A stretch of DNA of 64,000 nucleotides from Hydrolagus colliei (GCA_035084275.1 CM068768.1:7812001-7876000), one strand, 5' to 3'. Shown: positions 1-64,000, numbered from the stretch's first letter. Program-made: numbers and translations. The notes: generated from the letters alone by a model not told the origin.

Positions 1-94
1 GGACTACACATCCAGTGTTATTTTCTGCTGGTTCAAAGCTCGCAATGACATCTCAAAGCACTTCACAGGATACACTGATACACTGACATATTGT

Positions 95-395
95 GAAGTC
101 CTGTAGCTCAGTGGCTAGAGCACCTCGCCTTACAAGCGGGAGACCTGGGTTCGATTCCAGGCCGGTCAGGGCGAACGAAACCTTCGGCAAGTTTCCTTAC
201 TCCTCACAATAATCCCCCCCCAACAAATTGGTCACTTCAATCCACGACTGTTTGTGGGGGATGCCGCTGTGCGCAATTGGCTGCCGCGTTTCGCCCACAA
301 ATGTACAGTCAATTCGCTTTACAGTACATTCTGTGAAGCGCTTTGAGACGTCTAGAAGATGTGAAAAGCCGTGGTACCAAATGCAAGGATTATTC
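95..395 (+). mobile_element. tRNA-derived SINE (dominant family; dozens of full and partial copies in the window)
   Basis: Head with pol III A box (tagctcagtgg) and B box (ggttcgattcc); core gctgtgcgcaattggctgccgcgtttc resembling the Deu-SINE domain; L2-like tail tgtgaagcgctttgagacgtc...aaatgcaaggattatt. Confidence 0.88.
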
Positions 396-2399
396 CTATG
401 CAGTCTCGTGTAGTGACTGTGTATTTTTGTGGGGCGGATTTTCACGCAGTCGAGTTAAAGGTGTGGACGTACCGTACACACAAACATATACATACATACC
501 CGCCACGGAACTCGCTCAGGTGACAAAATGAAGCAATGGGAGAGTCAAATGGATTTTCATCGAAGCAGCTGCCGGTCACAATACACCCATTCTCTGCGAA
601 GGTCGAAAGCTTGAGAAAGCTTCTGAACGCCAAGCGCACAAAGCCGTCGTCCTTTCAGGCTTGCGTTGTGGAGCGGAAGGGAAATGCGAAGCGTAAGGGT
701 GGATAACACTTAAGGGGTCACTTAAGAGGGGTCAACGTTGCAATCAGCGAGACGTCGACCTGTGCGGTCTCACCGTTCATTATGATAAAGATGAAGCACA
801 CAGAGAGAGAGGGGGCGGAGAGAGAGAGAGAGAGAGAGAGAGAGCGGCTTGAAGAATGTGTGGAACCTTCCCTCTGAAGAGCATTTGTATCATCAAAGCA
901 TTCCAATCGCGCGTGCAGTTCTGTTTGACACTGAGGAATTGGCTGCTGTTTGCAGATAGGAGTTTCCGTCTCGCGAGCCATCCAACTGTTTGGCAAGACC
1001 GACCTTCCGGGAACGTAGAGAGTTCAGAACATGAGAGACGGCAGGAGGAGGAGGAGGAGGAGGCCATTCAGCCCCCTCCAGCCTTCTCCATCATTCTGTT
1101 AATCTCGTAAATAAAACTCCCCTGAGATCATACTACTATAGTAATAATCCTTGCATTCGATATCGCGTTTATCACATCTTATCGACGTCTCAAAGCGCTT
1201 CACGGAATATACTGTAAAATGAATTGACTGTATATTTGTGGGCTGTTTTGGGGGAGGCGGGGGGAAGGAGGGGGGGGAAATCGGACACTCTCATGCGCGT
1301 TAGATTTTAGGAGTCCTGCAGCTTAGTGGTCAGAGCATTTGCCTGGGTTTGATTCCCGGCAGGGACAGGGCGAAACCTTGGACAAGTTTCCTTACTCCTC
1401 ACACGCACGCACGCACACACACACACACGCCTGATAATAATCCCCTCAAAGAAAACAATAATTAAATTGGTCACTTCAATCCACGACTGTTTTGTGGGTG
1501 GGGGTGTGTGGAGGGGGGGGGGGACGCTGCTGTCTGCAATTGGCTGCCCCGTTTCGCCCACAAAGTATACCAGCTTCATTACTTATTGCTAATGAACTTA
1601 AAGATGATAATTTATATTATAATACAGTCATGAAAAACGCATCCAACCTATTTCTGACATTGTAGTAAGTTGTAAAGCGTAAACCCTTTGTGGAACACCA
1701 AAAGAAAATTCAAACCGTTCACCTTTCCAAGATTTAAGAGCCTGGATCTCAATAGCATTACGCGGTCGTGTTTTTCCCACCCCTGATTGCGTTCCACCTC
1801 CTGAATGAAATGACACATTTCATTTTCACTGCGCTAGGTATCCAGCAAGAAAAATATGGGTGACACACATTTGTGCTGTACTCAACGCCAACTAGGCACC
1901 AACCCAGGGCATTTAATGACTGAGTTACTTGATTATTCCATCCATCCCCATGAAAAAAAACATGACTAAGTGAGTGCATTGGAAGGAATTTTGCTTGTCA
2001 GTGACAGTTGTTAATTAACAATGCTGGTTTTTTTTTTGTACTCTTAGTTTTGGATCATTCGCTCGCCAGACAATACTTATTCGTCTGAGTATATCCTTTT
2101 ATATATAGCACTTTGAGACTTCAGTCACCCTGGCCTGAAAGACGCTGTGTAAAATAAAACGCTGGTTAGCCATTTCTTGCTAACAGTCTCAGCTACACCG
2201 ATGGTTATAGGCTTTGTCTGTGAAACAGATACGCACCGGTTTGATTTCAGCCAAACGCTACGCTTGACGAAGTTACTGTCCGATACTTGGTGGACGGGAC
2301 GCCGAGGATCGTTCCGTTTGGAGACAGGCAAACAGAGAATTGCTCGTTAACAGGTCAACAACAACAGCAACAAAATGACACTTGTATAGAGAACGCCTT

Positions 2400-2675
2400 T
2401 CACGTCAGGAGGACGTGCTAAGCTGGACAGTCATTGTTTCAGACCCAAGCTGTTGACAGGGAGGGCGGAGGGAGGGAAAGGGGGGGGGTTTTGGGGTGAC
2501 TGATGGGTTCGTCGAAGAGGAGGGTCTTGAGGAATTGAGGGAGAGTGCTCCAGAGTTTGGGGGCGTAGTGGCTGAAAGCACGGCCTCCGATGGTGGGACC
2601 GAGGGTGCCAATGGAGGTCGGAGAGGTAGGGAGTGAGTGCCATGGGATGAGTGGATGAAATCCTCCCATCCGCAC
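2400..2675 (-). mobile_element. L2-clade LINE 3' fragment
   Basis: Degenerate ORF2 end: [20 protein letters not shown]...LKTLLF. Confidence 0.78.
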
Positions 2676-2932
2676 ACGCCACATTAAATCATTCAGAGTT
2701 CAGGAAATTGCTAGTTCTGTGAAGTCTCATCCGTCAACCTCCAAGGTTAATTGGAATTGGACTTGGAGTTGATGTGCATTTAATCTTAAACATTTCAGGT
2801 GAACCTCACCCTAGAGACCCACATCCCCCCAAGGTTTGTTTCAGTTAATAATCTTGGCATTCAAAAGCCGCCCGGCGTGGAAGTTGGGTGGGGTGGCCAT
2901 ATAAATACAAGTTGTTGTTGTTATTAAAAATA

Positions 2933-3225
2933 ATGATAATCCTTGCATTTTATATCGCGCTTTTCACATCTTATCGACGTCTCAAAGCTCCTCACAGAAG
3001 AGGCGAAACGCGGCAGCCAATCGCGCATGGCAGCGTCCCCACAAACAGTCGTGGATTGAAATGACCAATTTTATCCATGTTTTTTGGTGGGGATGGATTA
3101 TAATTATGCGTGTGAGCGTGTGGAGTAAGGAAACTCGCCCAAACGTTTGGCGCTGACCTGCCTGAATTCGAACACAGGTCTTGTAAGGCGAGTGCTCCAA
3201 CCACTGAGCGACAAGAGCTCCTGTA
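2933..3225 (-). mobile_element. tRNA-derived SINE
   Basis: Reverse complement of the same head, core and tail. Confidence 0.85.
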
Positions 3226-4609
3226 TAGGTTTGCACGTTTCCTTCCGATAAAGCAACTTCCAGAGCCAGGTTCCCTTTTTTGATGTCTTCTAATTGCCGT
3301 GAGATTCACCGAACCTTGTAGCAAGTACTTCGCGATCCTCGGTTCAAACTCTAATCTTGCTTTGTTGGCGCTACAGGCCCCCGAAGGATTAAGCCGTGAA
3401 TCTTTCAGCAGCTTAAGCGCTGTAGAGGTTTTGATGGAACTGCCTCTTAAGTGTGTCTCGGAGACGCAAGTAAATTAAACGCTGCCTTTCACCTGCCTGC
3501 TGTTCATCAATGGCAGCTTTTAATACACTCGTCTCTCAGCTGCTGCAATTATCTCTGGCCGCTGGAACAAACGCGGCGTTAATTTGGCGTTTGTCTGAAC
3601 GGTGGCGGTTTCTAAGCTTTTCAACAACAACAACACCACCAACAACAACTTGGATTTTTGTAGCGCCCTCCGGAGCGCTTCCCGATAACGGATCCCGAAG
3701 GGAGCGAGGAAGGGAGTTCCAGAGCCTCGGGGGCGTGGCGGCTGAAGTCACGGCCACTGAGGGTGGGAGCGGAGGATTCGTGGTGTAGGGGGGAAAACGG
3801 GGAGGAGGCCAGACCCGGTGGAATGAAGGCAACGGGTGCTGTTGTGAGGAGAGAGTAGGTCAGAGAGGTGGGGGGTGGGGGGTGCAGAAGAGTTCATTTC
3901 AACTTAACGATCCTGAACGTCTACCACACTCTGTGGAGTGCTATTGCGGTGTAGTGGTCAGAGCGCTCACCTCGCGAACGAGAGGAAGCGGGTTTGATTC
4001 CCGGGCGGAAGGGGCAAAACCCTTAGGCAAGTTTCCTTACTCCACGCGCCCCTCTCTTCCTCTCGTGGTAAGTAGAAACCCGGTTGGTAGTCGATTGGTG
4101 GATCACTTTCCAGGGCAAGATAATTTTATCTCCTCCCCCCCTACCCCCTACCACTTCCCCCCCCCCCCCCCCCACTCCACCAAAAAAAAAATATTTAATT
4201 ACCCAATCCATGGCTATTTGTGGGACGCTGGTGTGCGAGATCAGCTGCCGCGTATTGTCCTCAAAGTAAGGGAGGCAATCCACTCGACAATATATTCTGT
4301 GAGGCAGTTTGAGACGTGATAAGGCGCTGTATCATACGGCATTATAATAACACTTAAATGCACAAAGGAAACAGTTTTGACTCTTGGCCCTATGTGCAAG
4401 TGAGCTCCACGGCTTTTGAAGGCATCAATCTTGAAAGTAATGGGTTTCGAAGCTCTGGGAAATCAAATTTCCAAATTGATTTTCAATTTTTCATTGCGAA
4501 ACTTTGCTCTTTTTTTTTGTTGTTGCCATTCCCTCCCCCTCCCCACGCACCCCCCGAAAGGCGGGAGCTATTGTAACCAAGTCAGTAACTCGCATCCAAT
4601 CTCGAAATA

Positions 4610-4900
4610 CAAAGCAGGGTGCCTTAATCCTCGTCCTCACCTACAAGGCCTTACGCGGCCTTGCCCCGCCCTAATTAACCGATCTACTCTCCCCCTACAC
4701 GCCCACCCGGACCCTCCGTTCAACGGGACTTGGCCTGCTCCAAGCCCCCCGCCCGAACCGCCCCACCATCGGAGGCCGGGCCTTCAGTTTCTCCGCTCCC
4801 ACCCTATGGAATGCCATCCCTCAATCCCTCCGTTTCGCCTCTTCCCTTTCCTCTTTCAAGGCCGGTTTGAAGACTTTCCTCTTCGATCGTGCCTTTTGTT
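4610..4900 (+). mobile_element. L2-clade LINE 3' fragment
   Basis: accatcggaggccgggccttcagtttctccgctcccaccctatggaatgcc matches the GGRAFSxxAPxLWN motif. Confidence 0.75.
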
Positions 4901-5439
4901 CAAATACAGTCAATTCACTTTGCAGTATATGCTGTGCAGCGGTTTTGTGACACAGTCTAGAAGACGTGAAAAGGTCCGTATCAAATGCAGGGATTATTAT
5001 TATAGTGTTATTATTATTATTATTATTATTAAGGGGGGAGTGGGAGGACGGAGACGCAATAATGCATTGAATTCAAACTCCCTGTACTGTAAATAGAAAA
5101 AGCAGCGAGTATGTTTCACCGAGAGAGGTGTTTGCGGACAGTGGATTGAAGGTGGCTTCCGATCTCTTGTGAATCGCATTGTGTTGCTTCCCACATAGAA
5201 ACCAGTCAGCTGATTTAATGGCGATGGGCTTTTTATTTTGCGCACTGATGGTGCAATCAAAGATGGTGTTTGGTACGTCTGGAAACTCCTCCGAGGTTCC
5301 GCACCGTAAAGCTGAGGCTATTTATCGAACCCACCTTCAAATTCTCCCTGTATAAACTTGAGAGTCTTTGGCTCAGTGGCTGCCCAAGGTTGACGTATTA
5401 AAAACAAAAGGACTGCGTGTCAAAGCTCTCAACCTTGGC

Positions 5440-5885
5440 CCCCCCCTCTCTCTCTCTCTCTCTCTCTCCTTCTCTGTGGATTTTGGCTCCAGTGAGATCT
5501 CACCCTCTCTCCATCCCCACCCTCTTTTCCCCTCTCACCCCGCCCATTCTCTCCCCTCTCTCACCCCGCCCTCACTCCCCTCCACTCTTTCCCTCGCACT
5601 TCCCACCCGACCTCTCTCCCCCACCCCCTCTCTCTGCCACCCTCTTCTCCGCCCCTTTCTCGATCTACCCCCGTCTCTCCATTCACCCCCTCCATTTCTC
5701 TCTCTCCCCACCCCATCTCTCCCCCCCCCCACCTCTCCCACCCTCTCTCCCCCCCATCTCCCCCATTCTCTCTCCCGCTCCTTTCCCCCAATCCCCCTCC
5801 TCTCGCCCCATCTCCCCCTTTCCCATCCCTCCCCCTCCCCCCCTCTCTGCCACATCTCTCCCCCACTTCTCCCGTCTACTTCCCA
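5440..5885. repeat. Long C/T-rich low-complexity tract
   Basis: About 440 nt strongly dominated by C and T on the + strand. Confidence 0.9.
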
Positions 5886-6521
5886 CGCAGAAAGCAGTGA
5901 GCCATGCAATCAGTCAGTCTCACCCACCTCCCATCTGACAGCACCACAGGAACCCTAGTTTGTGTATCAACAGCTTTGCATCTCAACAGAGAGATCAGAT
6001 AGTGCCAATCTCTGCCTGACCCCAATACATCTCCATCTCTCTTTCTCACTCACTCTCTCTCTCTCTCTCTCTCTCTCAAAGCAAAAGAGAATATCTGTTT
6101 CCCTGGTGTTTGAGACCCTCCCCTGTTTCAGGCTCGTTATCTCTTAATTATAATCGAGCTACAATAGCTGGCTGTATTTATGTATTAATTAGTCCCGAGG
6201 CAGGAGGTGGAAAGCGCGCGTCAATCTCGCGAAGCACTTTGATGCGTCCTCCTGACGTAAAAGGTGCTCGTAGTTGGAAGGGTATTTGTTGGAGTGATAG
6301 TTGACAAAAAAATAATCACCATTTATTTTTACGGCTTTTACCCCTCGTCGTTTTCGGTCGGTCGGCCGACAAGTCGGTGCATCGATACGTTTCGCCCCCA
6401 CAAAATACACGGTCAATTCTCTTTACGGTATATCCCGTGAGGCGCTTTGAGACGTCTTGAAGACACGATAAGGCGTTGAATCAAATGCGAGTGACTACTG
6501 CTGTTATTACAGTCAGCCAAT

Positions 6522-6680
6522 AAGAACATAAGGATTAGGAGCAGGAGTAGGCCATTCGGACCTTCAAGCCTGCTCCGCCATTCAACAGGATCATGGTTGA
6601 TCTTCTCACCTAACTTTGATTACCTGCCCTATCCCCATATCCCCTAATCCCTCTATTTTTCAAAAATCTATCAATCTCGC
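6522..6680 (-). mobile_element. CR1-like LINE 3' end
   Basis: agaacataag..ggagcaggagtaggccattcgg..cctgctccgccattcaa..gatcatgg; recurs at about 54200-54390 and 58746-58890, with octamer-like tail repeats. Confidence 0.7.
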
Positions 6681-8212
6681 CCTTCACATCGGCTGGCGTC
6701 TCAAAAGTGCTTAACATCGACAACAAAGATCACACTTGTATAATAATACTTAACGATCCTTTCATTTGGTAGAGCAGCCTTTTCCCCACCTTCTAGACTG
6801 TGTCTCGAAGCGCTTCACAGAATATACTGTCAAGTGAATTGGCTGTATATTCGTGGGCGAAACGCGGCAGCCGATTGCGCACAGCGGCGTCCCCACCACA
6901 GACAGCCGTGGATCGAATTGAACCATTTATGGGGAGAGTGTTCCACCTGTGTGACTTTATTGAGGAATTCTATCAGGTATCACTGGGGAGCCAGCGATTG
7001 TGAGATGCTGAGTTTAACATTTGGGTAAACTAACTCACTAGGGGGTTGTGTTCACGAAAGCAGCAGGTAGTGGACATGTTATCACAACATGCTTCAAGCG
7101 CAAAATATTCCGCAAACGCTCATTCCAGTTTTGGTTGGAAATACTCCCTTTTGCACATTTAATCTGAGTTGATCTTTAGATCCCTTTTTGTTTCGCTCTC
7201 TATTCCCCCCTCCCCCCCCCACCACCCCCTTCATCCCCTCCTTATATACACGCGCACCTCCCTCAATAAGCAATGGATAAATTAAATCAAGAATGGATTT
7301 ATTCTGCCAGGTTGAGATCAAATGAGGTGAGGTGTGGAGGGAGTTGGGAGTGGTTGGGGGGAGGTGGAGAGGGCTTCTTGTTTTGCCCCTCAAAACGCAC
7401 AGTCAATTAACTTTACATTGCATCCTGTGAGGCGCTTTGAGACGTTCGCCCCCCAGATGTGATAGTGCCCTACATCGAATGCAATGATTGCTGTATTATT
7501 GTCATTATTTTTCTTATTATTCATTCCGAATCTCCCTCCTAATACTGTCCATTAACAGCCCATCGGGAGCTTGGACTCGAATTCCCCTGCCTTCAAGCCG
7601 TCATTTTAAACTGGCAGTTAAGAAGCAGTGGTACGCAATACGGTGTGTTAATTATCACGTATCGCATTTTCACGTCCGACTTTTCTTCGGGATCCGAACT
7701 CTCTTGGCTCTCTCCCCTCCCCCACGCCCTCCGCTCCTCTGTCCCCCCCCCCCCCCCCCCACCGCCAACCCCTCAAGCATTTTCTGATCGTCGAAATGAG
7801 GACGGCAGAGGAGACTTTTGTCTTTCGCAAAGGGGCAAGTGATCCATTAACACCAGCAGGGATGTGATATTAATCATTAGCTATACAACATTAATCAGCA
7901 GAAAGACGGGGAGAGAATGGTGATTAGCAATGACGGCAGTATAATTTTATAGCGTTTCGGCTTTCGAAACCTTTCCCATTCCACCGTTAATCACAGAGCA
8001 ATCGGTTACGCAAATCCGACTTATCTATTGGCGGTTACCAGTAGGCTTGGTATCTGTTCCTCCTTCTTCCAACCCCCACCCACCACAACTCGCCAACCTC
8101 ACCTCTTCCTGTTTTAAAAAGGTCTTGGTTTTTTTCTGGTACAAAAAGACAAGGCGGGCTGTCTTTATTCCCTTGAGGAAAATCACTCGTGATTCCCAGC
8201 TCGTGAAACCAG

Positions 8213-8772
8213 CCTGAGATTACCTACACAGCGCAGGGCGAAACCTTAATAATAATCCCTCTGCACAAAAAGAAACGATAACGATTTTGGTCACCGAATT
8301 CACGGCCGTGTGCGGGGACGCTGTCCGTGCACAAATGGCTGCCGCGTTTCGCCCGCGAACATACAGCCAATTCACTTGACAGTGTATTCCGTGGCGCGCT
8401 TTGAAGACACAGTCCAGAAGACGTGAAAAGCCGCTATATCAAATGCAAGGATTATTATTATTATCAGCACGTCTTCGGGAAGTCTCAAAGTGCTTCACAG
8501 AATATACTGTAAAGTGTAGAGACTGTGTATTTTGTGGGCGAAACACGGCAGCCGATTGCGCACAGCTGTATCCCCCACAAATATTCGTGGATTGAAGTGA
8601 TCGCTTTATTATTTTGTTTGGGTGGGGAAGGAATTATCTGCCAATCGACTAACAATTGAGTTCTTACCGGGTAAACGGAGGCGTGAGTGGAGTAAGGAAA
8701 CTTGCTCAAGAGTTCGTTCTGCCGGGAATCAAACCCGGGCTTGCGAGGCGAGTGCTCTAACCACTGAGCTAT
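8213..8772. mobile_element. Two SINE copies, tail-to-tail (+ then -)
   Basis: + copy about 8213-8463; - copy about 8480-8772. Confidence 0.78.
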
Positions 8773-9334
8773 ACAGTACATCAATTCTGATAGAAAATGA
8801 GCCTTGTTGCATATCGCTCTCTCAACGGAACGCAAATAATAATTGGAAATCGCCCTGGATAATGCACCTGTCAAGTTGGAATGTTTAGCGGCTTGTAGTC
8901 TTGCAATATTTAATGATATTGCGATGCGCGAAATGCATACTAAATACCCTCTCCATCGCTCACTGTTGCCATCAGAGCAAATCGCAGCGCAAAGGCAAAT
9001 CGTGCGCGTTTATAGTCTGAGCTTCATTGAAAGTCACGGCTGGCTGCCTTTTCCACAGTCTTGCACAATTTAGTTGAAATGTTATTGGAGTTACAACGCA
9101 ACACACAATACAATACGAGAATACGAACCAGCGATATAAGCCTTAAAAAGGGTGGAATCGTGTTGTGTTGTTTTGTTTTATCGGTCTCACGGACTGGAGG
9201 TTCGAAGAGGCTAAACAAATCCCTGGAGCTCGAAATACAAATCCTTTCTTTTTATGAAACTTGACCTGTGTCCACTCAAGTGGTTTATTCGCTCTGTGCG
9301 ATTGTGTGCACGGTTGCTTGTGTTTATATGGGGA

Positions 9335-9522
9335 GTGAGTGTGTGTGTGTGTGTGTGTGTGTCTGTGTTTGTATGTATGTGGGTGTTTGCGTGTGCTTCT
9401 GTGTGCGTGTGAGTACGCGTTTATTTGTGTGTGTGTGTGTCTGTGCGTGCGTGTGTCTGAGTTTGCGAGTGTGCGTGTTTATGAGTGTGTGCCCGCGTGT
9501 GTGTCTGCATTTGTGTGTGTGC

Positions 9523-9554
<32 letters not shown>

Positions 9555-9556
9555 TT
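9335..9556. repeat. Imperfect (TG)n microsatellite
   Basis: Directly visible. Confidence 0.93.
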
Positions 9557-9954
9557 GTTGCCAGGAGAGAATGGAACTGGAGGGTGGGTGGGCGGGGTCG
9601 GGGGAATTATCTTGTTCAGAAGCTAGCAAAATTCTGTTGCGTTGGCTCACCGTTTCCAAGATGGGTTTGCAGCTTTTCCCCAGCCCACGTCACCCGAAGC
9701 AGATATTTGGGACATCACAGCAGTTCCAGCGGCTTTATTTATGCGTTTCCTTCCCTGATTGTATTTTATTCATGAAGCACTCGAGAGCACATCCGATAGA
9801 TTCCAGTCGTGTCGTTAGCAAGTCAATTTACGCTTCCCTTCCTTCCCACCACCCGCCTTGCCCAACCCACCCTACCATCGATGGCTGAGATTTCGGATTC
9901 TACATCATTAACTCCCTCTGTCTCCCTCTCGTTCACCCCCCTGCGGGGCGAAAT

Positions 9955-10187
9955 TTGTGGGCGAAACGCGGCAGCTGATCGCACACACCAGCGTCCCCCA
10001 CAAACAGTCTTGGATTTAATTTTATTATTGTGGTTTTTTTTTTGGATGGATTATTATTAAGCGCGTGTGTGTGTGTGTGTGTGTGGAGTCAGGGAACCTT
10101 TGCAAAGTTTCACCCTGACTTGCCTGGAATCGAACACTGGTCTCACGTTTGTAAGGCGAGCGCTCTAACCACTGAGCTGCAGGAGCT
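9955..10187 (-). mobile_element. tRNA-derived SINE (3'-truncated), just upstream of the MPP2 first coding exon
   Basis: ctctaaccactgagctgcaggagctcc head in reverse, plus core. Confidence 0.82.
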
Positions 10188-10317
10188 CCACATGATGTGG
10201 TTTAACGTGAGGCCCTTGTCTTTCCCAGCTCTCCGTCCATCGCCTGACGAATAAGATCCGTTGATAGAAGTTCGTACCTGATCGACTTCCAAGAGCCTCG
10301 GGAGGACATCTGTCAAC

Positions 10318-10348
10318 ATGCCTGTGGCTGCTGCGCACACTGATTCAG
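10318..10348 (+). CDS. MPP2: MPP2 first coding exon ([10 protein letters not shown]+G, phase 1)
   Basis: caacATG, then TCAG|GTGAGT donor. Upstream acceptor tttcccag at 10221-10228 implies a 5'UTR part. Resembles the recalled human start MPVAATNSET, and G+CT gives Ala with the exon at 24081. Confidence 0.85.
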
Positions 10349-12256
10349 GTGAGTTGGGGCTTAATTTCTTTCCCCGCGTCGGTTTGGCGTTTGGCGTTTG
10401 GTGTTTTAGACCTTCCTCATCGATCGTGCTTACGGTTACCTCCTCCCTCCCTCCCAAAGGCTCATTGCCGGGCTCTGCCACTGCGCTCATGAGACTATCC
10501 GTCTCCCAGCCTGGAGGGCGCCCGATAAAACGCAAGTTGTTGTTGTGTTGTATCCAGCGCGCCACGTGCACGGGACAGTGAGGCCCAAAAAACAAAAGTT
10601 GCATTTGATGCGGCGCCTTATCACGCGTTCGAGACGTCTCAAAGCGCTTCGCTGGGCTACGCTGCAAACAGAAGCGACTGGGAACACTCGGCAGGTCAGG
10701 CAGCATCTATGGCGAACAGGAAAATCTGCCAAAGTCTGCCAACTTTTCGGGTCAGAACTAAGACAGCGAGTTTCAGTTTCGATGCCCTCTGCCAATGCCA
10801 TTTTTGTTTGTGGTCGAGTTCCCATCCCTGACCTTTGTGAACTGGATTCCGGCTGTGTTACACGCTTACAACTTAAGATATTCTCTTATCCGCGGTTTTC
10901 GGGGTTCCCTCGTTAAGGGATCCTGTTCAGGAGCAGCGCAAACCAGACGATCGACAGCTACCTCCCTCCCAATTCCCCGTTCTTTCCCACCCCATCCTCC
11001 ACCCCCCCCCACCCCCCCCCGACCCCCCCACCCAACAAGCCCTTGAACAGATTGCTCCTGTTCTGTATGTCTATCCCATTTCCCTTTGGTTAGTCTGGTC
11101 TCCACTTCGCTCGCCACGCATGTGGTTGGACACGTTACGCACTGTGGTGCCATTTGATCCACAGGTAGCGATTGACAAGTTACACGTTTGATCCTGGGTT
11201 GAGTTACACTTCGCGCTGTCTGACTATTTGCCCTTTACTACTGTGGAGCATCCTGCAGCTCAGCGGTTAGAGCGCTCGCCTTACAAGCGTGTGAGAGACT
11301 CGGGTGTTCGTATCCAGGCAGGTCTGGTCAGGGCGAAACCTTGGGCAAGTTTCCTTACTCCGCACACACACGCACACACACACACGCACCTGATAATAAT
11401 CCATCCAAAAAAAAACAACACAATCATTTATAAAAATTGGTCATTTCAATCCACGACTGTTTGTGGGGGACGCTGCTGCGCGCAATTGGCTGCCGTGTTT
11501 CGCCCACAAATACACAGTCAATTCACTTTACAGTATATTCTGTGAAGCGCTTTGAGACATCTATAAAATGTGAAAAAGCGCTGTATCAAATGCAAGCATT
11601 TATTATTTTTAATTCTATTGATTGATTGATTGACTTATTGGACTTAACAGTGACTGACTGATGGCCTCTGCCCTTTCCTGCACAGCTGCTCAAAGTCCGA
11701 CGTTACACGTGGGGTTAATGGTCAAATATAAGATGGAGACTTGGGGAATTCAGAAGAGAAATTAGGCGGAATGACTTCAAACGGAGCAGAGTTTTTGAAC
11801 GTGTTATCCTTGTTAGAAGGGGTGTGTGAGGGAGTCAGTAATGGGTGAATACTCATATTTTTGTCTCCCGTGTATTCGGTTGCCATTTCGCTCGCTTGCC
11901 ACCTGGCTGCGAGCGAGCGAGATGAGAGCGAGAATGAGAGCGAGAGCTACCTCCCTCCCTGTATCATGTCAGCTGCCAAGCTAGCCGTTGCCCTGGAAAC
12001 TAATATTACAGTAGCATCTCCTGAAGGCATAACATGTGGACGTGAAAAAAAAGTATATACTGTGTGTGTGTGTGTGTGTGTGTGTATATACATATATATA
12101 TATATATACAGAGCTGTGACTGGGCAGAAGAGAGGAACTGATTCTCTGAGTAAATAGGCACTCCTATTATGATTGAAATGACTGTACGATTGTACTTGGC
12201 TAGTCACTGTAAAACAGGGGGATTGATTGAAAGCTCTGTGTGTGTGTGTGTGTGTG

Positions 12257-12302
<46 letters not shown>

Positions 12303-12802
12303 CGTACGGTCCGTTGTGTAATCTGCCCGGCATCTCTTAAAAGAGTCGAGTGGCAGCTTTTTGTCTCTTTCGCCCCAAAAAAAAACATCCAGTCCGTTCA
12401 CGTTTGCGGTATATACCCTGAGACGCGCTTTGAGACAGTCTCGAAGGCGTGATAAGGCGCCGTATCGAACGCAATGAGCGAATAACATTGTCAATGTCAT
12501 TATTTTTATTATTGTATCCTTCCCCCCCCTCCGCACCCGAAGGGGCGCGATCAGTGCTGTTCAGAGAATGAACGAGTTCACGTCCAGTCGATGCTAACCG
12601 TTCACCACCTCCGGAGGGAGCTCCTGAGACGTCCCAGAGCGCTTCAAAGAATATACCGTGAAATAAATTGACTGTATGTATATTTCTGGACGAAACGCGG
12701 CGGCCGATTGCGCACAGCAGCGTCCCCCCCCCCCCACCCCCACACACAGTCGTGGATTGAAACGAGCAATTTTTTTTTGAGGGATTATTATTAGGCGTGT
12801 AC

Positions 12803-12843
<41 letters not shown>

Positions 12844-14628
12844 GTAAGGAATCTTGCCCAAAGTTTCTCCCTGACCTGCCTGGATTCGAACACAGGTCTC
12901 ACGCTTGCAAGGAGGGCGAGCGCTCTAACCACTGAGCGACAGGAGCTCCTATGACTGACTCCTGTAAATCAACAGGGACAGCGATGGCTTGTATTTATAC
13001 AGCCAGGCGACGTCTCAAGATCGTTTAAAGGGCATTTCGCGACTACCTCCATCCTGCAGTAACATGAGGACTAGTTAGTACAGGCTCCAAGAGGTTTATT
13101 AGAAGCGAGGTGGGGGGGTGTGGGGCGGGGGTGGGGGGGGGGAGGTGGTGGTAGAGGGGGAGTTGGGAGAAGCCAAGCCATTGGGAAAGGCGTTTGGGAA
13201 TCAGAACGGCTCTCTGTGACCGACCGACGTGCTTCTTGAAGGCGATCGAATCATATCTGAAGTGAACGTTGGAGGCTCGGCAGATGTCCGCAGCGAGCGA
13301 TGAAAATGCCTAGCTTGCAAGACACTGCCAACATTTGGATCTGATGAGATGTGTGTGAGTGTGTGTGTGTGTGTGTGTTGGGTGAGTTAAGGGGCGGGCA
13401 GGCTGTGCAGTGATGCGGTGTTGAGTTTTGAGCTGAGGTTCGCGAGAGGGATTATTTTTTGACACGGTGATGTAGTGAGGAGGAGACACCAGCAGGCCAG
13501 ACGGCAGGTTGCCAGACAGCCGGAAGTCTCTCGGTCCGAATAACACAAATTGCGCGAGTCAAAGGCACCCCCTCGTCTCGCTCTTGGAAACCTCCGCCTC
13601 AGACACGTCCCTCAAGTCTCGTGTGAGCGCTTCTCTCCCCTCCGCCCCCGCCCCCGCCAGAATAAGTGCAAATGCTCTTGACTTTGCTCCACCCGTTTGT
13701 GAGCGGGACATGCTGCTGTGCGCAGTTGGCAGGCAGCTGCGTTCCACCCGCCAAATAACACAGTCAATCCGCTCCGATGTATATACTGCGAAGCACTTTG
13801 ACACGTCTAGAAGCCGTGATAAGGCTCTCTGTGTATCAAATAATGATTGTTTTTAATATCGTATGTCAGAGTGTCCTCTAGGCCTGGGGTTGAAATGAAA
13901 CCTTACTACTCTCTGTCAAATAGCCGCGTTTCTGTTGAGACTCCGCACACTGCTATGTATATATATATTTATACATATACATATAGATAAGTTCAGCGTT
14001 GATCTATTTGCAGATCTTAACCTCACCCACCCCACCCTCGTATTTTCTATCACGAGCTGCGATGAAACATTCTGTCACTCTGTTCTCTGTTCTCCTCGCT
14101 TGTTTCACTTGCTATTTTGGTTAGGTCCTGAATGTTTTTATCGTTGCTAAAAAAAAAACATTCGTGATTTCACTGTTACTCGGACAACATACCCGCGTTC
14201 TTGTAAAATTGTAGAGTTTTTAACATGTGAGAGGTTTACCTAATTGTAGCGGTTTAATGTGAGTTACGTCCGTGCGTGGAGTACCTGTAGCTCAGTGGGT
14301 TAGAGCGCTTACCTTACAACCGTGAGACCTGTGTTTCGAATCCAGGCAGGTCAGGGCCGAACCTTGAGCAAGTTTCCTTACTCCACATACACAGACACAC
14401 AGAGACACGCACACATACAATAATAAAAATAATGACATTGACAATGTTATTCGCTCATTGCGTTCGATACGGCGCCTTATCACGCCTTCGAGACTGTCTC
14501 AAAGCGCGTCTCAGGGTATATACCGCAAACGTGAACGGACTGGATGTTTTTTTGGGGGGCGAAAGAGACAAAAAGCTGCCACTCGACTCTTTTAAGAGAT
14601 GCCGGGCAGATTACACAACGGACCGTAC

Positions 14629-14661
<33 letters not shown>

Positions 14662-17600
14662 GCACACATGCCTGATAATGATCAGTCCAAAAAAAATATA
14701 TAATACATTGGTCATTTTCAATCCATGACTGTTTGTGGGGGAACGCCGCTGCGTGCAATCGGCTGCCGCGTTTTTGGAGTAAGGAAACTTGCCAAAGGTT
14801 GCGTTCGCCCCTGACCTGCCCGGGAATCGAACCCAGGTCTCTCTCTCTCTCTCCGCTCGCGAGAGACGAACGCCCTCTAACCACCGAAGGCTACAGGACT
14901 CCACACTTTCTGCACTTTCCTTTGAAGTGCCTGGTTTGGAAAAGGATTGCGCAGTTGAGTTGAGCTTGACAGAGCGCTGGATTAGATGTCATGTTCAATG
15001 CTGCCAGCTCCTGTCTGCGAATGTCAAGAAAGAACCTGAAAAACTTGATTCACTTGAACCACAGTCCCTCGAGCCGCTGAAATTCAGACACTTCCACCGT
15101 CTCCGCTTTTGTAATCGGTATATTAAGCCCTTCTCTCCGTGAACTCAAAGTCTTTCACGTCAACGTTGGATCTAATAAAAATCACGATGCAGTATCATCG
15201 TAATAATAACAATCCTCGCGTTTGATATAGCGGCTGATCACATCTTTGAGACGTCGCGCGCGCGTGTGTGTGGTGTGTGTGTTTGTGTGTGTGGAGTAAG
15301 GAAACTGACAGGTCTCGCACGCTTGTAAGCCGAGAGCACTAACCACTGAGCTACAGCACTCCAGGAATAATAATAATAATTATTATTATTATAATAAGAA
15401 GAAGAATTGTTGCGTGTGATGTGGCCGGGGAGGGGAATGAATGGCTGGAGAGATGCCTGGGTTGTATAACAGAAAACTCTTGCGAAGCTTCCAATATAGG
15501 AAAGGCAAAGAGCTGGCAATTAGCCCCGGTTAAAACAAAAAACAAATCTCGTTCGCTCCATGGCAGTTTGTGGGACGTTGCCGAACGCGGTGTGTTCGCT
15601 TAGCTCAGAACGAGCTCGCGAGGCCATGCCGGGATTGCGCAGTTCGTTCGCACGAAGGAGGATTTGAAACCGAGCGTATTCTTGTGCCTTCCGCAGGCCA
15701 CACTCTCGATCGCGTCTCTCTCTCGCCCAAACAGCCCGGGGAAGTTTTACTGAGTTCCTCTCGCGTCGCGATGAAAAAAGAAATCAGGGCTCGAAGCAGT
15801 TAAGCTGGAGCAGAGCCGCGGAGGGAGGCAGAGGGAGGTGAGGGAGGGAGCGAAGGAGGGAGGGAGGGAGTGGTAAACCCTGAGCCCTTTAAATTGTCTG
15901 CTCAGTCGGATAGAACATTTGCTAGACTCTCTCTCTCTCTCTCCTCCTTGATAAACTCCCCGAGGGCTAGCTGGCTGGCAAGAAGCTTGCTTGACCTCGC
16001 GGAGTGGAAACGAGAGGGTCATCGAGCGAGCCATCGAGCGAGCGCGAGTGGTGTCGGCAGCTTCAGTCAAAGCCAGGCATGTCGGGCGCTCCCAATGCCT
16101 CATTAGACGCAGGTTCTGGAGCCTGGCTGGAAAGCTCCAAGTCTGTGTCGGACCCGACGGGAGGAGGTAAGGCCGTCCGAGGCAACAGCTCGTTTGCCTG
16201 TTAACTAACGCGGCCGCTCGCAAGCCGTGTTGTAGCAACAATGCCGAGGCTTTTCACACTGACGCCACACCACTCTCTCGGGGCTGATGTGCTGGCTGGC
16301 AGGGGGCTGCGTTGGCGTGCGCTCAAGGCTGGCAAAGGGACAGTGAGGCAGAAGCGTTCGCTCAGGACAGTCTTCAAACCCGTTTTATGCCTCACCAGGA
16401 AATAGCCCTCTGGGAATTTGAATGCGCGTGTTTTCTTGAGATTGCATTGTGTGTATGTGTGTGTCTGTGTTGTCTGTGTGTGTGTGTGTTGTGAGTCTGT
16501 GATCTGAGTGTGTCTGTGTGTATGAGTCTGTGTGTATATGTGTGTGTGTCTGTGTGTGAGTCTATATGTGTGTGTGTCTGTGTGTGAGTCTATATGTGTG
16601 AGTGTGNNNNNNNNNNNNNNNNNNNNNNNNNNNNNNNNNNNNNNNNNNNNNNNNNNNNNNNNNNNNNNNNNNNNNNNNNNNNNNNNNNNNNNNNNNNNNN
16701 NNNNNNNNNNNNNNNNNNNNNNNNNNNNNNNNNNNNNNNNNNNNNNNNNNNNNNNNNNNNNNNNNNNNNNNNNNNNNNNNNNNNNNNNNNNNNNNNNNNN
16801 NNNNNNNNNNNNNNNNNNNNNNNNNNNNNNNNNNNNNNNNNNNNNNNNNNNNNNNNNNNNNNNNNNNNNNNNNNNNNNNNNNNNNNNNNNNNNNNGTCTG
16901 TGAGTGGAATCAGTGCCTTGGGATGTCCTCTCGCCGTGAAAGGCACCATGCAAATCTAATTTTGCATGTGTGCGTATATGTGTGTGTGTGTGTGTGTGTA
17001 TGCGCGCGCACAACCACTTGTGTTTTCGCATGACTGAACTGCGTGCGTCTGTGGGTGCGTGCCCGTGACTGACTGCACATGTGTGTGTGAGCACGCACCT
17101 GTCATCACGGAGATTTGCAGTGTGCACTTCCTGTAAACGATTGCAGCGTTGATTAAAAATGAGCGATTGGGTATTTTTGCCTATCCCTCATAGCTCTCTC
17201 CCCCCCCCCCACCCCACCTCCCACCGTCACCATCACCCCCTCTCTTCCCCTACGCCCCATCCCTACCACTCCCACCTCTCGAACCCTACTCCCCTTTCCC
17301 CGCAAGCTCTGTGGTAGGACAGGCATTGCTACTTTCACATCCGACATTAAATACAAAGCTCTTGTCTTCCTGCCCGCTCAGGTGGAGATTAAAGATCCTA
17401 AGGGAATAAAGAGGAGGTTGTTTGTCCCCCATGACAATTTCCCACGCACAAGTCGTTTACTTCAGGGCTGTTTACGGGAGAATGCTGTGTGTAAATTGGC
17501 TCCTGCATTCGTTCGCCCACAAAATGGGCGAACGAATGCATACACACGCACGCACACACACATGCATACACACGCACACACAATAACAACAACAAAATTA

Positions 17601-20600
17601 CACTTGTATAGCACATCAAGTCAGGTAGTCATCCCCAGTGCTGACATCACACACACGCGCAGTCCACACACACACGCACTCCACACACATACGTACATCA
17701 AACACACGCGCACACCACACACAAACGCGCACACATACAGCGTAGCACGCCTTTGGAATGACAAGGCAGTGGTTGAAATGCTGCTGGTGTTTGATGTAGC
17801 GCTTTTCACGTTTTCTAGACGTCTCAAAGCGTTTCACTCAATATACCGCAAAGCGAATTGACTGTACCTGTGTGGACGAAACGCAGCGGCCAATTGCGCA
17901 CAGCATCGACCCCCACAAACGGTCGTGACCGGTTATTTATTTACTCGGAAGGGAATTATTACCCCCCCCCAAAAAAGTGATCCGCCAATCAATCGACTGA
18001 CAACCGGTTGGAGTAAGGAAACTCGCCCAGCGTGTTTGCCCTGCCGGGAATCGAACCCAGGCCTCTCGAGTTGCCAGCCGATTACTCTAACCACTGAGCT
18101 GTGGGCCAACGCCTTTTCCCCTCCTGACCGCGTTCCTCTTTCCTGGAGGTTTGGCGGAGAGGGGGGGGGAGGTTGAGAAAGTCGTCACTGTCTATATCGA
18201 GAGAGAGAAATATATAATCTACTCCATTGTTGTTACGTGACGCACATCCCGTGGTCACTCAATTGCACGTCGACCCTTCCCGGATTAACTCTGTTTTTTT
18301 CCCCCGAATTATACTTAGACTTTGGCAGACAGCTGTGGCCATAATGAGAGATTGTGTCATATTGTCAAGCTACCGTGTAAAGATTCTCGAATGAATACGT
18401 TTCCAGTCAGGGGGGAAAAAGAAGGATTTTATCACTGGGACTGCAATGATTTTGATTGTGGCAATAATCCTCGCGTTTTATACATCGCCTTCGTCGGGTC
18501 TTCGAACCGTCTTTTTGCTGGCTCGCGGGATCTTATTCTAGAAGCGTAGTGACCGTGCTTCATTGATGAACCGCGAGGGCCAGCGACGTTCCAGCAAAGA
18601 GCCGGCAGAGAGATAACGCTGCCGTTACAACGACCCTCGCGTTTGACCGAGTGACTTTATCGGTTCCTCGGGACGTCGCTAAAGTGCTTCACGGATCGCA
18701 AAGTGGTTCGACTGTGCGTTTCCGGGCAAAACGCAGCAGCCGGTCGCGTTGCTGCCCGGGGGGAATCGAACCCGGGTGCTCTCGCTCGGAGTCCACGCCA
18801 ACGGCGGGCGAAAGATCGAGTCCCCTGTTGTGGCGCTGGTTTGGATTTTCTGGGCGTTTGACAATGCACATTCACTGTAGTGTGTGTTTGCCTTCTCTAT
18901 CCGTGCCCGAGTCTCTGAGCTCAAACTCGGTGGCTGAATCACAAGTCTAAATGCGAACAAAGACAACAGGGTCTCGCTGCTCTCTAATTAGAGGGTGAGG
19001 GAATTGTGGCTGGTTATTTCTCCCTCGCTCTCCCTCCCTCCCTCCCTCCCTCCCTCACTCTCTCTCCCATTCGGCACTATTTTGGGAAGCGCTTCGGTGA
19101 TTTAAGCACAAATGATGGGCCGAGGGGAGTTCCCGATTCGCCGAGCAGGTTCTGTCGAGCGCGGAGTGGAAACCACTCTCTTCACGTAAAAAACAAAAAG
19201 AAAACTCCCGACGAGAGAAGTTTAATCTCAGCCCAGATTCCGGGAGGTGGACAGGAACACACACGCACGCAAACAAACAGCTGCTGAAGCTCCCAGCCAG
19301 CCTTGTAAGTAACTTCGCTTTAATCCACAAAAAGCCTTGAGGTAAAGAGTGCGTCCACGCTCTCGGAGTCAGGGTTAGAGACACAGTGAAGCTCTCTCAA
19401 CGCTGTGCGTCCGTCCACACTCCCAGGTCAGCGTTAGAGACACAGTAAAGTTCCCTCTACACTGTGCGTCCACACTCCCAGGTCAGGGTTAGAGACACGG
19501 TAAAGCTCCCTCTGTACTGTGCGTCCAGCTGTCTGTACTTTCAGCCGCCGAGATGATTAGGGTTACCATGGAATCCGGGCGAGTGGAGGTAGCCAATTAC
19601 TGAAAGGTACTAAATTTAACCCTCTCCACCCCACTGCCAATTGAAATAACACTCAACCCCTCTGTGCCTGATTCCGTCTTGGGACATCCTGCCGACGTGA
19701 GAGGCGCTAATGCAATCTGTTGCTTGTTTCTGTTTCTTGTTGTGGTTGTCATTTTGGCTTTCAAGTTAACTTTATTCAGTGTGTTTAGCTGCGGGTGGGG
19801 TTGGGAGGGAGGGAGCTGTAGAGAGAAGACATTTCTGCTGATTCAGCAGCCTCGCGAATCAGCAAATTTCCTTTGATCTCATCAAATTACAGCCAATCTC
19901 AGGAGGGGAACATCACAGCACGGTTAGGGATTCAGAGAGAAGCTGCGGCAGAGACTGTAACAGCTATATGTACTGATACTCACATCTCTTGGATAGTTAG
20001 ATGGTTCAGGGGAGTTGGTGGAGGGAAGTCAATGCTTTTGGAGCGTGTCAGGCCTGAACTCTCTCCCTCAATCCCTTCTCTGTCTTGCACCCTCCCTCCC
20101 TACCCACCTTCAAATCCCGCTGAAGGACATTCCTTTTTGATCACGCTGTACGCAAAATTGGCTGCCGCGTTTCGCCCGCAAATATAAGTCGAGTCACTTT
20201 ACAATATAATCTGTGAAGCGCTTTGAGACGTCGATAAGATGTGAAAAGCGCTATATCAAATCATTATTTTTTTCTTTTGGGACAGATTATTATCAGGCAT
20301 GTGTGTGGAGTAAGGAAATTTGCCCAAGGTTTGGCCCTGACCTGCCTGGATTCGAACACACGGGTCTCACGCTTGTAGGGCGAGTGCTCTAACCACTAAT
20401 CAACAATACTGACAATAATAATTTTCACAATCCTCGCATTTGATATCGCGTCCCATCAGTCTTCGAGAGGTCTCGCAGCCTCTTCACAGAATATGCTTCA
20501 ATGAGGAACACTTGGTTTCATGTCTCATCCAAAGCTTTTGAGAGAAGACTGTCTTAGACGCTAGGAGGACTAGCCGGCAGAATGTGATACTTTACTGTAA

Positions 20601-22869
20601 GAATTCTAACAAAGGTTCTTAAGGAGTTACTGCTATTTCGTGAAATCGCATGGACAGCAATGTTCTGTGTTACTGCTCAGTGGGCTTTTACCTGTTATCA
20701 GCATGATGTGAAGCCTAATCATTCTCATGTGAAATAGATTTGTGTTAATTGCTTCCTGTTTTCACACCCCCAACCATCCCACACCCCCCTTAAAGTACAT
20801 GGCTGGACAGAGGATTAGTGTCAGTCTGGGTCAGTGTTAGTGTTCTCGTCTGCGTATCAGAGTTGATGGGTTCAACCCCCACCTGCAAACAGCCAGGAAG
20901 GTGAATGATTTATTTTATTTGGAGGATTGTTGGCTAGGTCACCAGTAACTAAATAAGAATAACAATAATATTAATCCTTGCGTTTGACACAGCGCTTTTC
21001 ACATCTTCTGGACGTCTCAAAGCGCTTCACAGAATGTATTGTAAATTGAATTGACTGTATATAGGTGGGAGAAATGCGGCAGCCAATTTTTATTAACTTA
21101 TTGCAGTACTATTAAAGTGTTACGCTTCACAGCTTCACATGGTTAAAAAGGTCAAATGAAACCAAGCGTAAACTTCCCCTGTAAGCGCTCCGAGGCGCTA
21201 ACGGTGAGAAGTTCGCTATTTAAATGCAAGTTGTTGTTGCAGTTGATTTCTGATCGAATCGACCGGGCGTTGGAATTGTATTTAAAGTTCTCCCACAGCA
21301 CAGCTGGAGGCCATTCGACCCATCATGTCCGTGCTCGCTCGTTGTAAGAGTTTCCCAACTCGTCCCAATCCCTGCCCTGTTTTTACCCCCACGGCTCTGC
21401 AAATTTGTCCTTTCCAAATACTCCTTTGCAAGCTGCTGGAGTTCAGTGGTTAGAGTACTCGCCTGACAAAGCGAGAGACGTGGGTTCAATTGCAGACTGG
21501 GCGAATCCTTGGCCAAGTTTCCTCAATCCACACGCCTAATCATAATCCCTCGAAAAATACCGAATTTCAACCCCCAAGTGTTTGCGGAGACGCTACCGTG
21601 CGCAATTAGGCTGCCGCGTTTCGCCCACAAACTGTCCAGTCACTTCGCCTTACAGTACATTCTATGAAGCGCTTCGAGACGTCTGTCTAGAAGACGCGAT
21701 AAGCGCTATTATCAAATGCAAGGATTAGTATTAATATTATTAATATTATCACCCCCGCCACTATCGAATCTGTTTCCTTTCAGGCAGTGTGTGCTCCGTG
21801 GGTAAAAACAAACATCGCCTTGTCTCACCTAGTGTCAGACGTTTCGTTCGCAATCTTCTGTACAGAAGAGATAATCCAGATAGCCGGCCACTGGGAAATC
21901 TTCCGCGAGTGTAAAATAGCCTTGGGCTCCCCACCTCCGAGCAGAAAGCATTCCAATACCAAAGGCAATTTTGTGATGAGACTGTGACAGGCCGAGAGGC
22001 AGCGAGCGAGAGCTGCCGTCAGATCTGCGCAACTCACTTCTTCCTGTTGGGCCTCTTCGCGTCGCTCCGTGTTAGCCTCAAACGAGGTATTTTTAACCGA
22101 AAGAAAGACAAGGTCTTGTCAACGTTTCCCCCGTTTGCGGAAAACCCCGGGACATTGTCCTGGCTTGAAAGGCGCTGTGATTGCAAAGGATTGCTATTGC
22201 TCCAGAGAAGATAATCATAAGGATAATAATAATACTCCCTGCATTCGATATAGCGCCTTCTCACATCTTCGAGACGTCTCAAAGAGCGTGGCAGAGCGCA
22301 CTGTAAAGTGAATTGATTGTATATTTGGGTGGCGATAGCCGCTTGTCCGATTCAACCACTAGATTTATTGATCAAGCTGATGAAACATTGAACGCCACAG
22401 TGCCGATTAGGTCGAGGGGTGGGCGGGTTGTTTTTTTCACCCGAAGCAGGGTTGGTTGGTGCAGTGATGGGCAGCTGTGAATGATCTTCACATCTCCCAA
22501 ACTATCTCCCCTCCCCTCCTCCCCACCGCCCCCTCAAACCAAGTCACTATCCGCGAGAGCAAATGTGCTGCAGCTGGGAGGAGGTGGATTGAAGTGTATT
22601 TTTAGATGGGAGCTATTATGCTGCCAGCTGTAAACTTAACGCTGGCTGAAAGCAGTCTTTACCAGCAACCCTTTAATAAACTCCCAACTCCAGGCTGCCC
22701 TCTCAGATATTTCTAGGGCGTCATCCCAAAGGATAGTTCTTCTGCGCACAGATGTACTGTGGTCTCCTGTTGGCGCTCAGCGGTTCGAGCGCTCGTCTTA
22801 CAGGCGTGAGACCTGTGTTCGAATCCAGGCAGATCAGGACGACGAAACCTTGGGCAAGTTTCCTTACTC

Positions 22870-22900
<31 letters not shown>

Positions 22901-23011
22901 CTGATAATTGTCAAAAAAAACCCACATATAATCAAAATTGCTCATTTTCAATCCACGCTTGTTTGTGGTTACCATTACCAATTTCACCTGTGCTTTATTG
23001 CGTTTGCATTG

Positions 23012-23043
<32 letters not shown>

Positions 23044-26000
23044 GTTGTCGGCATGATTGTGACCTTTTCCTCTAGCGGAGCCTCTCATCCCCCCTCCCTG
23101 TTGTGATTGCTGTGTCTCCACAGTGTCTCCATCCTCGCTGTGAGCTATTGCAATTACACATAGGCATGTGTGTGTGTGTGAATCACTCAGCTCATTCCAC
23201 GCTCTGTAGCAGCTACATGTAACTGTTTGAGGTTCGCTCGTGCTATCAGCAGTGAACGAAGAGCGATGGTTCTCAATTGCCAGGTCTCCAAATGGAGTCT
23301 CGTCACCTACTCAACACCTGAGGAGGGGAGGTGAGGGTTAAGGGTGGGGGTGGAGTTGGAGGGGGCAGTGTGGATTGAGAGTTATGGGTGAGGAAAGCGT
23401 GGAAGGTTGGGAGAGAAACCGAGGAGGGTCGGGGAGGGTGGAACGTGACTGAAAGGGAGGACGAGGTAGAAAATGTCCCTTCATAAGCTGCAGATCATCC
23501 GGAACTCTGCAGCTCGTACCCTCACCAAGCTCCGTCACCACATCACTCCCACCCTCGCCCGGCTCCATTGGCTCCCCATCCCCCAGAGGATCGACTTCAA
23601 GATCCTCCACTCGCTTTCAAGGCCATTTGTGGCCTTGCCCTCTTCTATCCCTTAGACCTGCTGCCCACCAATGCACCTCCCTCCATTCAGCGGGCTCTGA
23701 TCTGTTCCGTGTTCCCCCGCCTGACCCGCCCTACCATCGGTGGACGGGCGTTCAACTTCTCCACCCCCACACTCTGGAACTCCATCCCACAGTCCCTTCG
23801 CTTCACTCTCTCCCTCGCCTCTTTTAAGGCCGGTCTCAAGACCCTACTCTTCGATCGTGCCTCCTGCTGCCCTCCCAACTCTCTCCCTCCCCCTCCTAAA
23901 TCTCTCCCTCCCTCTCCTAACTCTCTCGCACCGCTCCCCCATCCCCTCCCCACCTCTGACCCTGCCCCTCTCCCTCTCGCTCGATTTGACTGTTCAGCGC
24001 TTTGGGACATCCTCCTGACTTGAAGAGGACGCTCTGTAAAAGTAATTTTGTTTGTGTCTGTGTGTTGTTTACGCCGCTAGCTATGCAGCAAGTCCTGGAC
24101 AACCTGAGCGAGCTGCCCAACTCCACCGGAGCCAACGATCTGGACCTGCTGTTCCTCAGAGGGATTATGGAGAGCCCAATTGTACGATCACTGGCTAAGG
24201 TATCTCTGTGGTCAGCGGAGATCAGCCTTCGCACTGTATTGTGATTCTCGCTCCCGGGCCCTCGTCTGCCAGTTCCCGGCCGGAACGGGCGGAGGGTTAG
24301 GAACAGGAGCAGGCAATTCAGCCCCTCAAGCCTGTGGTGTCACACTATATTCGTTCCGGTCAAATAACACGATGAAATTGTCCCGTGGGCCAGATGTGGC
24401 CCCATGGGCTGGCAGTTGGACCTCCCTACACTAGATGAAAGGCTGATCTGTACTTCCAATTCCAATTAGACGCCTTCGTGTGTGACTTGCTGCCTGGCCA
24501 CGGCCTAAACAAATCATCTAGCCAACCTCAGTCTGAAAGATTTCAGTCGATCAGCCATCCACAGCCTTTTCAACAGACGGAGAGAGTTCTAGATTTCCAC
24601 TCCCACTTGGTGTGTGAAAATCTGTGTGAACCGATTTCACTCCGTAATGGCCTAGATCCAACTGTAAATTGATTTCCTACTTGTTCTGGATTCCCCCCCC
24701 CCCACCCTGTCCTCCACCCCACCCCGTCACCCGTCCTCATAATTTAATCCTTTTCAGCTCCGTGACTCAAAGCGTAAAGCCAGCACAGCAATGTCCCACC
24801 GAGAATGCGCAAAGCGGGGGGTCGAGTTAGCACTCTGTAAAGCTTTGCCCGGTTAAAACTCTCGCAGTTTCATCCGAGCACGAGGGATCAAGAACTCTTG
24901 GCTTCGACTCATTTTCAGCTCGCGTAGACAATTTGACAGTTGATGCTTCCAAACCACCGGGAATCACAATACAAAAATCTCTGCTTCAAATCAAAATGTT
25001 GCTGTAATCGTAAGACGCAAATTATGGTTTGTAATCGAGTCTGTGTGTGTGTGTATAGATATATATATATATAGTTTGGCCCGCAAAATATACAGTCAAT
25101 TCAATTGGCGGTATATTCTGTGAAGCTCTTTGAGACGCCGATAAGATGTGAAAAGCCGCGATATCAAGTGCAAGGATTATTATTATATTATTATAACTGA
25201 CAGTGCATTCTGTGAGGTCACTTTGAGACGTCTCGAAGACGTGATAAGGCGGTATATCAAATGCGTGCATCATTATACCGTTGAGGGGGAATTAAATAAG
25301 GCGGCACCAACACAGACCTCACAGACAGAGAGAGTTAGATTTTGGGGGGGGGTTTGTCGAGGGCTGGCTGGAGAGAAATGCAATCGAAAAAACACATGAA
25401 TTCGCTACTGGAACAAAAGCCGGCCACCACTGACTGTACACATGTTCCAAGTGCGAATGTGGGCGGAATGTGAAAGTGCTATTAGAAAGCAATTTGGCTG
25501 TTATTATGGCTCATATTCTCTTGACTGACTGACTGTCTGCCTGACTGTCTGCCTGCCTGCCTTCAGCCTGGCTCAGTCGGTCGCACTAGTTACAGTAACG
25601 TTGAGCAAACGCACGTGAGAATTTGCTGGGCAAACGAAGACCATAGTGACACCCAGTTTGCCTGCCACCATCCAGAGAGTCGCTTGCACAAGTCATGTCC
25701 CAAACTGGATGCTAAAAGAAATTATTCCACCCAAGGATAGGGTCTCGGAGAGCTTCTCAGAGGTAACAACAACAACAACAACAACAACACCCCTGAGATT
25801 TTCACAAAGAATTTTTTCTAAANNNNNNNNNNNNNNNNNNNNNNNNNNNNNNNNNNNNNNNNNNNNNNNNNNNNNNNNNNNNNNNNNNNNNNNNNNNNNN
25901 NNNNNNNNNNNNNNNNNNNNNNNNNNNNNNNNNNNNNNNNNNNNNNNNNNNNNNNTGGAGGAGACCAAGCTGGAGGCTGTGAGGGACAATAACTTGGAGC

Positions 26001-29000
26001 TGGTGAAGGAGATCATCGAGGACATCACTCCCATCACCACAGCCAGCGAGACGGCAGCTGAACTCACCCAGATTCTACAAGAACCCCACTTTCAGGTGAG
26101 AGAGAGAGAGAGAGAGTACGAGATCGCGAGTGTGTGTGTAAGTGAGTAAATGGAAGAAAAGCAGACATCTTTAAGAGAGTCAGCCGCGGCACACTGCTGT
26201 TTTGTCCTCCTTCAATGCCATGCATTCTCTATGACCCTTTGCAAGTGTTTAACTGTGTATTTCTTTTTAACACAAGGCAAACAGCTACAAAACATCTCCA
26301 GCTCCACTTGCCCCCCACTCCCACCCAACCTCCCCCCTTCCCCCCTCCTCCCCACTCCCCCACCATAGTTAAATTACAGCCTAATGTGTGTAACACTGTG
26401 TGCGGGGAGATAAATTCCACGAAGGAATTGTGCAGATGAAATCTATTATCTAGCGTTCAGTACTGGGCAGGTTCTTCTGACAATAATCCTTGCATTTGAT
26501 GTGGAACCTTATCACATCTTAGCCACGTCTCACAGCCCTTCACGGAATGTGTTGGAAAGTGAATTGACTGTATATTTTGGGGACCGCGACTTAAGTTTGG
26601 TAAATGTCGCTACGGTGAATAAACCCTTAGGTTTCGGTAACCTAAAAGGCTAAAACGCTGGTGATGGAATTGATGAAATTCCAGCGTGCTGTAGTCTAAT
26701 TTATTGCACAATACCGAACGAGGTTCTGGGCAACCGGACACCGATGCAATCTACATCTCTCGAACAGAACGCAATTAAATAAGGAGCTTGACAGACGAAC
26801 CCTCTCTGTCGGTTTGGAGATACGGTGAAGCGAGTGGTAAATCCGGTTGATCTGTTTCATCACAGCCTCCTCTTGTGCTGTAAAATTCTCCCGATTCTAC
26901 GAACAACCTGCGTGTGCAGGACATCAGTGCTCTGGTCACGCGGGATAGCGCCCGAGAGCGCTTGTCCTATCAGAAGGTGTGGGGGGGGCGCGGGGGGTGG
27001 GGGAGGGGGCAGGGTGTACGGAGGACATTGACCGATCACCCCCACCATCCCCCCCTCATCTCATCCCCCCTCTTCTCTCTCCCCTCTGTCCTCTGCAGTC
27101 ACTGCTGGAAGCTCACGATTCCGTGGCGTCCAAAAACTACGACACTCCTCCGCCAAGCCCGGCGTCGATGATGGACACGGCGTTAAACAACCAGCCTGTG
27201 CCCCCGGACGCTGTCAGGATGGTGGGGATCCGCAAGACCAAGGGAGAGCACCTGGTAGGTAACAACAGCTTCCATTCAGCGCCTTGTGACGTCCGCCCCA
27301 CGTGAAAAGCCCTCCATACGTGTAATTTTGTTGTTGTTGTTGTTGTTGTATTCACCCCCCCCCCCCCCGCCCTTGCCTGTTCAGGTGCCCGATAAAGAAA
27401 CCTTTAGAGTAACAATAATAATAATAATAATCGTAATCCTCACGTTTGATAATAACGCCTTGTCACGCCTTCGAAACGTCCCAAAGGGACTTTGGTGTCG
27501 AAGTGCCTCAGGTGGTCTTCCTCTAAAGACCGCGTATTCGAAGGCGACTTGCGCCCAGCGACGTCCCACAAACAGCCGTTGAACCGAAAGATCATTTTTT
27601 TCATATATACATACTGGGAAGAGAGAGGGAGAGGTGGTGGGGGGGGGGGGGGGAGGGCGAGGCGAAAGGAGTGAGGAAGGGAGTTCCAGAGCCTCGGGGC
27701 GTGGTGGTTGAAGGCACGGCCGCCGAGGCGAGGCGGAGGATTGGCGGGGACATGGAGGAGGCCGGACATGGCGGAGGGAAGGCAGCGGCTTGAGGAGAGA
27801 GGAGGTCAGAGAGTAGTGGGTGGTGGGTGCAGAGGAGTAGAGGGATTTGAAAACAAGGGTGAGAATCTTGAAGTCGATCCTCTGGGGGCCAGTGAAGCCT
27901 GGCGAGGACTGGGGTAAATGGGGGAGCGGAGTTCGGCGAGGGGTGAGCTTGCGTGTGGGCGGCGGAGTTTTGGCTCCAAAACGTACCTAGAACGGGGCGA
28001 AGAATGGCCTGACCGGCGCGGGTGACCTTTGCAGGGGGTGACGTTCCGAGTGGAGGGGGGCGAGCTGGTGATCGCACGCATCCTGCACGGCGGGATGATC
28101 GACCAGCAGGGCCTGCTCCACGTGGGCGACATCATCAAGGAGGTGAACGGCAAGGAGGTGTGCAACGACCCCAAGGTCCTCCAGGAGATGCTGCAGAACG
28201 CCAGTGGCAGTGTCATCCTCAAGATCCTCCCCAGTTACCAGGAACCGCAGCCTCCCCGACAGGTAGGGAACAAGTCGGTGTTCGTCAACGTTAACACCGA
28301 ATGAATAATTACCCTCTTCCCCCCCCCCCCACCCTCTCCCTCCCCCACTTTCTCCCCAGGCCCCATTTCCGCGACTGTTTGTGGGACACCGCTGTGCGCA
28401 ATTCGGCTGCCGCGTTTCGCTCACAAATATACAGTCAATTTTCCCACTCTCCTGCCTCGATACCTATCCTTGAACCTGGTGAAATGGAAACTCAGCGATC
28501 CATCAGTTAACCTTTCCCTCCCTCCCTCCCTCCCTCCCCTCGCTTCCCTTCCCCTCCCTCCCTTGCGCGCCCTCCACAATCTTGCCCCTCCCCCCCCCCC
28601 CCTCCAGCTTGTTCAGTCAAGGAAATAAACGATCCTCTGTCACTCCAGTAATAATGGATGTAATTACGACTGAAGCAATCTTTTGAAAGCCCTAATTTAT
28701 CCTCCTCCGCGCTGCCACTAAGTCTCTCTCCTTTTTTGGCTGTTCTTTTCTAATGTAACCGTGCTCTGACATTTCCAGCCCTGTCAGCTCATTGCTCTGC
28801 TTAAAGAGGGAGTCACGCTTCAGTCAAGCTGCTCTCCTCCTTTGCTCGATGTCTCTATGGTTCCTTTTTCCATCAATGCCTCCAGTAGTCACTTAGTTTA
28901 GTTGGTTCCTCGCAAGTGGTGAGGACCAGGATTCGATTCCCAGGCCAATTTCCTTACCCTTCCTTAATACACTGTAAAGTGAATTGACTGTAGGTAAGAA

Positions 29001-32000
29001 CCCAGATGTTAGTCAATTGGCAGATCGCTTTTCAGGGATAATCATCCCTTCAACATGTATATAATCGCTTGGTGAGTCAATCCGTGACTGTTTGTGGGAC
29101 CCAGCTGAGCGCAGTTGGCTGCCGTGTTTCATCCCCCAATATGGACAGTCAAAACGTTGACTCTTTTTCCTCTCTCCATGGATGCTGCCTGACCTGCTGA
29201 GTTTCCCCGGCGACTTCTGTTTTTGTTTCAGAATCCCCACCATGTGTAGTATTTTGTGTTTGGTTTTATAATTATTATGGAGATCATGTAGGCAGGCGCA
29301 CCAGGCTCTAATTTATAATAATAATAATATTCCTTGCAGTTGATAAAGCGCTTTTCACGTCTTCTAGACGTCTCAAAGCGCTTCACCGAATATACTGTAA
29401 AGTGAATTGACAATATTTGGGGGGGGGGGGCGAAACACGGCAGCCAATTGCGCACAGCAGCGTCCCTCACAAACAGTCTTGGATTGAAATGACCAATTTA
29501 TTATAGTTTTTTTTAAGGTTTTATTATTAGGCATGTGGAATAAGGAAACTTGCCCAACACTGGCTGAGACTAATTCCTCCCTAACCCAGCGGGACAGTTA
29601 GCTCAATGTCCCCAAAATGGGGCTCGAACCCACGTAACTACCTCCTGCCTCTTGGAGGCAAGAGAAACAGACAGTGGAGCACGGAATGAATCAATTCGTG
29701 CGTGCGTAGTACGATTCATAGTAAGACAGCATTGAGGTAACTCGGACCATGTTTTGGGTAAAAGCATCGGATGTAGGAAAAGACTATTTATTCCAGTTCA
29801 GTTCCCCCAAAGTAGCCAACTGAAGGACTTAACAGTGTCAAACCCAAAGGTTACGTTTGGCAGGTAGACACTTGGTCAAAATTCCATTCCCCGACCTCCA
29901 TAAAAGGAATACAATCCAATTGAATGGTTTCCTAAGGCTACAGATGAGATGCAAAAGCAGCCAACCTTGCGTGTACTTAATTAGAACCCCCGGCCTCCCC
30001 AGAACTGCGGAGAGCCATTTCAAGACATTAAGTATGATGTCGGTAGGATGTCCCAAGGCACAATTATTATTTGATACGGTGTCTTTCACTGCAAGGGGAC
30101 GTGTTTGAGATATAAAGGCTTAATTTTGCGACATCGGCTTGAAGTGAAGCCTTTGTATCAACAAGTGATGATAGTTATTTTGTGTTCGACATCTTATCGC
30201 GCTGTATTGAAGTGTCTCGAAGAGACAGTAAAATGATTGACTGACCGACCGAATATAAATGTAAAACCGAATGTTTTATGTATCATATTTGTGCTTTCAC
30301 GTAATATACAACAACTCCCGATTTATATAACGCCCTCCACGCCAGACGGCGTCTCAGAGCGCTTCACAATAACGGATCTCGGGACCGAGGACCCCCCCCC
30401 CCCTCCCTCCCCCCATCAGCGTCAGACTAGACCGTGCAGATAATAATAATAATAATAATATAAAAATAATGATATAATATTGAGGCCTTGAATCCACAAC
30501 CTTCTCGACTTGGGGAGGGGTGGGTGGTGGGTGGGGTGCGGGTGAGTGGTGGGGGGGGCAAGAGCTCTAACCTGAGCCAGGCTGACAACCCTGCTTCCAT
30601 TTGGCCTTCAGGTCTTCGTGAAGTGTCACTTTGAGTACGATCCGAGCATTGACAACCTCATCCCCTGCAAGGAGGCTGGGTTGAAATTTGCGTGTGGCAA
30701 TATTCTGCAGATTGTGAATCAGGAAGATCTCAACTGGTGGCAGGTGAGTTAGTTGCCCAACCACACATGTATTCCACCGTATTCCAACACAATACATAAT
30801 ACCGTATATTAATAATATCAATAAATAACGCTTAATAATAATAATGATGAATAATCCTTGCATTTGACACAGCGTCTTAGTCACCCACATATATACAGTC
30901 AATTCATTTTACAGTATATTGGTGGGAAGAGGTGCGGCTAGTGGGGTAAGGGGTAGGGGGTGGCGGGGAGGGTGGGGAAGGGGGTGTGGCGGGCGTGATC
31001 TGTCTCTTGACTCATTCGTGATCAGTCTGAATAAGTTCACATTGGTTCCCCAACCAGGCCTGTCACACAAAGGAGGGTGGGAGCGCAGGCTTAATTCCAA
31101 GCCAGCTCTTGGAGGAAAAGAGGAAAGCTTTTGTGAAACGGGATTGGGACTTCTCCCCTTCCTCAGGTGAGTGCTGCGTAATTTTGACAAGCNNNNNNNN
31201 NNNNNNNNNNNNNNNNNNNNNNNNNNNNNNNNNNNNNNNNNNNNNNNNNNNNNNNNNNNNNNNNNNNNNNNNNNNNNNNNNNNNNNNNNNNNNNNNNNNN
31301 NNNNNNNNNNNNNNNNNNNNNNNNNNNNNNNNNNNNNNNNNNNNNNNNNNNNNNNNNNNNNNNNNNNNNNNNNNNNNNNNNNNNNNNNNNNNNNNNNNNN
31401 NNNNNNNNNNNNNNTCCATCTCGAGACTTAATAGCTCTTTTCAAAGAGCCGGCCACAGGCTCGATAGGCCGAATGGCCTCCATTTGTGCCGTAAAACTCT
31501 GTTAAAAAAAAAAAAAAAAAAAATCTACCCTCAGAGCTTTGCTCTCATGTTACTATTTGTTCCAGGAGGTCTGTGTGGGAGCATAGGCGGCAAGAAGAAA
31601 AAAAAGATGATGTATCTCACCACCAAAAATGCCGGTGGGTATGGTCTGATGGTTGCTCATTGGGACGTCCTCCTGACGTGAAAGGCGCTATACAGGTGTA
31701 ATGTTGTTGCTGCCATCTCTAAACCCTCAAAGGCACAAGTGTGAGCTGCCAAATGCGCCAAATGAAAACCAATGGTCCATCGGTAGATTAGGCTGGATCA
31801 CCCTAAGACCTACCGCTCCGCCCTTGGCTCTGCCAAGTCCTCCTCCTACTCCCAAGTTAATCTCGGAGGCCAAGGTATTCCCCCCGGGGCTCTGTCCTTG
31901 ACCCTCTATTTTCAATATCTGCATATCCCTCCCTCAGTGACACCCAACTCTATCTTTCTACCCATCGCAAGCGTGAGGACTCGGGTTCAATTCCCGGGTG

Positions 32001-34480
32001 AGACCAGGGCAAGTTTCCCCATCCAATTACCTAGAGATATGTAAGGGAGGTATATTGCTAGGTGATTGGTGGATCGCTTTCCATGGGGGGACATTAATCC
32101 CTTCGAAAGGAAATAAGCAAATAAATTGGTCCCTCAGTCCACCACTGTTTTTGGGGCACTGGCGTGTATCATTGGCTGCCGTGATTCTTTCAAAAATACA
32201 GTCAACTCACTTTACGGTATAGTCTGTCAAGCGCTTGAATGCATCCTTCTGATGTTACATCAAATGCTAAGATTATGATGAGGATGATGATAATAAAAAA
32301 AAACGCTTCACGGGAAAATGCTCTTGAAGTGAATTGACTATATTTTGTGGGCGAAACGCAGCGGCCGATCGATTGAGGTTCCCAGATGATGATTCCCAGT
32401 GAAGGGCTTTGCGAGGTTACCGGCGAATGAGTGTGCGTCGACGTGAATGCAATTTCCCCACTGTGTTCAATCCTCAGAGTTCGATCGCCACGAGCTGCTG
32501 ATCTATGAGGAGATGGCAAAGATGCCTCCATTTCAGAGGAAGACCCTGGTCCTCATCGGAGCCCAAGGAGTTGGAAGAAGAAGCTTGAAAAACAGGCTCA
32601 TCTTGTCCGAGCCCAAACGCTTTGGAACCACCATCCCTTGTAAGTCCCTCCGGTCGTGGCCTCAGACTGAACGATGTGACAATGTTTGATTTCCGCTTAC
32701 ACCACTAAAGTGGAGCGTCCTGTAGCTCGGTGGTTAGAGCCGCTCACTCGCTTTACAAATGTGAGACCTGTGTTCGAATCCAGGCAGGTCAGGGCGAAAC
32801 CTTGGGCAAGTTTCCTTACTCCAAACACGCACGCACGCACACACAAGAATAACCCCCCAAAAAAACCTACAATAAATTGGTCATTTCAATCCATGGCTGT
32901 TTGTGGTGGGGACGCCATTGTGCGCAATTGGCTGCCGCGTTTTGCCCACAAATATACAGTCAATTCACTTTACAGTCTATTCTGTGAAGCGCTTTGAGAC
33001 GTCTAGAAGACGTGAAATGCGCTACATCAAAAATGCAAGGATTATTATTACTACCATTATTATTATAAGCAACGTATCCAATCAAATAAATGCCGTGAGC
33101 TCCCAATGTTGCAGTCTGCCCGCGTGATCGATTCACGGTCTGTGCGTTCCCTTTCCCCCCCCGCAGTCACCTCCCGCAAGGCGAAGGACGATGAAAAGGA
33201 CGGTCAGGTGTACGCCTTTGTGTCTCGCAACGAAATGGAGAACGATGTCAAAGGCGGGCGTTACCTGGAGCACGGCGAGTACGAAGGGAATCTTTACGGC
33301 ACCAAGATTGACTCCATCCACAGGGTCGTCGAATCCGGGAAGGTCTGCATCTTGGATGTAAACCCCCAGGTATGGTAAGCCGGTGAGGGAGGGGGGGAGG
33401 AGGGAGGGGGGGGAGGGAGGGAGGGATGATGGTGGGGGAGGAGGCTAAGTCGGACACACGGCCATTACTGGAGGGGGAATGTTTTAATGGGGCAACGGTA
33501 ATCTCTCCGGATCTGTATCTTTCGAAGGCTTTGAAGGTCCTGAGAACGTCTGAATTCATGCCCTACGTGGTTTTCATCGAGGCCCCAGATCTCGACACCC
33601 TCCGGGCCATGCACAAGGCAGCCATCGACGCGGGAGTCACCACCAAACAGTTGACCGTAAGCGCAGTCTTGCTTGTGTCGATGTCGCGTAAAAGGGCATT
33701 GGTATATACAGGTATCCTCCCCCCTCCCCACCCCCACCCCACTCCCGATTTACGGCAGGGTTGCGTTCCTGAAAGAATGTCACCCAAATCGAAACGCCGT
33801 AAATCGAAACGCGGTTTCCCCGCACGGTCCCATGGAATACACCGTGTACTGCGGCATGCGCACAAACAGAACCGCCAAACTTTTTTCTCGTTAGGACGAA
33901 ACCGAATGTCGTATATCGATCAAAAAGGTGTTTAAAAAAAAATGATGTGGGTTAAATGGAAACCATGTCAATAGAAACGTCGTAAATTGGGGGGGGGGGG
34001 GGACGTCGGTACTGCACAAAAGTGGGACCGTTAGATCAGACCATTTGTCCCATCGAGTCTGAACATGCGATACCGAATCCTGGAGGTCAGTGGTCCACGA
34101 CTATTTGTAGGGTAGAAAATACACAGTGAGTTGACTTGATAGTCTGTGTTCTGTGAAGCGCTTTGAGGCTTCTCAATGACATGATAGGGCACTTTATTGA
34201 GATAAATACTGTACAAATCTCTGCAAAGTGCAGTTATAATATTTCATAAATGTTTCATTTCTCCCCCCACCACAACCCCCACCACCCCCCTCCAAAAAAA
34301 AAGGACTCGGATTTGAAGAAAACAGTGGATGAAAGCTGCCGAATTCAACGCTGCTACAATCACTACTTTGACTACATCATTGGGAACGATAACCTGGATC
34401 AGGCCTTTCATAAACTCCAGTCGACAATGGAGAAACTGTGCACAGAACCCCAGTGGGTGCCGGTTAGCTGGGTTTACTAA
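10318..34480 (+). CDS. MPP2: MAGUK p55 scaffold protein (L27-L27-PDZ-SH3-HOOK-GuK), MPP2-like; 12 coding exons, about 555 aa
   Basis: Phase-consistent exon chain: 10318-10348, 24081-24199, <25956-26095, 27099-27254, 28035-28262, 30612-30743, 31058-31166, 31566-31634, 32478-32639, 33167-33369, 33528-33656, 34304-34480. It reads [19 protein letters not shown]...[20 protein letters not shown]...IPCKEAGL...[12 protein letters not shown]...[12 protein letters not shown]6/PALS2 is the close alternative name. Confidence 0.9.
11245..11607 (+). mobile_element. tRNA-derived SINE, full length
   Basis: Head, (CA)n linker, core and tail all present. Confidence 0.88.
12625..12950 (-). mobile_element. tRNA-derived SINE
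   Basis: Reverse head and core with (GT)n linker. Confidence 0.84.
14276..14904. mobile_element. Composite SINE: + head and core, then an inverted head; carries an internal insertion
   Basis: Begins gtggagtacctgtag and ends ctacaggactccac. Confidence 0.8.
15560..16380 (+). promoter_or_regulatory. CpG-rich candidate internal promoter for the alternative MPP2 exon
   Basis: Many CG dinucleotides, a GGGA-rich tract and no SINEs around the 16079 exon. Function is inferred. Confidence 0.45.
16079..16166 (+). CDS. MPP2: Probable alternative first coding exon of MPP2 ([29 protein letters not shown]+G)
   Basis: ggcATGt start, 88 nt (phase 1, compatible with acceptor 24081), strong GAG|GTAAGG donor, inside a CpG-rich, repeat-poor island. 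Confidence 0.6.
16449..16606. repeat. Imperfect (TG)n repeat running into an assembly gap
   Basis: Directly visible. Confidence 0.9.
16607..16895. other. Assembly gap
   Basis: N run. Confidence 0.99.
17790..18100 (-). mobile_element. tRNA-derived SINE
   Basis: Reverse tail, core and head. Confidence 0.82.
19349..19527. repeat. Minisatellite, about 3 copies of a 55-59 bp unit
   Basis: gtcag(g/c)gttagagacac(a/g)gt(g/a)aag(c/t)tc(c/t)ctc...ctgtgcgtcc; units start at 19368, 19427, 19482. Confidence 0.88.
21435..21735 (+). mobile_element. tRNA-derived SINE
   Basis: Head, core and tail. Confidence 0.83.
23474..24050 (+). mobile_element. L2-clade LINE 3' end
   Basis: [14 protein letters not shown]...[22 protein letters not shown], then frameshifted [17 protein letters not shown]...LKTLLF; ends 30 nt before the MPP2 exon at 24081. 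Confidence 0.88.
24081..24199 (+). CDS. MPP2: MPP2 exon (L27N: [17 protein letters not shown]...VRSLAK)
   Basis: ctag|CTATGCAG ... AAG|gtatct; MPP2/MPP6 L27 sequence. Confidence 0.93.
25823..25955. other. Assembly gap hiding an MPP2 acceptor and exon start
   Basis: N run abutting coding sequence. Confidence 0.99.
25956..26095 (+). CDS. MPP2: MPP2 exon (L27C: [16 protein letters not shown]...EPHFQ); 5' end lost in assembly gap
   Basis: Starts at the edge of an N run; CAG|gtgaga donor. Confidence 0.92.
27099..27254 (+). CDS. MPP2: MPP2 exon ([14 protein letters not shown]...KTKGEHL)
   Basis: ctctgcag|TCA ... CTG|gtaggt; 156 nt. Confidence 0.92.
27650..27975 (-). mobile_element. L2-clade LINE fragment
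   Basis: QNSAAH...TPVLARLHW and [17 protein letters not shown] in different frames. Confidence 0.83.
28035..28262 (+). CDS. MPP2: MPP2 exon (PDZ domain)
   Basis: ttgcag|GGGGTG ... CAG|gtaggg; [32 protein letters not shown]. Confidence 0.95.
29318..29557 (-). mobile_element. tRNA-derived SINE (5'-truncated)
   Basis: Reverse tail and core. Confidence 0.83.
30612..30743 (+). CDS. MPP2: MPP2 exon (SH3: [24 protein letters not shown]...NWWQ)
   Basis: Translated by hand, not in the ORF track; ttcag|GTC ... CAG|gtgagt; 132 nt. Confidence 0.93.
31058..31166 (+). CDS. MPP2: MPP2 exon ([36 protein letters not shown])
   Basis: accag|GCC ... TCAG|gtgagt. Confidence 0.92.
31193..31414. other. Assembly gap
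   Basis: N run. Confidence 0.99.
31566..31634 (+). CDS. MPP2: MPP2 exon (HOOK: [22 protein letters not shown])
   Basis: ttccag|GA ... GCCG|gtgggt; basic HOOK motif. Confidence 0.92.
32478..32639 (+). CDS. MPP2: MPP2 exon (GuK start: [12 protein letters not shown]...[12 protein letters not shown])
   Basis: cctcag|AG ... CCTT|gtaagt. Confidence 0.94.
32712..33066 (+). mobile_element. tRNA-derived SINE, full length, in an MPP2 GuK intron
   Basis: Complete consensus-like copy with (TTA)n tail. Confidence 0.9.
33167..33369 (+). CDS. MPP2: MPP2 exon (GuK: [12 protein letters not shown]...[14 protein letters not shown]...DVNPQ)
   Basis: ccgcag|TC ... CAG|gtatgg. Confidence 0.94.
33528..33656 (+). 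CDS. MPP2: MPP2 exon (GuK: [20 protein letters not shown]...TKQLT)
   Basis: ttcgaag|GCT ... ACC|gtaagc; 129 nt. Confidence 0.92.
34304..34480 (+). CDS. MPP2: MPP2 last coding exon ([11 protein letters not shown]...[10 protein letters not shown])
   Basis: aag|GAC ... TAA; MPP-family C-terminus. Confidence 0.93.
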   Translation, partial: DSDLKKTVDESCRIQRCYNHYFDYIIGNDNLDQAFHKLQSTMEKLCTEPQWVPVSWVY

Positions 34481-34881
34481 CAGCCTCTGGAAGGCGTTGG
34501 GAGTGTGTTGGTTGGAATTGGAGCGAAATCAACCTTGTAGAAAGCAAAAAGTGGGTCCTAAACATAAACTGCCAGCGGCCTCCAGTTGGGTAGGTTACAG
34601 CTAGGAAGGTTGATTGGCCTTAACTCTCATTTCTCCCCTGGTTATCTCAATCTGATGGTCCGATTAAAAAAGGATTTTTTTTTAACGGAAAAAAATGTGA
34701 TAAATAAATTATCTCTGGCGTCTCTCTGACACGCCATTGGTGGCGGGGAATCCAGTACAGTAGGAAGGCAGTGATCAAAGCAAGTCAGGCCCTTTCGCTT
34801 ACTCGTGGCAATTTTTGTTGACCCCCCCCCCCGCCCCCGACCCCGGCAAATCCCTGTGTTCATCACATCGGTTTCACAAGT

Positions 34882-35200
34882 GGAGTCTTGAAGCTCAGTG
34901 GTTAGAGGCACTCGCCTTGGTGTTGCGAGCGAGAGACCTGGGTTTGATTCCCAACAGGTCAGGCCAGGCGAAACCTTGAGCAAGTTTAACTTACTCCACA
35001 AGCCTGACAATAATCCCTCGAGAGAAAAAACAATACAGTAATACTAATTTGGTCACTCTTAATCCGCGTTCAATTGAGTTTGTAGCTGCCGCGTTTTGCC
35101 CACAAGCATATACGTACAATTTACGATACATTCTGGGAAGCGCTTTGAGGCGTCTAGATGGCGTGAGAAGCGCTATATCAAACGCAAGGATTATTATTAT
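34882..35200 (+). mobile_element. tRNA-derived SINE in the presumptive MPP2 3'UTR
   Basis: Head and tail present; starts about 400 nt after the stop codon. Confidence 0.85.
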
Positions 35201-38200
35201 TTATTTATTTTAAGGTAAGTGGGTTGTCTCATCATCCCAACAGCCTTGTCTTGTTGCATTCCTCCAGAGATAGTATCAGCAGCATTGCGATCTGCGTTCA
35301 AGCTCGGAGAATGCGGGTTTGTGCTCAGTGTCATTTTTACACCCCTGTGCGCTTGGTTTAAAAGTCACTCATCTGACCTTGTTTGCAACTATGTGCAAGT
35401 AAGGTAGGTCAGAATTCACAAGAGCTCTGTCTCATGGCTATTCATTTTTTAGCCTCCGAAAATCACTCAATCGGGGATGCAGGACTGAGCAGAGCGAAAT
35501 CCCACCTGGGTCGAGATGTTGTGGCATTTGTGAGTGTCCAGAAATTGGAAAATTGCACACAAAACATGCAGTTAATTCACATTACACAATGGCGCTGTAT
35601 CAAACGCAAGGATTGTTCGTCGGCACATTGAATCTTAATGTCAGCTTTTTGCTCGTCCCTCAAAGGGCCTGCCAAAATCCAAGACTCTCCTAAACGCTAT
35701 GAAAACAAAAGTAAATCCAGAGCCAGGTGGTGGGATATAATTCTCTCGCTCCCCTCCCCTTCCGATCCGCCCTCGCTCCCCCCATCCCCGTGTCTCTGCA
35801 TTGCCAAATCTTTGACTGTTACATTGCAAATTGTCCAACTCATCCAGGAATCAAGGGCAATGTTACATTCTTCTGTGTCTGGATGGGAAACGCAAAAATA
35901 TTGTTGATGGGGCCCGCTGGCCTTTCTCAGATAAAATGAAAACAGAGAGAATCTGCTTCCATAACGCAAAGCGACTGCAAACTCAAAGAATCACGCCGAG
36001 ATAGAGATGTTCCAAAGGCCAGAACCACAGATTAGATTTTTCTTTGAGAAAAACACCCACTCGCACTCATACCCACGCACGCGCACGCACACCTGCGCTT
36101 GCACACGCTTAGCTGGCCAATTAACCGACCCATTTACAGGGTTGATATTGATCTCATCCTCCTAGCCCACCCCCCCCCCCCCCCCACCTCCCTCCTTCCC
36201 CACCCACCCCGACCCCAGGACCCACCCCACCCCAACCGGGCGCATTTTCCGCCACCGTTGACTTCAGAAACATTCCTCGCGTGGACTTTTTCAGAAAATA
36301 ATTATTACCGGTGAATACTTTCATCCTCAAAAAAAAACCCCACACAAAGGTTTTCTGTTTAGAGAGTATTTGTAAAGTACGATATCGTAGCTGCTGTCTC
36401 GAGAGAAAAAAAGATTCCGTGACTATTAATATTTTAGAGGCACCATCCCTGGATACTATTTATTCCCCACAGATCCTCTGTACAGCTTCCCCCTTGGTAT
36501 ACTTAAGACTTCTATTAGATGTTGTGTGTACGCTGTTATGTACACCCACTCTGTAGCCCACCCGGCTCTATACCTGCCAGTCCACAGCTGTTAGATAGAG
36601 GCCGAGTGTATTATTTTTTCTAGGGAAGACAAGAGAAGGGAAGGCAGACTTTAGGAATTAAACTACTGTATATTAATATAAGTAGAACGGTAGCCTTGGT
36701 TCATTTAGTTTTGTAATGTTTTTAAGTGCAACCCAATAACCAAAGGTGCTGCGTTTGCTTGTTCAAACAGCAAAGGTTTCTTCCCTTTCTGGTTCTGCGG
36801 GAAATGCTGCAAAATAATGCATTTTTTTCTGGTGGTGTCAATCAATCCCCGACGGACACGAATGGTAGGTGGGAAAGCTCTGCAAACTGTCTTGTTTTCT
36901 ATTCCTTTTTGAACTTTGTAAAAGATTTAGTAAAAACGAACTATACTATGTGTCATGTGTTGAAGGAATTTATGGCGTGGGTTTTGCTGGGTGAGGTAAG
37001 AGGGGAGGATAGGGCGGGAGAGAGATAATTTCTAGGTTTTAATGTGTGGGAGGTAATGTACATTTTTTATTGCTGGACGCAGAGAAAAACATGCCTGTGT
37101 GGCACTTTTTTTTTCCAATTAAAAATGTTTTCAACGCTCCTTGATAAACAACAACGACGACAAAATTACTCTTATATAGCGCCTTTCACGACAGGAGAAA
37201 GTGAAGACACAGCATCTGAAACACAAACGCAAAATGGCTGAGAGCACTCAGCAGGTCAGGCAGCATCTATGGAGAGAGGAAAGTTAACGTTTCAGGTGAC
37301 GATGTACTGAAACATTAACTCGCTTTTCCTTTGTCCATAGAAAATCGGTGTGTGTTTCTTTTGTTTAAAAAAAAATCGATTCAATTTAATTAGGCGATCA
37401 TTTCACAATCTGTAACCGCGTCACGGATTTCTGGGCAGTGGGTAAATCTTTCAGTGAGAGAAATCCAAGCTTTCCCTCTGTTATTTTAACTGCGATCGCT
37501 TAACGCCTTTTGCAACTTGCAACGTCCTCCCGACGTGAAAGGCGCTCCATCAATGTAATTTTGTTGTTGTTAATACCCCAATGAATTCTGCCCTTACTAT
37601 TTCCTTACTGAGGAACCCAGTCGGAAATTGTCACATGCAGTATTTAACATGCGCCTCAAGAACAAGCAGAGCTCGTTTTAACGGTTCACCCGAATGACGG
37701 CGCCTTCAGTGGTGGTAGTGTTTCCCCCTAACACTGCACTGGTGCGTCAGAATAGACTGTGAACTCAAAGCGCTTGACATAGGGCTGGAATCCATAGAAC
37801 TTGTTTTTGACTCAGAGGTGAGGCTGTTCACCATAGCCAGAATGACTATAATTATGACTAATAGTGACAGAAAATATTCCCACCCTGATATCTATTTCCT
37901 TATGATTAACCGATGTGATATATAACCACGGAAATTATGCATTATCTCCCACCATCAGTTTAAATGGTTTGCCTTCTACTCGATCAATTATTTTTCTGTA
38001 TGATTCAGACATTGTGTGTGTGTGGTGGGTGTGGTGTGTGTGTGTGTGAACAGTCTGGGCTAGATTCCACCCTTACCAGTCAAAAGTGTGAGACAAAAGA
38101 TATTATCCGTCTGAGAGTGCGTGCATCACAACTGTGACTTTGACTGCTTGTTTTTGTAAGCCAAACCCTACGTGTTTCATTCTGACCAGTGTTTTAAGTC

Positions 38201-38929
38201 GTCGTATTTTCTAAACGAACTCCAATGGGGAAAACGGTGCGAAAAGTTGCAGCCTTTCCATGATGTGGATAAGAATATATATATATTGTGTATGTATTAT
38301 ATACCCAGTTGTGTGGTAATTTCGTCACTCGAAAAAAGCAATAGCTTTGGATTTTTTTTTAAAAAGAGGATATAATCTATATTAAAATCTGTCTGTCTGA
38401 AAATTTACTTGGTGAAGTATAAGACCCAGGGAATACATTCTTTGGATTGATTATTCATTGTGAGTCTACAGAAAAAAAAACTGCCTTGATGCCTTGTTTT
38501 TTTCTCTCAGTCATAAAATTTGCTGGAGATTTTACTTGGTTTAACAATGCAAGCGTCCCACTGTATTGTAGAACTGTGTCTCACTGCCTCCTGTTATTTT
38601 CTGATACATCGATGTAATTTTTCTAATTCTAAATTAAAAATGAAGTCAAAATCTCATCGCCAAAAAAAAAACCTGTTGTTTTAGTCATTAAGTAAGACTT
38701 TTCCTTGCTGTGCTCTTTGAAGGACGTCCTCTTCAAGCTTATAATTTACAAGGGCATTTGCCCCTATGCAGGAGTAGGCCATTCAGCGGTTCAAAAACCT
38801 AGATCTTGTCTGATCTTATCAATCCACGTCCTCCACCGCCCATCGTCAACATCAGTGTTCAGGCCTTCAGCCTCTCTGCCCTCACCCTTTGATCTCTATC
38901 CCACAGTCCATTCGCCATGCTCTCTTCTC

Positions 38930-39252
38930 ACATGCGGGAGACCTGGGTTAAGTTCTCGGCAGGGCGAAATGTTGTGCAATTTCCTTACTCCACACTACCC
39001 TGATAACCTGGTAGTAAGTAGGAACTCGTTGTTAGTCAATTGGCGGTTCGCGTTTCTGGTTTAGGACATAATAAAATTGGTCATTTCAATCCACGACTGT
39101 CTGTGGGGGACGCTGCTGTGCGCAACTGGCTGCCGCATTTCGCCCACAAATATACAGTCAATTTGCTTTACAGTATATTCTGTGAAGCGCTTTGAGACGG
39201 CGATAAGATGTGAAAAGCACGATATCAAATGCACGGATTATTATTTATTATT
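38930..39252 (+). mobile_element. tRNA-derived SINE
   Basis: Partial head, core and tail. Confidence 0.85.
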
Positions 39253-40399
39253 ATCTCAAAGACGGGATAAGGTCCTATATTACACAGATATTTGTGTAAT
39301 TGTTGTTGCTGTTATTGTTCAGCTTATTAGGTCTTGAGGACAGGATTTGAGTTGGGTTTGGACTAGTAATAATAATAATAATCCTTGCATGTGATATAGC
39401 GCCTTGTTACATCTTGAAAGCCAATTGCGCACAGAGGTCACGGATTCAATTACAAATTTAGCATTATTTTGTTGAATTAGTTTTTCTTAAAGGGATTATT
39501 ACCCCCCCACTTGAAAAACCGATCTGCCAATCGACTAACAGCTGGGTTACGACAATTTGCGACAGACGGGTTTCTCCCTGCTCAGGAATCATATTCGGGG
39601 TCTTGTTGTTAGATTTGTCCTAACCTGCGGAGTGCTGGTTAGAGCATTCATCGCACAAGCGAGAGAAACCCAATTTCTGCCAACGGGCATGGGTGAGTGA
39701 ACATATATAATGTCCCTTGGTCTACCTGCGGTGGTTAGCTCATTTTCCTGCAGTTCCTATTTATCGAATATACCCAAACACATTTTGATACCTGCTCTAC
39801 CTGTTTGATTTAGGAGGAACTGTGTTCTCTTGATCAGACAAACAACATCGCCTATTGATATAATCCGCCGCTGATGGGTTTCACAGTGGGTGGATCACAG
39901 ATGTTTGTTTCACCACTTCTTGGCGCCGTTTTGCGCTTGGAAAATTAACAGATCTGGTTATGCGACATACTTGACAGCGATCATCAATCTTTATTGACTT
40001 GGAAATTATGCAAAATTATTTTGTGAAATAAGTATTTCCTCCTACGATACTTCTGCTTTCCTCTGTCACTTGCCCAGCCGGCCTCCACACGTTTCCTCAC
40101 GTCTGCTGAGGAAGCCAGATCTCCGAGTAACTTCTCCCCTTCGATGCTGAACTCCAGTAGATTTTCGAGAAGACCGGAAGGTAAATAACGACAGCTTCGT
40201 GCAATGTGTGAGAAACCTGACCTTGAACCCTTTACCAATGCACTTTACAAGCTAATATCTGTTCCAAATCAAGTGAATTTAAGGCAGGAAAATGTACCTC
40301 TTTTCTGAGAATCTCCTCTCAGTAAGGTCGGATGTACTCTAACCTCTGGCAAAGGTTTGGTCACCTTTCTCCCCCTGCACCACCAACAACAATAACAAC

Positions 40400-40985
40400 T
40401 TTGATTTATATAGCGCCCTCCACCCCGGTGGAGAGCCAGGGGCAGGGGGAGAAAGGTGACTAAAGGCATGGTTGAATAGAAAGGTCTTCAGCTGAGACCT
40501 GAAACTGGGAAGAGAGGGGGAGAGGCGAACGGAGTGAGGAAGAGAGTTCCAACCACTGGGGCGTAGTGGCTGAAGGCGATGGTGGAGCGTAGGATTCGGG
40601 GGACAATGAGGAGGCCAGACCGCTGGAGCAAAACCAATGGGTGCTGGTTTAAGGAGAGAGGAGGTCTGTGAGGTAGAGGGATGCAGAGGAGTGGAGAGAT
40701 TTTAAAACAAGGGTGAGGATTTTGAAATCAATCCTCTCCAGGAGAGGGAGAGCAAATGAAGTCTGGCAAGGACAGGGGTAATGGGAGAGTGAAGTTTGGT
40801 GTGGGTGAGAATGCGGGCGGCAGAGTTTTGAATGAGTTGGATTTTATGGATTGTGGTGGAATGGGAGACCGGCGGGGAGGGCATTGGAATAGTCCAGCTG
40901 AGAGGTGACAAGGGCATGAACCAGGATTTCATTGGCTTTTGGGATGAGATATTGCCGGAGACGGGCGATCCATCGGAGGGAGAAA
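40400..40985 (-). mobile_element. L2-clade LINE fragment
   Basis: [30 protein letters not shown]. Confidence 0.85.
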
Positions 40986-41420
40986 CCTGATGTAAGTTTC
41001 CTTACTTACCGCACCACTGAATAACTAGCAGCAAGTAGGAACACGGTTGCTAATTGATTGGGGAATCTTTTTTTGTTGTAGGAGTAATAATTACTTAAAA
41101 AACCATGATGATGAATAATTAAATAAATTGGTCACTCAATCGACAACTGTTTTTGTGTCCCACAACTGGCTCCCATGTTTCCCCCAGTAAATATACAGTT
41201 ACGTCACTTTACAGTATATTCTCAAAAATGTGATAATGTATATATCAAATGCAAAGATTATTATTCTTATTAATGAGTCATAACGTCTGGTGCAGTTAGC
41301 ACCAGTTAATGATACTCCATGGGTTCCTTGTGATTTTGATGTCAAATATAGTTTTCAGGAAAAAGTAACTGAGCTGGATCGACAATCACTGGAGATCACG
41401 TCAACACGAACCTTTAAACT

Positions 41421-42479
41421 ATGGAATCAAATATTTTCAATAAGAAGATGTACCTCAGAGTTCTTTTATTCACAGTGATTTTACTGTCCATAACATATTA
41501 TTTAATGCCATTTCCATCGCTGTCCATTTTTAACGCTCAAATTTCAGAAAATTCCCCAAACATCCCGTTGTCTATCATAGAGACAAGCAAGGCAACGAAA
41601 GAGCATCACGTTATGAAAACTGATATTGCTTCCAAAGGCTTTTGGACAATTAATTCCCAAGGGCGTCTCGGCAATCAAATGGGGGAGTATGCCACATTGT
41701 ACGCATTGGCCAAATTGAATGGCAAACAAGCCTACATTCCCCATGGCATGGCCAATTACCTGTCTCCCATCTTCAGAATTAACCTTCCCACCCTCCACAA
41801 GAGTATGTGGCAAAGGGTACATTGGACGAACTATAACCTGAATGACTGGATGGAGGAGAGGTACCATCACATCCCTGGAGACTATGTTCAACTCACAGGA
41901 TTTCCCTGTTCATGGACCTTCTACCATCACATCCGAGAGGAAATCCTTCGTGAGTTCACCTTCCATGATCATATCATTGAGGAGGCCAACAAGTACTTGA
42001 GAAGCATCAGCAAAGGGCAAGCCAATGTGACCTATGTGGCTGTCCATGTTCGAAGAGGAGACTATGTGCACACTATGCCAAACGTTTGGAAGGGAGTTGT
42101 GGCCGATAAAGGCTATTTGGAAAAAGCAATGTCTTACTTCAGGAAGAAGTACAGCAACGTGGTGTTTGTGGTGACAAGTGATGGAATGGCTTGGTGCAAG
42201 GACAACATAGATGCTTCCAAAGGAGACGTTCACTTCTCAGGAGATGGACAGTCAAGCAGCCCAGCCAGAGACTTTTCCCTTCTCGCTCACTGCAATCACA
42301 CTATAATGACAATCGGGACCTTTGGTATTTGGGCTTCCTACCTCGCTGGAGGGGAGACTGTCTATCTCTCTCACTACACTTTACCCAATTCACCTTTTTT
42401 AAAACTCTTTAAATACGAGGCAGCTTTCTTACCTGAGTGGATAGGGATCCCGGCTGATCTCTCATCTCTTCTGCCCTAG
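41421..42479 (+). CDS. FUT2: Galactoside alpha-1,2-fucosyltransferase (GT11; FUT1/FUT2/SEC1-like), copy A, 352 aa
   Basis: Single-exon ORF with an N-terminal type II TM segment and motifs [55 protein letters not shown]. The symbol marks the family; 1:1 orthology is not established. Confidence 0.95.
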
Positions 42480-42534
42480 AAACCTTGAGCTATTCAGGTT
42501 TGGGAATCCTTAGCGTTTCTGGTTACCCCAGAGA

Positions 42535-42920
42535 GTAAAGTTCTAAATCCTTGTCCTCACCCTCAAAGCCTTTCATGGCCTAGCTCCTTCCAAGCTCTGT
42601 AACCCGCTATCCTAACATCAACCTGTCCGCTCCCTCCGGTCAGCGGCCTCTGGGCTGCTCACACACATCCCAGCATCGGCAGGCCGAGCCTTGAGCCACT
42701 CTGCCCCCAACTTTTGGAATTCCATCCTGCAATCTGTCTGTCCCCTCCCTAGCCTCCTTCAGGTCGCACCTCAAACCCCTTCACTTTGACCGTGCCATTG
42801 GTCAACTCCCTTCCCTCCATCCTCCCCAATCCGGACCCCAACTCGGATCTGAAACAGTGGCTGTCCAGCACCTTGGGCTGCCTTTCCAACATGAAAGGTG
42901 CTTACAAATGTAATGTTGTT
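42535..42920 (+). mobile_element. L2-clade LINE 3' end downstream of FUT-A
   Basis: atcggcaggccgagccttgagccactctgcccccaacttttggaattcc motif and L2 tail. Confidence 0.75.
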
Positions 42921-43078
42921 GCTTGACACCCAAATTAACCTGTTTCTAGATCCACTATTTTTTTGTCCATTGGCCTATCAGATATCAAGGTCTTGATGAG
43001 CTGTACAATTTTCCACAGCTCAAGCATAAACCATCCACCTTGACGTTAGCCTCTCAACGACAACGGACATAACAATTT

Positions 43079-43321
43079 NNNNNNNNNNNNNNNNNNNNNN
43101 NNNNNNNNNNNNNNNNNNNNNNNNNNNNNNNNNNNNNNNNNNNNNNNNNNNNNNNNNNNNNNNNNNNNNNNNNNNNNNNNNNNNNNNNNNNNNNNNNNNN
43201 NNNNNNNNNNNNNNNNNNNNNNNNNNNNNNNNNNNNNNNNNNNNNNNNNNNNNNNNNNNNNNNNNNNNNNNNNNNNNNNNNNNNNNNNNNNNNNNNNNNN
43301 NNNNNNNNNNNNNNNNNNNNN
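43079..43321. other. Assembly gap
   Basis: N run. Confidence 0.99.
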
Positions 43322-44150
43322 TTCGTCTCACAAGTGAGAGAAACACAACTTCTGTGAATGGGCATGGCTGAACATGTATGAAGTTTCTATTTTAAAACTT
43401 GCTCCACAAGTTCTGCTTTAGCATCCTGGAGGAAGGAGGGAGGGAGGGAGGGAGGGAGGTGGTGCATGGGGTGTTTCAGTGGGTGGTTTGAAGTGGAGAT
43501 GTATTATGGGCGAGTGTTCCAGAGTTTAGGGGAGTAGTAACTGAAACCAAAAGAATATCTGACATTGCAAGTGAACGCTCTCCATTCCAGGTCTGACAAC
43601 TTCAAGTTCCCCGGCCTCTTTCTCTCTCTCTCTCTCTTCTCTCTCTGTCTCTCCCTCCCTCTGTCTCTGCGTTTCTTAAACCCTCTAAACCAGTGCACAA
43701 CCTTGTGCAGCTCTATCCTCCACTCTCCCTTTTCAATCGCGTTGAGTTCCTTGACCACTTCAAAGTGGACTTTCCCCTTTCTCCACATCAGCATTGCTTC
43801 CCCCTCCCCTCCCGCCATCCCACGTTCCCTTCTCTGCTGTATGATAACAATATTGTACACTGATACTTGTATTTGATCAAATTGAATAATCTCAAATGGC
43901 TTCACAGGAAATACGTTGTAAAGTGAATTGATGGTGTATTTTATGGGCATAACGCAGCAGCCGATTGCACACAGTAGTGTGTCCACAAAATGTCGTGGAT
44001 TTGGGTGACCCAAAATTTTTTTTGGTTCAGATAATAACTAAAACTATTAAAGCAGTGACTGATTTGCTCATCTTTGGTTGGATTCTCCATGATCTGTCTC
44101 TGATTCCCTCTCAACGACAACAGCGACAACAATTTGCGGTTTAGCGTCCC

Positions 44151-44246
44151 GGAGGGAGGGAGGGAGGGAAGCAGGCAGGGAGGGAGGGAGGGAGGGAGGC
44201 AGGGAGGGAGGGAGGCAGGCAAGGAGGGAGGGAGGGAGGGAGGGAG
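44151..44246. repeat. (GGGA)n tetranucleotide repeat
   Basis: Directly visible. Confidence 0.92.
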
Positions 44247-44376
44247 GCGGAGTTCTAGTTAGAGCATTCATCTCGCAAGTGAGAGAAACACAATTTCTGG
44301 GAATGGGCGTGGCTGAATATGTTTGGGTTCCTATTTTGAAACCTTGCAGAAGTTTAACATGCATTACATCCGTGCT

Positions 44377-44655
44377 TGGAGAACCTGTAGTTCAGTGGTT
44401 AGAGAGCTCGCCTTACAAGCGTGAGACCTGTGTTTCGAATCCAGGCAGATCAGGGCGAAACCTTGGGCAAGTTTCCTTACTCCACACACGTGCTTGATAA
44501 TAATCAGTAAAAAAAAACACCTTATAATAAATTGGTTATTTTCAATCCACGACTGTTTGTGGGGGAACGCCACTGAGCGCAATTGGCTGCCATGTTTTTC
44601 GAGTAAGGAAACTTGCCAAAGGTTGCGTTCGCCCTGTCCTGTCCGGGAATCGAAT
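44377..44655. mobile_element. Second copy of the composite SINE (head-core-inverted head), truncated
   Basis: Same internal junction as 14276-14904. Confidence 0.8.
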
Positions 44656-44658
44656 CTG

Positions 44659-45095
44659 AGTTCCAGAGCCTTGGGGCGTAGGAGCTGAAGGCGCACCCAC
44701 CGGTGGTGGAGCGTAGGATTCGGGGGACAACGAGGAGGCCAGACCCGCTGGAGCAAAGTCAACGAGGAGGTCTGAGAGGTAGAGGGATGCAGAGGAGTGG
44801 AGAGATTTTAAAACAAGGGTGAGGATCTTGAAATCGATCCTCTCCTGGAGAGGGAGAGCAAGTGAAGTCTGGCAAGCACAGGGGTAATGGGAGAGTGAAG
44901 TTTGGTGTGGGTGAGAATGCGGGCGGCAGAGTTTTGAATGAGTTGGATTTTATGGATTGTGGTGGAGTGGGAGACCGGTGGGGAGAGCATTGGAATAGTC
45001 CAGCTGAGAGGTGACAAAGGCATGAACCAGGATTTCAACAGCTTTTGGGGAGAAATATTGCCGGAGACGGGCGATCCGTCGGAGGGAGAAACCTG
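44659..45095 (-). mobile_element. L2 fragment, near-identical duplicate of 40545-40990
   Basis: ORFs 44808-45038 and 40702-40932 differ at only a few residues. Confidence 0.87.
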
Positions 45096-45232
45096 ATGTA
45101 AGTTGTCTTACTCACCACACCACTGAATAACTAGCAGTAAGTAGGACCTCAGTTGCTAATTGATTGGGGAATTTTTTTTGTTGTAGAAGTAATAATTACT
45201 TTAAAAACCATGATGATGAATAATTAAATAAA

Positions 45233-45394
45233 TATTTGGGCTTCCTACCTCGCTGGAGGGGAGACTGTCTATCTCTCTGACTAACTTTACCCGATTCACC
45301 CTGTTTAAAACTCTTTAAATACGAGGCAGCTTTCTTACCTGAGTGGATAGGGATCCCGGCTGATCTCTCACCTCTTCTGCCCAAGAAACTCTGA
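45233..45394 (+). pseudogene. Alpha-1,2-fucosyltransferase 3' remnant (about 1.2-kb deletion plus 1-nt frameshift)
   Basis: Matches the FUT 3' end from [15 protein letters not shown] to ...LLPKKL*. TACACT is reduced to TAACT, giving an early stop. It is fused directly to a copy of the FUT-A upstream flank. Confidence 0.9.
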
Positions 45395-46481
45395 ACTAAT
45401 CAGGTTTGGGAATCTTTAGCGCTTCTGATGATTTGGATAGGTTGAAATATAATCCTAAAGTGATTCTGGTACTCTAGCAATTATGTACCTTTCCTATCCA
45501 ATGTTGCACACTTTTTCTCCAAAATCTCCCTCCACTATTTATCAAGCCCCTGCAATCTGGCATCTGTCCTGCCCATAGGTCTGAGACAGCCCTTGTCAAG
45601 GTCACCAACAACATGTTCTCCTTCCCTCTTCTTCTCTCTTTGGATTTAGACTCTTTCTGCCTCTTGTCCTCCATGACCTCTCTGATGCTTCTGACATTCT
45701 CGACCATTCTATCCACCTCAATCACCTTTGCTCAGTCTCCATAACCAGGGTCCTCTCTTTATCCTAGTTGACGCATCGCCTGTACTTTGTCTCGTCTAAT
45801 GTTTCCACTTCCGCTTTACTTTCCTGCCCCTTCACAGTCAACTGTGGAGTACCTCAGGGTTGTTTCCATAGCCTCTTCCTTTTCTCCATCCCCATTCTCC
45901 ATCTTACGTTAGAAGATATAGCTCAGAAATGGTCCATTTTGTCCAACGGGTCTGTGCTGGCTTTTATGCTTCACATGATCCTCCTCCCGCACTTCCTCAA
46001 CTAAGTCTACAAGCATAACCTTCTATTCCTTTTCCCCTCATGTGCTTGCCTAGCTTTCCATTCATTTATTTTTACTTGAAATTTTAATTAAAGTTAATTG
46101 TGTGACTCTAATTAAAATCAGAGTCACATGTTGCCTTGTGACTATTATTCAAATACCCAGAGCTACTGATTAACGTAGATAACAGTGAATCCCAAAGTAA
46201 CTCAATTGTTCAACTCGCCCTGAACCCAAACTTTTTTCTATTCAATTACAGTAACTGTCGACCCCTCGACAGCCGGGGCAGAGACACTCTCGTGAAAGAA
46301 GTGGAATCCTTTTCCGAGATTTCGAAAGGCGCTCTCTCTCTCTCTGCAGCGAAACATAAGAGAAGCAGGGATCTTAAGTGGGGTTAAGCGGCGAGGATTC
46401 CTTCACAGACAGAGACATTTAGAGTTCTTTGCCGTCAACCAATTTTCTCTTCTATGCATTTCCTTTGATGCTTTAGTATTG

Positions 46482-47555
46482 ATGGAGTTCCATTCTTTCG
46501 GTAAGAAGTTGTATGCTGGAGTTCTTTTGTTCAGCGTTATTTTACTGTCCATTGCATATCATTTAAGGCCATTTCCACCACTGGCCATTTGTTTAAAAGG
46601 TAAATTTTCAAAATGTTCCACGAAAGTGAATTTGCCCATCGCAGAGACAAATAAGACAATTAAACAATATCACGTTACGAACTCTGTTATTGCTTCCAAA
46701 GGCTTTTGGACAATTAATTCCATAGGGCGTCTCGGCAATCAAATGGGGGAGTATGCCACATTGTACGCATTGGCCAAATTGAATGGCAAACAAGCCTACA
46801 TTCCCCAGGCCATGGCCAATTACCTGTCTCCCATCTTCAGAATTAACCTTCCCACCCTGCAGGAGAGTATGGGTCAAAGGGTACATTGGACAAACTATAA
46901 CCTGAATGACTGGATGGAGGAGAGGTACCGTCACATTCCTGGAGACTATGTTAAACTCACAGGATTTCCCTGTTCATGGACCTTCTACCATCACATCCGA
47001 GAGGAAATCCTTCGTGAGTTCACCTTCCATGATCATATCATTGAGGAGGCCAACAAGTACTTGAGAAGCATCAGCAAAGGACAAGCCAATGTGACCTATG
47101 TGGCTGTCCATGTTCGAAGAGGAGACTATGTGCACATCATGTCAAAAACTTATATGTTGGGAGTTGTGGCCGATAAAGGCTATTTGGAAAAAGCAATGTC
47201 TTACTTCAGGAAGAAGTACAGCAATGTGGTGTTTGTGGTGACAAGTGAAGGAATGGATTGGTGCAAGGACAACATAGATGCTTCCAAAGGAGACGTTCAC
47301 TTCTCAGGAGATGGACAGTCAAGCAGCCCAGCCAGAGACTTTTCCCTTCTCGCTCACTGCAATCACACGGTAATGACAATCGGGACCTTTGGTATTTGGG
47401 CTTCCTACCTCGCTGGAGGGGAGACTGTCTATCTCTCTAACTACATGTTATCCAATTCACCCTTTTTAAACATTTTTAAATACGAGGCAGCTTTCTTACC
47501 TGAGTGGATAGGGATCCCGGCTGATCTCTCACCTCTTCTGCTCAAGAAACCTTGA
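46482..47555 (+). CDS. FUT2: Alpha-1,2-fucosyltransferase (GT11), copy B, 357 aa
   Basis: ATG at 46482 follows a pyrimidine tract ending ctttag (probable acceptor after a non-coding exon). All GT11 motifs are present. Confidence 0.94.
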
Positions 47556-48603
47556 GCTAATCAGGTTTGGAAATCTTTAGCGCTTCTGATGATTTGGTTA
47601 GGTTGAAATATAATCCTAAAGTGATTCTGGTGCTCTAGCAATTATGTAACTTTCCTATCCAATGTTGCACACTTTTTCTCCAAAATCTCCCTCCACTATT
47701 TATCAAGCCCCTGCAATCTGGCATCTGTCCTGCCCACAGGTCTGAGACAGCCCTTGTAAAGGTCACCAACAGCATGTTCTCCTTCCCTCCCTCTCTCGCC
47801 CTCTCTTTCTCTCTCTCTGGACTAGGACTCTTTCTGCCTCTTGTCCTCCATGACCTCTCTGGTGCTTTTGACATTCTCGACCATTCTATCCAGTTCAGTC
47901 ACCTTTGCTCCGTCTCCGCAACCGGGGTCCTCTCTTAATCCTAGTTGACACACCGCCTGTACTTTGTCTCGTCTAATGTTTCCACTTCCGCTTTACTTTC
48001 CTGCCCCATTCACAGTCAACTGAGGAGTACCTCAGAGCTCTTTCCTTACATTGATCGATGTAACCTCTCAGTTCCGGGTTCAGTCTTGTGAATCACCTTT
48101 CCAAGATTCTTGGTGGTATCATCCATGGATACAGGATTAGTTGCTTTATTGTAATAATATTCTAATAATAATACCAGTAGTATTTGATATCGTTCCTTAT
48201 CACATGATTGAGTCTTCTGCTGTGAAGAGCTTTGAGACATCTAAACAACGTGAATGACGCTCTACTGAAAGCAAGGTTTAAGAATTGTAGATTATTTATT
48301 GTAATGATCTTCAGATGAACGTCTTTTTGAAATTATAAAATGTCTATGGACATTTGTACCTTGTACTCCTTGTACCTTGTTGGCTAATTATTAATTCCAT
48401 CCACTTTACCGATCCCACTGAGCGATTCTGAATACCTTGAGAAAAAACAAAGAAGATTAAGGGCAGCGTTTCAAGCCAGCGCTGTTATCTCACTTCACCT
48501 GAACTCTAGCCCTGCCCACCCTCTTTGACTTTGACTTCCGTGCTAATTCCAGTGTGGTTGCTTCGAAGCACAGCTTGTCCATCGCACCCTCGTCTCGGTT
48601 GCG

Positions 48604-48763
48604 ATGTTTCTCTTCCTGCTGATCGCCCTGTTGCTTTCAGTTGCAATCATTACGGGCAGCTTTTTCTACTGCTTGAGTGCCAACCCTTTCAGCGTTGATG
48701 CCAGGAAACTAGCTCAGCCTCTGGTCCTCGATAGAAGTGCCAGAGACAAGATCCTCAAGCGAG
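48604..48763 (+). CDS. RETSAT: RETSAT-like exon 1
   Basis: [16 protein letters not shown]...NPFSVDAR...ARDKILKR; G|gtgacc. Confidence 0.88.
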
Positions 48764-51700
48764 GTGACCCTTTCTATTGCTCACCAGCGTTTCCTCCTCC
48801 TCAGTTAAGTAGAATTAAATTGTCATAGACTGATTATGTTAGCGGGATCGCTGCTGTACTCAATTGGCTGCGCCGTTCGCCCACAATCGATTCACTTTAC
48901 GGTATAACCTGCGAAACACTTTAAGACGTCGCGAAAACATGATATGGCGCAATGTCAAATGCGTGGAGTCCTGTAGCTCGGTGGTTAGAGCACTTGCCTT
49001 ACAAGCGGGAGACCCGGGTTGGATTCCTTACTCCCCACGCTGCTAATTATCGCTAAAACAATGCAATAACAAAATCGTTCCTTTCAATCCACGGCTATTT
49101 GTGGGGACACAATCGGCTACCGTTTTCCGCCCGCAAAACACGTACAATCAATTCACTTTACAGTAAATTGTGAAGCGCTTTGAGATGTCCAGAAGACGTG
49201 AAAAGCGCTCTATCAAATGCAAGAATTATTATTATTATTTATTATTATTCTAATTACGATTGCACCCTTCACATACCGGGTTCTACCTCTAAGTGCCACT
49301 ACAAGAGGAGATGCGCGGGGGTGTAACAAAGCTTTGCAATTCGCTGTTTAACGAACAGTGAAATCGCGCGTCCAATTTGGATGCCTGTTGTCACCGAGGT
49401 CAGTGCGAACGCTGAGTGTTCCGCGTGTCTGTGCCACTTTGCTCAGGGTTTACCGAGGACAAGGTGCCGGTGGATCTGGACGCCGTGGTGATTGGGAGTG
49501 GGGTGGGAGGCCTGACGGTGGCCGCTGTGTTGGCCAAGGCCGGCAAGCGCGTGCTGGTACTGGAACAACATGACCAAGCCGGAGGGTGCTGCCACACCTT
49601 CAGCGAGAAGGGGTTCGAGTTCGATGTTGGTAAGTCCTCCCATGTTGCCCGTGAAGCACAGGTTGGTTAGAGGGATTGCCTTGCCAGCGAGAGAACACGG
49701 ATTCGATTCCCGGGCCGAGACAGGGTGAAACCTCACAGACACACACACACAAACACCTTCCATAAATACATTATATTTATATACATTAAACTAATAATTT
49801 GGTCACTCAATCCATAATCGTTTACAGGATGCTACTTGGTATAATAGACTATCGCGTTTCGCCCACAAAATTACAGCCGATTCACTTTGCTGTGTTCAGT
49901 GATGTTCAATTGCCAGTGAAATCCCGCGAAGTTCTTTGAGGAGTCTTGAAGGCGTAATAACGCAAGAATTCTTGGCGTTATTCTTGCTGCTACTTATCAT
50001 TCTTACTCCAACCTCGCCCCACTCTACATCCTTCACCTCCTATCGCCTTACCAACCTGCCCGACCCCCTCCCTCCGCTCGGCAGGCTCTGGCCTGCTCCA
50101 CGTCCCCCACCCCACCATTGGCGGCAGCCACTCTGCTCTCAACATCTGGAACTCCATTCCGCTGGCCCTCCGCCTCGACCCCTCCCTGACCCCAAGACTC
50201 AAGTCCCACCTCAAGACTCCTGATGCGATACAAGTGTAATTTTGTTGTTGTTAACATCTGAACATCTCTTGTGACACCGACCCACCCCCTGTGTTTTGGA
50301 GGAATCCACTACGTTGGACAGATGCACAACTGTGGCTTGTTAAGAATAATCCTGGACCAACTCACAGAGGGACAACTGGACTGGGTTCCAATAGACGCTC
50401 AATATGACACAGTCATACTGGGGGCCAATGAGAAGCGTCGCAAATACCAACTTCGCAGCGGGAAACAGGAGTTTGTTGAGACCCTGAAGAGACAGTTTCC
50501 TCACGAGGAGAAGGCGATTGACGAATTCATGAAACTCGTAAAAGTAAGGGTTTTTGGCATCTAATTCATAATGATATACCGGTATATAATTGATGTACCT
50601 GATAATAATTGGTCATTTCAATCCACAACTGTTTGTGGCGGGGGGGACGTCTCTGTGCGCAATTGGCTGCCGCGTTTCGCCCACAAATATACCTTGGGAC
50701 ATCCTCCCAACGTGAAAGGCGCTCCATAAATGTAATTTGTATTGTTGATGTTGTTAAGGAACACGATAAAAAAAGAATTCCGCAGATTTGTTGGTAATGT
50801 GTGTGTTTTGGTTTGCTCACAGCTGGCTTCCAAACGAGTTCCTCTGATGGCCGTGCTCAAAATGATCCCTCTCCCTTTAGCCTTGTTCCTTGTCAAAACT
50901 AATATAATCCACCGGATTTCGTCCATTTTTAAGCTCGCGAGCACGAATGTGACTGAAGTGGTCGATGAGCTGACAGAGAACCGGGACCTCAGAGCGCTGT
51001 TCAGTTACCTCTTTACTGGTAAACAGAGTGTGTGTGTGTGTATGTGTGTGCTTTCCTGCTTTTCTTCATTCTTTTATTAGATCCTGGAGTACTCCTGTAG
51101 CTCAGTGTTCAGATCACGTGCCTCGCAAGCGAGAGACCTTGGGTTTGATTCCTGGACAGGGCAAAAACCACGGGCAAGTTTCCTCACTCCGCGCGCTCTC
51201 TGTTTACCCAGCAGCGTGTAGGAACCCAGTTGTCGGTCAGTCGAAAAGGAAAGTCTCCAGTTGCGATTTGGAGACGGGGAAAAGCTGGGAAAAGGGTGCG
51301 TTGGGGTGAGGCAGTGGGATTGAGGTAGCGAGTGTCTGAATTTAGTGTAGGCAAGGCTGCAATGGATGGGTCGGAATGCTTAGACAAGACTCCAGTTGAT
51401 AATTTAATCAAATAACAGTTGATTATTTTGGCTTGTGATGTGCAGACAAAATGCTGAGCAACAAAAAGACCAAGGTCCATGTATGTACTAAAATCTCATA
51501 ATGTTATTTTCTGAAAACAAAATCTAATCGTGATATTGTTTCAAAACTTCTAAATTGTATCAAAAATAGTTTCAAAAATCTAATCAAAAGGCGAAATTGT
51601 TTAAAACTTTTTTGGTGGGAAAGGGGAAGGGAGACAGTATATCTCACTCGTGGTTCGGGTGAGACGCTGGAAGAAACAACCAACTTGAACACTTAAGTTT

Positions 51701-54700
51701 TCTCAGGTTGACCTACAATCGAATGCAGGATTGTGCAAAGATTCCCTTGTGGTTATTATTAATAATAATAATCCTTGCATTTGATATAGCGCTTTTCACG
51801 TCTTATCGACGTCTTAAAGCGCCTACAGAACACACTGTAAAGTGAATTGACTATATTTGTGGGCGAAACGCGACAGCCAATTGCGCACAGCAGCGTCCGC
51901 CACAAACAGTCGTGGATTGAAAATGACTAATTTTTACTATCATGTCTTTTTATGGGAGGGATTATTAATAGGCATGTGGAGCAAGTAAACTTGCCCAAGG
52001 TTTCGCCCTGATCTGCCTGGGTAGACTTTCTTTGCACAGTGCTTATTAACATGTTTTGTTAGTTCAGACCTATTGAAAAGTTACTGAAATCACGTTGCGC
52101 CCACGCATCCATGCAGGTCAGGCCGAAACTTTGGGCAAGTTTCCTTGCTCCACACGCCTAATAATAATCCCTCAAAAAAAAACAATCAAAAATATTAGTA
52201 ATTTCAATCGACGACTAAGTTTGTGGGGGACGCTGCTGTGCGCAATTGGCTGCTGCGTTTCGCCCACAAATATACAGTCAACTCACTTTACAGTCTATTC
52301 TGTGAAGCGCTTTGAGACGTCGATAAGATGTGAAAAGTTCTATATCAAATGCAGGGATTATTGTTCTTCTGATTATGAATCTGCATTGCAACAAATCTAA
52401 TTTTGCTGTCGATCGAGAGAATCAACCGTCTCCCAAGCGAGCCTGTTCGTGAGGACCCGCGTTCGATTCCCGGTTGGGGGTGAATCCCTAGGCCGTCAGT
52501 TTCCCATTCACTGGAAGAGCATAAGAGATGGCACTGCGCTCCTCTGCTGAAACAGGTAACCAAAAACTAGTTGGACAATCTCTGCCCTCATCAGGTGTGG
52601 CTCCAAAAGACACGAGCTTCGTGATGAACGCCTTGCTGATCCATCACTACAAGAGAGGTGCCTGGTATCCACGAGGAGGGGCCAGCGAGATCGCCTTCCA
52701 CATGATCCCGGTCATTCAGAGAACCGGCGGTGATGTCCTGGTGAGAGCGTCCGTACAAAAGATCCTAACCAACAGCGCCGGAGAGGCGTGCGGTAAGCTT
52801 AACTTCACACCCTTCCTCTGCAGGAGTTCACGTAGCTCAGTTGTTAGAGCGCACTTGCCCTTGCCTTGCAAGCGTGAGGGACCCGGGTTCGATTCCCGGT
52901 TGGGGGTGAATCCCTAGGCCTTAAGTTTCCTTACTCCACGTGCCACAGCTTAACCAGCAATAAAGCAGCATGTTAGTTGATTGCCCGGATGGCATTGCTG
53001 GGATCATCTCCAGTGGGTTCCAATTGGTAGTGTTGTTGGTCGGAGAGAGGGATTTGGCACGGCTCAAACACAATGCAAAGGGGAACCTGGGTTTAATGAG
53101 CAATCCTGTGACTCTCACCCATTCCTCGGCTTGTGTCCGTGTACTTTTACACGCTAAATCTCTACTTGCCCACAAAGGAGAGTCAGGAGAGTTTCGAGGG
53201 GGTTAACGCAGACAGCTTCAAGCTCGTCCCCACCCCTCTCCACAATGATCATGTTCAGGGACTCTCATCAAAGCTATCTGGCACATTGTGTAGAATACAA
53301 AGATCTGAATAAACAATGAAAGATTTCTTATGACACATTCCTCGGGGATAAGCAAAAGCCTCAGCATGCAACACCTCTCTTGTTTTATCATTGAAGCAGT
53401 GTCAGTAATTTAAGTCTTAAAGTCTTTAAGGCTCGTCCCAACAATTAAGATGTCATAAGACGCCTTATCTTAAGAATGCAAGGAATATCATTATTAAAAG
53501 CACATTGCACTTTAGAGTAAAGCCAGTAAAACGCTTTGAGAGAATATGTGAAGGCTTCGAACATTACTGTGATGTGAAAGACAAGAATTGTCGATCAGTA
53601 AACTCTGCCTGTGTTGATGTAGGGGTGACGGTAAGGAAAGGTCAGAACGAGGTCTGTATCGCTGCCCCCCTTGTGATCTCTGACGCTGGAATATTCAACA
53701 CTTACCAACGTCTTTTACCCAAAGAAATCCAAGTTAAGCCCGGTAAGAGGAACACTGATCTGTAACACGGCATAACCTACAGAAATACACAGTCACTACA
53801 CTTTACAGTGATGTCCTGTGAACTGCTTTGGGACAACCTGTTGATGTAGCTCCTGTAGCTCAGTGGTTAGAGCACTCGCCTTAAAAGGGTGAGAGCTGTG
53901 TTCGAATCCAGGCAGGTCAGGGCGAAACCGTGGGCAAGTTTCCTTACTCCACACGCCTCATAATAATCCGCCCCCCAAAAAAGCACAATAATATAAAATT
54001 GGTCATTTTAGTTCCACGACTGTTTGTGGGGGACACTGCGTTTCACCAACAAATATTCAGTGAATTCACTTCACAGTACATTCTGTATAGCGCTTTGAGA
54101 CGTCGTTAAGATGTGAAAAGCGCTATATCAAATGCAAGGATTATTTTTTTATTCTTATGTGAAAGGGTAGAATGTGGGTGTGAGTGTGGGATGAGGGGAT
54201 AACATAGAACCAGGAGTAGGCCATTCAACCCCTTGAGCCTGTTCCGGCATTCAATAAGATCATGGCTGATCTGAGCCTCAAGTGAAATTACCTGCCGTGG
54301 CCCCATAGCCCTTAATACCCTGACCCAACAAATGTATCTATCCACCTCAGCCTTGAAAGTGTGAATGGATGTTGCATTCCACTGCCTTGTAGGGGAATTC
54401 TGGGGTGAAAGGTAGCGTGTTTGGTGAGGCGGTAACATGTGACTCGAGGGGCTGGCATGTGGATTGACTTGAGAGCATGTGGCTAGCGTGATATTGTATG
54501 TGGAAAGCAGCTTGCTCTTAGCTGGCGAGTCTAGTCAGTCTAACGTCAGCAGGTGAATTGAAATGATTCTGTCCGTTTTTTTTCACCAATTACAATCCCA
54601 ATGACAGACAATAGCAGTGGCGTTAATCATTCCTTTACGCTTTCTTCCGTCCAGCCATTCAATCCCAGCTTGCCATGGTACAACACGGAATGGGCTCCTT

Positions 54701-56893
54701 CCTTGTGTTTGTCGGGCTCAGAGGAACGAAAGAGGAACTAGGGCTGAGGTCCACAAATCATTGGATTTACCGAGACAACAACCTGGATGAACTGTGAGTT
54801 AGTTGTCAGAAACATTTATCCTCACCATCAAGGTCCCCCCCGTTGCCCCCTTTCTGCCTCTGTGACCTGCTAAGCCCTTACCAACCCGTCCACTCCCTCC
54901 CTCCGCTCAGCCGGCTCCAGCGTGAATCAAGTGAGCCCTCGCGGCCCACCCCCACCCTCAGCAGTCAGGCCTTCAGCCTTCCCCACCACCACCTTCTTGT
55001 TCTCCAACTCACGTTCCCTTCGCCTCGTTCCCCCACTTGCCCGAATCGAGGCATGTCTCAACACCCTCCTCGTTGAATGTTTTGACATTGGAGGCGATGT
55101 GTGAAGATGCCCGAGATCATTTCTTGTGAATGACCCTCAATGCCAAGGACTTATGGCAATCAGCGTAACAGCAGCAGCAACAATTACATGTGGATAGGGC
55201 CTTTCAGTTTGGGAGGACGTCCCAAGGCGTTGGACAATAAGGGAATTGGACATCGGGAGAGGACATCTTGAAGCATTTTGCGGGGTGCTTAAGTGTGCTT
55301 TTTCCTCCTGTTACAGAATGCAGCGCATGGCGTCCACGAGCAGAGAGGAGTTCACGGACAATATCCCCATGTTGTTCATCACCTTCCCGTCGGCCAAGGA
55401 CCACACTTGGAATGACCGGCATCCAGGTAACGGCAGGCGTCAATCCCGGTTCGGCAGCCTGGAGTTAATAGAACAAAATAGAACGCGTCCACCCCTCCAA
55501 ATGTACAGTCAATTGACTTTACGGTATGTTCTGTAAAGAGCTTTGGAGACGTGACAAGTCACTGTATCAATTGCAAGGATTAGTATTATTATTATTATTA
55601 CTATATAAATGTGCAAGTTGTTGTGGATTTTAACTACCGGATGAGGGGGCAGCTGAGGTGGAATTTGGAGCCCCTGGCTTCGGAATAATTCTCCACAATT
55701 CCGTCACCCAGGGAAGTCCTGTATGACCATACTGACCATGGTGCGTTACGAGTGGTTTGAAGAGTGGAAGGACAAGCAGGTGAAGAAACGAGGGGACGAC
55801 TACGAGCGTGCGAAGATGGCTATAGCTGAGAGACTGATCAACTGGGCCTTGGATCTCTTCCCACAGCTCAAAGATAAGGTACGTGATTCAAAGCCTCGTA
55901 GTGCCTTTCCCATTGGGAGGACGTCTCAAGGAGGGACTTGAAGGAGGGCCGGGGAGGTAGGGTGGGGGGGGGTCCGAGGCAATGGGATTACGGGATGGAA
56001 TTCCAGAGACATTTAAAAGAAACCAGCACAGAGACGGTCAAATTCTCTGCGGACATTGACACGCGAAGAGAAGGAGGAGGGCTACTGCAGAACCTTGTGT
56101 CCTAATCTGTGTTGGTGCCTTTGCAACCGGTTCTAGATTGAATACGTAGAGGCCGCGACACCCCTCACCAACCAGCACTATATTGGTGCAACGCGCGGAT
56201 CGATGTGCGGCGTTGATCAGAACCTCTCTCGCTTCACGCCCGAAGTTATCGCCATCATCAGGGCAAAGACTCCTCTTAAGAACCTGTACCTGACAGGTAA
56301 GAAGTTCCCAAACGTGATAATAATCCTCATAATAATCCTTGCGTTCGATGCAGAATAAATACGCTATGAAGCAAATTGTGGCCGAAACGCAGCAGGCACT
56401 TGCGCACGACAGTGGCCCACAAACTGTCGTGGTTTGAGTGACCGATTTGTTAAACTCTTTTTTTTTTTTTTTGAAGGAATTATTACATTCCCCCGTTCCC
56501 CCCCACCCACCCCGAAAAAGCGATTCTCCCAATCAACTGACAAACTGGTTCCTACTTACTACTCGGTAAACGGAGGCGCGCGCGTAGAGTAAGGAAACGT
56601 ACCCAACATTTTGCCCTGTTTGGGAATCGAACGCAGGTGTCTCGCTTGCGAGGCCAGCGCTCTTGCTGAGCTACGCTTAAATAGTCAGGGTGGATCAATT
56701 TGGCTGGTGTGACGGGAAATTGTTACCGGCAAGAACTTTCTTTGCAGGACAGGACGTGTTTTCCAATGGCCTGGCTGGGGCTGTGCACGGGGGTCTTATT
56801 TGCGCCTCGGGCATCTTAGGCCGGATTGTGTACGTGGACCTCTTGCTCCTTAAGAGAAAATTGAAGGGAAAAGAAATGAAGAAAGAGAAATGA
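48604..56893 (+). CDS. RETSAT: All-trans-retinol 13,14-reductase-like (retinol saturase; phytoene desaturase/CRTISO family), 11 exons, 606 aa
   Basis: Phase-consistent exons: 48604-48763, 49447-49629, 50302-50543, 50823-51018, 52595-52792, 53623-53742, 54655-54793, 55317-55426, 55712-55878, 56137-56296, 56748-56893, totalling 1821 nt. N-terminal hydrophobic signal/anchor, FAD motif VIGSGVGGL...[24 protein letters not shown]-terminal KKEK. It may be a RETSAT-like paralog. Confidence 0.92.
48965..49250 (+). mobile_element. tRNA-derived SINE in RETSAT-like intron 1
   Basis: Head and tail motifs. Confidence 0.8.
49447..49629 (+). CDS. RETSAT: RETSAT-like exon 2 (dinucleotide-binding motif)
   Basis: ctcag|GG ... 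GTTG|gtaagt; GSGVGG motif. Confidence 0.94.
50302..50543 (+). CDS. RETSAT: RETSAT-like exon 3
   Basis: IHYVGQM...[11 protein letters not shown]...[11 protein letters not shown]; tttggag| acceptor, |gtaagg donor. Confidence 0.9.
50823..51018 (+). CDS. RETSAT: RETSAT-like exon 4
   Basis: cacag|CTG ... ACTG|gtaaac; [17 protein letters not shown]. Confidence 0.9.
51755..52362. mobile_element. Inverted SINE pair (- copy 51755-52020, + copy 52110-52362)
   Basis: Both lack the 5' A-box part; about 90-bp spacer. Confidence 0.85.
52595..52792 (+). CDS. RETSAT: RETSAT-like exon 5
   Basis: [29 protein letters not shown]; atcag| ... |gtaagc. Confidence 0.93.
53623..53742 (+). CDS. RETSAT: RETSAT-like exon 6
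   Basis: [19 protein letters not shown]; gtag| ... |gtaaga. Confidence 0.92.
53848..54145 (+). mobile_element. tRNA-derived SINE
   Basis: Intact head and tail; part of the core deleted. Confidence 0.86.
54200..54395 (-). mobile_element. CR1-like LINE 3' end
   Basis: Same family as 6522-6680. Confidence 0.7.
54655..54793 (+). CDS. RETSAT: RETSAT-like exon 7
   Basis: Hand-translated [30 protein letters not shown]; ccag| ... |gtgagt. Confidence 0.9.
55317..55426 (+). CDS. RETSAT: RETSAT-like exon 8
   Basis: [21 protein letters not shown]; tacag| ... |gtaacg. Confidence 0.91.
55712..55878 (+). CDS. RETSAT: RETSAT-like exon 9
   Basis: [20 protein letters not shown]...LFPQLKDK; cccag| ... |gtacgt. 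Confidence 0.92.
56137..56296 (+). CDS. RETSAT: RETSAT-like exon 10
   Basis: Hand-translated [17 protein letters not shown]...TPLKNLYLT; ctag| ... |gtaaga. Confidence 0.92.
56748..56893 (+). CDS. RETSAT: RETSAT-like exon 11
   Basis: [20 protein letters not shown]...KKEK*; ttgcag| acceptor. Confidence 0.92.
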
Positions 56894-57149
56894 AACGAAA
56901 GGCTAACGGTTGGTCGATTTGGCCTTCAGTTGGCCCCTTTCACTCAACAACACACGACATTTTGGACAGCGCCTTTCACGTCAGTGGGGGGGGACGTCAC
57001 AAGGCGGTGGACAATCAGGGACGCGAGCTGGTGGTTGGGATCAGGAAGAGTGGAGGTGAGGGGAGGGTAGGGTTTGGGAGGGTGACAAAGTATATACTGT
57101 ACTATATATATATCTACTGCATCTCAAGATAATACATGAATAATAATGA

Positions 57150-57435
57150 TGATCCTTGCATTTGAAAGAGTGCCTTATCTTGTCATCGAGACGCCTCAAA
57201 GTGTTTCAAGGGATTTACTTTAAGTTCACTCTTTTGGGCGAAACTTTGCTGCCAATATGCATCAATAGCTTTGACCCGCAAACAGTTGTGGATCGAAAAG
57301 AACAATTTATTATTGCGGTTTTTTTGAGGGATTATTATTGTGGAGTAAGGAAACTTGCCCGAGGTTTCACCCTGAATGGAATTGAACCCAGGTCGCTCGC
57401 TTGTAAGGCGAGTGCTCTAACCACGGAGCTACAGG
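57150..57435 (-). mobile_element. tRNA-derived SINE
   Basis: Reverse head ctctaaccacggagctacagg and tail. Confidence 0.8.
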
Positions 57436-58239
57436 GCCCCAAAATATCGATGATTACTTTGGATTAGTGATAGATCTGGTCCCAATTATTCATTTCTCTT
57501 TAAAGATCACGGTGTGTGCTCCTAGAATTCCCTCTGTGGCCATATAGCGCTTTTCACATCTTCTATGCGTCTCAAAGCGCTGTGCAGAATATACGGTAAA
57601 GAGAAATGATTGTATATTTTATGGGTGAAACGCGGCAGCCAATTGTGCACAGCAGTGTCCCACAAACAGTCATGGACAGCCATGCATTTGACGCAATGTT
57701 TCAAGGGCGAGCTTATCATTATGTTGGTTCTCACAGAAAGCGTATTAGTCATGTAGTCTGTGGGCAGCTGTAAGTGGCGACAGTACAGTGTAACAAATCA
57801 GATAAGTCGCTGCCGAACGAGGCCATGAATGTGAACTGCAGCGAAGCCACTACCAATGTGAGCCAAGTTGGTTGTGACAATGACGAGGCATTTGATGTAT
57901 CTGAAATACACGTTAATAGGCAGAGGTTCGGCAGGGTTAACATTGAGCTCTTGTTAATCGGGTTGTCCTAGCTGGACGGGCAGCATGAAAGTCTCCCCGA
58001 CACCAATAATCAATAATATTGAGAATCATCCTTCCATTTTATACAGCAGCCCTATCACGTCTTCAAGGCAGCTTAAAGTCCTTCACAGAATATACGGTAA
58101 AACTTTGGTAAAATTGTGGTTTTAGCTGCTATGACTCCAGGAGTGAATCAGACTCACTCCTGGAATCCACCCAAGCTTTGCCTCTTAGCAACAGGCTTCT
58201 CATGGTTTCCTGAACAAGGTAAAAAGGATGTGCGAGGGA

Positions 58240-58585
58240 GCGCACAAGTTAATGTAGAGCTAGGCCATGGAGGGCTTTGGAGGCGAAGGCAAGGATTTGA
58301 ACTCTACCCTCTGGGGAATGGGGAGATAATGGAGCCGGTGAGGGTGGGGTGGGATAGGGTCATAGAGCCTGGTGCGGGAGAGGAAGCGAGCTACAGGGTT
58401 CTGGATAATCTGCAGCTTGCGGAGGGAAAGCGTTTTGGGAAGGCCGACAAGCAGGGAGTTGGTATAGTCCAGCTTTGATGGCATGAATGCGTGGATGAGG
58501 TTTTTGGCGGAATGAGGGGAGAGGCCTTGGCGGAATCGGGCGATGTTGAGGAGGTGGGGGAAAGGACATGGCGGGTCGTAGCCTC
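58240..58585 (-). mobile_element. L2-clade LINE fragment
   Basis: SKLDYTNSLLVGLP...KLQIIQNPVAR...RLHYLPIPQRVEFK. Confidence 0.85.
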
Positions 58586-58745
58586 ATTCAACCTTTGACA
58601 ATCGCACATTCCATTTTCAACATACCCTCACCAGACAGAGCAAGGGTGATAGATAAAGGAAAGACTGCCTCCTATTGATTTCAAGGAAGTCCATAAGATT
58701 CAAAAATACAATAATGATCAAACCATTTTAATTATGGGCAAATTA

Positions 58746-58890
58746 GAACATAAGAACATAAGAATTAGGAGCAGGAGTAGGCCATTTGGCCCCTCGAGCC
58801 TGCACCCCACCACCCCCCACCACCATTCAATAAGAACATGGCTGATCTTCTAATCTAACTGTACCTACCCATCTTATCCCCATATAATAC
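58746..58890 (-). mobile_element. CR1-like LINE 3' end
   Basis: (agaacata)2 tail plus ggagcaggagtaggccatt. Confidence 0.72.
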
Positions 58891-60826
58891 CAATAATAAT
58901 CCTTGCATTTAACTTAGCGCTTTTCACATCTTATCAACGTCTCAAAGCACTTCACAGAATATACTATAAGGTGAATTGACTGTATACTTGTGGGCGAAAC
59001 CCAGCAGCCAATTGTGCACAGCAGTGTCATGGATTGAAAATGACCAATTTTTATTATTGTGTTTGTTTTTTTGCCGGACGCAGGAAAGTCTGTTCTATTT
59101 AAAAAGGTTCCAAAGATAAATTAGAAGACAAAACACGTCAACATTTGTTCATCTTGAAATGCAGCTTTTTAATAAAAAATATATAGGTCAGGGTTAATGT
59201 TACATCAAGTCCTGTTGCTTAAAAAATATCTGTCGTTACCTGTGTTAGTTAAAACTCACAGCTGTGCAGCACATTCTCAGATGGTTTAATTTACTCCCCT
59301 CCAATTATTCCTTCTCTTCCGAGGGGTATGGAGTTACTGCTGGGAGCAGCGTCCCCCACAAACAGGCATGAGACCACATATCCCTTAATCTCTTTCTCTA
59401 TAATAAATCTATCAATCTCAGTCTTGAATATGTTCAAAGACTGAGCATCTACAGCCTTTTGGGGTAGAGAATGCTATAAATTAGGTGGCAACATCATAGA
59501 AATAACAGTGACTGGACAGAATTTCATCATTGTACAGGGTTCAAGTGATTACAAATGTATGTTTCACAGCTGGCAAGCCTGAGTAATAGATAATATTTTA
59601 CAACTAATTGTCCTTATTTCAACAACAACAAAAAACTTATATTTGTACTACATATATGGAAGTCCTCCTGACACAAAAGGCACTTTACAAGTGTAATTTT
59701 GTTGTTGCTGTTGTTAAAATTTTAATGTTTATCCTTGCATCTTGTATTGCGATCTTCACATCTTCTAGTCGTCTCAAAGTGCTTCACAGAATATACTGTA
59801 AAGTGAATCAACTGTATAGTTGTGGACGAAACGTGGAAGCCAATGGCGCACAGCGGTGTCCCACAAACAGTCATGGATTGAATGGACCAATTTTTTTTTA
59901 AGGGATTATTATTAGGTGTGTGGAATAAGGAAACGTGCCCAAGGTTTCGCCCTGACCAGCTTGGAGTAAAATCCAGGGTTTATTGAAGCCCAAATACCAA
60001 AGGTCCCAATTCTATTCTGTTGTGGGCGGCACAGATTGGAGGGGTTCAAAGAGGGAATGGCAGGAAGGAAAAGAGCAAAAAAAGTGGGATGCAACAATTT
60101 GTTGCAGGGCCTTGGAGAGCAATGGGAGGTTCGAGATGGGGGGGTGGCTGGAGAGTAGGGATGGATCCAGGGAAGGTTCGTTTCAGGATGGGAGTGATGA
60201 TGGCGGGTTTTACGGGGGGTGGCAGTGGCAGTGGATAAGTACAGGAGATGGAGCAGTGAACAGATTCCCCACTAAGTACACTGTGCGTTTTTTAGTGCAA
60301 AATAGTCATAGCCAATCGCCAATTGCTCACAGCAGTGTCCGACCAAACAGTCGCACATTGCGTGACCAAATAATTCCTTTACTTCCTCATTCCCCTGATC
60401 CATTCAAGTTGACTCTGAATGGCATTATTACCCATACAAATTGTTGGTATTGTGCAATTGTGTCTGGCTGACTGCGTGTCCTCCCAAACTGCACCTAATC
60501 ATTAACAGAATTAGGAAAACAGAATGAGTTCCCTTCAGAGAGAGAGAGAGAGAGAAAGAGAGAATCCATAATGCATTCGATTCCAACTATCCTTCTCTGG
60601 AATTTCTACGTATAGGTGGGATGCTTGGAACTCTCAATTTGGTCTGGGTTAGCCTTAAGCATGGTGATGTGTTTCCGCATGTGTAAGACAGCTGGCTGAC
60701 CAAAGCAAAATGTTATGTCCTTTTGTTAGAATTGAAACCACCCCCACCCCACACCCCCACCTCCTTATTGCATACGAAACTCAACCACATCACCAGAAGC
60801 GCTAACGATTCCCAAACCTGAATAGC

Positions 60827-61897
60827 TCAAGGTGTTTTGGGCAGAAGAGGTGAGAGATCAGCCGGGATCCCTATCCACTCAGGCAAGAAAGCTGCCTCAT
60901 ATTTAAAGAGCTTTAAAAAGGGTGAATCAGGTAAAGTGTAGTTAGAGAGATAGACAGTCTCCCCGCCAGCGAGGTAGGAAGCCCAAATACCAAAGGTCCC
61001 GATTGTCATTACCGTGTGATTGCAGTGAGCGAGAAGGGAAAAGTCTCTGGCTGGGCTGCTTGACTGTCCATCTCCTGAGAAGTGAACGTCTCCTTTGGAA
61101 GCATCTATGTTGTCCTTGCACCAAGCCATTCCATCACTTGTCACCACAAACACCACGTTGCTGTACTTCTTCCTGAAGTAAGACATTGCTTTTTCCAAAT
61201 AGCCTTTATCGGCCACAACTCCCTTCCAAATGTTAGGCATAGTGTGCAGGTAGTCTCCTCTTCGAACATGGACAGCCACATAGGTCACATTGGCTTGCCC
61301 TTTGCTGATGCTTCTCAAGTACTTGTTGGCCTCCTCAATGATATGATCATGGAAGGTGAACTCACGAAGGATTTCCTCTCGGATGTGATGGTAGAAGGTC
61401 CATGAACAGGGATAACCTGTGAGTTTAACATAGTCTCCAGGGATCTGACGGTACCTCTCCTCCATCCAGTCATTCAGGTTATAGTTCGTCCAATGTAGCC
61501 TTTGCCACATACTGTCGTGGAGGGTGGGAAGGTTAATTCTGAAGATGGGAGACAGGTAATTGGCCATGGCCTGGGGAATGTAGGCTTGTTTGCCATTCAA
61601 CTTGGCCAATGCGTACAATGTGGCATACTCCCCCATTTGATTGCCGAGACGCCCTATGGAATTAATTGTCCAAAAGCCTTTGGAAACAATAACAGAGTTT
61701 GTAACATGATATTGTTTAGTTGACTTGTTTGTCTCTGCGATGGGCAAATTCACTTTCGTGGAACATTCTGAAAATTGACCTTTTAAACGAATGGCCAGTG
61801 GTGGAAATGGCCTTAAATGGTATGCTATGGACAGTAAAATAACGCTGAACAAACAAACTCCAGCATACAACTTCTTACCGAAAGAATGGAACTCCAT
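60827..61897 (-). CDS. FUT2: Alpha-1,2-fucosyltransferase (GT11), copy C, 356 aa
   Basis: First ATG at 61897 ([13 protein letters not shown]), homologous to the copy B start. Motifs intact. Confidence 0.94.
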
Positions 61898-62966
61898 CAA
61901 TACTAAAGCATCAAAGGAAATGCATAGAAGAGAAAATTGGTTGACAGCAAAGAGCTCTAAATGTCTCTGTCTGTGAAGGAATCCTCGCCGCTTCACCCCA
62001 CTTAAGGTCCCTGCTTCTCTTATGTTTCGCTGAAGAGAGTGAGAGAGAGCGCCTTTCGAAATCTCGGTAAAGGATTCCACTTCTTTCACGAGAGTGTCTC
62101 TGCCCCGGCTGTCGAGCGGTCGACAGTTACTGTAATTGAATAGAAAAAAGTTTGGGTTCAGGGTAAGTTGAACAATCGAGTTACTTTGGGATTCACTGTT
62201 ACCTACGTTAATCAGTAGCTCTGGGTATTTGAATAATAGTCACGAGGCAACATGTGACTCTGATTTTAATTAGTCACATAATTAAAATTAATTTCAATTA
62301 AAAAATTAAAAATGAATGGAAAGCTAGATAAGCACATGAGGGGGAAAGGAATAGAAGGTTATGCTTGTAGACTTAGTTGAGGAGGTACTGGAGAAGGATC
62401 ATGTGGAGCATAAAAGCCAGCACAGACCCATTGGGCCAAATGGACCATTTCTGAGCTATATCTTCTAACATAAGATGGAAAATGAGGATGGAGAAAAGAA
62501 AGAGGCTGAGGAAAGAGCCCTGAGGTACTCCACAGTTGATTGGGAAGGGGCAGGAAAGTAATGCGGAAGTGGAAACATTAGATGAGACAAAGTACAGGCG
62601 GTGTGTGAACTAGGATTACGGAGGACCCCTGTTGTGGTGATTGAGGTAGATAGAATGTTCGAGAATGTCAAAAGCATCTGAGAAGTCATGCAGGACAAGA
62701 CGCAGAAAGAGTCCTACTCCTGAGAGAGAAGAAGAGGGAAGGAGAACATGTTGTTGGTGACCTTGACAAGGGCTGTCTCAGACCTATGGGCAGACGGATG
62801 CCAGATTGCAGGGGCTTGATAAATAGTGGAGGGAGATTTTGGAGAAAAAGTGTGCAACATTGGATAGGAAAGGTACATAATTGCTAGAGTACCATGATCA
62901 CTTTAGGATTATATTTCAACCTAACCAAATCATCAGAAACGCTAAAGATTCCCAAACCTGATTAGC

Positions 62967-64000
62967 TCAGAGTTTCTTGGACAGAAGAGGTGAGAGATCA
63001 GCCGGGATCCCTATCCACTCAGGTAAGAAAGCTGCCTCGTATTTAAAGAGTTTTAAAAAGGGTGAATTGGGTAAAGTGTAGTTAGAGAGATAGACAGTCT
63101 CCCCTCCAGCGAGGTAGGAAGCCCAAATACCAAAGGTCCCGATTGTCATTATAGTGTGATTGCAGTGAGCGATTAGGGAAAAGTCTCTGGCTGGGCTGCT
63201 TGACTGTCCATCTCCTGAGAAGTGAACGTCTCCTTTGGAAGCATCTATGTTGTCCTTGCACCAAGCCATTCCATCACTTGTCACCACAAACACCACGTTG
63301 CTGTACTTCTTCCTGAAGTAAGACATTGCTTTTTCCAAATAGCCTTTATCGGCCACAACTCCCTTCCAATCATTTGGCATAGTGTACACATAGTCTCCTC
63401 TTCGAACATGGACAGCCACATAGGTCACATTGGTTTGCCCTTTGCTGGTGCTTCTTAAGTACTGGTTGGCCTCCTCAATGAGATAGTCATGGAAGGTGAA
63501 CTCACGAAGGATTTCCTCTCGGATGTGATGGTAGAAAGTCCATGAACAGGGATAACCTGTGAGTTCAACATAGTCTCCAGGGATGTGACGGTACCTCTCC
63601 TCCATCCAGTCATTCAGGTGATAGTGGGTCCAATGTACTTTGTTCCACAAACTCTCGTGGAGGGTGGGAAGATTAATTCTGAAGATGGGAGACAGGTAAT
63701 TGGCCATGGCCTGGGGAATGTAGGCTTGTTTGCCAATCAATTTGGCCAATGCGTACAATGTGGCATACTCCCCCATTTGATTGCCGAGACGCCCTTGGGA
63801 ATTAATTGTCCAAAAGCCTTTGGAAACAACAACAGAGTTTGTAACGTGATGTTCTTCAGTTGTCTTGTTTGTCTCTGCGATGGGCAAATCCACTTTTGTG
63901 GAACATTTTGAAAATTGACCTTTTACACGAATGGCTGGTGGTGGAAATGTCCTTAAATGATATGCTATGGACAGTAAAATAACGCTGAACAAAAAAACTC
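62967..64000 (-). CDS. FUT2: Alpha-1,2-fucosyltransferase (GT11), copy D; 5' end outside window
   Basis: Open frame from the window edge within the TM segment to ...LLSKKL*. Motifs intact. Confidence 0.92.

Follow-up and report, generated by a model that had tools for sequence, protein, structure and literature searches.

The window, a stretch of 64,000 nucleotides from Hydrolagus colliei (GCA_035084275.1, CM068768.1:7812001-7876000; positions are counted from its first letter), contains two groups of FUT2-like genes that face each other around a RETSAT-like gene. We consider it probable that these groups are old and have been homogenised in patches by gene conversion, and that they do not form a flipping cassette. 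The locus is probably an ordinary gene cluster rather than a flipping DNA switch, and the RETSAT-like gene is likely a passenger.

Arrangement of the locus

The features of the window were as follows.

25956-34480, plus strand: 3' exons of an MPP2-like MAGUK gene whose start lies further left (exons read from the sequence)
40544-41128, plus strand: upstream flank of FUT-A, duplicated at 44658-45232 (88.6% BLAST match)
41421-42479, plus strand: FUT-A, an intact FUT2-like gene with a single coding frame, 352 aa (PF01531, E = 6e-112)
44658-45232, plus strand: copy of the FUT-A upstream flank, fused directly to the FUT stub (alignment; junction with a 1-nt overlap)
45233-45394, plus strand: FUT pseudogene stub, a frameshifted remnant of the last ~54 codons whose 3' end is of D type (translation and flank alignment)
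45395-46481, plus strand: spacer of the 2.14-kb unit (aligned to the C-D spacer)
46482-47555, plus strand: FUT-B, intact, 357 aa (PF01531, E = 3e-108)
47556-48046, plus strand: truncated second spacer copy (matches 62966-62509 and 45398-45870)
48604-56893, plus strand: RETSAT-like gene, 11 exons, 606 aa (one open frame; 10 of 10 introns GT-AG)
Its exons 1-6, plus strand: 48604-48763, 49447-49629, 50302-50543, 50823-51018, 52595-52792, 53623-53742
Its exons 7-11, plus strand: 54655-54793, 55317-55426, 55712-55878, 56137-56296, 56748-56893
60827-61897, minus strand: FUT-C, intact, 356 aa, tail-to-tail with the RETSAT-like gene (PF01531, E = 6e-112)
61898-62966, minus strand: spacer between FUT-D and FUT-C (alignment)
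62967-64000, minus strand: FUT-D, an open frame leaving the window end (Pfam match; 93.9% to FUT-C in tandem)

Self-BLAST aligned 45233-47599 with 63129-60783 in inverted orientation at 93.2% identity over 2374 columns (~2.37 kb, E = 0), which bore out the match between the two strands described in a sequence-only reading of this DNA. The spacer match proposed there was recovered as well (45398-46484 against 62963-61895; 992 of 1089 columns identical, 91.1%), as was its 13-kb loop with a complete, single-copy RETSAT-like gene of 11 exons: the two matches are 13,183 bp apart, and the 606-aa frame is open. The FUT 3' end which it placed in each block is present on the plus strand, whereas that on the minus strand belongs to the intact gene FUT-D, with which the minus-strand array extends past the window end at 64000. 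In addition to what that reading described, a fourth intact FUT gene (FUT-A, 41421-42479) lies outside its arms.

The inverted pair is one register of a FUT2-like tandem unit of 2.14 kb and not a pair of dedicated arms. The unit occurs on both strands, as A, the stub, and B on the plus strand and as C and D on the minus strand. A second inverted register of the FUT unit matched 46519-48046 to 64000-62509 at 90.7%, and the tandem register matched FUT-C to FUT-D at 93.9% over 1080 positions with a period of 2140. The identity of the arms is thus about that of the tandem copies and of the inverted match between FUT-A and FUT-C (91.9%). Furthermore, the arms are asymmetric: FUT-B is followed by 490 bp more of spacer, FUT-C by unique DNA.

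The two copies of the FUT-A flank (40544-41128 and 44658-45232) differed at 30 of 489 ungapped core columns. The left edge of the stub is a deletion-type junction to the second of these copies, and the stub itself was identical to FUT-D at 160 of 166 columns. The spacer at 45395-46481 showed 75 mismatches to the C-D spacer over 1064 columns, spread unevenly (p = 1e-4), and its middle part diverged by 11.3% (54/478) between the arms. This middle part resembles in translation a decayed LINE reverse-transcriptase fragment.

On the left side of the window, the PDZ exon (28035-28262) matched the MPP2 PDZ domain (PDB 2e7k) best of seven matches (E = 5.8e-31), and MPP6 was absent among the seven. The L27 exon gave no usable match in the ESM Atlas. 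A scan of 34480-41400 for ATG frames longer than 55 aa yielded nine short frames, none of them recognisable by eye.

An assembly artefact, in which the left block would be a misplaced or haplotype copy of the right array, is highly unlikely. The window does contain four N gaps, one of them (43079-43321) just left of the block, and neither 45233 nor 48046 was bridged with 31 letters on each side by any contig among those listed (record 25 of run X7, which passes 48046 by just 10 letters, was excluded from this count). However, no N occurs from 43322 to 64000, and the arms differ from each other by 7% overall and by 11% in the mid-spacer, whereas the divergence from the window is only 0.27% for run X1 and 0.36% for run X5. 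The variant segment of FUT-B described below was also found gapless in a contig of run X6 (46909-47196) and in C. milii.

The RETSAT-like gene and its neighbourhood

The protein of the loop gene aligned over ~560-610 columns with all 52 members of the RETSAT family that were compared, at 48-76% identity; it shared 72-76% identity with RETSAT-like proteins of sharks and rays (shark, 75%) and 48-50% with mammalian RETSAT. In a quick, midpoint-rooted tree of these 52 hand-picked proteins, it clustered with nine shark and ray proteins (support 98) inside a wider clade (98) of amphibian, reptile, bird, and ray-finned fish "RETSAT-like" proteins, and mammalian and bird RETSAT formed a separate clade (99). 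Rhea has one gene in each of the two clades. Judging from this tree, the loop gene is a RETSAT-like paralogue and not the orthologue of human RETSAT. Its sequence places the product among the carotenoid/retinoid oxidoreductase-like proteins, with a putative all-trans-retinol 13,14-reductase activity; some proteins of its clade are annotated as "inactive". A tblastn search of the window with the loop protein and three relatives matched only these exons, with no second RETSAT-like copy.

FUT2-like and RETSAT-like genes were found on equally long contigs in all eight elasmobranch species with accessions for both, and accession or locus numbers lay within 2 of each other in five of the eight, the exceptions being S. 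canicula, C. plagiosum, and Stegostoma; such adjacency gives neither order nor strand. The two genes are likely neighbours in sharks and rays, and the description of the RETSAT-like gene as enclosed by an inverted duplication was accordingly overstated. The argument that human MPP2, FUT1/FUT2, and RETSAT lie on three different chromosomes compared the wrong gene, as mammalian RETSAT forms a clade to which the loop gene does not belong. In Sceloporus and Rhineura, both genes were also on equally long contigs, with accessions 3737 and 1717 apart, respectively. For Ambystoma, Pelobates, Rhinatrema, Pleurodeles, Emydura, Pelodiscus, and Chelonoidis, the matches listed for the two genes were on different contigs, and no C. 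milii member of the loop gene's clade was among the matches listed.

Assignment and features of the FUT genes

All four FUT proteins of the window matched Glyco_transf_11 (PF01531) with 362-374 bits against a curated cut-off of 23.9. The residues H139, R141, R142, G143, D144, and Y145 were invariant in 93 sequences including the four window copies. The H-x-R-R-G-D of the window FUTs is presumably motif I, the donor-binding motif. Motif I has been linked to GDP-fucose binding in the accessible part of PMC8439653. A type II N-terminal membrane anchor was indicated in A, B, and C, the three copies whose start lies inside the window, by a best 19-residue hydropathy window of 1.9-2.0 starting at residues 10-14. 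The model of FUT-B (pLDDT 89.6) had AtFUT1, POFUT1, NodZ, and FUT8 as top Foldseek matches, and the predicted fold is that of the alpha1,2/alpha1,6/O-fucosyltransferase superfamily. Among solved structures, no GT11 relative of a window FUT was found by sequence. The closest proteins were from C. milii (84% to FUT-C), and the window FUTs show no one-to-one orthology with FUT1, FUT2, or SEC1. Their predicted role is the transfer of alpha1,2-fucose onto mucosal glycans, which would give sugars of the blood-group-H type.

FUT-B combines a C-like 5' flank and N-terminus with a variant, insertion-bearing segment of 10 residues after the RRGDY motif (~47130-47160). Among the 93 sequences, this variant was common to only one other, C. 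milii XP_007899607 (2/93), and it adjoins the presumed donor-binding motif. An AG after a pyrimidine-rich stretch immediately precedes the start codons of FUT-B and FUT-C, and an upstream exon common to all FUTs may be spliced onto each coding exon.

The depth of single FUT contigs relative to unique contigs was 136 against 23-29 in run X1 (~5x) and 345 against 39-47 in run X5 (~8x); such depth is no copy number and gives a hint only.

Probable gene conversion among the FUT copies

The sequence comparisons support gene conversion across opposite strands, mainly of A with C or D. The N-terminus of FUT-A is divergent and its catalytic part homogenised: the synonymous p-distance from A to B, C, and D fell from 0.24-0.28 in the N-terminus to 0.06 in the catalytic part. 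Between A and C, 11 of 40 N-terminal synonymous sites differed, against 11 of 174 catalytic ones (Fisher p = 4e-4), and the same contrast for A and D gave p = 8e-4. The longest perfect inverted matches were those of A-C (217 bp) and A-D (195 bp). Within this tract, A, C, and D carry the residue pair D..A, in place of E..D in B and in all five C. milii copies, and the DGMA form was found only in A, C, and D (3/93 sequences). Codon permutation over the six pairs, a procedure that takes no account of uneven constraint along the protein, was significant after the sixfold correction for A-C (p = 0.007), A-D (p = 0.005), and C-D (p = 0.0007), and the value for B-C (p = 0.029) was lost on correction.

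Alternatively, the copies might have arisen by lineage-specific duplications without any conversion, the likeness of the catalytic parts being due to purifying selection combined with a fast N-terminus and chance parallel changes. In line with this, a Sawyer-type run test was not significant after correction for the six pairs, either with the 71 polymorphic catalytic sites (best p = 0.028, A-B) or with the 18 silent sites (best p = 0.066), and most variable sites were singletons. FUT copies grouped by species in a quick tree with moderate support (SH-aLRT 83 and 84), and a recent expansion would likewise give such clades. However, the fourfold drop in divergence is synonymous and was seen for A only, not for B-C (p = 0.56). 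Moreover, FUT-B shares its insertion-bearing variant with one C. milii paralogue, yet it shares with A, C, and D four catalytic columns that are fixed in all four window copies and fixed differently in all five C. milii copies, so that no single tree fits. We therefore regard an origin without conversion as unlikely.

The sequence-only reading had expected conversion between its two arms and chimeric FUTs. Conversion was indeed indicated, but chiefly for A, which lies outside those arms, with C and D; the arm pair B-C had no tract surviving correction. Copies beyond the window, or inside the gap at 43079-43321, may also have taken part, which leaves donors and directions unfixed.

Possible inversion of the loop

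Inverted homology is present on both sides of the unique loop, and a crossover between B and C, or between A and C or D, could in principle flip the loop of 13-18 kb in living populations and produce chimeric FUTs. The geometry permits this, with perfect inverted matches of 217, 195, 162, and 159 bp, and a past flip could equally yield the mosaic of FUT-B. Human polymorphic inversions with repeats down to 1.6 and 2.7 kb are described in the available text of PMC3961182, and recurrence was driven by repeat length, not identity, in the accessible part of a study of 41 genomes (10.1101/2021.12.20.472354).

Nevertheless, such toggling is quite unlikely. In that same study, 23 of 32 human recurrent inversions had repeats of at least 10 kb. 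Palindrome-grade arms are at least 8 kb long and more than 99% identical, whereas those in the window measured 2.37 kb at 93.2% and contained no perfect match longer than 159 bp; flipping with such arms is unlikely. In the KRTAP5 case, with 94% identity, the likely breakpoint was a stretch of 782 bp at 99.9%, and no perfect stretch above 217 bp exists here. Arm-to-arm divergence was ~6-7% overall and 11.3% in the mid-spacer, whereas orthologous DNA diverged by 4.1% (run X7) and 2.2% (run X6), as estimated from six unique pieces of loop DNA on contigs for each run, counting contigs from 90% likeness. This is the reverse of the X palindromes, whose arms are closer to each other than to those of other species (accessible part of PMC8327919). 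Since the mid-spacer divergence exceeds that of the orthologous DNA of related runs, the duplication is likely old.

Of ~19,740 contig joints (4 of 12 runs, SINE-swamped, 8 records per run), 15 were inspected, and no FUT gene contained any of these; the contigs are short and end within the arms. Contigs from X1, X5, and X7 span the FUT-C/loop junction, but this is no test of flipping, because a crossover within the arms leaves the inner junctions intact. As an inversion candidate, the locus is weak.

Proposed history and significance

What was observed directly is the layout with its four open frames and 2.14-kb period, along with the divergences and the mosaic pattern; from this we infer a history of five steps. 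A FUT array beside a RETSAT-like gene would be ancestral in cartilaginous fish. Unequal crossover and deletion would then have made and decayed copies, the stub being an A unit minus ~1.2 kb, and at least one old inverted transfer would have placed a C/D-type unit on the plus strand. Subsequently, non-allelic repair between copies 13-20 kb apart may have replaced segments a few hundred bases long, chiefly in the catalytic region or close beside it, and thereby spread one derived tract through A, C, and D. Finally, some segments, such as the FUT-B variant beside the donor-binding motif, were likely spared by selection.

The accessible part of a vertebrate survey (PMC5377540) reports FUT1/FUT2/SEC1 as absent from fish genomes save one coelacanth sequence, and that of PMC10532229 reports H-type glycans in dogfish and skate mucus, not in bony fish. 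Those glycans probably derive from the FUT2-like clusters of chimaeras, sharks, and rays, and we infer that these multi-copy clusters date the family back to early jawed vertebrates. These FUT2-like genes are already annotated in RefSeq; no publication on the cluster was found in the literature, where subscription titles were thinly covered. The locus offers a compact case of opposite-strand conversion beside a variant that escaped it.

A bolder interpretation is that the facing arrays are a glycan-diversifying locus of chimaeras. Catalytic segments would be reshuffled by conversion across the loop, selection would have maintained, since before the Callorhinchus split, a B-type enzyme of distinct function with a change next to the GDP-fucose motif, copy number would vary between individuals, and the loop would occasionally flip. 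If true, this rather unlikely scenario would make the locus a cartilaginous-fish counterpart of the secretor polymorphism.

Comparison with known systems

The shark and ray FUT2-like/RETSAT-like clusters and the C. milii FUT2-like cluster (RefSeq) resemble the locus in containing the closest proteins and several FUTs per species. The mammalian FUT1/FUT2/SEC1 cluster also has clustered paralogues, some on opposite strands (consensus gene order in the available text of PMC5377540), and its alpha1,2-FUT paralogues are known to undergo conversion, chiefly in the catalytic domain, and to have divergent transmembrane and stem regions (accessible part of PMC4398370). Unlike that cluster, which neighbours NTN5, MAMSTR, and BCAT2, the present one lies beside MPP2-like and RETSAT-like genes, has a 2.14-kb repeat unit in at least four intact copies with 88-92% catalytic identity to neighbours, and consists of facing groups around an unrelated gene.

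Single-copy genes between inverted repeats are likewise found at the FLNA-EMD inversion (HsInv0389) and in primate X palindromes, for which recurrent inversion and arm-to-arm conversion are described in the accessible parts of PMC3961182 and PMC8327919. Their arms, however, are 11.3 kb (8-140 kb in X palindromes), share more than 99% identity, and resemble each other more than they do the orthologous arms of other species, whereas the match in the window spans 2.4 kb at 93%, is asymmetric, belongs to a tandem array, and diverges more than orthologues do between species. HsInv0209 (KRTAP5-10/KRTAP5-11) is similar in being a ~12-kb polymorphic inversion between gene-family duplications of 94% mean identity (available text of PMC3961182), but its repeats are 7 kb long and include the 782-bp stretch at 99.9%, against a best perfect stretch of 217 bp in the window.

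Organization of the locus

The sequence-only reading had claimed an inverted duplication of FUT2-like (GT11 alpha1,2-fucosyltransferase) genes, and this was confirmed by self-comparison of the window, in which 45233-47599 matched 63129-60783 at 93.2% over 2374 columns. The feature is real. A second inverted register was observed (46519-48046 vs 64000-62509, 90.7%), FUT-C and FUT-D matched in tandem at 93.9% (period 2140 bp), and FUT-A matched FUT-C, FUT-D, and FUT-B at 91.9, 91.8, and 90.9%, respectively; the arms are a single register of a unit that recurs in the window. All four frames scored 362-374 bits on Pfam Glyco_transf_11. From left to right, the order was as follows.

MPP2-like gene (+), PDZ exon closest to PDB 2e7k
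41421-42479 (+), FUT-A
Gap
45233-45394 (+), stub, the frameshifted last 54 codons of a FUT
Spacer
FUT-B (+)
Partial spacer
48604-56893 (+), RETSAT-like gene
FUT-C (-)
Spacer
FUT-D (-)
Window end

The arms are not the matched pair that had been proposed. The left arm begins at a junction (45233), where a copy of the upstream flank of FUT-A (44658-45232) abuts the stub; the "FUT 3' end" of the right arm is part of intact FUT-D; and the inner sides are unequal, FUT-B being followed by 490 bp more of spacer and FUT-C by unique DNA about 44 bp past its stop codon. Judged from its sequence, the stub block would be as expected of an A-unit copy minus about 1.2 kb.

The spacer at 45480-45900, with copies at 47640-48046 and 62880-62500, contains a decayed fragment duplicated along with the unit, which we take, from its motifs, to be a LINE-type reverse transcriptase. 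A pyrimidine-rich stretch ending in AG was seen a few bases before the starts of FUT-B (46464-46481) and FUT-C (61898-61915, -), and a similar AG site about 60 bases before that of FUT-A (41340-41358); these are possible splice acceptors for a 5' non-coding exon. A SINE-like element, about 300 bp long and ending in an AT-rich tail, was very abundant window-wide, with dozens of copies in both orientations at 70-88% identity (e.g., 32717-33049, 52104-52365, and 53851-54148); two inverted copies (51757-52020 and 52104-52365) lie 84 bp apart. On the left side of the window, an inverted pair (12264-12517 and 14415-14668; 254 bp, 97.6% identity, about 1.9 kb apart) is probably in intron DNA of the MPP2-like gene.

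Age of the duplication

Mismatches between the arms were uneven along the spacer (p=1e-4): their number per 100 was 1-4 next to the stop codon, 2-5 ahead of the following start codon, and 8-16 in mid-spacer, where the divergence was 11.3% over 478 columns. The unique loop DNA differed from the window by 4.1% in X7, 2.2% in X6, 0.27% in X1, and 0.36% in X5 (sequencing runs of the same or related organisms; 6-8 contig pieces listed per run, counted only if >90% alike). The mid-spacer value exceeds all of these; therefore, the arm duplication is likely older than the X6 and X7 species splits, and the left block is very unlikely to be a haplotype copy. Contigs of X1, X5, and X7 spanned the loop-to-FUT-C junction at unique-contig depth, X1 being possibly the source sample; among the records listed, none bridged the left junctions. 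Single FUT contigs at 61014-61297 were about 5 times (X1) and about 8 times (X5) as deep as unique contigs, which weakly hints at further FUT copies beyond the window and at sample-to-sample variation.

The RETSAT-like gene and its neighbourhood

As had been read from the sequence, the 13,183-bp loop holds a complete 11-exon RETSAT-like gene, single-copy within the window; its 10 introns are all GT-AG, and its 606-aa frame is open. Sharks and rays have "all-trans-retinol 13,14-reductase-like" proteins that were 72-76% identical to this protein; for mammalian RETSAT, the figure was 48-50%. Human MPP2, FUT1/FUT2, and RETSAT are on three different chromosomes, which had been used to argue that this neighbourhood is not the mammalian one. 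In a quick tree (53 rows), however, the loop protein fell in a RETSAT-like clade separate from mammal and bird RETSAT, with Rhea having one gene in each; the argument thus compares a paralogue of the loop gene.

FUT2-like and window-type RETSAT-like genes were on contigs of equal size in all eight elasmobranchs with both accessions seen. Their accession numbers were at most 2 apart in five and not within 2 in S. canicula, C. plagiosum, and Stegostoma.

Neighbouring FUT2-like / RETSAT-like accessions or loci
Hemiscyllium: XP_060704586/587
Mustelus: XP_078079079/080
Chiloscyllium punctatum: chiPu_0006922/6923
Amblyraja: XP_032890683/684
Narcine: XP_069760710/712

This suggests an old neighbourhood, accession numbers carrying neither strand nor order. 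A second, distinct shark and ray RETSAT-like clade (proteins P0264, P0269, P0189, P0258, and others), absent from the window, was seen on the same contigs: its C. punctatum member is 6 accessions before a FUT (GCC28487 vs GCC28493), and that of Mustelus lies between FUT accessions (XP_078080079-82, 088, 090). In three squamates (P0054/P0254, P0012/P0278, and P0071/P0291), FUT2-like and RETSAT-like genes were on equal-size contigs, with accessions far apart in both of the two checked. Among the RETSAT-like matches listed, none from Callorhinchus milii belonged to the clade of the window gene, which may have been lost or disrupted in that species or may have escaped detection. Four of the C. milii FUTs carry consecutive accessions (XP_007899605-608).

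Relationships and probable conversion among the FUT copies

FUT-C was closest to C. milii FUT2-like proteins (74-84%), followed by sharks and reptiles with lower scores (best 120 of 582 matches). One clade (support 100) united the nine copies of C. milii and the window, which points to a holocephalan other than C. milii as the source of the window. At four columns, all window copies shared one residue and all C. milii copies another.

Synonymous differences of FUT-A from the other three copies fell from 24-28% of sites in the N-terminal part to about 6% in the catalytic part (Fisher, A-C p=4e-4; A-D and A-B p=8e-4). The longest perfect inverted matches were 217 bp (A-C), 195 bp (A-D), 162 bp (A-C), and 159 bp (B-C), and the C-D tandem had one of 195 bp. 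Codon permutation, which ignores uneven constraint, gave p=0.007 (A-C), 0.005 (A-D), 0.0007 (C-D), 0.029 (B-C), 0.17 (A-B), and 0.21 (B-D). Among 93 FUT2-like sequences, the tract form DGMA occurred in FUT-A, FUT-C, and FUT-D only, FUT-B and all five C. milii copies having E..D. Because FUT-B lacks it, the tract was likely passed between strands, directly or via a lost or unseen copy. Conversion of the kind previously proposed is likely for FUT-A, which lies outside the proposed arms, with FUT-C and FUT-D; the B-C arms showed no synonymous step (p=0.56). Counting against conversion, a Sawyer-type test of polymorphic catalytic sites gave no result that remained significant once corrected (best p=0.028, or 0.066 for silent sites). 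In mammals, conversion among alpha1,2-FUT paralogues with the catalytic domain as its focus is documented (PMC4398370).

The segment after the invariant RRGDY motif had 9 residues in 91 of the 93 sequences; only FUT-B (47130-47160) and C. milii XP_007899607 had a divergent 10-residue segment, with the common core IMSKT, which replaces the nearly invariant P150. The RRGD motif is presumably motif I of GT11 enzymes. Motif I has been implicated in GDP-fucose binding (PMC8439653). Amino-acid differences among the four copies clustered at the variant segment and catalytic residues 55-69 (9/15 positions, p=0.0065). An X6 contig spanned the variant stretch without gaps. The FUT-B model matched the folds of AtFUT1, POFUT1, NodZ, and FUT8, with lower confidence in the variant stretch than anywhere else in the core (pLDDT 63-70 vs mean 89.6). 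We infer that FUT-B is an old, possibly functionally distinct paralogue with other parts overwritten, or that the variant was copied from an unseen array member; the segment may represent a trans-species functional variant.

Overall reading and comparison with known inversions

Taken together, the locus is best interpreted as a cluster of FUT2-like genes that evolves by birth and death, with conversion in patches, and that surrounds a RETSAT-like gene, its neighbour of old. For the C/D-type unit to lie on both strands, a single old inversion or inverted copying event is needed. The locus is of value for the study of glycan evolution. A 2014 survey reported no such FUT genes in fish genomes (PMC5377540); the mucus of dogfish and skate was subsequently found to contain H-type glycans (PMC10532229). 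Our literature search found no paper on this FUT cluster; the relatives' genes are annotated in RefSeq.

The sequence-only reading further proposed that the loop toggles by inversion between the FUT arms. The arm geometry allows this, and human inversions with 1.6-2.7-kb repeats are on record (PMC3961182), yet we consider toggling improbable by analogy with known systems. Most recurrent human inversions have repeats of at least 10 kb (23 of 32; 10.1101/2021.12.20.472354), which this locus lacks. The KRTAP5 inversion, at 94% identity, has its likely breakpoint in a 782-bp stretch at 99.9%, whereas no such stretch occurs here. Finally, the arms of X palindromes are >99% alike and resemble each other more than they do the arms of other species (PMC8327919), unlike those of this locus.
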